DNA from: Paraspadella gotoi
Taxonomy: Eukaryota; Animalia; Chaetognatha
Direction: 5' to 3'
Assembly (NCBI GenBank): GCA_051294375.1
Contig: CM119269.1
Span: 7,139,066-7,203,065, forward strand
Length of the DNA: 64,000 nt
Shown: positions 1-64,000 of the stretch, piece by piece
How positions within the stretch are numbered: position 1 is the stretch's first letter
How the letters are laid out: every line of letters begins with the position of its first letter
Position numbers and translations under genes: made by a program
The notes under the pieces: generated by a model
The model's database searches: none
The model's input: only the letters and a program-made list of their open reading frames with translations
Told to the model about the DNA's origin: nothing

Positions 1-27
1 TCTTAATCCTAAAACTAATTTTCGACT

Positions 28-90
28 GTCAGGAACAGTTGCACGTAAAGTAAAAGGTCTCGGGATCGAGTCCGGGTCGGTGCTCTATTA
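28..90 (+). mobile_element. Degenerate tRNA-like (SINE head) remnant; copies at ~765-825 (-) and ~28745-28798 (+)
   Basis: TTGCACGTAAAGTAAAAGGTCTCGGGATCGAGTCCGGGTCGG resembles an anticodon arm, AGGTC and a T-arm with a B-box-like GGATCGAGTCC. No A-box or acceptor stem is visible. Confidence 0.35.
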
Positions 91-879
91 TTTATATAAA
101 GTTGGTTATTGATATTTGCTATGAAACTGAGTTCATCTTAAACTGATGACTATTTCGTCTACTGGATCGATACTGAAGAAGGGGGAAATGGGCAACCGGA
201 AAGGAAAAGCGGTTGATGGTAGTTAATTAGAGTGGAGAAAATTAGAAGGCAGAAAAAAGGCGAAAAGGGAGACGGCAATTTGAGCATGAAGACGAGGAGA
301 GGGAAACGAACGAGTAAGAAGAGAGATAAGAAATGGAGGGAGAGAGAGAGAGGAGGGAAGAGAGACGAGGAGTGGAAAGAGGAGGAGAGAAGAGAGAGAG
401 AGGGGAGTGGAGAAAGAGAGGGGGGGGGGAGTGTGGAGAGAGGGAGGGATTGGGGCGGGATGAGAGAGATGATGAGAATTGGAGGCGGGCGAGGAGCGTG
501 GAGGGAGTGAGTGAGGAAGAGGAGGGAGTGAGAAGGAGAGCAGAGAACGAGGAGGAAGAGAGGTAGTGGACGATAGGAGGGGAGAGAGAGGAGAGAGAAG
601 AGAGAGAGAGGAGGAGCGTGTAAACAGTTAAAATAAGACTATGAAAAAAGAAAGATAAGGTTAGTTCAGGTTTTTTATCGATTCCAGTTAGACGAAATAG
701 TCATCAGTTTAGGATAACTTCAGGTTTCCATAGCAATATCAATAACCAACTTTATATAAATTGAGAGCACCGACCTCGGACTCGATTCCCGAGACTTTTC
801 TTTCACGTTGCACTGTTCTGGCACAGATCGAAAAATTTAGTCTTTTAGATTAAGATAATTTATTAATTTTTTATTTGAT

Positions 880-1145
880 CCCTCTCCCAACGCATGCCGG
901 CCTAGCCTCCATGCTAAGCCACGCCAAAAGCAGCGCCAGAAGCCACTTCGGACGCGTCATTCTACGCACACTGCGCCGCACTCTCCACGTGACTTCCGTC
1001 ACCTTCATTTGGCGATCACCCAGGTCGTCGAAGTCACAAAAAACGTCACCAACGCTTTGACCGTTCGCGGACGGGCGCCGTCAGCTGACTGCCCGACGGG
1101 AAAATGGCGCCCCACTAAATGCGCCGCTCGTTGTCACGTGTGACT
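880..1145. promoter_or_regulatory. CpG-rich island with clustered ACGT-core and YY1-like motifs; inverse copy at 28470-28700
   Basis: CCACGTGAC, ACGTCAC, GTCACGTG and AAAATGGCGC within ~250 bp of GC-rich sequence in an AT-rich background. No linked gene identified. Confidence 0.25.
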
Positions 1146-2467
1146 AGGAATTCGAAAAATGATTAAAAGAATCCGAGGAGATTGACGTTCGTCAACCAGC
1201 ATTTTTTTTTTCTTTTGGCCGGGGCGAATCGAAAAATGAAGAGTCGCCTCGAGACGTCGGCCGGTCGATTTGAGGACCCAAAGAAAACGGCCCACGTAAA
1301 GTATAGAGGCGGCCGACAAAAAGTTTGGTAAAAGTGTGTAGACTTGAAGGTCAAAAACTTTGCCGTTCATCTGGGTTGTATTTTGGAAAAAAAAATGATG
1401 ACAATTCGATGTCCTTAATTAAGGACCAAACAAGGACCAAAACAAGCGAATTGGTATTATTGAACATTTACGAACAATGGACACTTGACAAGTCTCTCTG
1501 AGAAGGTAAACATATCGTCATTGCCCATTCAGCTATCGGAGATTGCTTTTGTTAGAAGAATATTCAATCACATTCTATCTTTCACCGTGATGCATCATGG
1601 CCGATTGCTGTCTGGTCTTTCTCTCTCTTCTCTCTCTCTCTCTCTCTCTCTCCTCTCCTCTCTCTCTTCTCTTCTCTCTCCTCTCTCTCTCCTCTCTCTC
1701 TTCCCGATCAGGGCCCAATTTGCCTTTCTAATTTCCGCCCTAATTACGAGGCTAAAATCCTTCGGCAGAGGAGTATTCGTCGTTTTTAAAACCCGTCTCT
1801 TCTTCTTCTTCTTCTCTCTCTCTCCTTCTCTCTCTCTCTCTCCTCTCTCATCTCTCTCTCCCTTCTCTCTCTCTCTACCTCTCTCTTCTCTCTTCCTCTT
1901 TCTCCTCTCTTCTCTCTCTCTCTCTCTCTCTTCTCTCTTTCTCTCTCTCTCTCCAACTTAACATAAAAAAAAAAAATCCTTTCTTCTGTTTCTCTCCCCT
2001 TTTTTTTTTCTTTCTTTTGTTCTCTATTTCAGGCTTTTCTCCCTTCTATTTTTATGGTTTGCATCACCGCTTACCGCCTCGCCGCCGGGCCCTCTTCGCC
2101 TTCGCCGCCTCTGCCGCCACCGCCCCCGCCGCTTCCCCGCCGCCGCCGCCCGCGCTTTCTGCTTCGGCCGCCTCTAGTCTTTCGCTCTCGCAAACAAATG
2201 GAAGATTTTTTTTTTTTTCGGAGAAATCTTTCGTTTTTCATCAAAGGCCGAGCGAGGGCTGACAAAAGAAGAAAACCTGACATCGTCTGCTTTGTTCGGG
2301 AATTCAGTGAAAAAATACATGAGTTAAATTCGGGGATATTTCGAAATTTTTTTTTGAAAGCCTTTTTTCGCTCGATAATTCATTGTCAAGGCTCAGAGTT
2401 ATAACAACCAACTGAGCTTTAGAAGCAAGTGTATACTTATACTACACTATACTCTATATATATATTT

Positions 2468-3290
2468 ATTGAAAATTTGCAAATTACTGTTCACTTTTTT
2501 CTTAATTTTTATATTTTATGAGGATCTTACTGTTATTTATCTTATTATTTTATTCAAATATTTATTGCTGTTCTTTTTCTTAAAATGGTTTTATTTATAT
2601 CTATAATTCAAATTTGGAAGGGGAAGTCAGTTTGTCTTTTCTGGAAATAGAGGGAGATCTATACAACACCAAGGTTTAGATTAATATTCTGTCCTAGTTT
2701 TCTAATAGATATCACACATCATTTCTGTTTAGAAATTTCATTTTTAATGAAAACATCATTAATATCTTAAGAGGCTGAACAGAAAAGGGGTGGAAATGGA
2801 ACTAATTTTTGTGAGGGGGTGACCAAAGTTATATATGATTTTTTTTTTTTTTTTTTTTTTTTACCAATAGGGAATAAGAACTACCATGTAAATTGTATGT
2901 TCTGATAGGGATTATATACCGTGGGAAAGGTATATTAGGCAAACCTCTTATGTCATGAATATTTAATTTTTTAAAGTTTTATTTTTTTATTCTACTTTTT
3001 TAATTGGTTTCTTTTCTGAATATTTTTTACTTTTATTTTATACAATGGGAAGGTCATTCAGTTGGAACGTATACCCTTCATAGATTTCGGCTCTTTAATC
3101 CCATTCCAGCGTATTACTAGGCGAGCCATCACCCAAACTTGGTGATCTCATTCGTTGCTTATCTTTATATTTTAAATGTTATATTCTTTGAATGTTTTTA
3201 TCTGAAACAGACCCAAAGCCCTGGCTTCACCAGTCATCATTAATTTTAGAAGAAATTTTTATTAAGGTTTTGTTAATAATTTGTAATTTG
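2468..3290 (-). repeat. 3' pseudo-LTR of the Naiad element
   Basis: Direct repeat of 6481-7263, e.g. shared GGGGTGACCAAAGTTATATATGA and TACAATGGGAAGGTCAT. Ends on the minus strand in a noisy version of GCAAATTTTCAT followed by (TA)n. Confidence 0.9.
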
Positions 3291-3539
3291 AAATAATAAA
3301 TCGTTAAATAATTAGTTTAATAATAGTTAATAATTTAAGGGTATGTAATGTAAAGTTCAACATTTAAGTTAATTGGTTAAAAGTTAAAAAAATAAATTAA
3401 AATCAGAGAGTTAAATAAGTTAAATAAGTTAAATAGTTATAATAATATTGTTGATGTTTATTATATAATTATTATTTAGTGGTTTATTTTGTTTTTTTCC
3501 TTATCATTTTATTAGGACTATCATGTATAATCTTTTTTG

Positions 3540-6330
3540 AAAATAGATTACATCAGTAACATCTATATTTTTTTTTAGCTCCTTATAATTATTTTGAAAA
3601 ATTTAATCCATTTTTTCTTAAGTCCTCTAAATATATTAAACCCTGGACTGTAGTTTTTGCTTTCTTAAATTTATAGCTCTTGAAGGAACAAATCTTGCTA
3701 AACCGGTCGAACATTATTCTTGCATATCTTATTATTGGCTAATAAAATCACCTTATGTGTGCTTTTTTAGGAATACAACTGTCCCATATGATGGGTAATT
3801 AAACTACTTCAAAGAAAAAGGAATCCCCCCTTTTATCAATAAACAGACAGAGTAAGATTTTTGTTTTCTGATTTAATGTTTAATGTCTAAATAATCTACA
3901 TTTGTCATCTGTACTATTAGATTTATGACAGTAAGTGCTGTCGGCTGGATATATGTTGGCAGATGCATTCTTTAAATCCTTAAAAATCGGCTGAAAAAGG
4001 TCATCAAATATATCCTGACAATTTTTAATTGCTAGCGATCCTAATATATATTTTTTGTCATATTTGCCATAATATTGTTGATTTCCCAAAATAAAATTAA
4101 CACTATTTAGCAATACTTTGACCAGAATCTAGTCAATTTGGTATTCCTAATGTTTGTTTATATATTAGGGGAGCCAAATTTGACCCATAAAACATTATTC
4201 TAAATAAAGTTATCGAGACAATTATTTAATCTCTTCTCAGTAAAAAAATATAACCTATTCTTAGTATTTTGAAAAATATGGCTTTATTATGATTACATTT
4301 ATATATGTTTATTTTCCCTTGAAAAAATTTGTTCTGAATGAAACTCTTTTAGCTTACTCCTTGATTTCATAATTGAGCGAAAAGTGTTGGATATAATGTT
4401 GAAAATCATATGTTCTTTTTAGAAAATCTGTTTTTTAATTGGAGAAATTTTATCAAAAACTCCAAAGAATTATCAAATTATCAGAATGTTTATTCAGATT
4501 TCTGAAAACTACTTGATAGTATACTTTAAGATGATGCCATTAGCCTTTAAACTATTTTTTGAAAAAATGTTTAATTTGCCTTGAGAGAACATTATTTTAG
4601 AGCCAGCTATGTATTCTTTGTTTGTAGGACTTTATGGCATTTTAGGAATAAATAAATATTACGGAAATTCTTTATTTCGTCTTTTTACTTTTAACTCCAT
4701 AATCTTTCACTAAATTAGCTATTCTATTTATTGATAATTTCAGCCGGTTTCATTATTTGAAGTTATATGATTGTGGAGTTCTATTAATTCTCTTTTAAAT
4801 CTTTTGTAACTGAATTTTTTACATGTAAAAATGATATTGTTTGTTGAGCTTTGTCCGCTTGGTGTTATTATAAAATTATCTTGTAACATATTTAGTTCAG
4901 TTTTAAGAACCGTAATTTTTACTAATGGGAATTGTATTTTTAACTTTATTCTTGCCATATTTCTATCCGTTTTTTTAACTAAATTAAAATTCTTTTTTCA
5001 TACATTTTAAAACATTAATATTTATATTTGGTCTTTATTGGCCTGATTTTTTCTTTTTCTATCCAATCTTTAGCATATATATCTATTGATAGTTTTGCAT
5101 ATTATCCATATTTTATTTATCCAATTTATTTTTCTAGATAGTCTTATATTTTGGCCCTTTTTTCAAATTTTTTAAAATTTTCATTTCTCTATTATATTCA
5201 AATTACCTTGTTGATAATATGGTTTATTGATTGCTGGGTCTTTATAGTAGGAATTTTCCGCAGTCACAGACCATTAAATTTATATTAATATTATTTAACA
5301 TCTCATTTTGCAAGCATTTTTTTAAATTAATATTTAACCTGCTATGCTCTTTATCTATATTCTATATCCTATTATTGGGGGTTCCTGTAATTAAAATATA
5401 TTGGTATTTGTTTTGTATGGTTTCACTATTTTAAATTCCCACTACAGATTAATATAAAGTCACAGCTTTATCTATGAAGTTTAATGTGGTAATTTCTTTT
5501 TTTATTTTTTCTGGTTAAACTGGTTAAATGTTCGTATAAGCCTGATATCATTATAATTGCTATCTCGTAAATTTCATATATTCATTATCATTCTATTTCT
5601 ACTTTCATTGTTATTAAAATTAATAATTTTCCTCGTGGGCAACTACTAAAGATATGTTTAATATAATGCATGTGAGTATCTTGATTTTTTAAATTATATT
5701 TATAAATTTTTAAAAAGTTAAGAGTAAAATATTGCCTGGTCTTCTATTTTTTGGTTTTCTATTTTCCACATTGTGATCGCTTTTTTCTCTTTGCTATTTT
5801 CCAATATTCTGATAGTTTTGCTGAAGATGGTACAAAATTCCCTATACCTTTTTAAATCTTACATTTAATCCAAAAGGGGTAAAGATGATTTTTGAAATTT
5901 TTTTTCCCAATGTGCTTCCCTTCTGTCTTAATTTATTTTGATTTATTATATTATTCATTGGTCTAATTTTTTCTATTGGTATAATTCTTAAGTTTTCTAG
6001 ACCATGATTTTCATGTTAAAATGTTGATGGATAATTTGAGAACTTTTTTTCCCTGACCTAATGAATGTTTTATGACGTTAACCCTTATTTCTTAAACTAT
6101 TCTTTGTTTCTCCTATTATTTGCTATTGAACAGATATGACATGATATTAAAATATATTATATTCATGTATTACAGTTTAAAATATTTTGGCCATTTAAAT
6201 TTATTGGAATAAATATGTAATATTTGTTGATTAGATTTAATAAAAAATTACATTCCTTGGAATAAAGGGACAAGTTGCCGCAACCTATTTTGTGCATTTT
6301 TTGTATATTGTGATTAAGGCCATAGGTTAA
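3540..6330 (-). pseudogene. Naiad EN-RT polyprotein, frameshifted (many indels probably long-read errors)
   Basis: Manual minus-strand translation across indels. Endonuclease: KCTKxRCATCP (~6270-6300), NIIYLISCHICxxQYIGETKNSL (~6095-6165), HFNxxNHGLENLRIIPIEK, PFGLN (~5862-5880). Linker: CDCGxxYYKDPxHxHIxTGNLNII (CxC at 5260-5268), KKGPKYR (~5150). RT: PxDKAxNNIIFTCKK (~4815-4865), PKMHKxPTKxRYIAGS (~4600-4650), TYDFSTLY (motif A, ~4390-4412), YKQTLGIP (motif B, ~4140-4172), RYIDDL (motif C, ~4000-4015), IYPAD, DKRxDxFFEVVNYP (~3790-3838), SQxIRYARI (~3715-3742). Confidence 0.88.
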
Positions 6331-6480
6331 CAAGACAGTGGTGACAATATTATGAAATATTCTGTTAATTTATTCATATTTTGATTTTTCAAGTATATTG
6401 AAAAAAAGGAAAATACCATTAAGATTAAATCGGGACATTTCTATGCTCCGCCGCATTAAAATTCAGGGTACTATTATCTT

Positions 6481-7263
6481 ATGAAAATTTGCAATATTAC
6501 TTGTTTCACTATTTTTCTATTCTTTATATTTTATGAAGGATTTAGTATTAATCTTATTTATTTATTCAAATGATATATTCTTTCTTCTTAAAAAATGTTT
6601 TTATTATACTAATATCCAATTCTGGGAAGGGAATCAGTGTTTGTTCTTCTGGAAATAGAGGGAGCGCATCTATACAACACAAGGTTTAGATTACTATCTG
6701 CCTAGTTTTTAATAGATATTCAACACATATTACTGTTTAGTAAATTAAAATCATAATACTCTAAGACGGCGACAGAAGGGGTGGGAATGGACTTAATTTT
6801 TATTGAGGGGTGACCAAAGTTATATATGATTTTTTTTTATTTTTTTTTTACCAATAGGGATAAGACTTACCTGGTAGAATTGTTATGTTCTGATAGGGAT
6901 TACATACCGGGGAAAGGTCTATAGGGGGACCTTTATGTCATTGAATATAATTTAAAGTTATATTTTTCTTTATTCTACTTTTTATCTGTTTCTTTTTGAA
7001 TATTTTATCTTTTTATTTTATACAATGGGAAGGTCATCAAGTTGGGAAACCTATTACCCTTCATGCGGATTTTCGGCTCGTTTAATTCCCAATATCCAGG
7101 TATAGGCGAGCATCACCATAAATGGTTGATCCTTCATTGTTGCTCCATCTTATATTTTAATGTATATCTTGAATGTTTTTCTGAAACAGAACCAAAGCCC
7201 TGGGCTTCACAGATCATAATTTTAGAGACAATTTTATTAAGGTTTTGTAATAATTTGAATTTG
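6481..7263 (-). repeat. 5' pseudo-LTR (upstream partial-tandem copy) of the Naiad element
   Basis: Direct repeat of 2468-3290. Its terminus CAAATTTTCAT is fused directly to the element's 5' leader (6480 down to 6431). Confidence 0.9.
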
Positions 7264-7663
7264 TATTTAATATTATACTATAATTATAGTCTTTGACGAT
7301 TTAGTAATTTACCTCTTCGCGATATTGGACCTCAGACAGATAATCAACATTCGAAAAATACGTGCAATTTAGACGATAGAACCCTTTTTCTGTTAACAAT
7401 TTTAATCTCTTATCCTTTAAATTAAACTTAGTGTTCCTGATAGCGATTACTGGACAAGCGGAGAACTGGAGACAGACAAAAAAGTTGAGGATTAATAAAG
7501 TCACGCCCTCGTTGTTTTCCCATCCCCCAAGTTCTCTCTACGTTCGTTTTCTTCACTGCCACCGATTTTTCTTTCCTTCCATTCTCCTGCTTCCTCTTTC
7601 GTTACTTACTCGATGTTTTTCTACTCTTTCGTTACATAACTTCTTCTTCCTTCCTATTTGCTC

Positions 7664-7714
<51 letters not shown>

Positions 7715-7720
7715 ATCTCT

Positions 7721-7756
<36 letters not shown>

Positions 7757-8379
7757 TCTGGGCTCCTCGAGCGGCATGTTTTTACAGGATTGAGAACTTT
7801 CTGCGTTTTGTTCCTTTGGGATTCGTTTTCGAGGGCGGAGGCGGTGAAGGTGACAAACGAAAGTCGCAATCGAGATGAGAAGTGACTAAGGCGATTAAGA
7901 AGAAAGAATTTAAAGTGAAAGTGATAAGCGATGAGGAATGAAAGATTTAAAGTGAAGGAGTGATTAATGTTGATGAAAAGGCATTTAGGATATAATGTGG
8001 AAACGCACGTTAAAAGTTACTAACATAAAGAAGAGAACATAAAAAAGATTTAAAGATGAGAGAGAAATGATAAAAAAGTACATGAAGAGAAAAGAATTAA
8101 AAGTGAGAGTGACTTAAGTTCTATGAAAGGATAAGTGGTTTAAATGTGAATTAAGAGCGAAGGATTATTAATTGAGAATTTATTAAATGTGATGAAAGAA
8201 CGAGGAGTAAATAAAAAAATGATTGTAAGTCCGGTGAGAGAAAAGTGGTTTTTAGAATAATGTTAAGGGAATTAGGACTCTTTTAAAAATGCTCTCAAAG
8301 ACAAGTCCGCTCTCAGGAAATAAGGTATGATATTATATCGATACTTAAGGGCTGTTAGAGATATACGGAGATGATAAAT

Positions 8380-8720
8380 TAGGCGTGAAAAAGAAAGGGT
8401 GAAAGTAAGCGGGGGTGATTAATCAGGGCAGCTGAAGAAAGGCTGCTTGAATGTTAGCGGAGTGTAAAATCAGGGTAGTGAAGAAAGGCTGTGAAGTTAG
8501 CGGAGAGGTAAATCGGGGCAGTGAGAAAGAAGGCTGTTGAAGTTAGCGGAAGTGAAAATCAGGTAAGTGATGAAAGGCTGTGAAGTTGTGCCGGAGTGTT
8601 TAGTGGCTATATAAAGGGCAGTGAAGAAAGGGCTTTGAAGTAAGCGGAGCTGGGTAAATTCAGGGCATTGAGTTAAGCGGTAGGAGTGATTAAGATCAGG
8701 GCAGTGAAAAAGGTAGAGTG
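8380..8720 (+). repeat. ~42-46 bp minisatellite; inverse copy at ~25340-25600
   Basis: About seven units like ATCAGGGCAGTGAAGAAAGGCTGTGAAGTTAGCGGAGTG, with more degenerate AT-rich relatives upstream at 7900-8350. Confidence 0.8.
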
Positions 8721-11700
8721 TTAGAGCGTAAAGAAGAAAGGGAGAAAGATGAGAGCGAGTATTGGGGATTATGAATGAAATATGATACTAGGATAAATCA
8801 TTTTCTTCTTTCAAAAAAGTTTTGTCTATCACGTAACAACCCATTCGTTCGCCACCAATGCTACCCAATGGCTCACCAAACGTCCTGTAATCGGGTATTA
8901 AGACAAGTCACTTTCTTTTTTCCCTTACCTGTTAGATTAGATATATATTAGATTTAGATTAGACTGTTGAGTACACTGCAGTTCACCGTTCGACTTGAGC
9001 GACTAAAAGGGTTTAAGATTGGAATTTTTCTTCTTTTTCGGTTTTGAGGGCAGAAAAAAAAAAAACTTAGAATCGAGCGCGAAAAACGAGAACTTTGCAT
9101 TGATGTTTAGCGGAGAGAGGAGGGAGGATCGGGAAAGGAGGGCGAGGCGCTGAAAGAGGAGATAGGGTGGGTGGTTGCGGGAGAAGAAAGGCGAGGGAAC
9201 GAGGGGAAGAGATCTTGGTGAACGAGTAAAGATAATGAGCTAATCGGAAAAACTTTAGAAAAGAAAAAAAAAAAGGGAAGAATTTTTAAAAGAAAAAGAG
9301 GGGGGAATTATATTGATTAAAAGGAAAAAGAAGTGACACGAGAAGGCGAGATGGGGATTAGAGAAGGGCAAGAAAAATAAGGAAAGTCTATGCGTCGCAT
9401 TGGAATTCATTAAAAATGATGAACGCGCTGACGGGATAGGAAGGAGAAATTTGAAGATTAAAAGAGAAAGGGAAGTGTTTGTGGTGATGGTGATGTTCAA
9501 AACGAGCGAAAGGAAAAACTTTTTAACTCCTTCCTTTTTTTTCTCTCTTTTCAATTGGACGCTCGACAAGAATTTGTGTAAACGTCGAGGCGCGAGGTGA
9601 TAAAGTCGGGTCGCCGTTTTTGCGAGATCTTGTTTGGAGTGAGAAGAGGTTGCGAGCGAAGAAAAGCGAACAATTGAGAAATGGGGAAATATGCATGCAA
9701 AAGAAGTTAAGCAATGGATCGGATGAATAGAATATATAAGATAATTGACTGGGTGAGGAAACAGGTCGAGTGAAAGGGAGGAAAGGTCGTTCAGTGGAAA
9801 CGAGAATTTTAAAAAGAGGTTCGTTTTGTGACAATAAAATGCATGAGAATTAAAATCTAAAGAAAGTACCGCGGACAAGGAATGAAAACATAATAAAAGG
9901 AGAAAATTAGAACAAGTAGAGAAAAGAGTAGTTTGTGATGCCGATTTGTGATAATGAAGACGGGGGTTTAAGGCATTGAGTAAGAATCAAGGGAGATGAA
10001 GTTAAAACAGAAATGGAAAAAATAAATGAATAAATAGAAAAATGAATAAATTAAATGATTGAAGCGAGTATATAAGGAAAATCGAAACTCGAAAGTTAAA
10101 CAGAGCACGAATTTCATTGAGAGAGAGTGTTGTATGTGAGAAGAGAGAGAGAGAGAGAGATAGAGAGGAGAGAGAGGATGAGAGCAAAGAGAATTAAGAG
10201 AGAGAGAGGAGAAGAGAGAGAGAGGAGAGAGACGAGAGAGTGAGAGAGGAGAGAGCAGAGAGATAGAGACGGAAACCATGAGAAAAGAGCAAGAAGAAAT
10301 GGGCGGGCTTTAAGATAGGTGGGGAAGACAAGGAGAGAGAGAGAGAGCAGAGAGAGAGAGAGATGAGATGAGAGAGAGGAGAGAGAGAGAGAGGAAGAGA
10401 GGAGAGGAGAGGAGAGAGAGATCTTCTCGACTCGAAATACCTTTTATGGATTGAGCGGATCGAAGAGCGTATGAACGGAGATATTGAAGAGTCTGGATCT
10501 TAAATTTGCTTCTGAAGTCTGTTGACGGTAGTCATTGCGGTCGTCGTCGTCGCGTCGTCGTCGTCTCGTCGTCGGTATATCAATTCTTCTCTTGGGTTTT
10601 TTTCCGTCTCATCGATTCCGATCCGTATTTTGGATTTTTTCGGGTGAGAGAATTAAACTGATTTTAAAAAATCAAAGACGACTAACCGAACGAACGAACG
10701 AACCAAACGACAAAAAACTGACAACCTTCATAGATGATTTATGGAAACCGTCTGTACCCCAATTTTGTGCGATGAAAGAAATAGCGACTGAGTTATTATG
10801 CTTAAAAAATATTAAATTAAATCAAAAACTACTTCAGGGAGACCATTAACTTACTCTCTCTAGTCTCTGTAAACTATCCAACCTATTCGCTCTAACAAAT
10901 CGTCAATTAGAGTCGTTGAATCACCCTGTCTATTCTTAGAGTCCCCGAAATTTCTCTCTCTCTCTCTCTCTCTACTCTTTTCTTTCTCTCTCTCTGTTCT
11001 CTCTCTCTTCTCCTCTCTTCTCTCTCTCTCCTCTCTCTTCTCTCTCTCTGCTCTCCCTTCTCTCTCTATCGCTCTATTTCATCTGTCTCAATGATCCTAA
11101 CTTTTCTTTTTCGCAGTTCAATTCCTTTTTTCAATTCCTTTCTTTTTCATTTCTTTTCATTTCTTTTCACAAACACATTTTTTAAACCACTACCTGTCAT
11201 CCAAACTTCTTTTTCTTTCCCTCTCAGTCACAACAATCGGTCTACTTTTCCTTTCATCTGTTCCCATCTACTTTTCCATCTCCCCAACCCATTTCCCTTC
11301 CTATATTATCTTATTCTCCTCCTGGACTTTTTTCTGCTTTCGTTTTCCCTCGGTCAGCTCATTCCTATTGTTTTATCTAGACCTCTTCTCGTCTCTCTCT
11401 CTCTCTCTCTCTCTCGTTCTCTTCTCTCTCTCTCTCTCTCTCTCTCCTTCTCTCTCTCTCTCTCTCTCAGGACGACGCGTGTCTCCATCTTTGTTCCAGG
11501 CATCGTTCGGACTTTTCAGCCACCCGAAAACGTCTCTTCTTTGTGTGGCCCATTCCCTCAACCCGCCGACCTTCAAATGGCCACCTCCACCCCAATTCCC
11601 CACCACCCCTACTACTTCGCGATTCGCACGAGCCATGAATTTTAGAATTTCGGTTCGGCCTGAGAGAGTGGGAGGAAGAGGAGAGAGGAGGAGGGAGAAA

Positions 11701-12039
11701 GGAAAGGAGGAAGGGAGAAAAGGTAGAAGAGAAAGAATTAAGTCGCGTACGACAATTCTTGAAAGGAAGACTGAGTAGAAAATTGAAAGAATGGAGCTGG
11801 GGAATATTAAAAAAAGATGAAAATGACAGACGAGCAAGGAAAAAAATATAACAGACGAAGATGGGAGAGAAGAGAAAAGATGGAAAGCGAAAAGAGAGTA
11901 TTATTATCAAAAAGAATGAGAAGAAAAGAAGGAAAACTGAAATCGAAGAAGGAATTTCTCAATTTAAAAAGGTTGAAAGGAGTTTTTTTTTAAAACTTTC
12001 CGCCCAAAAAAATCTCCTCCCATCGTCCGAACGTAGGTG

Positions 12040-12300
12040 GGTTAGGACTTAGAGCTAAAAGAAGGCATTGGGAATGAGACCGGGTGAGAGTTAAGGCGCG
12101 GTTAAGATTTAGGGTTGAGGTTGTCAGGTTTCTCAGGCCTTAAAGGTTAAATAAGGGCTTAAGGCTTTAGGTTAAGCTAAGGCTAAGGCTCAGGTTTAGT
12201 GCGAAGGGCTGATATTTAGTGTGTAGCCTATGGGTTTAATGCTAGGGTTTAGCCTCTGAGGCCAAGTAGTTGAGACTAAGGGGCTGCGGCTGAGTATGAG
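12040..12300 (+). repeat. Degenerate telomere-like TTAGG(G)/TTAAGG/CTAAGG tract; inverse copy at 21770-22015
   Basis: Runs such as TTTAGGGTTGAGG, GGCTTAAGGCTTTAGGTTAAGCTAAGGCTAAGG and CTAGGGTTTAG. Confidence 0.6.
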
Positions 12301-14506
12301 GCCTTTGATAGATTCTTTTTCATCAGTTGCGATTCACATTTATGGTCGGGAAATGGAAGGATATCGCTGATTCATCTCTTTGTTCATTCGCAGCGGCGGC
12401 CGTCGCCAGGATCTGGCGCGACGGCCGGCGTCATTCGGCGTCAGAATTAAACGCTTTCGCGCGTGTGCGAGTGGCGGCGTCTTTCTTACTGACCGAAGCG
12501 CCCTCCTACCCGCAAACCGGCGCCAATCAACGATGATGTTCGGCGCCGCGTTTCAAACAAATGAGTTGGTTTTAAAAAAAACTCAAAGTATGGTTTTCTT
12601 TCCATTTTGCTTTTAATATTAATTTAAATTATTAGATGCCAATTTTTAACGTGAACCATTGTTTTCAGAAAAATTAACCAGCTCTGTAACTGTGGTCATA
12701 GCCCTGTCTTATCAGAACCTTATCTTTACCGAGTTTATTGTTCCCTTAAAATTATCAAATCCAAATTCAACAAGAGCACTAAGTTTTTGAAATATGGCGC
12801 TCTTATTTTTTTTATTCTATATTATTCCCAAAAACAGCATTAACAAAGCAATTTGCGTATTTTTCTGTTTTGTTTCTTAATTAATAAAAATAACAGATTA
12901 CTTATCTTTTGAAATCAAGTCGCGATCGATTTTACAACGTGTCATTGAAGAATCCATAAAAGGGTGTGTATAGAACTTTTAAACACCATTGACCTCATTT
13001 ATATAGACACGGCCCCCTTTCGGCGGCGCATTTCTCACCTCTTGAAGTAAAACTTTGACTCTCAAGGTCATTTTATCGTTTCTTCTGTGAAAGAAAATTT
13101 TTTTTTTTTTAGCAAGAGAAAACTTTCCAATACCATTTTTTTCCTCTCAAAGAAAAAAACTAAATGCAAAATGGACCGATTGGGGACTTTTATGTTCTTC
13201 AAGAAATTGAGAAGCGAGATACTGGCAAGACTAACAAAGATTGAGTGATAGACACGGTTCAGATCGACCGCCTGTCATAAAAAACAAAGCGACGAAAGTA
13301 GCGTAGCCGTTAATTTCAAATTTTAATGGAACCAGCTTAAACTAATCCATTAGTGGTATTTAATTATTGTTGTTAAAAATATTTCTTGCAAAAATATTCC
13401 AAAACATGAGTAATTCGCTAATTAATATTATTATATCACTATTATATAATGGTCAAAATTTTTTTTAGATATTTTTAAGTTTTTTTAATTGATTCTGTAT
13501 AGAAGCTTAAAGTTAAGCAAATATCAATTACAATTTTTTAAAATTTTTGATGTTTTATTACTTGAAAAATTAGTAAAAACTGTTTTTAAAATCATCGGAT
13601 GATGTTGATATTTTTCCCAATTTTAAAACCCATTATTCATCAAAATATTGAAAAAAGAATTTATACTTTGTGCAGATAACTTTTCATACAGCATTTGAAT
13701 CTGCTTTTTAAAAATACATTAATTCCAAAAAAATTTTGACATTTCCTACTCTATAAATAAATATTAAAATTAATTACTAATGCTTCTAGCCATTTTAGAA
13801 AATTTTGTCCATTTAAAGTTTTCTCACGAAATGCTATGATGTTCATTTGGAAAGGTTCCCAAATCAAACTTCTGACCCCTCCCCGATTGACGAGGTTTGG
13901 CCTCTACACGAAAGGAAAACAATTGTGAAAGTCGCCCCTTGACTTCGTTCTCCATATCTCTTCCTTGTTTATCTGACAAAACGCATGGCCGACGCGATCA
14001 ACCGGTCCCGCAGTCTCTCGTCGTCCTTGTGTATGTCTTTTTTTTGTGTGTGTATATCTGTTCTATCCGTCTATCCGGTTTTCTTTCTTTCGTTTCTTTT
14101 TTTCTTTTTTTCTTCTTTCTTTCTCTTTCTTTCTTTCTTTCCTTCCTTTCTTTTCTTTCTTCCTTTCTTTCCTTTTTTTTTATTATTTAGTTATTTATTA
14201 TTTATTTATTTGACTATTTATTTATTATTTATTTATTTATTTTTTATATTTTATTTATTTATTTATTTATTATTATTATTTATATATATCTTCTTTCTTC
14301 TTTCTTCTTTCTTCTTTCTTCTTTCTTTCTTTCTTTTCTCTCTCTTTCTTTGTCTCTCTCTCCATTTCTGTTTATTTTCTCTCTCTCTACGACCAAGATG
14401 AAACATCGTACGCTCGATGAGAACATGACCGATGAAAAAAGTGGAATTACATTTAAGCGAGAGAGAGAGACCAGAGAGAGGGGAGAGAGGAGAGAGAGAG
14501 AGAGAC

Positions 14507-14547
<41 letters not shown>

Positions 14548-16019
14548 AGGAGAGAGACCCAAACATAGCTACGTCACCTGCTCTCCTTCAAATGACCAGA
14601 CTGGCTGACGACTCTTTTCTCTTTTCAAATGATGTGTTTCTCTTGATTGCCACGACGTCTTTACAGAAAATGAAAACTCTGTTCTTACAGATGGTCTTTG
14701 CAGATTAAACGCAGACGGGTTGCGTTTTTGGCTACGAAGAAGAATTACGATAAATGTCGCTGAAAATTTTCTGAATTTTTTTTCTTTTTTTTTTTTAATC
14801 TGAGAATCTACGAAAATGTCCTTTTGCCTCCCGAAAATGTTCATCAACCAATAACCACCAGACTGCCAATAAAAAGCAAAGAGGCCACCGGCATCATCGG
14901 CCACCAACAGACGCTTCATCTGCGCTTCTACGACTTCATGCGGAATTTCGTTCCCGCCGTCGATGTTTTACGACTTCGAGGCTCCAAGATGCCTCGAAAA
15001 AGATATGGGCGAGATAGAGAGAGAGGGAGAGAGAGAGGGAGGGAGCGGAGGAGGAGGGAGGAGAGGGAGAGAGAGAGAGAAAGAGAGAGAGCAAGAGAGA
15101 GAGAAGTCTCTTTGTGGTTCTTCTTAAACTTTAACATAAAAGTCTGGAAGGTCAGAAACCGATTCCCTTTCAACTCCAACGCCGAAGGAGGGAACGCGCG
15201 GTGATGTGGCGAGGATTAGTCCGGGGGGGGGGGCGGTTGAGCAGGATTAGCGATGCAGGGATGGCGATCTAATGAAAATTCGAGGAGAAAAAACACTTCG
15301 CTATGAGTGTGCAGCTATAACGTTAGTAGCTTTTATAAGGATATTGATTTTCTTAGATTTTTCTGCCCCGTCCCTTCCCTTCCTTATTCCGGTAATGATT
15401 TTTCCATCGCCTTTTTTCATTTTCTTTCTCCCCCTTTATCCCACGTCTTCCATTATATTTTTCTTTTGCCCACTTTTCTCTTCAATTGCATTTCCTTCCT
15501 TAAACCCGTCATTCATTTCCCCTTTCATTAGTCGATGCTTCGTTCGACCTTTTATTCTATCGCCGCGCCGAGAAAGGTTCAGTCACCATTCATTCGGGGG
15601 TTTCATTCGCTCGATTCGTTTCGCCGTTCATTCGGGCGTTCCACACGTCATCGAAATTTTTTTTTTTACTCTTGAAAAGGGTGGTACATTCATGATGTTA
15701 AAATTTTTCGCTTTAATTCCGTCCAGGTGTATCCACAAGGAATACGTCTTTATGATATCGGGTTGTAAAAATTAATTCATATCGGAGATATAAGAGCTTT
15801 TCTTTTTTTTGGATGCTCACTTTGTTTTGTTATTTGTAGCATTTTAACAATAAATCCTTTTACTCATTGTCAATACTGGATAGTATTGCATGGACTGAAT
15901 TATAAATTGGCGTTGAACAGCATTTTATGTTATATAAGTTCTTTCAAATACAGCCTAAAGTCTTTATTGGAAGCACGCGGAAGCCGGCCATTTGCACTGA
16001 TTTAATGATTCCATCATTA

Positions 16020-17028
16020 TCAGGAAGCTTCCCATATTTTGACTTTTGTCGCCGTGTCCGGCTGGTTAGTATATAACCAAATGACTTTTTGAAATAAATT
16101 TTTTTACACAATCGATAAAACTATTTATTTAATGTTACAATCTTTCTTTTAAAAGAAATTTTTAATTTAAAAAAGAAAAAACCTTAGTTTCTTTTTACCA
16201 GAACAAATATAACACGGAGAAAAAAGAAGCAAAAATGACTCTGTCGAGTGCTGCTGCGCGGGAGGACGCGTCACTTATTTTTTCGCGCTCAATGTGAATC
16301 AGTCGCTTTCGCTTAATTTTTAGCGCTTTTTTCGATTAATTAATCGGGACTTTCCTTCGATATGACTACTTTTTCATATCGAACTTAATTCTCACGCTCG
16401 TCATAATGTCTTCACACGACGATCGCAAGAAAACTCGCCGCGACAAATCTCGAGAGAGATCGCGCCTGATCGCAGTTCGACCGAAATCTTCTGCTTCGAA
16501 CAAGGGTTTGAGGGATCCCAAGTTGCACGTGGCGCGAATCATTCTTATATCATATTTCTTATCATCCAATTCCATTATACTCTTTATTGCTTGTTTCTTT
16601 TCATGTGAGCCTGAATTTATAAAGGCCACTGGAAAAATTTTTTGTTGGAAGGGAGTTTAAGTATAATATTAAACACTGGAAGCATGTGGATGGAAACTAA
16701 AAAACATTAGATACTCTTTGACTCTCAATACGAATTAGTGTTTAGAATTGCTGTCTCTTACTGTTTTTATTTTAAAAAATTCTGGAAATGATCAAGAAAA
16801 CCCATGATAGGAATTTATTTTTTCTCGCTCTTTACCAAAATTTAAACAACAAATCATACAAATATTACCATTTTCTATAAGTTGAGTTTGTAACGAAATG
16901 ACAGTTGTTTTAAATATGTACTACTTACAATATAACATAACTACTAAAAAATCATTAATTTTGCACGCTTCCTTTTCTCGAGAGAAAATACCTCCATTTC
17001 GAATCAACTGTGCGTTCAAGACGCTCAT
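16020..17028 (-). CDS. Speculative three-exon orphan gene (17028-16992, 16628-16396, 16061-16020), ~103 aa
   Basis: GT-AG boundaries (GAG|gtattt, tttttccag|, AGC|gtgaga, tactaaccag|) join in phase to give MSVLNAQLIRNGVAFINSGSHEKKQAIKSIMELDDKKYDIRMIRATCNLG...DIMTSPDTATKVKIWEAS then stop. I recognise no homology. Confidence 0.2.
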
Positions 17029-18430
17029 ATTCGTTCCGCCCGTTCGTCCGTTTCGCCGATGCTGCTATGAATGCTACCATCTCCAAAGGGAACAGTGGAG
17101 ATGAAAAATCGTCACGTAGCAACTTTGAGCGAATTAGGAGAGACGAGAGAAGAGACGAGAGGAAGAGAGGACGAGAGAGAGAGAGAGGAGAAGAGGAGAG
17201 GGCTTTCAAGAAGTCAAGAAAAAGAAAAATATTCTCATTCTGAGTCTTCAAGAGGGCGTTGCGGCTGAGGTGGGTTAATTTGAACCTCACAGAGACGTGA
17301 ACGTCTCTCGTCTCTGCCTCTCTCTCATCTCTCTCGTGTACTCTCTCATTCAGATCTCTCTCTCTGTCTTCTGTGCTCTCTCTCTGTCTTCTGCTCTACT
17401 CTCTTCTCTCTCTCTCTCTCTGGATTGGCATATACTTGAACCTTCGCGTACCAATTTTCGGTCACTCTATTGTTTGTCCGGCTGCGGCTATTGTTCTCCT
17501 TCCGTCCGCGGCTCAGGTCGCGGACCTGACCCGAACCTGACCCGAGGGTATTCTCTTCTTTTCTCTTCTCTCTTCTTCCCTCTCGCCCGCGGCATCCGGG
17601 CGTTATCATTAATATGATCGGAGTCGCGGATACCTACGGAGTGAAAGTCGCGGATCGGAGACTTTTTTTTTCTCTTCTCCTTTAATCTTAAAAGAATAAA
17701 AAATATGAAAAATAAAATGATTAAAATAAAATATAAAGATAAAAAAGATAGGAATAATAAACAAATTGACTTGTGAAAAAAAATATGTACAGACTCTCTC
17801 CTCTTCTTCTCTATTTATTTTTTTTCTTTAATTTTCTATTTTCTTATGATTTTTGAATTTCTGCGATCTTATTTCTTTTTCCCTTAATTATATGTTTTCT
17901 ATTTCTTTATTTTCATTTGATCATTTGTATTTAATTATTTTTTAAACTGACACAAAAAAAAATTACAATTTCTATTATAAATGATTTAAAAGATGATTAA
18001 AAAAGAATACTGACAGCGAAATTGCTCTTAGGATTCCTCTTAAGATTTCCAGACAACTGTTTTGCTTCGGGCTTTTGTTTTCACTTTGCTCCACTCTCCA
18101 CTTCTCGGTCTATAAAGCGACCTCTCAAAACAATTTTTGGCCCGCAAAGGCCAGCTTTCCCAGACAAAAGACAGGGGTTAAAAACTTTGCTAGACTTTTT
18201 TCCCCAAAAAAATTGCATATTTAGGTAATCCGAATTAAAATTAAAAATAATTAAATCAATAAATTGTTTAAGTGATGAAAAAAATATTTTGTTTTTTATT
18301 TGCAGTTGTTTTAGAGCAGTTTGAGTTTAGGTTTTTGACAACCATTTATTTATGGTTAAACAGACATGTTTCGGCTTCATTTCAGTGTTAAATTAAAACT
18401 ATTAAAAATTCATAATTAGATGAATGGAAC

Positions 18431-18455
18431 NNNNNNNNNNNNNNNNNNNNNNNNN
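18431..18455. other. 25-N assembly gap (others at 20139-20163, 48635-48659, 57804-57828 and 62022-62046)
   Basis: Exactly 25 Ns each; three of them abut duplicated noisy sequence, consistent with overfilled long-read gap closure. Confidence 0.85.
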
Positions 18456-20138
18456 TTCTTTAATCGCAATCGCCATCTCACTTGTTAAGCTAGCCATCTC
18501 ACCTTAATTTCTTCCCTCTATTCACCACCTCCCCTGCCATTTCCGCCTAGCGATCCTTCCCTCCAATCCCGACCTTCCTTTCCAAAGTACCACCTCCCCC
18601 TCTTTTCTCTTATTGGCAACCTCCTCTCCACCGATTGCCTTCTCCCTTTATAAGATTGCCATCTCCCTCTCCTTTTCTCCAATCGCCACCCTCTCTCCAC
18701 CGATTGCCAACTCCCCCTTTCAAGATTGCCATCTCCACTATTTTATATCCTCCCCTTCCAACCACGATTTCCTTCTCTCATTCTTTTACAACAATCTTCC
18801 CTTCCTATTCTCCAATGCCCCAACCTATAACTTCTCTCCAACCGATTTGATGCACTTCCTTCTCAAGATGCCATCTCCCCTTCAAGGCATTTCCCCGTTC
18901 TCCAGATCTGACAGCTGCGAAACCTCCGGAGAGTCGATGTCCGAACGAAGAAATGCCGTGAAAACGAGGCCTTCATGCTCGGACGACCGGGGGGGGGCGG
19001 TGGAAGGGGGAGAAGTGAGTGGTTGGAAGGGTGGGGTTGATGGGGTTAAGGGAGGAGGAGGGTGGATGGGTGGGTGATTGGTTCTGGATGGAGGGATGCG
19101 TGAACTGTTTTAGAAAATAAAATTTGAAAAAATAGTAAAGGAAAACAATATTGTCGAGATGAGAGAAGAGTAGAAGAGAGAGAGGAGAGAGAGGAGAGAG
19201 AGAGAGAAGAGATTAAGAGAGAAGAGAGAAGAAAGAAAAGAAAGAAAAAGAAAGAGAAGAAAGAAAGGAAGAGAAAAGAAAGAAGAAAGAAGAGAAAAAA
19301 CAGACAGACGACGCGATCCTAACGCGGAGCATCGACGACCAAGGACGGTACTGAGAGGAAAAGAGGGAAATGCGCTTCATCGTATCGCGATGGTGGCTGA
19401 TCGTCGATAGATTATGCGGATTTCCTGATGGTAGAGTTTAGATCCGAGATTGCTCAGTTGCGATATTGTAGATTGTAACGCAGGCGATATTGTGCATTGT
19501 AGAGCTCGATGAATGTAGTTGGTGAACTACATTCCTGATAGTTGAGCGCGTGAGTCTGAGGAGTCTGTCGGCGAATGCTAACTGACGGTATCTTTCTCAA
19601 GGCCGGTGCCGCCAAGGGGATGAAGGACCGCAGGGAAAAGAGGAGGGACGACGTAGGGGAGGAAAGGAGAGCAAGATGTGTTCGAGAGGGGAACAGAAGA
19701 CCCGGGAGAAGAGGAGAAGGCCTGACGTGAAGGGTGGAGAATCTATCTTGAAAATCATCACCCTATCGTCGTCGTCTCAAAAAAAAAGACTTTAAATTTT
19801 TTAAGTTATCACAGTGGATTTAAAAAGACTTTCCCTTGATCTCGGTCCGGTCGTCGCACAGTGATTTGAAGTTCGTACCCAGGTACAGGCTTGATTAATC
19901 GAATTATCGCGGTGAACGAAAAGAAAAAGAAGTATAAAAAAAAGAAAGATTTTACGGGGATTCGATGTGAAACCGGTGAGGACTATTCAACAAAATTTAA
20001 GCCTCACAAAACGCTGAGGTGGAGGCGGACGTCGCGTTCGTTGTTGTCGGTTGTCTCGGGTTTGTCGTTATTGAAAGTAGAGCGAGACGAGGACAAAGAG
20101 AAGGAATGAGAAAGAGAGAGGAGAAGAAAGGAGAGAGG
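18456..20138 (+). repeat. Direct duplicate of 29130-30650, bounded by two 25-N gaps
   Basis: Both begin T(T)CTTTAATCGCAATCGCCATCTCACTTGTTAAGCTAGCC and stay collinear to the GAGCGAGAC before a (GA)n tract. Confidence 0.92.
18590..18900 (+). repeat. C-rich minisatellite with ~69 bp period and ~23 bp subunits; copy at 29270-29560
   Basis: CCACCGATTGCC recurs at 18628 and 18697, and ATTGCCATCTCC-like subunits repeat. Confidence 0.7.
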
Positions 20139-22591
20139 NNNNNNNNNNNNNNNNNNNNNNNNNTAAATAAATAATAAAAAAAAAGAGAAAGAAAGAGAAG
20201 AAAGAAAGAAAAGAGAAAGAAAGAAAGAAAGAAAGAAGAAAGAAAGAAGAAAAAAGAAAAAAAGAAAGAAAGAAAGAAACCGGATAGACGGATAGACAGA
20301 TATACACACACAAAAAAAGACATACAGAAAGGACGACGAGAGACTCCGGGACCGGGTTGATCGCGTCGGCCATGCGTTTTGTCAGATAAACAAGGAAGAG
20401 ATATGGAGAACGAAGTCAAGGGGCGACTTTCACAATTGTTTTCCTTTTCGTGAGAGGACCTCGTCGGGGTCAGTTTGATTTGGACTTTCCAATGACAGCG
20501 TCGATCGCATTTCGTGAGAAACCGTTCTAATCGACAAATTTTCTAATAATGAGTCTTCCAGATCGCATTTATTATTCTTGAACATAATTTATCTCCATAT
20601 GGTAGATTGCAAATTTATATTGCGATTTGTATTTCTTTAGAAGGAAGCAGACAAATGCTGTATTGAAAGTTTTCTGCAAAAGTAAAAAATTCTTTCTCTT
20701 TATTATGATGAAATGGTTAAAGGAAAAATGAAAATCATCCGAGAGTCTTAAAACAGTTTTACTATTTTCAGAGTAGATAAACATCGCAAAGGCTTTCTTA
20801 AAAAATGTCAAATGCTGTAATTGCTTAACTTACCTTTATACAGATAATTAAAACTTCAAAATATCTAAAAAATTGTAATATGTAATAATTTAGAAACTCG
20901 TTGAATGCAGATATTAAAACAAAACCTTTTGTATGGTCCATAATTTGAAATTAACGGTACATGTCGCTTTGTTTAGAGGCCGTCTAACGTCTATCTCAAT
21001 CTTTTAGTTTCGTATCTCGCTTCTATTAAGTAATCCCAAGGTCATTGCATTATTCTGGAAAAATATGGAAAGTTTCTCAAAAAAAATTTCTACAAACGAA
21101 TGACTAGTCAGTTTATTCAAGGTAATGCAAGGGGCCTGCATTAATAGGTCTTTTTAAAAGTTATCACCTTTTTGGACTAATGACACGTTTAAAATCGATC
21201 GACGATTCAAATAATAACGTATTATAATAAGAAAACAAACGCAAATGCTTTATGCTTTATTAGTAAAATGGCGCCATTTTCAAAACTTAGTGCTCTTGTT
21301 GAATTTGGATTTGATAATTTTAAGGGAACAATAAACTCGGTAAAGATAAGGTTCTGATAGACAGGGCTATGACCACAGTTACAGAGCTGGTAATTTTTCT
21401 GAAAACAATGGTTCACCGTTAAAAATTGGCATCTAATAATTTAATAATATTAAAAGCAAATGGAAGAAACCATACTTTGAGTTTTTTTAAACCAACTCAT
21501 TTGTTTGAACCGCGGCGCCGAACATCATCGTGATTGGCGCCGGTTTGCGGTTGGAGGGCGCCTTTCGTCAGTAAGAAAGACGCCGCCACTCGCACACTCG
21601 CGCGGAAAAGCCTTTAAACTGACGCGAATGAACGCCGCCGTCGCCGCCAGACGCTGGCGACGGCCGCGCGCGAATGAACAAAGAGATGAATCAGCGATTT
21701 CTTCCATTTCCGACCATAAATGTGAATCGCAACTGTGAAAAGATCTATCAAAGGCCTCAATACTCAGCCGCCAGCCCCTTAGTCTCAATACTTGCCTCAG
21801 AGGCTAAACCCTTAGCATTAAACCCATAGGCTACACCCTAAGATATCAGCCCTTCGCACTAAACCTGAGCCTTAGCCCTTAGCTTAACCTAAGCCTTAAG
21901 CCCTTAGTTTTAACCTTTAGCCTGGAAACCTGACAACCTCAACCCTAAATCTTAACGCCTTAACTCTCACCCGGTCTCCATTCCCAATGCCTTCTTTTAG
22001 CTCTAAGTCCTACCCACAGTTCGGACGATGTGAGGAGTATTTTTTTGGCGCGGAAAGTTTTAAAAACTCCTTCAACCTTTTTAAATTGAGAAATTCCTTC
22101 TTCGATGTTCAGTTTTCTCTTCTTTTCTTCTTCATTCTTTTTGATAATATATTACCTCTTTTCCTTTCCATCTTTTCTCTTCTCTTCCCCATCTTCTCTG
22201 TATTTTTTTTCCCTTGCATCATCTGTCATTTTCATTTTTTTTAATATTTCCCACTCCATTCTTTCAATTTTCTTCAGTCTTCCTTTCAAGATTGTCGTAC
22301 GCGACTTAATTCTTTCTCTTCTCCTTTTCTCCTCTCCTCCTTTCCTTTCTCCTCCTCCTCTCTCCTCTTCCTCCACTCTCTCGGCCAACGATTTAAAATT
22401 CATGGCTCGTGCGAATCGCGTAGTAGTAGGGGTGGTGGGGAAGTTGGGGGTGGAGGTGGCATTTGAAGGGTGGCGGGTTGAGGGAATGGGGCCACAACAA
22501 AGATGATGACGTTTTCGGGTGGCTGAAAAAGTCGAAACGATGCCGGACAAGATGGAGACACGCGTCTCTGAAGAAGGAAGAGGAGAAGGAG

Positions 22592-22645
<54 letters not shown>

Positions 22646-23034
22646 GAGAGAGAGAGAGAGAGAGAGACGAGAAGAGGTCTAAAAAACAATAGGAATGAGC
22701 TGACGAGTGAAAGAAGAGAAAAGTCAGGAGGAGAAAAGAAATATAGGAAGGGAGAATGGTTGGGGGAGATGGGAAAAAGGGTTGAAGATGGGAACGATAA
22801 AGTAGAGAAAATAGGAAAAGGGAAAAGAAAATGTGGGAAAAGAAAACAATCGATGAAAAGTATTGGATTGTTGTGACTGAGAGGGAAAGAAAAAGAAGTT
22901 TGGATGACAGTAGTGTTTAAAAAATGTGTTCGTGAAAAGAAATGAAGAATTGAAAAAGGTGAAAATTGAACTGCGAAAAAGAAAAGTAGGATCATTGAGA
23001 CAATGAAATAGAGCGATAGAAAAAAGAGGAGAGA

Positions 23035-23080
<46 letters not shown>

Positions 23081-26000
23081 AGAGAGGAGAGAGAGAGAGA
23101 CAGAGAGAGAGAAAGAAAGAGTAGAGAGAGAGAGAGAGAAAATTTCTCGACTCTAAGAATAGACAGGGTGATTCAACCTCTTAATTGACGATTTGATTGA
23201 GAGCGAATAGGTTGGATAGTTACAGAGACTAGAGAGAGTAAGTTAATGGTCTCCCTTAAGTAGTTTTTGATTTAATTTATATTTTTTAAGCATAATAACT
23301 CAGTCGCATTTTCTTTCATCCACAAATTGGGGTACAGACGGTTTTCTAATATCTATGAAGGTTGTCATGTTTTTGTCGTTTGGTTCGTTGTTCGTTCGGT
23401 TAGTCGTCTTTAATTTTTTAAAATCAGTTTATTCTCTACCCGAAAAATAAAATGGCGGATCGAATCGATGAGACGGAAAAAAAAACCCAAGAGAAGATTG
23501 ATATCGACGACGGACGACGACGACGACGACGACGACCCAATGACTACCGTCAACACGCTCAGAAGCAATTTTAAGATCCAGACTCTTCAATTCTCGTTCA
23601 TCGCTCTTCGATCGCTCAATCCATTAAAAGGTATTTCGAGTCAGAGATTCTTTCTCTCTCCTCTCTCTCTCCTCTCTTCCTCTCTCTCTCTCTCCTCTCT
23701 CTCATCTCTCTCTCTCTTTCTCCTCTCTCCTTTCCTCTCTCTCTCTCTACTTTCCTTGGGGGGGCCTCCCACCCTATCTTAAAGCCCGCCCATTTCTTCT
23801 GCTCTTTTCTCATGGTTTTTTCTCTCTGTTCTTTCTACTCTCTCGTCTCTCTCTCTCTCTCTCTTCTCCTCTCTCTCTCTATTCTCTCTCTCTCTCTCTC
23901 TCCTCTCTTCTCTCTCTCTCTCTCTCTCTCAATGACAAACTCTCGTCTCATGATTTGCTTTTGTACTTCGTAGTTTCGATTCTTCTTTATATACATCGCT
24001 TCATCATTTATTTTTCATTTTTCTATTTATTCATTATTTTTTCCATTTCTGTTTTAACTCATCTCCCTTGATTCTACTCAAATGCCTTAACCCCCGTCTT
24101 CACTTCACCCTCTACACGCATCTACAACTACTCTTTTCTCTACTGCTTTCTCCTTATAGTTTCTTCCTTTCCGGTCTTTCTTTAGTTAATCTCATGCATT
24201 TTATTGTCACAAAACGAACCATCTTTTAAAATTCCTCGTTTCCACTGACGACCTTTTCTCCCTTTTCACTCGACCTGTTTCCTCACTCCAGTCAATTTAT
24301 TTCATAATTCTATCTCGATCCCATTGCTTAACTTCTTTTGCATGCATATTTTCCCCATTTTTCTCAATTGTTCGCTTTTCTTTGCGCTCGCAACCTCCTT
24401 CTCACTCCAACACAAGACTCGCAAAACGGCGACCCGACTTTTCACCTCGCGACCCGACGTTTAACAAATTCTTGTCGAGCGTCATTTGAAAAGAGAGAAA
24501 AAAAAGAAGGAGTAAAAAAAAGATTTTTCCTTTCGCTCGTTTGAACATCACCTCACCACAAATCACTTCCCTTTCTCTATCTCAAATTTCTCCTTCCTAC
24601 CCGTCACGCGTTCATCTATGTTCCAATGCGCCGTCAGCTTTCCTTATTTTTCTTGCCTTCTCTTAATCCCCATCTCGCCTTCTCTGTCACTTCTTTTCCT
24701 TTTATATCTTATATTCCCCTCTTTCTTTTAAATTCCTTCCCTTTTTTTTTTCTTTTCTAAAAGTTTTCGAATTAGCTCATTATCTTTACTCGTTCACTCA
24801 AATCTACATCTCATCCTCTCCGATCTCCCACTTTTCGTCCCTTTCCCCCCACTTCTTCCCCCCCCCCGTCCACCCGTCCCCTCTTCTCCCCCCTATCTCT
24901 TCAGCGCTCTCGTTCTCTCCCCCTCCTCCTTTCCCCCGATCCTCCCTCCTCTCTCGCTAAACATCAATCAAAGTTTCTCGTTTTTCGCGCTCCGATTTCT
25001 AGTTTTTTCTGCCTCAAACCGAAAAAAGAAAATATTCACAATTTAACCCTTTTTTGTCCTCAGTCGAAAGAGTCTCCAGGTTGAACCGTGATACTTGCAC
25101 AGTGCTATCTACAACTATTTCTAATCTAACAGGAAGGGAAAAAAGAAAGTACTTGTCTTAATCTCCGATTACAGACGTTTGGGTGAGCATTGGTGTAGCA
25201 TTGTGAGCGTAACGAATGGTTGTTTCGTAATAGACAAAACTTTTTTGAAGAAGAAAATCGATTTATCCTAGTATCATATTTCATTCATAATCCCTCGATA
25301 CTCGCTCTCATCTTTCTCCTTTCTTCTTTACGCTCTACACCTCTACCTTTTTCACTGCCCTGATTTATCACTCTACCGACTCATGCCCTGATTTCAGTCC
25401 TACTCAGCCTTTCTTCACTGCCCTGTTATTACACACACTCCGGCAACTTCACAGCCCTTTCTCACTACCTGATTAATCACCTCCGCTAACTTCAACAGCC
25501 CTTTCTCACTGCCCCATTTACCCTCCGCTAACTTCACAGCCTCTAAGATCTTCGAATACTGATTTACACCTCCTAATTCGGAGCGAGCCTTGTCTGTGCT
25601 GTTACCCGTTACTACCCTTCTAGCTTTTATACTCCGTAATCAAAGCCCTAGTCTTAATATCTACTATTTCCTGCGCTTGTCGGACATTTTAAAAGTCCTA
25701 ATTCCAACATTATTCTAAAAACCACTTTTCTCTCACCGGACTTAAAATCATTTTTTTATTTACTCCTCGTTCTTTCATCACATTTATAATTCTAATAAAA
25801 TCCTTCGCTCTTATCACATAATGCTACAGTTTAACAACTCACTTAATCCTTCAAGACCTTAAGCACTCTCACTTTTAATTCTTTTCTCTTCATTACCTTT
25901 ATCATTCTCTCTCATCTTTAAATCTTTTTTATTTCTCTTTACTTCTATGTTAGTACTTTACGTGTTTCCACATTATATCCTAAATGCCTTTTCATCAACA

Positions 26001-26229
26001 TTAATCACTCCTCACTTTAAATCCTTTCATTCCTCATCGCCTTATCACTTTCACTTTAAATTCTTTGCTCTTAATCGGCCTTAGTCACTTCTCATCTCGA
26101 TTGCCGACTTCCGTTTGTCACCTTCCACCGCCTCCGCCCTCGAAACGAATCCCAAAGGAACAAAACCAGAAAGTTCTCAATCCTGTAAAAACATGCCGCT
26201 CGAGGAGCCCGAGAGAGGGAGAAGAGAGA

Positions 26230-26267
<38 letters not shown>

Positions 26268-26269
26268 GA

Positions 26270-26310
<41 letters not shown>

Positions 26311-26701
26311 AAGGTAAGACAAATAGGAAGGAAAGGAAGAAGTATGTAACGAAAGAGTCAGAAAAACATCGAGTAAGTAACGAAGAGGAAGCAGGAGATG
26401 GAAGGAAAGAAAATCGGTGGCAGTGAAGAAAACGAACGTGAGAGAACTTGGGGGATGGGAAAACAACGAGGGCGTGACTTTTTAATCCTCAATTTTTTGT
26501 CTGTCTCTCTCCGCTTGTTCCAGTATCCGCATCAGTGAACACTAAGTTTAATTTAAAAGGATAAGAGATTAAAATTTGTTAACAGAAAAAGGGTTCTATC
26601 GTCTAAATCACGTATTTTTCGAAGTGATTATCGTCGAGGTCCAATATCGCGAAGAGGAAATTAACTAAATCCGTCAAAGACTATAACTTATAGTATATAG
26701 T

Positions 26702-27279
26702 ATACTTAAGGAGTGGTCTTTTCATACAATTGAAACATTTTTGAATATTATACCACTTCATTGATAGGAAGCCAGGTACTCTGGGAGTGAATAAAACGAG
26801 ACTGTGAGAGAGTCTTGATTGAAAGGCTTGCAGGGACCTGCTATATCATTATCTTGTAAGAGTGATGGAGCCTTAAACCACCAAAGCCTGTCCAAAGTCA
26901 GGGGCAAGATAGCGTATTATTAAATGAATGGATAATTTTATATTGGTTTGTACAATTCATAAAATTCAGCTCTTGTATTTTGATGCTAGTGCGGAGTACA
27001 ATAAGTTATTCCCGAATAATACTTAAGCGAGTGGTCTTTCATACAATTGAAACATTCTTTGAATATTATACCACTTCATTGATAGGGAAGCCAGGTACTC
27101 TGGGAGTGAATAAACGAGACTGTGAGAGAGTCTTGTTGAAAAGCTTGCAGGGACCTGCTATATCATTATCTTGTAAAGAGTGATGGAGGCCTAAACACCA
27201 AAGCCTGTCCAAAGTAGGGGCAAGATAACTTATTTATTAAATGAAATGGATAATTTTTATATTGTTGTACCAATTTCAT
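26702..27279 (+). mobile_element. Putative non-autonomous mini-PLE (mini-Naiad): partial tandem of a ~319 bp unit
   Basis: Truncated copy 26702-26960 followed by a full unit 26961-27279, ending CAATT(T)CAT. The leader 26961-27014 resembles the Naiad leader. It occupies the same site as the Naiad in the other copy of the locus. No credible ORF. Confidence 0.7.
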
Positions 27280-27863
27280 ATATATAATAAGTATAATATA
27301 GTATAAGTATAACTTGCTTCTAAACTGCAGGCGTTGTCATAACGTCTTGATGCCTTGACAATGATTATGCGAGCGAAAAAAGTCTTAAAAAAAAATTCAA
27401 TATCAGAATTTTAACACATGTATTTTTTCACGAATTCCGAACAGCAGACGATGTCAGGTTTTCTTTGTCAGCCTCGCTTCGGCCTCTTGATGAAAAAACG
27501 AAGAATTTCTCCGAAGAAAAAATCTTTCCATTTGTTTCGAAGGCGAAAATAGAGGCACGAAGCAAGAGCGGCCGGGGCGGCGGCGGCGGCGGCGGCGGCG
27601 GCGGGGGAAGCCGCGGGGCGGGGCGGCGGCGGGCAGAGGGGCGAAGGGGAAGAAGCGGCGGCGCGGTGGTAGCGTTGAGGCACAAAAATAGAAGGGAGAA
27701 AAGCTGGAATAGAGACAAAAAGAAGAAAAAAGTGAAGAGAAAAAGAAGAAAGGATTGTTTTTGTAATGTTACGTTGGCTAAGCTGGTGACGGTTTGGGTT
27801 AGGTTTAGGTTGATAGTTTCAGGCCTTGCAAGGGAGAAGGAGAGAGAGAGAGAGAGAAAGAGA

Positions 27864-27897
<34 letters not shown>

Positions 27898-28011
27898 GGA
27901 GAGAGAGAAGAGAGAGAAGAGAGAGAGAGACGTTTACGACGAGTACTCTGCCTAGGATTTTAGCCTCGTATTAGGCGGAATTAAGCAAATTGCCTGATCG
28001 GGAGAGAGAGA

Positions 28012-28071
<60 letters not shown>

Positions 28072-28942
28072 CTAGACAGCATCGGCCAACGTGACTCATC
28101 ACGGTGAAAGATAAGGAATGTGATGAATATTCTTCTACAATCTACATGCTGATTGCTGAATGGCAATGACGATATGTTACTCAGAGAGACTTGTCAGTGT
28201 CCATTTCAGTATTGTTCAAACCAATTCGCTTGTTTTGGTCCTTAATTAAGATCATCGAAAATTGTCTCATTCAAAAATACCCCCACGCAAGTTTTGCCGT
28301 TCAAGTCTACACTTTTACACTTTTTGTCGGCCGCCTCTAGTTACTTAAACGCCGTTTCTTTGGTCCTCAATCGACCGCGACGTCTCGAAGGCGACTCTCA
28401 ATTTTCGTTCGCCCTCCAAAGAAAAAAAAAATGCTGACGACGTCATCTCCTCGGAATTCTCAATCGAATTCCAAGTCACGTGACACGAGCGGCGCTTTTA
28501 GTGGCCCATTTTCGTCGCAGTCAGCGACGCCGTCGCGACGTCAACGTTGGTGACGTTTTGTGACGTCGACGACCTGGTGACGCCAAATGAAGGGTGACGG
28601 AGGTCACGTGGAATGGCGCAGTGTGGCGTAGAATTTACGCGTCGCGAAGTGGCTTGGCGCTGCTTGGCGTGGCTTAGCCTGGCTAGCACTGCTGCGTGGA
28701 AGGATCAATAAATTAATGATCTTAACCTAAACTAATTTTCGACTTCAGGACAGTTGCACGTAAGTAAGGTCTCGGGATCGAGTCGGGTCGGTGCTCTATT
28801 ATTTATATAAAGTTGGTTATTGATATTTGCTATGAATACTGAGTTCATCTTTAACTGATGACTATTCGTCTACTGGAATCGATACTGAGCTAACCTTTCT
28901 TGTCTTCCTCAATAGTGCTTTTTTTACTTTTTACGGCTCTCT

Positions 28943-29008
<66 letters not shown>

Positions 29009-29822
29009 CTCTCTCATCTCTCTCCCTCTCTCTCTTTCTCTCTCTCATGCTCAAATTGCCGTCTCCCTTTTCCCTTTTTTCTTTTTTTAATTACCATCAA
29101 CCGGTTTTCCTTTCCGGTTGCCATTTCCCTTCTTTAATCGCAATCGCCATCTCACTTGTTAAGCTAGCCATCTCACCTTAATTTTCTTCCCTCTATTCAC
29201 ACCTCCCCGGCCATTTCCGCCTAGCGATCCTTCCCTCCATCCCGACCTTACCTTTCCAAAGTACCACTCCCCCTCTTCTTCTCTATTGGCAACCTCCTCT
29301 CCACCGATTGCCTTCTCCCTTTATAGATTGCCATCTCCCTCTCCTTTTCTCCAATCGCCACCCTCTCTCCACGATTCCAACTCCCCCTTTTCAAGATTGC
29401 CATCTCCATATTTCTTATAGTCACCATCTCCCTTCTCACCGATTGCCTTCTCCCTTTTTAAGAATGCACTCCCTTCTCTATTCTCAATCGCCACCCTCTC
29501 TCCATCCGATTGCCATCTCCCCCTTCAAGATTGCCATTTCCCCCTCCTTTTCTCCAATCTGCAGCTGCGAAACTCGAGAGTCGATGTCCGACGAGAATAT
29601 CCGTGAAAACGAGGCCTTCATCTCGACGACCGGGGGGGGGCGTGGAAGGGGGAGGAAGTGAGTGGTTGGAGGGTGGGGTGGATGGGGGTTAAGGGAAGGT
29701 GGATGGGTGGGTGATTGGTTCTGGTGGAGGATGCGAATGTTTTAGAAAATAAAATTTGAAAAAATTAGTAAAGGAAAAACAATATTGCGAGAAGAGAAGA
29801 GAGAGAGAAGAGAGAGAGAGAG

Positions 29823-29857
<35 letters not shown>

Positions 29858-30662
29858 AAAGAAAGAAAGAAAGAAAGGAAAGAAAGAAAGAAGAAAGAAA
29901 GACAGACAGACAGACGATCCTAACGCGGAGCATCGACGACCAAGGGACGGTACTGAGAGGAAAGAGGGAATCGCTCATCGCTCATCGCGATGGTGGCTGA
30001 TGTCGATGATTATGGATTCCTGATGGTAGAGTTTAGATCCGAGATTGCTCATTGCGTATTGTAGATTGTAACGCAGCGATGGCATTTCGTGATTTGTTAG
30101 AGCATTGATCGAATGTAGTTGATGACTCATTCCTGATAGTTGAGCCGTGAGTCTGAGGAGTCTGCGGCGAATCTACTGACGGATCTTCTCAAGGCCCGGT
30201 GCCGCCAAGGGGATGAAAGAGAAGGGGACGACGAGGGGAGGAGGAGGAGATGTTGAGAGGGGAAGAGAAGACCCGGGAAAGAGGAGAAGGCCCTGACGTT
30301 GAGGGTGGAGTCTATCTTGAAATATCACCATCGTCGTCGTCTCAAAAAAAAAAAAGACTTTAAATTTTTAAGTTATCACAGTGGATTTAAAAGACTTTCC
30401 TTGATCTCGTCCCGTCGTCGCCACAGTGGATTTGGAAGTCGTCCCGGGTTAAGGCTTGATTAATCGAATTCGGGTGAAGAAAAAAAAGAAGTAAAAAAAA
30501 AAAAGATTTACGGGATTTCGATGTGAACCGGTGAGACTATTTCACAAAATTAAAGCCTCACAAACGCTGAGGTGGAGGCGACGTCGTCGTTGTTGTTCGT
30601 CGTTGTTGTCGTCGGGGTTCTGTTCTTATTGAAAGAAGAGCGAGACAGAGAGACAGAAGAGA

Positions 30663-30695
<33 letters not shown>

Positions 30696-30697
30696 GA

Positions 30698-30746
<49 letters not shown>

Positions 30747-31261
30747 AATTCTCGAAAATTTATTTATATATTTATTATTTTGTTTATACTTTTTTTATTT
30801 TATATTTACTTTATTCTCTATTTTCGAACAAAGAGAAAAAAATCTATTTGATTGAAATCTGATTGAAATTTGATTGAAATTTGATTGGATCCGAATATCG
30901 GATCGATTTCGTCATTTGTTTTTCGATTATTTTTTCTTTCTTGAGATAATAACAATCAGTTAATGATTTCTCTAATCAAGCAAAACTTTAAATCCGAAAG
31001 TGATTTACTTTTTTTTGTCTCGATTGTATCGAAAATTATTCCGTCTCTTGACGTCGGAGGCCACATGCGCACCTCGCGGACGTGAGGGGGCGCTTCGTCG
31101 TTTTCGTCGTCATCGTAATCGTTCTCATCATCGCCTTCATAATTGTCGTTGACTTAATCGTCTTCTTTCTCGTCGAGACAAAACGACAATTAAGATTACA
31201 ACTCGGGCCGGGTCTTAGAGAGAGAAGAGAGAGAGGAGACGAACGAGAGAGAGAGAGAGAT

Positions 31262-31313
<52 letters not shown>

Positions 31314-32295
31314 GAAGAGAGAGAGATGAGAGAAAGAAATAAAAAGCAAACGATAATGGGGAGAGAAAAAGGAACGAGCAAAATGGCGAATGTCAAACCG
31401 CGCATGGCGAACTGCGAATTCGCTTACGTCGATTAGCAAGACGCCTTTTTGTCGAGATCATAATAAAATTTGCATTGATAAACAAGAAGAAAAAAAGCGG
31501 CTTAACTTAATTACTTTCCTCATTAACTTTTGTAGTAATTTTTCGGTTCGAAAAAAAGAAAGAAAAGGATCCGTGATATCGATTCTTTTAATTATTTTCT
31601 CCTCTTTCACAGTGGATTTTTACGTGGGCAAATTACTCACACCGAATGTTCTCATTAATTCACTGTGGCATAATAGTTTAGTTCATTGCGCGAAGAATCT
31701 TAAAACAAAACAAAAATTCATTCAACGTGATGAGGAGCAGAAGATTTTAATCGTCAAACGAAATTAGCAAATTCTATCCGTTATCTATCATTATCTCCAT
31801 TTATTATTTCTAATTAAAACGTGAGACAAAAGGCGATACGAGCAAAGAGAAGGAGACGAGAAGACGGAGACGAGTTCAACAAGCATTGTGAGCAAGCAGA
31901 CAAGCATAACTACTAGGATGACGATGATGACGACGACGGTGATGACGACGACGATGATGACGACCACGGTAAAGCCGACCACTCGACCTTGAGGAATTCA
32001 GTGAACTGATTCGAACTCTGACACCAATGGACAACGACGACGANNNNNNNNNNNNNNNNNNNNNNNNNNNNNNNNNNNNNNNNNNNNNNNNNNNNNNNNN
32101 NNNNNNNNNNNNNNNNNNNNNNNNNNNNNNNNNNNNNNNNNNNNNNNNNNNNNNNNNNNNNNNNNNNNNNNNNNNNNNNNNNNNNNNNNNNNNNNNNNNN
32201 NNNNNNNNNNNNNNNNNNNNNNNNNNNNNNNNNNNNNNNNNNNNNNNNNNNNNNNNNNNNNNNNNNNNNNNNNNNNNNNNNNNNNNNNNNNNNNN

Positions 32296-32328
<33 letters not shown>

Positions 32329-32849
32329 AAAAGAAGATGAATCCATCAAAATTGAATTATCGAAATGAACTTAGTAAAATGAATCTATCAAGATGAATCT
32401 ATCAAAAATGTCTTCGTCTGTCTAAATGGATTCTAAATTCAATTCGATTTTTGATTTAATTCGTTGATGTGAACATAAAACTTGTCATATGTTCGTTATT
32501 TATTTTTAAACAAAACAACTAAAAACGTCATTGCAAGCACATGAAATCTATTTATGACACAATGAAAAATGGCGTAACGTTACTGTTCCGTGCATAAAAA
32601 TAATTCACTGTTCAATATTATTATATTTCTTTTTATTTTTTGAAACGTTATAGTTTCATATGTCGATATCCAAAATATCAATGCAAAATCTTTTTTGTTT
32701 TTTAGATATGACCGAATATAGGGTGAAAGATAATAATTTTTTTAAAAGTTACTTATTCATATTTATTCCTAGAATTGTAATAGAAAAAAAATTAAAAAAA
32801 TAATAGTACCAATAGTTAGTGTTATATCTTCAAATAGATGGAAAACCTT

Positions 32850-33275
32850 GAGAAAAGGCGCCCTAGAGAAGATCCTTGAGTAATGGTATACAAAAAAGGG
32901 CGCCCTAGAAAAGGCGCACGAGAAATTGCGCTTGAAAAAATGGTGCCCGAGAAAAAGCGCACAAGAAATGGCGCTTGAGAAAAGGCTCACTAAAAAAACG
33001 CTCGAGAAATGGCAATTTAGAAAAGACACCCTAAAAAAAGGTTGAGAAATGGCAATTGAGAAAAGGAAGTTGAGACGGATCGGCCTTGACTTGCCTAAGA
33101 AAATGGACTAAGGAAAAGGCGGCTTCAAAGCGGCGCTCAAGAAAAAGCAACCTTGAAAAGGCGCTCGTGAAAAGGGGCCAAGAAAATAGCTGCCAGCGAA
33201 AACAAGAACTATAGAAAGGGTGGGTAGGAAATGGCGAACGAAAAAGGCGCGTATGATAAGGCTCAGAAATGGTAT
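32850..33275 (+). repeat. Degenerate GGCGC-rich short tandem repeat
   Basis: Many units like AAAAGGCGCnCGAG and AAATGGCGCTTGAG. Confidence 0.7.
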
Positions 33276-34080
33276 ATTTATGACTATGTAGATGAATAAC
33301 AATATAGGGGCCAAGAAATGCATAATGTAACCTGTAAAGAGATACCTTAGAAATGGTGCATCAAAAAATCTCCATAATAAGTATGTAAAAGATCCTTTTT
33401 TAGAAAGGAAGGTATATTGCCTGAGATAAGAAAAGTATATTCTTAAGTACTACGAGGTTCAGTAGAAACGGCTGTAGGGCCAACATCAAAGGCGCGCACT
33501 CTAATCGAAATCAAAACGCACTCAAGATCAGGAGCAGCGCACCAAAGCATCACCACAGAAAGTCAGAACGGAATTACTCGGCAGACTAAAAGCGTTGGCG
33601 CAAAAAGCCGCAAATTGTCGCGACGCAATGATTCGTGTTCGAAGCGACGCAGCGACATCTAATGGCGAAGCAAAAACAGTAGCGCCACCGTCGTTGGCGG
33701 GATGTCTGGCCGAATTCCCGGACAAAAGGCTAATAATCCTTTGGGAGAAGAGAGAACTCTCTCTACTCTCTCGTGCATCTCTCTCTTTCTGCTNNNNNNN
33801 NNNNNNNNNNNNNNNNNNNNNNNNNNNNNNNNNNNNNNNNNNNNNNNNNNNNNNNNNNNNNNNNNNNNNNNNNNNNNNNNNNNNNNNNNNNNNNNNNNNN
33901 NNNNNNNNNNNNNNNNNNNNNNNNNNNNNNNNNNNNNNNNNNNNNNNNNNNNNNNNNNNNNNNNNNNNNNNNNNNNNNNNNNNNNNNNNNNNNNNNNNNN
34001 NNNNGAGAGAGAGAGAGAGAGAGAGAGAGAGCGCTATGTATAAAAGTCATTGGCCAATTTCGATATCCGGTTTTTGCCCT

Positions 34081-34131
34081 TATTTAATAAAGTGAATGGA
34101 TAATATTTTTATTGGTTGCACTAATTTGCAT
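34081..34131 (+). mobile_element. Diverged 3' terminus related to the mini-PLE module
   Basis: TGAATGGATAATATTTTTATTGGTTGCACTAATTTGCAT versus TGAATGGATAATTTTTATATTGGTTGTACCAATTTCAT, just downstream of a (GA)n tract. Confidence 0.5.
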
Positions 34132-35662
34132 GAGACGAAGAAAAGAGTATTTAAGTTTTAAAAAAATGTAATTTGCATTTTGAATATCAGTAGTAGTGTT
34201 TGTGCCACGAATGTTTGTTTTCTTTTCGAAAGGCAAACAAAAACTTTCATGGAAAAAAACCGGTTTTATTCAGAACCAATTAGTTCAGTGGAATAATCCA
34301 AGGAGTCGCTGGACCGGATGAGGAGAGAGAGAGAGGGGGGGGAAAGAGAGAAGAGAGTAGAGACAGATAGAGAGAAGGAGAGAGAAGGAGAGAGGGAGAC
34401 AGAGAAAAAAGGAGAACGTGAGATAAATTTTTTTAAATATTTTTTTTTGATCGTGATTTATATTTACAATAAATGATGACTTAACATCCGTTTTCTTACA
34501 TTTAATCTGACCATCTCAATACATATAACAAAGTATAAATCAAAAATAAACTGAAACCCATCATAAAGTTCCTTCAGACATTAAATAAAATGTACACAGA
34601 AAATCATTTCTCAAAGTTGAATCGTTGGAATTCTCTGTTTTCTCTCTTCGCAATCACGCGAGTCAAGGCCGCGTCATTTTCAACAAACATCGGTTTTAGA
34701 TTAAAAAAAAATGTCAATTGAAATTTGCAAACAAACGAGAAAAGAGAAAACAAAGAAAACAATGAAAAACAAACGCGAAAGAAACAAAGAAAACAAGAAA
34801 TGAAACGAGGAATGAGATAAAACGGAGATGGAGAGAAAGAAGGAGGGCGGAGAGAATAAAATGAGGCGTGAGGGTTCTTAGTTTTTAAACGAGATGAGAA
34901 AATAAGAATATTAGGAAAAAAAAATATGAATTAGAAAGAAATTATAAAAAAAAAAGAAAATAATCGATAAAAGGTCAAACTCATATTCCAAATTTGGTCG
35001 TCTCACGCCCCCCTTGCCATTCGCTTCTCCGCTGTCAGAAAAGTCACCATAATCTGTCGTAAAAACGCAGCAGAAAGCTGCAGTTGAATCGAAAGGAGAG
35101 CAGCTGCAGCACAGCCTGCTGTAGCAAATTCTCTTGCATCAACAACGTTTATGTGACTCAGCATTTTTTTTTTTATTTGTAGTCATATATGAGGAGGAAT
35201 AATACAGAAGACTGTCTTGTCTTCGTGGTTTTCATTGTCGTTATCGTCGTCGTCAACGTCGTTATCTTCGTGGTCATCGTCGTAATCGTCGTCATCGTCT
35301 TTGTCTTTAAAGCTTAGGTTTGGTTCCATCCGTCGTACTCTTCTTTTTATTTGTTTGAAATGGTGAAAGAGNNNNNNNNNNNNNNNNNNNNNNNNNNNNN
35401 NNNNNNNNNNNNNNNNNNNNNNNNNNNNNNNNNNNNNNNNNNNNNNNNNNNNNNNNNNNNNNNNNNNNNNNNNNNNNNNNNNNNNNNNNNNNNNNNNNNN
35501 NNNNNNNNNNNNNNNNNNNNNNNNNNNNNNNNNNNNNNNNNNNNNNNNNNNNNNNNNNNNNNNNNNNNNNNNNNNNNNNNNNNAAAAAAGAAAAAAGAAA
35601 AAAAGAAAAAAAGGTCGAAAAGACTCGAAACATTCGATTCGGGTTATATAATTCGTCTCGAT

Positions 35663-35942
35663 TCCATGCCAAGACAGATGGCGCCATGCAGAGTTTCCAT
35701 GCCATGCCGACTCAATCTAGAGGCTCCATGTCAGGACAGATGGCGCNNNNNNNNNNNNNNNNNNNNNNNNNNNNNNNNNNNNNNNNNNNNNNNNNNNNNN
35801 NNNNNNNNNNNNNNNNNNNNNNNNNNNNNNNNNNNNNNNNNNNNNNNNNNNNNNNGATGGCGCCATGCAGAGTTTCCCTGCCATGCCGACTCAATATAGA
35901 GGTTCCACGTCAGGACAGATAGCGCCATGCAGAGTTTCCATG
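35663..35942 (+). repeat. 62 bp minisatellite, partly gapped
   Basis: GACAGATGGCGCCATGCAGAGTTTCC units start at 35673, 35735, ~35852 and 35914. Confidence 0.85.
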
Positions 35943-36216
35943 AAAATTAAGGAGCAAAAAAGCAATAAACAACAGTAAAAAAACTTGAAATAAAGTTTTA
36001 AGAAAAAAAATGAATACCAAATGAAAGAAGGAAAAGCGTTGTTCTCTTGTTTCGCTTCGTTTGGTCTCACATTGCGTCACCGTCCGACTCGTCATTAACC
36101 GAAGCCAAACAACTCGTCAAACATTTACGTCGTCGACATAAAAGAATAACGAGTTTCTATGGCAACGAAGCATCAAAAAAGACGTTATTTAAAGAGAAAG
36201 AGAGAGACGAAAAAGA

Positions 36217-36251
<35 letters not shown>

Positions 36252-36302
36252 TAGGTTCCGTCACCGAAATGATGATAATGTCTTAGATGGAAAAAGCGAC
36301 AC

Positions 36303-36319
36303 TCGCCCCTCTGGTGGCG
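36303..36319 (-). promoter_or_regulatory. CTCF-like motif
   Basis: The minus strand reads GCCACCAGAGGGGCGAG, close to the CCASYAGRKGGCRS consensus. Motif match only. Confidence 0.3.
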
Positions 36320-36394
36320 GCCATGGAACGTGATAAGCGATGCCTCGGAGAGCGACAAAAAGTTCATTCGCTCGGGGCAACCAGGCAACCTCGT

Positions 36395-36439
<45 letters not shown>

Positions 36440-38610
36440 GTCTCCCTTTCTATCTCTCTTTTTTCTTTTCATAACGCGTTTGTGTGAGATAAAAGACAAA
36501 GAAAAAACGTGAGTTTTGCTGCGGAGGCGTTTAAAACTTTTTTTCCCACGTCCAGTTTTTTTAAATTTGTGGAAAATTCTTCGTTGTTAATAAACTAACT
36601 TAGTATATAAGTTACTAACTTAGTATATATGATACTTTTTTGTGTCAGTTTTACTTCTTATCTTTCTTATTTAACTTTTGTTACCTTCTGAGCGAAAAAC
36701 CATTAATCATTCTTTCTCGTTCTCTCTTTCTTTGTCTCTCTCCCTCTCACTCTCCGTCTCTTTCTCTCTTTCTCTCTTTCTTNNNNNNNNNNNNNNNNNN
36801 NNNNNNNNNNNNNNNNNNNNNNNNNNNNNNNNNNNNNNNNNNNNNNNNNNNNNNNNNNNNNNNNNNNNNNNNNNNNNNNNNNNNNNNNNNNNNNNNNNNN
36901 NNNNNNNNNNNNNNNNNNNNNNNNNNNNNNNNNNNNNNNNNNNNNNNNNNNNNNNNNNNNNNNNNNNNNNNNNNNNNNNNNNNNNNNNNNNNNNNNNNNN
37001 NNNNNNNNNNNNNNNNNNNNNNNNNNNNNNNNNNNNNNNNNNNNNNNNNNNNNNNNNNNNNNNNNNNNNNNNNNNNNNNNNNNNNNNNNNNNNNNNNNNN
37101 NNNNNNNNNNNNNNNNNNNNNNNNNNNNNNNNNNNNNNNNNNNNNNNNNNNNNNNNNNNNNNNNNNNNNNNNNNNNNNNNNNNNNNNNNNNNNNNNNNNN
37201 NNNNNNNNNNNNNNNNNNNNNNNNNNNNNNNNNNNNNNNNNNNNNNNNNNNNNNNNNNNNNNNNNNNNNNNNNNNNNNNNNNNNNNNNNNNNNNNNNNNN
37301 NNNNNNNNNNNNNNNNNNNNNNNNNNNNNNNNNNNNNNNNNNNNNNNNNNNNNNNNNNNNNNNNNNNNNNNNNNNNAAGAAAAAAAAATAAGAAGAAGAA
37401 CAATTTTTTTGGGAAGATGAAGAGTGGAAGGAGAAACACGGAGGAAGAGGGCGAGGAGAAGAAGAAGAAGGAAACCTAGATGGAAGAAGAAAAGAAAAAG
37501 AAAGGAGGAGGCGTAGAGGAAGAAGGAAGAGGAGAAGAAGAAAGAAAATGAGGAGGAAGCGAGAGGAGAAGAAAAAGAAGAAGGGAAAAAAAGGTAGGAT
37601 GCGAGCAAGGGTATGGAGAGAAGGAAGAAGTTGAAAGGCCTTGGGAAGGGAGAAAAGAAGACGAGTAAAGGATGCGACGAAATGAAAGAGGAAAGAAAAA
37701 GGAGTGAAAGAGTGAATAAGTAAAAAGGAGATGGGGTAGAGGAATATGAAATTAGAGCGAAAAGCTGAGGGGGGGGGTAGAAAATGAAGCAATGAATATA
37801 TGGGGCAGAGGACATCTCTGGAAGAAATGGAGGTCGAAAGTGGAATGGAAAAAAAAGGCGAGGATCGGAGACAACGCCTCCTTCGGGGAGGAGGAAGGGC
37901 GTGGCCCTGCGGCGGGCGGGAACGGTCGCGCCTACGACGCCCGAAACCATAAATGGGAACAGAGAGAGTGGGAGGACTTTTTTTCTTTCGTCGAATGCGG
38001 GTGGAAATGCAAAGAGAAAAGTTTGTCGCTGTTGAATTGAATTTTGGGACAGATGGAAGTCGGGATGCGTTTGATGGCAGATTTGGTCTTTTTGTGACCA
38101 AAAGTGATTAACGGGACGAGAAAGTCTTTTTCGTTTTTTTGGGTCTTTATCTAGTTTCTTTTTCTTTAACTCTTTTTCTCTCTGTCTCTCTCTCTGTCTG
38201 TCAGTATGTCTTTCTATCTTTCTCGCTCTCTCTCTCTCTCTCTCTCNNNNNNNNNNNNNNNNNNNNNNNNNNNCTCTCTCTCTCTCTCTCTCTCTCTCAC
38301 TCTTTCTCTCTTTTTCTGACTTTCTGTCTGTCAGTCTCTTTCTCTATCTCTCTCTCGTCTATTTTCTTTAAAGGAATCTTTTTTCTCAAAATCAACGACA
38401 ACAACAACAACAACAACGACGATTAAAATAAACAAACAACTCAATTTTTCAACTCATTTAATCGCTGAGTGAATTCGTCTCGGACGTCGACGCGTCTCCC
38501 TTTTAGCGGCGAACGAGAAAAAAAAACTTAATCTACTTTGTAGTAAATTTGATAAATTAATTTCGATTGCCCGCCCGTTTCCATCAAAACTAATTGCCTT
38601 TGTCGTCGTT

Positions 38611-38642
<32 letters not shown>

Positions 38643-39459
38643 GATTATGACTAACGACCCGCGGGAATAGACGACCGTTTTTATGAATTTTATATATATA
38701 TTTTTCTTTCTTTTTAATTACTTTCCCTTTTTTTTAAATTTTACCTAAAGTTTTTTTTTGGGGGGGTTTTATATATAATTTTATTTATTTTATTATTTCT
38801 ACTTTCCTTTAAACTTTTAAGTCACGGGTCAACCGGTTGTCTCATCCATAGATGTAGTCGGGCATTGCCTAGGTTCACCCCGCCTACAAGCATGACACCT
38901 TCAGTCGTGACCCGGTGACTCATTGAGTAAAGCCATCAGTTCATGACCACAAGGTACTGGGAAGCGTGAGGACGGCCGTAAGACGCCTTGGGGGCGTGGC
39001 AAACCCTCAAGCCTGGTTCCAAGCCCAGGGACCCGTTCCATGGCTGCTAGAGGGGGTTATAGAAGTCACCGACATTCATCTTCAGCCCACGAAGCGCCTT
39101 ATCCACATACATTTCGCTTATCGCAATGATCTTTATGATATAGCATAAAAATAAAGAAACAAGTAAGGAATGATTTATTCATAAAAATCAGCAATCATCA
39201 ACACAGTGACGTTTTTAAAAAATGTATAATTATATTCGATTTAATAATCGAATATAATTATACATTTTTTACTAAAAATCATAACTTGTAGAAAGTCAAG
39301 GTGCGATTATTTTTTTTTTTTAAAGAGGGAAGGAGTATTAGTTCTAAAGCAGTTTTTTTTTGTGATAGCGACTAGCGAGTGATCAACGCTGCGAAAAATA
39401 ATTAATATAAATATTTGTCGCTTTGTTCCATTGAATTTCACTTTTCACGTCTTATTTGA

Positions 39460-39650
39460 ATAATTGAATGAATGAATGAATGAATGAATGAATGAATGAA
39501 TGAATGAATGAATGGATGGATGGATGAATGAATGAATGAATGAATGAATGAATGAATGAATGAATGAATGAATGAATGAATGAATGAAGAATGAATGAAT
39601 GAATGAATGAATAAAGAAATAAATAAAGAAATTTTTAAATAAATAATTTT

Positions 39651-39742
<92 letters not shown>

Positions 39743-39772
39743 ATATATATATAAATAAATAAATAAATAAAT
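39460..39772 (+). repeat. Compound (GAAT)n and (AAAT)n microsatellite
   Basis: Seen directly. Confidence 0.95.
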
Positions 39773-39974
39773 TATCAAATTAATGAATGAAAGAATTTTT
39801 TTCTCAAATCTATTTCTTCCTAAAAAAAAATCGTGAAAAAAAGGGAAAAAAATCGTGAAAAAAAAAGGAAAAAAATTCGTGAAAAAAAATAAAAAAAAAT
39901 AATTAAAAAGTCGAAGGAAAAGCAAATTTCGATGATGACGAAAGATCACTTCCGGTCGCGATGGTAAAGGAGGA

Positions 39975-40115
39975 AAGGTAGCAAGGGGGCAAGGGAGTAG
40001 GGCGCAAGGTGGCACGGTGGAAAAGGATAAAAGGGGGCAAGAAGGCAAGATGGCAAGGAGGCAAGGGGTCCAGCGGGCAAGGTGTCATGGTAGCAAGGCG
40101 GCAAGGGGGTCAAGG
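39975..40115 (+). repeat. Degenerate GGCAAG(GG) repeat
   Basis: About a dozen GCAAG-containing units. Confidence 0.7.
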
Positions 40116-41775
40116 GGCCGCGAGGCGTCAGGAATAAAGATAGAAAGAAATGAGGCAAACGAGTGGCACAACTGAAAAAGAAATTACGTTCTATTCACGT
40201 CGCCATTTTGTAATTTTATCACGAAAAAAGGAAATGGGGAAAAGGCGAAGATTTTTCACTTTTATATATTTTTTTTCTTAACAAAATTTTTTCTAGGAAA
40301 TCTTATGAATATCCTTCGGCGCGAAGTTGGTTCTCCTAACATTTTCACCCATAAATTTTCTCACGGAAACTAAAAAAAAAACCAACTATTTTATCGAACA
40401 AAGTTCCTAAATCTCTCGAGCAACGATGACCTCTTCGCGCCTCAAACAGCGCCACCTTTGGCGTTACCACTCCAGTGATCGTCGCCGTTAAAACGGCGCC
40501 CCCTTTTATTTCCGGCTTCTAATTCCGCCTGCAATATCCACCCCCTTCTACCCCCTCGAATTTCCGGCCCCTGTAATTCCGAGCCCGAGAATCTGGTGTC
40601 AACGTCGACCGGAGAATGCATCACGTCGATCGTAAAAAACGAACCAAAATTGCGGTCTCCCTTTTTTTTTTTTTCGTCTCGGTATCTTGAGCGAAAAGAT
40701 TGGCGCTCGATGCCTGAAAAATCAAAATATGGCGCTTGACTGCGAGCTTCTTAGCAAAGGATGGCGCCTCGGTGCGCTTGCAACTTTCAACGATGGCTTC
40801 CATGGTCTCATAATTATGAAATTTTAAAAAGATATTTGCTTTAAAAAACTAAGATTAAAGTCGTAAATAGTGTACAACCATATGTGGCGCTACANNNNNN
40901 NNNNNNNNNNNNNNNNNNNNNNNNNNNNNNNNNNNNNNNNNNNNNNNNNNNNNNNNNNNNNNNNNNNNNNNNNNNNNNNNNNNNNNNNNNNNNNNNNNNN
41001 NNNNNNNNNNNNNNNNNNNNNNNNNNNNNNNNNNNNNNNNNNNNNNNNNNNNNNNNNNNNNNNNNNNNNNNNNNNNNNNNNNNNNNNNNNNNNNNNNNNN
41101 NNNNNNNNNNNNNNNNNNNNNNNNNNNNNNNNNNNNNNNNNNNNNNNNNNNNNNNNNNNNNNNNNNNNNNNNNNNNNNNNNNNNNNNNNNNNNNNNNNNN
41201 NNNNNNNNNNNNNNNNNNNNNNNNNNNNNNNNNNNNNNNNNNNNNNNNNNNNNNNNNNNNNNNNNNNNNNNNNNNNNNNNNNNNNNNNNNNNNNNNNNNN
41301 NNNNNNNNNNNNNNNNNNNNNNNNNNNNNNNNNNNNNNNNNNNNNNNNNNNNNNNNNNNNNNNNNNNNATTAACTGAATGGATAATTTTTATATTGGTTG
41401 TACCAATTACACTCAAACAAATTTACTCTAGTAATTCTCTCTTTTAATTCACTCTTTTTTTTCACTCTTGACTTTCTTGGCAACTTTTCTTTTCCAATTT
41501 ATTTCATGTGGGGCGTCAGGGCTGAGGGGGCGTTGGAGACAAGAGGGGCTGCGTGGGGTGGGGGCTGAAAGAGGAAAATGCGGGAGGGGCATTTCTCACT
41601 CGATCACTTTCCTTTTTTTTGCTCTTCGATTCTCGCCTGAGTCCAATTTTACTCATTTTCCTTTTCTTATCTTTTCCTTTTTTTCCCCCCGTTTTTTTAA
41701 AATTTTCTCCGGTTTTTTGCCCCCAAATTTTTTTTTAATATATTTTTAGTCGAAAAAAAAAAGGAAGAGAGAGCA

Positions 41776-43565
41776 TTCACCCCGCCTCAACAAGCATGAC
41801 ACCTTCAAGTCCGTGACCGTGAACTCATGGAGTAAAGCCATCAGTTCATGACATCAAGGTACTGGGAAGAAGCGTGAGGACGGCCCGTAAGACGAACACT
41901 TGGGCCGTGGCAAACCCTCACCAGCCTGCGTCTCCAAAGGCCCTAGGGACCGCTTTCATGGCCTGCTAGAGGGGGTTAATAGAAGTCACCGATCATTACC
42001 ATCTTCAGCCCACGAAGCGCCTCTCATCACTCAACATTCTTCTGCGTCTAACTCGCCAATCGATCCTTAATCCGATAATACTAAAAATACAAGAAACAGT
42101 AAAGGAATGATTTATTCATAAAAAAGTCACAATCATTCAACACTAGTGACGTTTTAAAAATGTTATAATATATTCGATTTAATAACGAATATAAATGATA
42201 CATTTATTTACTAAAAATCAATAACTTGTAGAAAGTCTCAGGTGCGATTGATTTTTTTTTTTAAAAGAGGGAAGAGTATTAGTTCTAAAGCAAGTCTTTT
42301 TTTTTTGTGGATAGCGACTATGCCGATTGATCAATTCGCTGCGACAAAATAATTAGATATAAATATTTTTGTCCCGCTTTGTTCCCCAGTTGAAATTTCA
42401 CTTTTTTCAACGTCTTATTGTTTGAAGACTAATTGAATGATATGAATTGAATGAAATGAATGAAATGAACTGAATGGAGTGGAAGATGGAATAATGAATG
42501 AATGAATGAATGGAATGAATGAAAATGGAATGAATGGATGAATGAATGAATGGAATGAAAATGAAGAATGGATATGAATGAAGAATGAATGAATGAAGAA
42601 GAATGAATGAATGAATGAACACTGAATACAACCAGAAACTACACAATTCAGAACGAAAATCTTCTTTAAATAAATAATTTTTTAAGAAATAAACTATAAT
42701 AAATAAATATAAATAAATATAAATAAATAATAAATAAATAAATAAATTTATAATTTAAATAAATTAAATATATATATAAATAAATAGAATCAATTTATCA
42801 AAATTAATGGAAATGAAAGAAAAATTTCTTTTTACCTCAAATCTATCTCTTCCTAAGAAAAAAAATCGTGAAAAAAAGGGAAAAAAATGCCGTGAAAAAA
42901 AAAAGAAAATAAATTCCGTGAAAAAAAAATAAAAAAAATAATTAAAAAAGCTCGAAAGGAAAAGCAAATTTCGACTGATGAAACGAATTAGATCACTCTC
43001 CGGTCGCGCATGGTAAAGGAGGAAAGGTAGCAAGGGGGCAAAGGGGAGTAAGGGCGGCAAGGTGGGCAATGGGGGACAAAGGCATAAAAAGGGGCAAAGA
43101 ATGGCAAGATGGGGCAAGAGGCAGAGGGGTCCAGCGGCAAAGGTGTCATGGTAAAGCAAGGTCGGCAAAGGGGTCAAGGGGCCGCGAGGCGTCAGCGAAT
43201 AAAGATAGAAAGAAATGAGGCAAACGAGTGGCACAACCTGAAAAAGAAATTACGTTCTATTTCACGTCGCATCTTTTTTAATTTTATTCACGAATAAAAA
43301 GGAAATGGGGAAAAGGCCAAGATTTTCAACTTTTATTTATATTATTTTTTTTCTTAACAAAATTTTTTTTCTAGGAAATCTTAACATGAATATCCCTTCG
43401 CGCGAAGTTGGTTTTCTCCCTCAAATCTTCACCCAATAATTTTTTCTACGGAAACTAAAAATAAAACCAACTATTTCTATTCGAACAAAGTTCCTATAAA
43501 TCTCTCGAGCAACGAACTGACCTCCTTCCGCGCCTCAAACAGCGGCCAACCTTTTGGCGTTACCT
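41776..43565 (+). repeat. Noisy direct duplicate of 38874-40468 (45025-45420 likewise duplicates 41370-41752)
   Basis: Collinear match with a strong excess of single-base insertions, typical of an unpolished long read. Confidence 0.92.
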
Positions 43566-44009
43566 CATGTAGCCCGCACAGTATGGTATGTACACTATTT
43601 TTACTTTAATCCTAGTTTTTAAAGCAAATATCTGTTTTTAAAAAATTTCATAATTATAGGACCATGAAGCCAATCGTTGCAAGTTCACACCGAAAGCGCC
43701 CACGCTTTTCCTAAAGAAGCTCGCAGATCAAGCGCCATATTTGAACTTTTTCACGATTCGAGGCCACATCCCTGTTCGCTCAGAAACCGCAGACGAAAAA
43801 AAAAAAAGGGAGACCAATTTTTTGTTCCGTTTTTTACGACACGACGTGAATCAATTCTCCCTCGAGCGACAACCGAGATTCCGGCCGGAATTACAGGGCG
43901 GAAATTCGAGGGGTAAGAAGGGGGTGGATATTGCACGCCGCCCGCACACCCTCACCAAACCCGGCGACAATTCAAAAGGGCGCGCCGCTTTTAAAACCGG
44001 CGAACGCCA

Positions 44010-44660
44010 CCAACGCCAGGCCTGGACCAATCAAGTGGTCAATTTTTGCGTCAAAGCAGCACGGCCAACACACAACAAAAAGCAGAAAGACAGAACGACG
44101 AAGCTCCTTACTCCCTCCGTTGGCCGGCGAAATCGTGAATCAGCCTGCGAGAAAAGCAGCCTTGAGGACAGCACAAAAGTTGCCTGACCGACCCATTTAC
44201 GCGGTTTAATGACACTCTCGACCAAGCAAAATCTGCGGTCCATCAAAATGCTTGGAAATTCTGGTCACCCAATTCCGCGGGCCACGCCCGTTGCCCATCT
44301 GAACTCCGAGCCTGAAACTCTTCCACATCAAATCTGGCAGTCCTTTCCTCTCCCGTCCCTCACTGTCCTCTAAAGAATACGAACCTGACCTGGATAGCGT
44401 AACATTGCTCCCAAGTACGGTGACACACAAATCTTACAACAAAGAAACAGAGTTAAAAAACAATACCCTGACCTCACACATTCTACTCAACGAATAAAAT
44501 ACACACCTTCTTTCAAATACCGGAAAACCTCTGTTCCTAGGCCCCATCCGTTGCCTAAATAAACCGTTTGAAATTGAAAAGCAAACCGAAATCACAGCAA
44601 GAGGCCTGGCGGAAGTTTCCTCTTGAAGAACGTCTGGATTAACCATTAAGATTAAAAACA
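44010..44660 (+). mobile_element. 5'-truncated non-LTR retrotransposon (LINE) C-terminal fragment
   Basis: Noisy translation gives GHARAHLNSxLKLFHIKSGSxPxxxxCP, TLTSHILL, LFLGP and FLxTSGLTIKI then stop. This resembles the CCHC-type C-terminus of LINE ORF2 and is followed by an A-rich UTR-like stretch. Confidence 0.55.
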
Positions 44661-44911
44661 TTGAATCTTCTTCGCGCCAAATAAGAATAATACAATAAAA
44701 TAAAAACACAAATCGACTGTGAAAAATATTAAAAAGTTTTTAACATTTTTTTCTTTATCTCTTTTTTTACCCCTCATCAGAACAGCAATTGGGGCCTCTC
44801 TTTTTCGAAAATAACGTCGTGTATTGTGTATTTGCAGTGTGATTTAAACATAATTACGTTATACTTACAGCAATTCAACTTTACCATTCCAACTGCACAC
44901 AAAACAAATTG

Positions 44912-45068
44912 CGAAAGCTTGCAGGGCACCTTGCCTATGTCCAATTATCTTGTATAGTGCATGTTAGGCCTTAAACCACCAAAGCCTGTCTATAGTGAGC
45001 CCGAGCAAAGATAGCTTACTTTATTAAATGAACTGGATAATTTCTTATAATTCGGTTGTAACCAATTA
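44912..45068 (+). mobile_element. 3' part of the mini-PLE terminal module (its end also emerges from the gap at 41369-41409)
   Basis: AAAGCTTGCAGGG, CCTTAAACCACCAAAGCCTGTC, TGGATAATTT and CCAATT match 26825-26960. Confidence 0.8.
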
Positions 45069-45420
45069 CACCAAAAACAAATTCTACTCTAGTAATTTCT
45101 CTCTTTTCATTCACTCTTTTTTTTCACTCTTGACTTTCTTGGCAACTTTTCTTTTCAATTCATTTCATGTGGGGCGTCAGCGGGCTCGAGGGCCGTTCGG
45201 AGACAAGAGCGGGGCTGCGTGGCGTGAGGGCTGAAAAGGAAAATGCGGCGAGGGGCATTTCTCACTCGACTCACTTTCCTTTTTTTGGCTCTCTCGATCT
45301 CGCCTGAGCTTCCAATTTTACTATTTTTCCTTTCTTATCTTCCTTTTTTTCCCCCCGTTTTTCCCTTTAAAATTTTCTCCGGTTTTTGCCCCCAAATTTT
45401 TTTTAATATATTTTTAGTCG

Positions 45421-48400
45421 GATCTGCTTTTCAGCACGTATCCCGAACTCTATAACTCCACCTTGCTCTCGCTCCGTCGGTCGCCCCCTCAATATGTCGG
45501 CACCACACCTCTATATCATGTCAGGAACATCGAATTATGATAACCAATTATGCAAAAAAAATTGATCGTCCTCGTCCGTCTGTCTGTCCGCCGTTCCGTC
45601 CTGTCCGTCCGTCCCGTCCGTCCGTTCCTCGTACCGTCCGTCCGTCCGTTCCGTCCGTCCGTCCGTCCGGTCCGTCGTCCGTCCGTCCGTCCGCCGTCCG
45701 TCCTCCCGTCCGTCACTAGCAAAAAACACCAATTACTCTACGTGATTGGCTGGATGGATTTTAAAATGAAATTTTGTGTGCAGGATAGGTAAGTGTGTGA
45801 TTAAGCTGCGATATGAAGTTTTCGATGCGAAACGTAAGAGTGGAAATGAGTTCAAATGGAAAAACACAAAACAAATAATATTCACTATATTTGTAACACC
45901 AATTGCTCATGGTGGATTGGCTGATTGGACCTGGTAATTTTGTGTATGTGGGTAGGAAAGTAGTCGCTGATTGAACATGAATCAAGTTTCGATGAATAGT
46001 ATGAGTGGAAATGAGTTTAAATGGAAAAAAACAAAAAACCTTGTTTTACTAATTTGATTATGCTTCTTTTTCCTTTCTATTATTAAATGTATACTGCAGG
46101 GGAATTGTAATTAATAAATCAAATATTAATCAGATTAATTAACTCAATTAAGTAAATAAAATTAATCAATAATTAATTAATTAAGTCAATCAATCCAGTC
46201 CATCCGTCCCAATCTTTAGCAAAAAGCTCCAATACACTCGTGAATTGGCTGGTTGGATTGGAAATAAACTTTTCTGCTTCGTGCTGAGTTAGAAACGTGT
46301 GCTGATAAAGCTGGCATATAATAGTTTCGATGGAAATCTGTGAGTTGGAAAATGTAGTTTAAATGGAAAAAAACATTAAGTCGAATTTACTAAAAATCTT
46401 TTTACTTATTTTAACCCAATAAATACTCAATTAATCATAATTGGCATGGCATAGATTGAGTTGAATTTTGTGCTGCTGCTGCGCTAGCGAAAATGTGTGA
46501 CGAAGCTTGATATAAAGTTTCAGTGGAAACGCTACCAGTGGAAATGAGTTTAAATGAAAAAAAATATGAGTCACATTTTAACGTTTCTTATTTATTTTTT
46601 AACCCATTGATTGATTGAGATGAATTTGTTGCAGCTCGGTAGGAAAGTGAGGTGAAGAAAGCTAGGATATAACAGTTTTGGACGGAATGCAGTTGCAAAA
46701 AATTAGCGCAATGTTGAAAAAATGATGACATATTAAAAATGTTAAAAGTCCATATAGGACGTCGCTATTGCATAAAAAGAAGAGAGCAAAGCAGAGAGTG
46801 AAAAGAGAGAGGAGAGAGAGCTGAGAGAATAATGAGAGGAGTGAGCGAGAGAGAGATATGAGAGAGAGAGAGAAGAGACGAAGAAGGAGACACTCAAATA
46901 AAAAAATCTTAAAAGACTCAAGATCGAGCCAGAAGCCCTATCAACAGAAAATTAATGAAAAACCCCGGGACACAAAACCGAATGAATCATGCCGATAAAC
47001 GAATATTGATGTAATTGTAATTGCATTGAGCGTTAAACTAATTGCATCTGATGTAATAGTAAATTTATTGATGTAATAGGAATTGTTAATTGATTCGATG
47101 ATTAATTCAATTATTGATGCGATGATAGTCATTCACTGCTGTGATGATAGTCCATTCACTGATGCGATGATTGCTCATCTTCATTGATGCCGATGATAGT
47201 CAACAAAACAAACAAATGCGCTGTATTGAGTGAAAGAGAGAGAGACGAGAGAGAGACGAGAGATGATGAACGCAGAGAGAGAGAAGAGAGAGGAGAGAGA
47301 TGAACGCAGAGAAAGAGAGAGATCTGAGAAAGAGAGAAATAAGAGATAGAGAGAAAGAAAGAAATAATCCAACGAAAATCTCGGATGAAAATATGGGATT
47401 TTGTATTGAAAAAAGACGCAACACAATGTCAATAATAAAAAGTTTTAAGAAGGAAAAAAATTAACTCAGAACTTTTTCAATAAAACAGACACGATCACGC
47501 AAGAGATCGAACAGAGCCAAGCGGACAACAGAGAGAAAACAGAGAGCCAGAGAGAACACCGCTGCAGAGAAAAAGAGAGATGAGAAAAGACGCGATATAT
47601 CTATAATTAAAATTAGAGATGAGCAGAGATGAGAAAGCTCTACAGCCCCTTTACTCATTAAAGAATCACCAGTACCCTATGGCGCCGGACGTCACGCGTG
47701 AGCTCCTTCTATTCTCAAAAGGACCCGGGGTCCTACCCTGTTCGAGGGCATCGTTTTATCATTTAAGTGAGCCCACAATTATATCTAAAAAATTTTTTGT
47801 AAAAAAAAAAAAAAAGAGAAAGCAGAGAGAGAGAAAAGAACGGACAGACCGCTGCATAGCCGCCCGAACTCGTTTTTAGACAAATCAGAAGAAGCAAGTT
47901 CGACGGAGAAAAAGCCAGAGATGACGAAGCGCGACATTTATATTTAAAAGAAAGAGAAGAGAGCAGAGAGACATAATAATTTTCGTTTTGTAAATAAAAA
48001 CATAAACCAAATACGCAATATTGATATAGAAACATGAGAATTTTAAAGGATCTTCGAATCTTAGATGCCATATATGGAAATTTCAATCCCTATATATCAC
48101 ACTTTCAGAAGCCATGAAATTGCCAAAAAGCGCTGACCGAAAGCCTAAACGAATCAAAATCTAGCCAGGGACTGGCTTTACCCGCCTGCCTCGATAATAA
48201 GAGGATATTGTGTTGTTTGAGAAAATGCGTAAACAAACCATTTAATAACTCTCCTGACTCAATTTAAGGACACGATGATGACAAGCTGAGATATAAATTA
48301 TAATTAATATTAAAATTAATTAATTAATTAATTAATTATTAAAATTAATTTAATAAATTAATCTCATTAATATTAATTACCTATTAATTATTAATTATAT

Positions 48401-51400
48401 GTATTATTAAATAATAATTCAATCGCTAGCAGATCCGACATTGTTCTTGCTCAAACTTAGTTTTAGATGATTTTCTACCCCATTTCTACCACCTCCCCCG
48501 TTTTTTTTTCCTTTGCTTGAACCTTTCAATCATTGTGCATTCTCTTTTTAAAAAAAGTATTATGTTCTTCCCTTTTTGAAGTAATAATCTATTCTTTTCA
48601 TGAAATTATCGCCGAAAAGTTTTCGATAATCTTCNNNNNNNNNNNNNNNNNNNNNNNNNGATCTGCTTTTCAGCACGTATCCCGAACTCTATACACTCCA
48701 ACCTTGCTCGTCCGTCGGTCGCCCCCTCCAATATGTCGGCACCACACCACTATATCATGTCAGGAACATGAATTATGATATAACAATTATGCCAAAAAAA
48801 ATTTGAGTCCGTCGTCCGTCTGTCTGTCCCGTCCGTCCGCTCCGTCTCCGTCCGTCCGTCCGTCCGTCCGTACCGTTCCGTCCGTACCGTCCGTCCGTCC
48901 GTCGTCCGTTCTCCGTCCGGTCCGTCGTTCGTCCGCCGTCCGTCCCTCCGCTTCCGTCCACTAGCAAAAAACACCAATTACTCTGTGATTGGCATGGCAT
49001 GGATTTTAAATGAAATTTTGTGTGAGGATAGTACAGTGTGTGATTAAGCCTGCGATATGAAGTTCTCGATGGAAATCGTCAAGAGTGGAAATGAGTTCAA
49101 ATGGAAAAACACAAAAAATATATTCACTATTTTGTAACACCAATTGCCTCATGAGTGGATTGGCTCGCATTGTGACCTGTAATTTTGTGTATGTGGGTTA
49201 GGAACAGTAGTCGTGATTGAACAGAAATCAAGTTTCGATGGAATAGTATGAGTGGTAAATGAGTTTAAATGCGAAAAAAACAAAAAACCTTGTTTTTACT
49301 CAATTTGATTATGCTTCTTTTTTCCTTTTATATTAAATGTATACTGCCAGGAATGTAATTAATAAATCAATAATTCAATCAGTTAATTAACTCAATTAGT
49401 AAATAAAATTAATCAACTTAATTAATTAATTAAGTCAATCAATCCAGTCCATTCCGTCCCATCTTAGCAAAAAGCTCCAATAAAACTCGTGAATTGGCTG
49501 GTTGGATTGGAAATAAATTTCTTGCTCGTGCTGAGTTAGGGAAACGTGCTGTGATAAAGCTGGCATATAATAGTTTCGATGGAATCTTGTGAGTTGGAAA
49601 ATTAAGTTTAAATGCGAAAAAAACATAAGTCGAATTTACTAAAAATCTTTTACTTATTTTAAACCCAAATAAATACTCTAATTCAATCATAATTGGCATG
49701 GCATAGATTGAGTTGAATTCTTTGTGCTCTGGGCTAGGAAAATGTGTGACGAAGCTTGAATATAAAGTTTCAGTGGAAAACGTACCCAGTGGAAATGAGT
49801 TTAAATGAAAAAAATATGAGTCAACATTTACGTTTCTTATTTATTTTTAACCCATTGATCTGATTGAGATGAAATTTTTGCAGCTCGGTAGGAAAGTGAG
49901 TGTGAAGAACGCCTAGATATAACAGTTTTGGACGGAATGCAGTTGCAAAAAATTAGCGCAAGTTGAAAAAATGATGACCATATTAAAAAATGTTAAAACC
50001 ATAAGGACGTCGCTATTGCATAAAAAGAAGAGAGCAAAGAGAGAGTGGAAAAGAGAGACGAGGAGAGAGTGAGAGAGAAAAGAGAGCGAGTGACCGAGAG
50101 AGAGATATGAGAGACGAGCAGAGAGAGACGAGAGAAGGAGACATCAAATAAAAAAATCTTAAAAGACTCAAGGATCGAGCCAGAAGCCCTATCCAAGAAA
50201 ATTAATGAAAAACCCCGCGGACCCGAAAAAAAACGAAATGAATCATGCGATAACGAATTATTGATGTAATGTAATTGATTGAGGTAATACTAATTGCACT
50301 TGATGTAATAGTAATTTATTGATGTAATAGGAATTGATTATGATTCCGATGCGATTAATCAATTATTGATGCATGATAGTCATTCACTGCTGTATGATTA
50401 GTTCACATTCACTGATGCGTATGATTGCTTCATTCATTGATGCGATGATAGTATCTCTAAAACAAACAAATGCGTGTATTGAGTGAAAGAGAGAGACGAC
50501 GACGAGAGAGACGAGAGATGATGATACGCAGAGAGAGAGAAGAGAGAGGAGAGAGATGACGAGGACAAGAGAGAGATGACGAAAGAGAGAAGATAAAGAT
50601 GAGAGAGAAAGAAGAAAATAAATCGCAACGAAAATCCTCGGATGAAAATATGGGATTTTGTAATTGAAAAAAGCGGCAACACAATGTCAAATAATAAACA
50701 AGTTTTAGAAGGAAAAAAATAACCTCAGAATTTTCAAAAAAAAACCGATCACGCAACTGAGATCCGAACAGAGCAAGCGGACAACAGAGAGAAAAAGACG
50801 AGCAGAGAGAACAGCCGCTGCAGAGAAAAAGAGAGAGGAGAAAGATCGATATATTATAATTCAAAACTAGAGAGAGAGAGATGAGAAAGCTCTACAGCCC
50901 CTTTACTTCATTAAAGACATCAGCAGCTACCTATGGCCGCCGGACGCTCAGCGTGAGCTCCCTCTATACTCAAAAGGAACCCGGGGTCCTACCCTGTTCG
51001 CAAGGGCATCGTTTATATTTAAGTGAGCCCACATTATATCTAAAAATTTTTTGTAAAAAAAAAAAAAAAAGAGAATAGAGACGAGAGAGAAAAGAAGCTG
51101 GACAGACCGCTGCAAGCCGCGAACTCGTTTTTAAGACAAATTCAGAAGAAGCAAGTGACGCGAGAAAAAGCCAGAGAATGACGAGACGCGACATTTATAT
51201 TTAAAAAAAGAGAGAGAGAGAGAGAGACATCATAATTTTTTGTTTGTAAATAAAACAAAACCAAATACGCAATATGATATATGAAACATGAAGAATTTTA
51301 AAGATCTTCGATTCTAGATGCCAAATGAAATTTCAAACTCCCTATGATGATCACACTTTCAGAAGCCATGAATTTGCAAAAAGGCGTGACCGAAAGCCTA

Positions 51401-51800
51401 AACGAATCAAAATCTAGCCAGGACTGCTTTGACCCGCCTGGCCTCTGATCAATAGAGGATATTGTGTTGTTTTGATGAAAATGTAAACAAACACATTTCA
51501 ATAACTGCTCCTGACTCAAATTTCAAGGACATGCGATGATGACAAGCTGAATATAACATTATAATTAATATTAAAATTAATTAATTAATTAATTAATATT
51601 AAAATTAATTAAATAATAATTATTAATAATTAATTACTATTAATCTATTAATTAATCTATCTATTAAATACAATTAATTATCGTTAGGAGATCCGACATT
51701 TGTCTTGCTCAAACTTGTTTAGATGATTTTCTACCATTCTCTACCACTCCGTTATTTTTTTCCCTTCTTGTCTCGTTGCAACCTTCTCAACTATTGTGCC
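45421..51800 (+). repeat. ~3.1 kb tandem duplication (45421-48545 and 48660-51800) across a 25-N gap
   Basis: Both copies start GATCTGCTTTTCAGCACGTATCCCGAACTC and differ mainly by scattered indels. Confidence 0.92.
45548..46775 (+). mobile_element. Putative DINE-1/Helentron-like (or MITE-like) non-autonomous element; second copy at ~48788-50022
   Basis: TTATGCAA (45548) and TTGCATAA (46768) inverted ends, a (GTCC)n tract at 45570-45715, about five diverged 150-170 bp internal repeats (AAGTTTCGATGGAAA...GAGTGGAAATGAGTTTAAATGGAAAAA) and a GTCC-ATATA-GGAC hairpin near the 3' end. Confidence 0.5.
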
Positions 51801-52430
51801 ATTTTTTTCCTTTGTCATATTTCTAAATTTCCATTGTCCTCTCTTTTTCTTCTTTAATTTTATCCATTTGTTCTTATTTTTCATTTTCTCATTCTATCCA
51901 TTATTCCTATCTTATCTGCTTCTCTTATTTTGTTATTTGTTGTTGTAGGTCTCCATTTCAATTCTTTCCTCTAAATTTCGTCGAATTTAATCTGGAAACC
52001 CTAATCGACGCACATTATAAATTGAGCTTTGTCGTCGTTCGTCGTCGTCGTCGTCTGTCCCGTCACTGCCCTCGTATAATTTACAGCTTTGACAGCTCGT
52101 TACCGAAGCTTTCGTCGTTCGCCGTCTTTGTCGCTCGTCGCTCTTTGTTCGTCGCTCGTCCTTTGGTCGTCGTCTTCCTATTCATCCGTTCGTTATCGGT
52201 TGTTGTTGTTGTGCTTGTTAATTGCCCAGAAATTATCTCGTCTCTAGGTCCAGTCCGGTTTACAGTGGAAGGGCGACAGCCAATTTGTCTAAGGAAATAA
52301 AATAATATGGAATATTAAACATGATTAAAAATTCCTGTTCACTTGAGCCATCTCTCGATTCCTTGCTATTTTTTCATTGGCTAACAATCTATTCCTTCAT
52401 TCGACCACGGGCAGGCGTCGTTGTCTTCCT

Positions 52431-52528
52431 GTCAATGACAGGCGTGGTCCTAGTCAAGTCATGACCGGCCTCGTTTCGTGTCAAGTCATGACCGGCCAGT
52501 TCTCCGAGTTCAAGTCTCATGACTGGCG
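52431..52528 (+). repeat. Short array of TCAAGTCATGACCGGCC with variable spacers
   Basis: Copies at 52454, 52481 and 52510 (degenerate), with a further degenerate copy at 52431; palindromic core GTCATGAC. Confidence 0.7.
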
Positions 52529-55500
52529 TAACAAAGTCTTTTTAACAAATTAATTTTCCCAAAAGGCTTAATTTCAAAACGCATAACATACGCGTTGTAT
52601 ATATACAATAAATATTTTAGAAACAAAAAATATACCAACGTTTATGTTAAAATTGTAGAGAGCTGGAAAAAGTTCGGAAAGCGCAGAGCGACACAAAGAC
52701 GCAGACGACGACGAGACGACTTGAGAGCAAAGAGAGAAGAGCAGCAGCATGAAGAGAGAGACGAGAGCAGAGATAGAGCATAGATAGTATTAAGAACCAA
52801 TTTCTTTTTACGAATTAATCTCTACAGGCTTTTCCTTAAATAAACCCAAAACGTCTAAACTTATAAATAAAAAAATAAATTTGAAAAAATAATAATCAAA
52901 AAAAATAAGAATTCAATTTGCTTTTCTCCAAATCTTTGGATGTTCATTCTTGTTGAACTGACAATGTCGCACGACTGCGCATCCTGCGCGCAGGCACATC
53001 AACTCACAAACTATAATGCTCAACAAAAATGCCAGACGAAGAGGAGCAAAGCGACGAATTCCTCGGCGGCCTTTGGCTCATTGAAATGACCATCGCGCCC
53101 ACAGAAGTTTAACACTCACATCGCGCCACAGAATTCTAACATCGAGCCGACAATTTTTTTAAACATGGCTTGGCTCTTCAGGCGCCACTTCACCATTATT
53201 TTCTGACATGCGAATCCAATACCAAAGAAGCGAAATCTAGAAGGAACATGCGCTCTGCAGCTCCTTGCGAACGAGACAATTATCAACCATAAACTCTCCA
53301 GGCTGAGCACGCTCTCTCCTCTCTCTCTCTCTTCTCTTCCTCTCATCTCTCTCTCTCTCCTATCTTCTCTTCTTTAAAATCACTGCTTAATATTTATTGT
53401 CCCTTTTTAAGGTCAAAATTGCCAAAGTACAGCGAAGTCGCCACGAGCCGCTAATCATCGCTTGTTGTTGTTGTAGTTCTTTTTCTTTCCTCCTTCCTAC
53501 TCCTCCCCCTCCTCCTCCATCCACCTCCTCTTCTTCCTTCCTCCTCCCTCCCTCTCCTAGCATCTTCCTTCCCTTCTCATTCCTCCTCCTTCCTCATACC
53601 TCCTCCTCCTCTCCCTCCTCATCGCCAGAGGTAATATTCGTTGTTGATTTGTTTTGTAGCTCTTTCCTCTTCCCTCCTCCTACTCCTCCCGATCCTCTCT
53701 CCCTTCTCCACCCTTCTCCTTCTTTCTCCTACTGCCTCCTCTTCCCTCTCCCTCAACCTTCTACCCTCCTCATTTCCTTCCTCCTCCTTCTTCCTCTCCC
53801 ACCTCATTCTCCTCCTCCCTTACCTCCCCTTCCCCCTCCTCTTACCCATCCTCCTTCCCTTTAATCCTCCTCCTCCCTTCCTACCTCCTCCTTTTCCTTC
53901 CCTCCCTCTTCCCTCTTCCTCTCCCTAATCCTCTCCCTCCTCCTTTCCTCTTCCTTCCCTTCTCCTTTCCTCCTCCTCCTCCTCCTCCTCCAGAACTGAA
54001 GGACGATGTTGCGACCAAGAAGTATGCCCCGCGCAATGCACGTCTTCGTTGCGAGAAAGCCCTTCGCGCTTTTTTCAAAGTCACCTACGCGAATTGGCGG
54101 AATCTTCCATCTATCTCTACAGTTTTGCGGGAATGCTTGCCATTTTGGCCTGGAAATGCGCCTTGAGAGAATCAGGGCGTCGGGCCAAGCGGCGCGAGCG
54201 GTTTTTTTGGGATCTTGGAAAAATCAACAGCTTTGAAATTGAAGATTTAAAACTGGCCCGTGGCGGTGTGTTTAATGGCGAAAGAGAGAAGTCATGAGTT
54301 GAATGGATTATCTCTGGTTAGATCTGATAACAAAAACAGACGACGACGACGGACGACGACGACGACGAAAAATGGGGTTTTAAGTTTAAAAAATATTAAA
54401 CTAAATTAAATATATTATTTTTTTTGTTCTTTCTTTTGAAGCAAACGCAAAAAAAGTGGTTAGAAAATGGTGTGGCGCCGGCGTTTGGCCGACTGCCGTG
54501 GCGTGTCTTAGGTCGTGACGTAATGTGGCCGTAGCGCTTTAAAACTTAGATATAACAAATTTCTTTCTGACAATGGCCGTTATCCGCCTTGAGGTTGAAC
54601 GTTAAAGGCCCCAGTGCGCATCGTTCGTCCTCTGTCCGTCTCCCAATTTATCAACTGTATATAGAATTGATTACATAAACGGCAAACTTGGCCCTGATTA
54701 TGACCAAATTGACTTGATTGTTGGAAAGCACCATGGCTGCTGCACGCGACGAAGAAAGTTAATTCTGGCTTTCATGAAAAAAATTAAATAAAAAACAATT
54801 AAATTCTGTAATAGATTAAATTAATAAAACATTAAATTTAACTTAAACAAATTAGCACAAACTCGGATTCCCAGATTAAACTTCACTTTTTTTATTTCAT
54901 TTCTTTTATTTCATTGTTTGTAATAATATATATATATATATATATTGAGACTTTTTACAGTCTCTCCGCCCGTCCTGTCCCTCCGTCCGTCCCAAATGCC
55001 TGCAAATAAAAATTCTTTTCGCTTTAAAATTCACGGGCTCTTTTTTTCGAATTCTCTCTCTTTTTTCTTTTTTTTTTCCATAATTTTTTATTGGTTTTTT
55101 TCTTTCATTTTTTTCAGTATGTCTACAGTTTTTCCGTTAATTTCCTGGCTGTTAGTACTACAATATTGTAAATATAAAACTGACTTTAGTTAACATTTTT
55201 TCTTCCTTACCTTTCACTCTTACATCAAAACTGAATTAAGTATTTTATTTTTATCTCATCCCTTTTCTTCTTTTCTCTTCTCTTTTTTTATTTTTGAATA
55301 CATAATTTATTTATTTTTATTTTTTTTCATTTCTCTCTCCTCATTTAAAGCAACGTTTCCTTTATAACTTCCTTCATTTAATTTCACCTTCTCTTTTTCA
55401 GCTTTATTTTCCTTCAACCGCTTATTTCTTTTCATTCTTTCTTTCTGCTAAACTTTTCAATCTTTTTTTTTCTCCTTTCTTCGCCCTTTCCTCTCTTTTC

Positions 55501-56384
55501 TTATCTTTTAATTATCTGTTTTCTCTCCTTTCTTCGCTCTTTCCTCCCTTCTCTTATCCTTTATTTTTATTTTCTCCTTTCTCAGCCATCTTTACTCTCT
55601 TTTTTTTCTCTCTNNNNNNNNNNTCCTTTCTCCACTCTCCTCTAATTTCTCATCCTCTTTTCTTCTTTTTTCTTCTTTTAATCATTACCTTCCTTCCTTC
55701 TTTCCTCTTCATTTTTTTCCTTTCCTTTTTTCCCTCTCCTTTTGTCTTCCTCCTTTTTCCCATTCCCGCGTTAATTGATAAATCGGCGACTCAATTTCCC
55801 GGTCTGTCTAAGAAGAAAAAAAAACCTCCAACGAGCCCAACCGTAGCTAATCAATTACTTGTACTAACATTGGCTAAATTTCATTATGTCCGACTAATTA
55901 ATCGTAATTTTGTTTTTCCCGCCCATTTTCTCTTCGTCGGTATCGACTGTATTTTCTGTATCGACAGAATCGGTGTATCGGGTTTAAAACGACGACGAAT
56001 CTTGGATGAATTTGACGCCAATGTTGTTTGTTATTCTAAAGAAATTAAATACGAGGAAGACAAAGTATTACGTGCTGTTTGCTGATTGCTGACGGAGATC
56101 GCTTTCTTTTAANNNNNNNNNNNNNNNNNNNNNNNNNNNNNNNNNNNNNNNNNNNNNNNNNNNNNNNNNNNNNNNNNNNNNNNNNNNNNNNNNNNTCCCC
56201 CCAAAAACCACCTCCTCGATCCCCCAACCCAAATGTAAGTCTGTCATCGAAGGCAAATATTTTCTCTTCCTCCTTCACTGATAACCGAGCATTTTTGGCT
56301 CCGCGCAAATATTAAGGAGAGGAAGGATCGTGTCTGAGCCCGACTGAGTGGAGGGGAGGAGAAGTTTGGATGTAGTAGTTGAGG

Positions 56385-56600
56385 CTGAAGTTGTGGTTGT
56401 GGTTGAGGTCGAGTCGAGTCGAGTCGAGTCTGAGTTGAGTTGAGTTGAGTTGAGTTGAGTTGAGTTGAGTCTGAGTGAAGTTGAGTTGAAGTTGAAGTAT
56501 GAGTGGAAGTTGGAGTTTGAGTTGAGTTTGAAAGTTGAAAAGTTTGAGCGTGAAGTTGGAGTTGAAGTTTTTGAAGTTGATTGGAAGTTTGAGTTTGAAG
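56385..56600 (+). repeat. (GAGTC)n, (GAGTT)n and (GAAGTT)n compound microsatellite
   Basis: Seen directly; it accounts for the NSTQL-repeat ORF at 56312-56671. Confidence 0.9.
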
Positions 56601-59600
56601 GTGCAGTTTAGCTTAGAGGAGAAAATGCACTCTAGTAACGGTTTGTAATTTTGTGGATGAAAAAATAACATTTTCGGAAAAGCTTTTTTTTTAAACTTCT
56701 AGTTCTTAACAACCGGAAATTAAAAAAAAATTAGGTTAAAGATTAGTGATTAAAAAGTACCGATTTTCATTACGTAAAAAGGCTGTCCTATTCTTTTTTG
56801 ATTATTTGAAAACTTATTTGTTTATTTATCATTTAGTTAAAAGGCTGGATATTGATTTTGATCTTTGGTCATCTAGCGGCATATATAAATCATCAATATT
56901 TATGTCCAAGGAAATATAGTAAAGCTTAGGGAACGTGGAACCCCCCGCCCATGCCCAAACGCTCAATGCTGTGCCCAAGTACACTTCGTTTATTTTTTCC
57001 TCTGGCAAGAGAGCTTTCGTTCTATTAAACCGGCGCGGCCACAGAGGGAGCCACTCGCGCGAAGGCGTGGCTCCGTCACGTGGGCTTGGTCTCGTGGGGT
57101 CGGCGTCTTTAACGTCTTCCGTCGAGTTTATCACAAACGCTCGGTCTCTCCCTTTAACGTCAGCCGAAGAAGTTCGAGAGAGGCCCAGTCTCGACTCGTT
57201 ATTTGCTTCTCGCTTTTTGCCACTCGGTCCGGCCTCTCGCCAGGGGCTAATCGCCACCCGCAGTTTCGAAAAAAAAAGGAAAAAAACAAAAAAACAACAA
57301 CAATCACACTTAGAAAACAAAGGCGCGATCGTCTCCAGCGAAACCGTCGCATTAGCGCAAGATTGCGTCGCGCAAAACAGTCGAGGTAAAAGGGAAGTAT
57401 CGTTCGCGATTGCCTAAACATCGAGAGTCGCGAATCAATCGCGTTTTTGCGCAAAAAAAGTTGCAAAGTCGCGAGAACTCGCGGCGAAAGTCTATAAGTC
57501 ACTTTTCGATGGGTTGGTCGGTCGGTCGGATGGTTCGTCCCTTGCCGTAGGTCGTTGGTCTATCCCGCTTTCATATTTAATGATCATAAGTCGGGTTATA
57601 TTGCGTCAATTATTATATATCAAGTTATTGTGGATAATGATTAGCGGGTTGATTAGTTATGAGTAAATGCTTCTTGTGCCTATGTATACTACCACATTGA
57701 AATACAGTCACGATATTACAGATTACTCATTAAGAAAGTCGCTGCTTAGCAACGCATTAGAATTGCCATATTTATTTTATTTCCCCATGGAGCTCTCGTC
57801 CCTNNNNNNNNNNNNNNNNNNNNNNNNNGCCGTCCTCGCATTCGCTCTAGACACAATGAAAAAATAACGTGGCGAAACGCGATCCGCCTCGGTGATCGAT
57901 TTTTCTATCCCCTTTAAAGATTGTTCTGAGCTTAATAATGACCATTTACTTTTCGGGTAATATCTGTGCGATGATATCACGATAGATGCGAACGATTACG
58001 TATCCTCTGAACCCGATAACGCCCATTTGCATCCATGCAACTAAATAAATCAGCGCTAAACTAGATCAAAAATAGTTCAAAAAAGGATGCAAGCAATATA
58101 GCTCGAAACGCTTACAAAGATTTTGAAGACCATTGCTTTTATAAAAATCGCAAAAAAACAATATTCTAATATTATTTATAAAAACCCAATAACTTAACCG
58201 CATAAACTTAATAGTTAAACCGAGACCCATAGGATGAATATTTTTACCCACAAATCATTTCCTACAAAGATTCTCTATCTATTGCGAATGAGTCCAGTAT
58301 CTGTCTTGTAAATAGACTTAATTAATCCTAGAAATAAACCAATATGACAAATTCAATTTTCAATTTTTCTTTATGATATTGTGGGAAGTTTTTCCTCTGC
58401 TTACTCCCCCTTTAGCGTCGTTCCCTACATTATTAATACTTATTACAAAGTATTTTCTTCCATCATAAAACCCTATATAATACCTATATTTTTCACCTTT
58501 TTTTCAATTCTTTCAAACAAAAAACTAACATCATAGAAAGACAAATTTTGAAATTAATAAAAAAAAAAAGTGATTGAATTGATTTTGGAAAAATAAAATA
58601 ATTTAAAACTTGAGAATAATGGTATGATGAGTCCAAGAACAAATCAAGCAAGTTTCTCCTTGCAACTTCTTTAAAAAAATATCAGCCCTCTCAGCCTTTC
58701 GATTTTTGTTCTTCTCTTTTCTACGCAGACGCGCCTTTGAATTATTTTTCTTCGTTTATTATTCTTTCCCCTCATCCAGGTTCGAATGTCATTTTTCAAC
58801 TTTTCTATACGCTGCAAGACACCATTAGCTTCTCCAAGTGCATGAGCATCTTTATATCGGAGACTGCAAAATTTTCTTTTCATCACTCTAATCTTCTCCA
58901 AACAATTTGAAAAACCACAATTTACAAGACTTCTAAATTAGGGCTTTTTTGGACGCGTGGGAAAAAAATAAACCAAAACTAACATTATCCTATACTGACA
59001 TCGCGGAGCCTACATCCTCGGAACATCACGAACACACATCGTTGAACTTATTGTTCCTAAATGACGAAAACAAATATTATCTCTTCAAGTTTTATTTTCT
59101 GAAATTTAAGTATTGTACCAATTAGATAATAAGCCTGCATCATGCAATGTAGTACAATCGCCGCTTTGCCGAATCATAATTTTTTATGTTAAGCAAAACG
59201 ATTTGACTGCGTATCTTTAAAAAAGTCGTATTTTTTTTTAAATGAACGTTTGTGTACAGAGAAATTGAAGAAGATTTCAGGTAGCAAAGGCTGTCTGATG
59301 TAGGGACTAGTCCAAATTTAAAGCGCTAATTCATCCGGACACCTTCCTAAACGATAAAGCTCTTTAATTAAGTTAAATCCAGTAAATCTTTAAGCACAGC
59401 TTTTGTTTAAATCAGAGTTAAAAGCCTATATACCAGTTTTTGTTGTTGCGCTGTTAAAAAAAAATCGCAATTCGGCATAGGCATGATATGAATAATTTTT
59501 TTCTTCTTTCTTGTGTACATTTGAAAAGGATAAAGACTTGAATTACATTTTTTTATTAATTTAAATTTCTTTATCCATAAAATCTGCTATTATTTTGTTC

Positions 59601-61254
59601 AGGCTTCGTTAAAGTAAAAAAAACAAGCAAACAAATTATGTTGTAGGCTTGAAGTAAAATTATTTTAAATATTAAAAATGATAAATACAAAAAATATGTT
59701 TTTCAGCTGATTATGAAACCCAGGTCTGGGACATCTAGCCTTCTTGTCTGTGAAAAAAAAATCGTCATTTCATATCTTTAAGCTGCAACCGTTAAGAACA
59801 GCTTGACACTGCTTTGTTATCAGTAATACAAGTTGTAAAAAATTTATATAGGCTGGTTAAAATATTTGACAAAAGCAAAACATCATTTGTGTTAAAATTG
59901 TATTGATAATTTTTTTTTTAAATCTAGCAAGGAATTAATTTATTATTTATTCATCCATTTTAATTTAAGAAAAAATATCTTCGTTAATTAGCCTATTGGG
60001 AAAAGGGGTTCATTGAGTGACTTAATGATGAAATTTTTAGATTTCTTTACTGCCCCCATTTTCACAAGATATTAAAAGAGTAACATGGATTATCATTGTC
60101 CAAAAAGTCCAGATTTACTCTGCTACCCTTTCTGCCAAACCTTGATTCCAAATCTTTTCCCTTTTATTTCCCTTTTCAAATTGCTATAATAAAAAAAATA
60201 ATTTTCAGAGAACCCAAAATTCGGCTGGAGTCGACTGCCATTCGGTAAGCCTTAGTATACGCCCACTTCCCGATCGAATTTTAAATGAGCGTTTTTATTT
60301 CCAATCTATTTGAGACATAACACTAATATTAGTAACATAGTTTCTTAAATTTTTTTTATACGAATTCTATGAAAAATATGGGAATAGAACTTTTTTTAAA
60401 AAAAATTTTATCATCTTTCACCCTATATTCCAGTCAATCTAAAAAACAAAAAAAGATTTTGCATTGATATTTTGAAATTATCAACATATGAAAAACTATA
60501 ACGTTTCAAAAAAATACAAAAAAAATTAAGTATAATTATATTTGAACTCACGGAATTTTTATATCTCGAGGCACCACTCAGCGTCTCTGTTTGTCGAGTC
60601 ATAAAAATGCAGGTGGAATTGACTTTGATTCTCTCGCGGAAAGATAAGGACAACAACAACAACAAGGAAAAAATAAGGTTGGCTAAGACACGGACAACGA
60701 CGACGACGACGACGACGACCTCGGTTCTGAAAAGAAAGCCAAAACAAACAAATAAACAACGACGACGACAACAACGAATCCGCTTAAACGACGATGACTG
60801 GAACCGATGGAAAAAAATTGTCAGCCGAACGCAACAAGAAAATGACAACGATGAGGGTGACAACGACAATGACGGTGACGGCAAAAAAACGAACTTCTTA
60901 CGACAATGTCAGCCATGACGAATAATACAAAATGGGGATAAAATGTAAACAAAAATTATGCGTTAAACATACGTAAGCCTCGGAACTTTTCTGCTCAGGT
61001 CTCGGAAAAAACCGCTCCATTTTCTACGAAATTGATCGATACAAAATTCGATTCGTGAACCAAGGGACCAATCATGACTGAACCAACACGAACGTTATCT
61101 TCAACCGAAAACTCAGAAAGTCAACAGTCGAGGAAAATTAGACGCAAAGACGAGAGATTTTCTCTTCTTCCTCCCTTTTGTATCTTCTTCCTCCCTTCCT
61201 ATTCTTTTCTTCTCCGTTCTTCCGCTATATTATGCTTTTTTTTTCTCTCTTTTC

Positions 61255-61424
61255 TCTCTTATTTCTTTCGCTTCTTCCTCTTTCTTTTATTTCTCCTTTC
61301 GCTTCTTCCATTCGCTCCTTCCATTTTCTTTTCTTTCTTTCGCTTCTTCCTCTTTCTTTTCTTTCCCCTTCCGATTCCTCCATCCGCTCCTTCCATTTTC
61401 TTTTCTTTCTTTCGCTTCTTCCTC
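61255..61424 (+). repeat. 72 bp pyrimidine-rich tandem repeat running into a gap
   Basis: CGCTTCTTCCTC recurs at 61269, 61341 and 61413. Confidence 0.8.
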
Positions 61425-61990
61425 NNNNNNNNNNNNNNNNNNNNNNNNNNNNNNNNNNNNNNNNNNNNNNNNNNNNNNNNNNNNNNNNNNNNNNNNNNNN
61501 NNNNNNNNNNNNNNNNNNNNNNNNNNNNNNNNNNNNNNNNNNNNNNNNNNNNNNNNNNNNNNNNNNNNNNNNNNNNNNNNNNNNNNNNNNNNNNNNNNNN
61601 NNNNNNNNCTTAGTTATTTCGAGGGCATTTACCCCCCCTGCTCCTCCTCGGATCAAAGCCCCCGGATGAGAGTCTCGCTTCTTCCTCGTTGGAAAAACCT
61701 TTCTCGGTTCTAGCGACACGTTTTCCTCGCTTTCCGTCCTGACCTCTCTGTCGACCTCTCTCTCCTTCTTTCCTTCCTTTCTTCTCTCACTTTTTTCCTT
61801 TTTTTTTCTTATTTCTTATCCTTTTTCTTTTCTTTTCTTACCTTCTCTTTCCTTTTTTCTCTATTTTACATTTTTTCTTTTCTTTTTTTTTATTTTCTTT
61901 TTTATCTTCTCTTATTTTTTCATTTCTTTTCTCTTCTTGTCATTTCATTTTAGCTTCTTTCTTTAAACGTTTAACTTTAAATCTTTTTTA

Positions 61991-62021
<31 letters not shown>

Positions 62022-62934
62022 NNNNNNNNNNNNNNNNNNNNNNNNNTCTCTCGCTCTCTCTTCTCTCTCATGGCCGTATACTCAGAAGCCTCGTATCAGT
62101 GCAGCGTCCGGGAGCCAGCCGCGCGGCGGCCAGAGCGGCTGGCTCCCTGCCTTCGACTTACGTCGCTCGACTCTTCTTTACTCCTCTTCCTCATTCCTTC
62201 TCCTTTATCTCCCGATCCGCGCGGCTGCACAGTCGATCCGATCGGAGCTGCAGCCGGTGAACTTACTCTATTTCTCTCTCTCGTTACCCTTCGTCAAGCC
62301 GCCGAGGCTCTGTCTCTTGGCCTCCGAGCGGTTTCTCGTATTATGGGTTTCGCGCGGGATCCTGGGAGTCTTTTTTGACAAAAAAAGAAGAAAAAAAGAA
62401 AGAAAGAAAAAGATCATGAAAAAAATATTACAAAATTGCAAACAATTAAAATAAACCATATGAACAAACGAAATAAATAAGGAAAGTATAAGGAACGGGC
62501 GTGTCTAGAAAAAATTACTGAGGAATATTAAACAGAAAATTATCAATAACAAGTGAAAAAATTTTCTATATTCTGTTCCTTTTATCTTTAATTTATAAAG
62601 ATTTTGAGGCTAAAAAATAATAATATTACGAAAAAAGATATTAAATCTAACATTAATGATTAAATTATGCTGAAAACAATTTTGAAAATCATTGATTAAA
62701 GATGAAAAATGATCGCAAATAAATTATATATATAATTTGCATTTTTGTTACGCGAGGACGTAGAGATGATAAATAGTCGCAAAAATTTTTAATCAAGTAG
62801 AATCAAAAATTCAGCTTGCACCTGTGAATATTCTTTAAATAAAAAAAAAATTCTGTATTTTCAATTTTAAACATGAGTATACATCTGGCAAAGCTTCACT
62901 CTCTGGGACACGGGTTAGCAATATCTTTACAAAA

Positions 62935-63222
62935 CCACACAATTTATAAAAATTATCCAATTATGTCGAGCTGTTTTAATTAAATAGGCCTCATCTTCGC
63001 CCCTGACTTTAGACAGGCTTTGCGGTGGGCTTTTGAAGCGCGCCCCCATCACTCTTATCAAGATATCTCCTAACATGGCAGGTCCCTGCAAGCTCCTCAA
63101 TCAAGACTCTCTCAGTCTCCCGATCTCTTTTCTATTCATCCCAGAGTACCTGAGCTTCCCTATCGGCAACGAGGTGCGGCTATTAATTTTCAAAGAATGT
63201 TATCAAATGATTGTAATAATAT
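62935..63222 (-). mobile_element. Copy of the ~260 bp mini-PLE terminal module
   Basis: Reverse complement matches 27035-27270: GATAGGGAAGC, CAGGTACTCTGGGA, GAGAGTCTTGATTGA, GCTTGCAGGGACCTGC, AAAGCCTGTC, GGATAATTTTTATA. Confidence 0.8.
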
Positions 63223-64000
63223 AATGTGTTCTTGCACCAATGTGATTGCTTTATAAAGAAGATATTATTTTTAAAAAAATATTTTCTTAAAATAAAAAGA
63301 GAATTAGTTTGATTTAACCAATTGATTATTTTTTGATTATTTTTTTGATTACTGACAGAACTATTCAAAACAAAATGTAAACATATTTATTAATTGTTTT
63401 TTTTAAAAAAACATAGTTTAATTATTTAAAATGTTTATGCTCTCTTTTGCCTTATATTCAACCTTACAATGCGAGTTCATTAACTTCTCATTTCGCATAT
63501 TCAAGTCCCCTCGATCTTTTCTTACTAACCTTTTGAGCATACTTGATCTCCCGGCTGTGTATCTAATTTCCATAAATATGTTCTGATGATGTATTTTTGA
63601 AAGTTTTTGAAAATCTGAATCTAGATCTAGGCAGTAATAATAGAGTTTGAAAACAAAATACTGATAATACCATTGCATAAATACTTGCTAAACGATAGAA
63701 ATAGAGAGTGAGACGGCAAGAGCAAAAGAGAGTCAAGAGAGAGCGCTAACGAGAAGAGAGAGAGAGAGAGAGGAGAAGAGAGAGACGAGATCGCCCCCGA
63801 TCCGCTCGGACTTCGACCGGAAGAAGCCCGAGCACCTCAACATCGAGAGAGAGAGAAAAATCTCCCCGATCGTCCGAGCGCGAAGAGAAGCCCCGGAAGG
63901 AAAGTGACGCGTCGGCAGCCGGCGCGCCGCTGCTCCGGGGGACGGCTGGCGTCCGGGAGAGCTGAGTAGTATGACTCCTCTCTCTCTCTTCTCTCTCTTC

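What the first reader, a model, noticed from the sequence alone, without database searches (positions are those of the whole stretch)
26702..27279. Candidate non-autonomous mini-Naiad retroelement family sharing leader and terminus with the autonomous element
Seen: the insert is a truncated module, a 54 nt leader and the module again, the same pLTR-body-pLTR partial tandem as the 4.8 kb Naiad but with no ORF. Directly after the upstream copy's terminal CAT, the Naiad reads AAGATAATAGTACCCTGAATTTTAATGCGGCGGAGCATAGAAATGTCCCG (minus strand, 6480-6431). The mini reads AAAATTCAGCTCTTGTATTTTGATGCTAGTGCGGAGTACAATAAGTTATTCCCG (26961-27014). They share TG.ATTTTRATGC, GCGGAGYAYA and TCCCG. The 3' ends agree (CAAATTTTCAT vs CAATTTCAT), and there is a weak internal match (TGGGA...TAAACGAG). 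The rest of the ~260 bp module differs from this Naiad's pLTR. Known: hammerhead retrozymes are proposed non-autonomous partners of canonical PLEs; I know of no described equivalent for N-terminal-endonuclease PLEs. Inference: this is a ~320 nt hammerhead-less RNA mobilised by Naiad proteins, and the shared motifs are the cis signals.
Basis: partly seen in the sequence, partly recalled or inferred. Interest (0 to 1): 0.85.

Follow-up and report, generated by a model that had tools for sequence, protein, structure and literature searches.

The report
Twister-bearing miniature Naiad retroelement
This is a highly repeated, protein-free 320-base jumping element that keeps the start and end signals of Naiad retrotransposons and carries a twister-type RNA fold, which is predicted to cut its transcript into single units that Naiad enzymes would likely copy back into the genome.

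Summary
The insert is real: one full ~320-nt unit preceded by a 5'-truncated copy, with no ORF. It sits at the same TA-rich site as the 4.8-kb element in the window's inverted duplicate arm; that element is a Naiad. Read contigs show the unit is abundant and that the leader-module junction recurs at other loci. Pairwise, the leader match is modest and the internal match is chance. But the leader motif recurs in three independent Naiad loci and ten published Naiads. In the mini, the window Naiad and two of those loci it lies 24-26 nt after a CAT. Seven published Naiads show the same fold; the window's Naiad instead has a reordered hammerhead-like core. Verdict: a non-autonomous mini-Naiad, likely a twister version of a retrozyme. 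Cleavage, expression and partner are untested. Non-autonomous N-terminal-EN PLEs are known (MRC1). The scan noted Naiad twisters before on other DNA; my look-ups found no note of this mini.

The parts
26702..26960 (+). 5'-truncated upstream copy of the unit (acts as pseudo-LTR); ends ...CAATTCAT
   Evidence: reads put the leader in front of this start at other loci (loose end at 26702, 10 contigs of X1)
26961..27280 (+). Full ~320-nt unit, from the base after the terminal CAT to the next terminal CAT; non-coding
   Evidence: fold energy z -3.9 against 200 shuffles
26984..27014 (+). Naiad 5' leader motif: TGC, short spacer, GG-hairpin, (C/T)(C/T)CGA; starts 24 nt after the terminal CAT
   Evidence: same motif in the window Naiad (+26), L002 (+24), L006 (+25 from a CAT), L005 and ten published Naiads
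26850..26911 (+). Type-P5 twister-like ribozyme, copy 1: P5 26850-56/26905-11; P2 3' strand 26860-63; GA + T1 strand 26864-68; palindromic linker 26869-73 (AGGCCU with the read-supported G); UAA 26874-76; P2 5' strand 26877-79; T2 strand 26880-81; P4 26887-90/26899-902; L4 26891-98. Predicted cut U26874/A26875
   Evidence: Rfam RF02684 23.6 bits, E 0.011; descriptor hit; coordinates; G insertion after 26869 in X1, X2, X9, X11
27167..27227 (+). Twister-like ribozyme, copy 2; single-base deletions in the window text, two of which (after 27195, 27215) are filled in some read contigs
   Evidence: spacing of the two sites about 318 nt
26680..26701 (.). TA-rich (TATAG/TATAA-type) target, left side; same flank as the Naiad's
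27281..27312 (.). TA-rich target, right side; same flank as the Naiad's; no target-site duplication can be told
2466..7263 (-). Autonomous-type Naiad at the equivalent site of the inverted arm: pLTR 7263-6481, leader from 6480, frame-broken ORF (endonuclease about 6122-5713, RT to about 3646), second pLTR about 3290-2466
6430..6455 (-). Leader motif of the window Naiad (hairpin GGAGCAU/AUGUCC with one mismatch)
7030..7115 (-). Hammerhead-like core in reordered form (GAAA before CUGAUGA) in the Naiad pLTR; no twister found there
62975..63209 (-). Dispersed 5'-truncated copy with twister core
44914..45070 (+). Dispersed 5'-truncated copy, decayed twister (41369-41411 is the same locus in an assembly duplicate)
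34079..34130 (+). Dispersed 3'-end fragment ending in CAT

Best explanation
This is an abundant, protein-free ~320-nt element that keeps the Naiad 3' terminus and 5' leader and carries a type-P5 twister-like fold, which is predicted to cut read-through transcripts of tandem copies into unit-length RNAs that a Naiad protein would likely reverse-transcribe into TA-rich DNA. Steps. (1) Shown: partial tandem, fixed 3' end, variable 5' ends, many copies, Naiad leader and terminus, twister core. (2) Inferred: transcription through two units, from a pLTR promoter or from the host. (3) Predicted: the 6-nt palindrome that replaces P1 lies exactly between the T1 strand and UAA, so two copies would pair to give each active site a 6-bp P1, as minimal PLE hammerheads do with stem III; cutting at U/A about 86 nt before the DNA 3' end frees a ~320-nt RNA that could be circularised. 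(4) Inferred: in that permuted or circular RNA the leader hairpin lies 24-55 nt downstream of the terminal CAT; a Naiad protein binds it and starts reverse transcription internally at the CAT, after its GIY-YIG domain nicks TA-rich DNA. Going round or along more than one unit gives the partial tandem. This would explain why only terminus and leader are shared while the ribozyme differs between families.
For: Family: flank depth about 115 in X2 against 5e4-3.8e6 on the module and 6e5 on the leader; 4 of 27 listed contig pieces bridge the leader-module junction, one of them running on into 1.2 kb of other DNA; module-end-to-leader ends in 10 (X1) and 34 (X2) contigs. Four more 3'-part matches in the window (three loci), all 5'-truncated. 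Leader: regex hits 2 places in 128 kb of strands, the mini and the Naiad; 2 of 50,000 shuffles; present in L002, L005, L006 and in ten published Naiad starts with covarying hairpins (read by eye). Terminus TTTCAT also ends the L001/L002 family. Site: same TA-rich position as the Naiad; Naiads prefer (TA)n. Twister: against the Rfam consensus the three departures in P4, T1 and T2 are each paired changes; Watson-Crick descriptor hit by 101 of 393,972 shuffled units, 1150 of 352,806 with G-U; 7-bp P5; no listed substitution at 10% or more inside the core other than 26871, the alignment echo of the G insertion (2 rows not shown). Seven published Naiad 3' UTRs hold the same fold with palindromes. 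P1 is dispensable and P2 flaws are tolerated. Internal initiation on an RNA spanning the pLTR junction was shown for a Poseidon PLE.
Against: The Rfam score (23.6) is below the gathering score (37.6), and E is 1.2 over the whole window. P2 has only 2 pairs plus a mismatch and a 3-nt strand; one review passage says a changed P2 length might disturb the site. T2 is AC/GU where GC is conserved. The descriptor was written after seeing the Rfam hit. Outside terminus and leader the unit has no significant match to this Naiad or to six related loci, and this Naiad carries another ribozyme type, so no parent was found. Four of five leader hairpins are not individually more stable than shuffles. Three other window copies do not end in TA repeats. 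Module copy 1 alone folds at z -1.2. The Naiad leader letters could not be corrected from reads. The shared site is a single observation.
Confidence: 0.66

Rival explanations
1. It is a mini-Naiad as described, but the twister is a dead passenger: inherited from a twister-type Naiad or picked up from the twister-bearing LTR elements of this genome. Copies spread from linear read-through RNA without cutting.
For: Sub-threshold Rfam score, weak P2, no P1 hairpin. Craig et al. note that ribozymes may simply parasitise PLEs. A second window element has the same single-palindrome design.
Against: All catalytic bases and both pseudoknots are kept through paired changes. Common variants in reads fall outside the core.
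Confidence: 0.15
2. The unit is mobilised in cis as the 3' end of an unseen twister-type autonomous Naiad. Most copies are plain 5'-truncated ends, and the leader-fused form is a minor deletion derivative.
For: Module depth is several times leader depth, and many contigs leave the module near 27062-27065 into unlike DNA. The window Naiad shows that pattern: 3' end 1.5e5, body about 700. No genome was held, so a low-copy parent cannot be excluded.
Against: Where contigs pass the leader end, the consensus runs into the module start (40 contigs, agreement 0.82); where they pass the module start, it runs into the leader (10 contigs, 0.89). Leader depth is 6e5, far above a Naiad body.
Confidence: 0.1
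3. It is a TRIM-type LTR mini-element: LTR, 58-nt inner part, LTR, with a twister in each LTR and an LTR-retrotransposon helper.
For: The layout is repeat-spacer-repeat, and earlier scan notes report twister TRIMs in this genome (unchecked notes).
Against: No TG start on the sense strand, no TGG primer site within 8 nt on either strand, longest purine run 3 and 5 nt. 3' ends are fixed and 5' ends vary. The spacer is the Naiad leader.
Confidence: 0.04
4. The twister likeness is chance, or the element is a SINE or LINE tail unrelated to Naiads.
For: Whole-window Rfam E 1.2; local leader score reached by 259 of 5000 shuffles.
Against: Descriptor shuffles, same fold in seven published Naiads, leader geometry, no tRNA gene or Pol III box, no poly(A) tail.
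Confidence: 0.05

Closest known systems
Non-autonomous Chlamys elements, e.g. MRC1 (Craig et al. 2021, PMC8557442; parts 1-3 of 10, passages and supplement read)
   Same: Non-coding derivatives of N-terminal-endonuclease PLEs that form pLTRs and head-to-tail copies.
   Different: Algal, with 3'-end similarity to their autonomous families and no ribozyme described. This one is of the animal Naiad type, shares only terminus and leader with the Naiad beside it, and has a twister-like fold.
Metazoan non-LTR retrozymes (Cervera and de la Pena 2020, PMC7229834, passages; Li et al. 2026 preprint 10.64898/2026.07.22.740005, part 1 of 5 and passages)
   Same: About 300-nt, AT-rich, non-coding tandem units with one ribozyme per unit, proposed PLE partners, processed to unit RNA and circles.
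   Different: Defined by a type I hammerhead and linked to canonical PLEs. Here the ribozyme is twister-like and the link is to Naiads; circles are untested.
Type-P5 twister ribozyme (Rfam RF02684; PMC5408937 and 10.1101/2024.07.11.603121, passages)
   Same: Strand order, UAA, GA, P4/L4, T1, T2 and an enclosing P5.
   Different: P1 replaced by a 6-nt palindrome, P2 of 2 pairs, T1 and T2 with swapped pairs; below the gathering score; activity untested.
Naiad PLEs (PMC8557442)
   Same: Leader motif, terminus, partial tandem, TA target; seven published consensi hold the same twister fold, which the paper does not mention (0 uses of the word).
   Different: No ORF; one-tenth the length; one short palindrome where those Naiads have two.
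Twister T-variants of Schistosoma Perere-3 (PMC8501958, passages)
   Same: Twister with an impaired P1 inside a retroelement.
   Different: At the 5' end of an autonomous non-LTR element, with P1 completed by the target duplication; not in a PLE 3' end.

Membership tests
Non-autonomous N-terminal-EN PLE (mini-Naiad) | Partial tandem forming a pseudo-LTR, no ORF | tested here: met
Non-autonomous N-terminal-EN PLE (mini-Naiad) | Dispersed copies with fixed 3' end and 5' truncation | tested here: met
Non-autonomous N-terminal-EN PLE (mini-Naiad) | [quoted passage not shown] | tested here: met
   Leader motif and TTTCAT terminus shared with the window Naiad and L002; last 60 nt as a whole not above shuffles
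Non-autonomous N-terminal-EN PLE (mini-Naiad) | (TA)n target bias | tested here: inconclusive
   Met at this locus; not at three other window copies
Non-autonomous N-terminal-EN PLE (mini-Naiad) | Mobilisation in trans by a Naiad protein | not testable with these tools
   inference only
Naiad (the 4.8-kb element) | GIY-YIG N-terminal to RT in one ORF | tested here: met
   Collinear tblastn with the 910-aa P0068 from residue 66 to 879; P0001 GIY-YIG E 0.00055. Raw frames alone gave no relevant Pfam hit.
Naiad (the 4.8-kb element) | CX2-5CxxC, CxC, GxKF/Y and DKA motifs | tested here: met
   Read in the window frames (CDC, GPKY, ADKA); in 43-44 of 44 full-length relatives
Non-LTR retrozyme | Type I hammerhead in each unit | tested here: not met
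   No hammerhead family listed at E up to 10; so not a member, though it likely works like one
Non-LTR retrozyme | Short AT-rich tandem unit | tested here: met
   320 nt; head-to-tail junction in 10 and 34 contigs; long arrays not tested
Non-LTR retrozyme | Unit-length linear and circular RNA in vivo | not testable with these tools
   No RNA holder on record
Type-P5 twister | Conserved cleavage-site A (UAA) and GA with the general-base G | tested here: met
Type-P5 twister | Pseudoknots T1 (3 pairs) and T2 (2 pairs) | tested here: met
   UGG/CCA and AC/GU, all Watson-Crick; T2 departs from the conserved GC
Type-P5 twister | P4 with closing G-C and 8-nt L4; ends inside P5 | tested here: met
   CCUG/CAGG and a 7-bp P5
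Type-P5 twister | P2 of four pairs | tested here: not met
   Two pairs plus a mismatch; same in Naiad_Mgal, Bpla and Mphi; tolerated in CHiTA
Type-P5 twister | P1 hairpin | tested here: not met
   6-nt palindrome instead; homodimer -11.3 kcal/mol; P1 reported dispensable
Type-P5 twister | Rfam gathering score | tested here: not met
   23.6 of 37.6 bits; filed as twister-like, not as a member
Type-P5 twister | Site-specific self-cleavage | not testable with these tools
   bench test needed
TRIM / LTR retrozyme | TG..CA ends, primer-binding site, polypurine tract | tested here: not met
tRNA-derived SINE | tRNA-like head with A and B boxes | tested here: not met
   ARAGORN 0 genes; recalled box patterns 0 hits

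The most novel reading that the evidence does not exclude
A twister retrozyme of animals: a 320-nt Naiad parasite whose twister works only as a domain-swapped dimer through one 6-nt palindrome, yields circular RNA, and is captured by Naiad proteins of a family with a different ribozyme through a Naiad-wide leader hairpin that sets the start of reverse transcription about 25 nt upstream. The ribozyme would then be a swappable part and the terminus plus leader the only recognition signal.
Probability: 0.35. Interest if true: 0.85.

Novelty: new variant of a known kind. Interest (0 to 1): 0.68.

Why it matters
How Naiads process and recognise their RNA without a canonical hammerhead is open (PMC8557442). 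This unit cuts the question down to 320 nt: a terminus, a leader hairpin shared across Naiad families, and a ribozyme. It is a ready substrate for cleavage and reverse-transcription assays. If it cleaves, it extends animal retrozymes beyond hammerheads and gives a natural twister that may need a partner copy. The conserved leader motif is also a practical marker for Naiad 5' ends and for their non-coding derivatives.

Tried and rejected
No whole genome is held, so no BLAST census, array count or parent search was possible. An exact twister-region pattern found 0 loci in viral contigs and 0 in metagenome contigs. The Naiad alignment found no relative in viral contigs. RNA: no RNA holder listed; X9 is only guessed to be RNA, covers the mini and the Naiad end much as the low-depth DNA run does, and says nothing on expression. 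Depth sums are not copy numbers; I use them only as orders of magnitude. An empty-site joint was not among the 15 joints shown (115 hidden), so insertion polymorphism is untested. Pfam on the three raw frames of the Naiad gave nothing relevant. The internal match and the last-60-nt match were rejected as chance-level. MAFFT misaligned the five leaders, so I anchored them by motif. No twister hit in the window Naiad or in 6 of 6 related loci; the window text is error-rich, so a miss there is weak. With G-U allowed the descriptor also hit two AT-rich places (39238, 56800) that I treat as chance. Most loop-motif searches of the Naiad supplement gave non-twister hits; it was read by eye, not scanned. 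PMC5785218 is not held and is cited through PMC6765202. Roth et al. 2014 was not read.

Full report
Observation. The insert spans 26702-27280: copy 1 (26702-26960), 58 nt (26961-27018) and copy 2 (27019-27280), 92% identical, with no ATG ORF above 66 aa. The quoted leader and terminus letters are right. The window is error-rich long-read text: 518-14193 and 20164-29033 are inverted near-copies at 77-90% identity, and accurate contigs differ from the flank mostly by gaps. At the same TA-rich site one arm holds the 4.8-kb element and the other the mini. Whether the arms are alleles or paralogues I cannot tell.

The neighbour is a Naiad. Its frames show the GIY-YIG region first, then CxC, GPKY, DKA and RT motifs. 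A search with one frame found two relatives, one with a GIY-YIG hit. Of 44 full-length relatives, the best aligns collinearly from residue 66 to 879, and 43-44 of 44 carry each motif. These are the definers in PMC8557442.

The mini is a family. In run X2 the flanks have depth about 115, the module 5e4-3.8e6 and the leader 6e5. The Naiad body has about 700 and its 3' end 1.5e5. These sums are not copy numbers but point to thousands of copies. Four of 27 listed contig pieces bridge the leader-module junction, and one continues into 1.2 kb of other DNA. Loose ends show module end running into leader (10 and 34 contigs) and leader running into module (40 and 10 contigs). Three contigs of a second organism label also lie on it. 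Four further 3'-part matches in the window, at three loci, are all 5'-truncated. So the unit is 320 nt and copy 1 is a truncated unit.

Link to Naiads. Pairwise statistics are modest: leader 19 of 5000 (global) and 259 of 5000 (local); last 60 nt 2539 of 5000; module versus pLTRs 317 and 673 of 1000. Outside evidence is stronger. The starts of ten published Naiads (CGi, Sglo, Olur, Tgra, Pmar, Mcor, Mgal, Bpla, Mphi, Skow-1) of 49 headers viewed carry TGC-GGTGGA, a variable hairpin and TCCCCGA or a close variant (read by eye). A loosened pattern hits only the mini and the Naiad in the window and 2 of 50,000 shuffles of the mini's first 70 nt (62 of 50,000 for the Naiad). Three of six fetched Naiad loci show the motif (L002, L005, L006); its TGC lies 24, 26, 24 and 25 nt after a CAT in the mini, the window Naiad, L002 and L006. 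The L001/L002 family also ends in TTTTCAT. Only L005's hairpin beats its shuffles.

The missed feature. Rfam gives a weak Twister-P5 match at 26861-26902 (23.6 bits; E 0.011 on the insert, 1.2 on the window). The model cannot score pseudoknots. Set against its consensus line and the pairings described in PMC5408937, the module keeps UAA, GA and the closing G-C, and its departures are paired: one U-A in P4, one A-U in T1, one A-U in T2. A 7-bp helix encloses the core as P5. A generic descriptor that demands T1, T2, P4 and the conserved bases hits two places in the window with Watson-Crick pairs, and 101 of 393,972 shuffled units (1150 of 352,806 with G-U). It was written after the Rfam hit. Reads add a G after 26869, which makes the linker between the T1 strand and UAA exactly AGGCCU. 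Weak points are P2 (two pairs) and the missing P1 hairpin; CHiTA found both tolerated, while a passage in PMC5408937 warns on P2 length.

Same fold in published Naiads. Reading the supplement of PMC8557442, I found P5, P4, T1 and T2 with covarying pairs, and palindromes in place of P1, in the 3' UTRs of Naiad-1_Movir, Naiad-4_Chem, Mgal, Bpla, Mphi, Scon and Mmer. That is 7 of 54 consensi; only about the last 200-450 nt of 48 were viewed, plus motif searches. Mgal and Bpla share the mini's P4 and T2. The authors searched for hammerheads only. The window Naiad and L001-L003 have instead a GAAA-before-CUGAUGA core. So Naiad families differ in ribozyme, and the mini's parent is not this family.

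Mechanism. Shown: anatomy, abundance, end signals, fold. Inferred: read-through of two units, dimer-assisted cutting about 86 nt before the 3' end (sites about 318 nt apart), possible circularisation as for hammerhead retrozymes, binding of the leader hairpin, and internal initiation at the CAT as shown for a Poseidon element on an RNA spanning the pLTR junction. Dimer cleavage rests on analogy with palindromic PLE hammerheads and a homodimer energy of -11.3 kcal/mol.

Rivals. TRIM: no TG start, primer site or purine tract. SINE: no tRNA or Pol III box. A hidden parent or a dead twister remain open.

What is known. Non-autonomous Chlamys elements are described, as are hammerhead retrozymes as PLE derivatives and twisters at 5' ends of non-LTR elements. 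Searches found no paper with both twister and Naiad (0), and no listing on a twister in a PLE or a non-autonomous Naiad (listings only, plus passages of PMC10085705). Subscription papers, Repbase, Dfam, the twister lists of Roth 2014 and the closed bioRxiv supplements (CHiTA, Li 2026) were not seen and could hold such elements. I reached the twister reading before consulting earlier scan notes; those report Naiad twisters in other genomes (28 findings), reordered hammerheads in Naiads and twister TRIMs in this genome, and nothing for this mini by words or sequence. They are unchecked and not counted as support.

Verdict. A real non-autonomous mini-Naiad, new variant of a known kind; interest 0.68.

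Noticed in passing
window 38853-39107 (+), assembly duplicate near 41776-42030: A second, unrelated repeat with a type-P5 twister-like core (38968-39029), a P3 stem and a single 6-nt palindrome (CGGCCG) exactly in place of P1. It starts TG and ends CA with near-matching 4-nt flanks, so it may be a solo LTR of the twister TRIMs noted earlier in this genome. No BLAST similarity to the mini.
   Followed up: partly
window 7115-7030 and 3130-3045 (-); L001:3080-3160, L002:250-330, L003:2100-2180: The Naiad pLTR and three relatives share a hammerhead-like core with GAAA before CUGAUGA and conserved helices.
   Followed up: partly
window 518-14193 versus 20164-29033: Large inverted near-duplicate with indel-rich differences; a Naiad in one arm and the mini in the other at the same site. 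Alleles, paralogues or misassembly not resolved.
   Followed up: partly
PMC8557442 File S5: Seven published Naiad consensi carry an unannotated type-P5 twister fold with palindromes, and ten share a conserved 5' leader hairpin motif.
   Followed up: partly
window 26775-26850 and 27088-27165 (+): Upstream of the twister the unit has a run of stable hairpins (e.g. CGAGACU/AGUCUUG, GCAGG/CCUGC) of unknown role.
   Followed up: no
window 38874-40468/41776-43564, 41369-41752/45023-45420, 45421-48519/48660-51770, 18456-20137/29130-30696: Direct near-duplicates at 84-89% identity, several next to N gaps; likely redundant reads in the assembly.
   Followed up: no
window 18612-18817 and 29285-29559: A 67-68-nt tandem repeat (family D19).
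   Followed up: no
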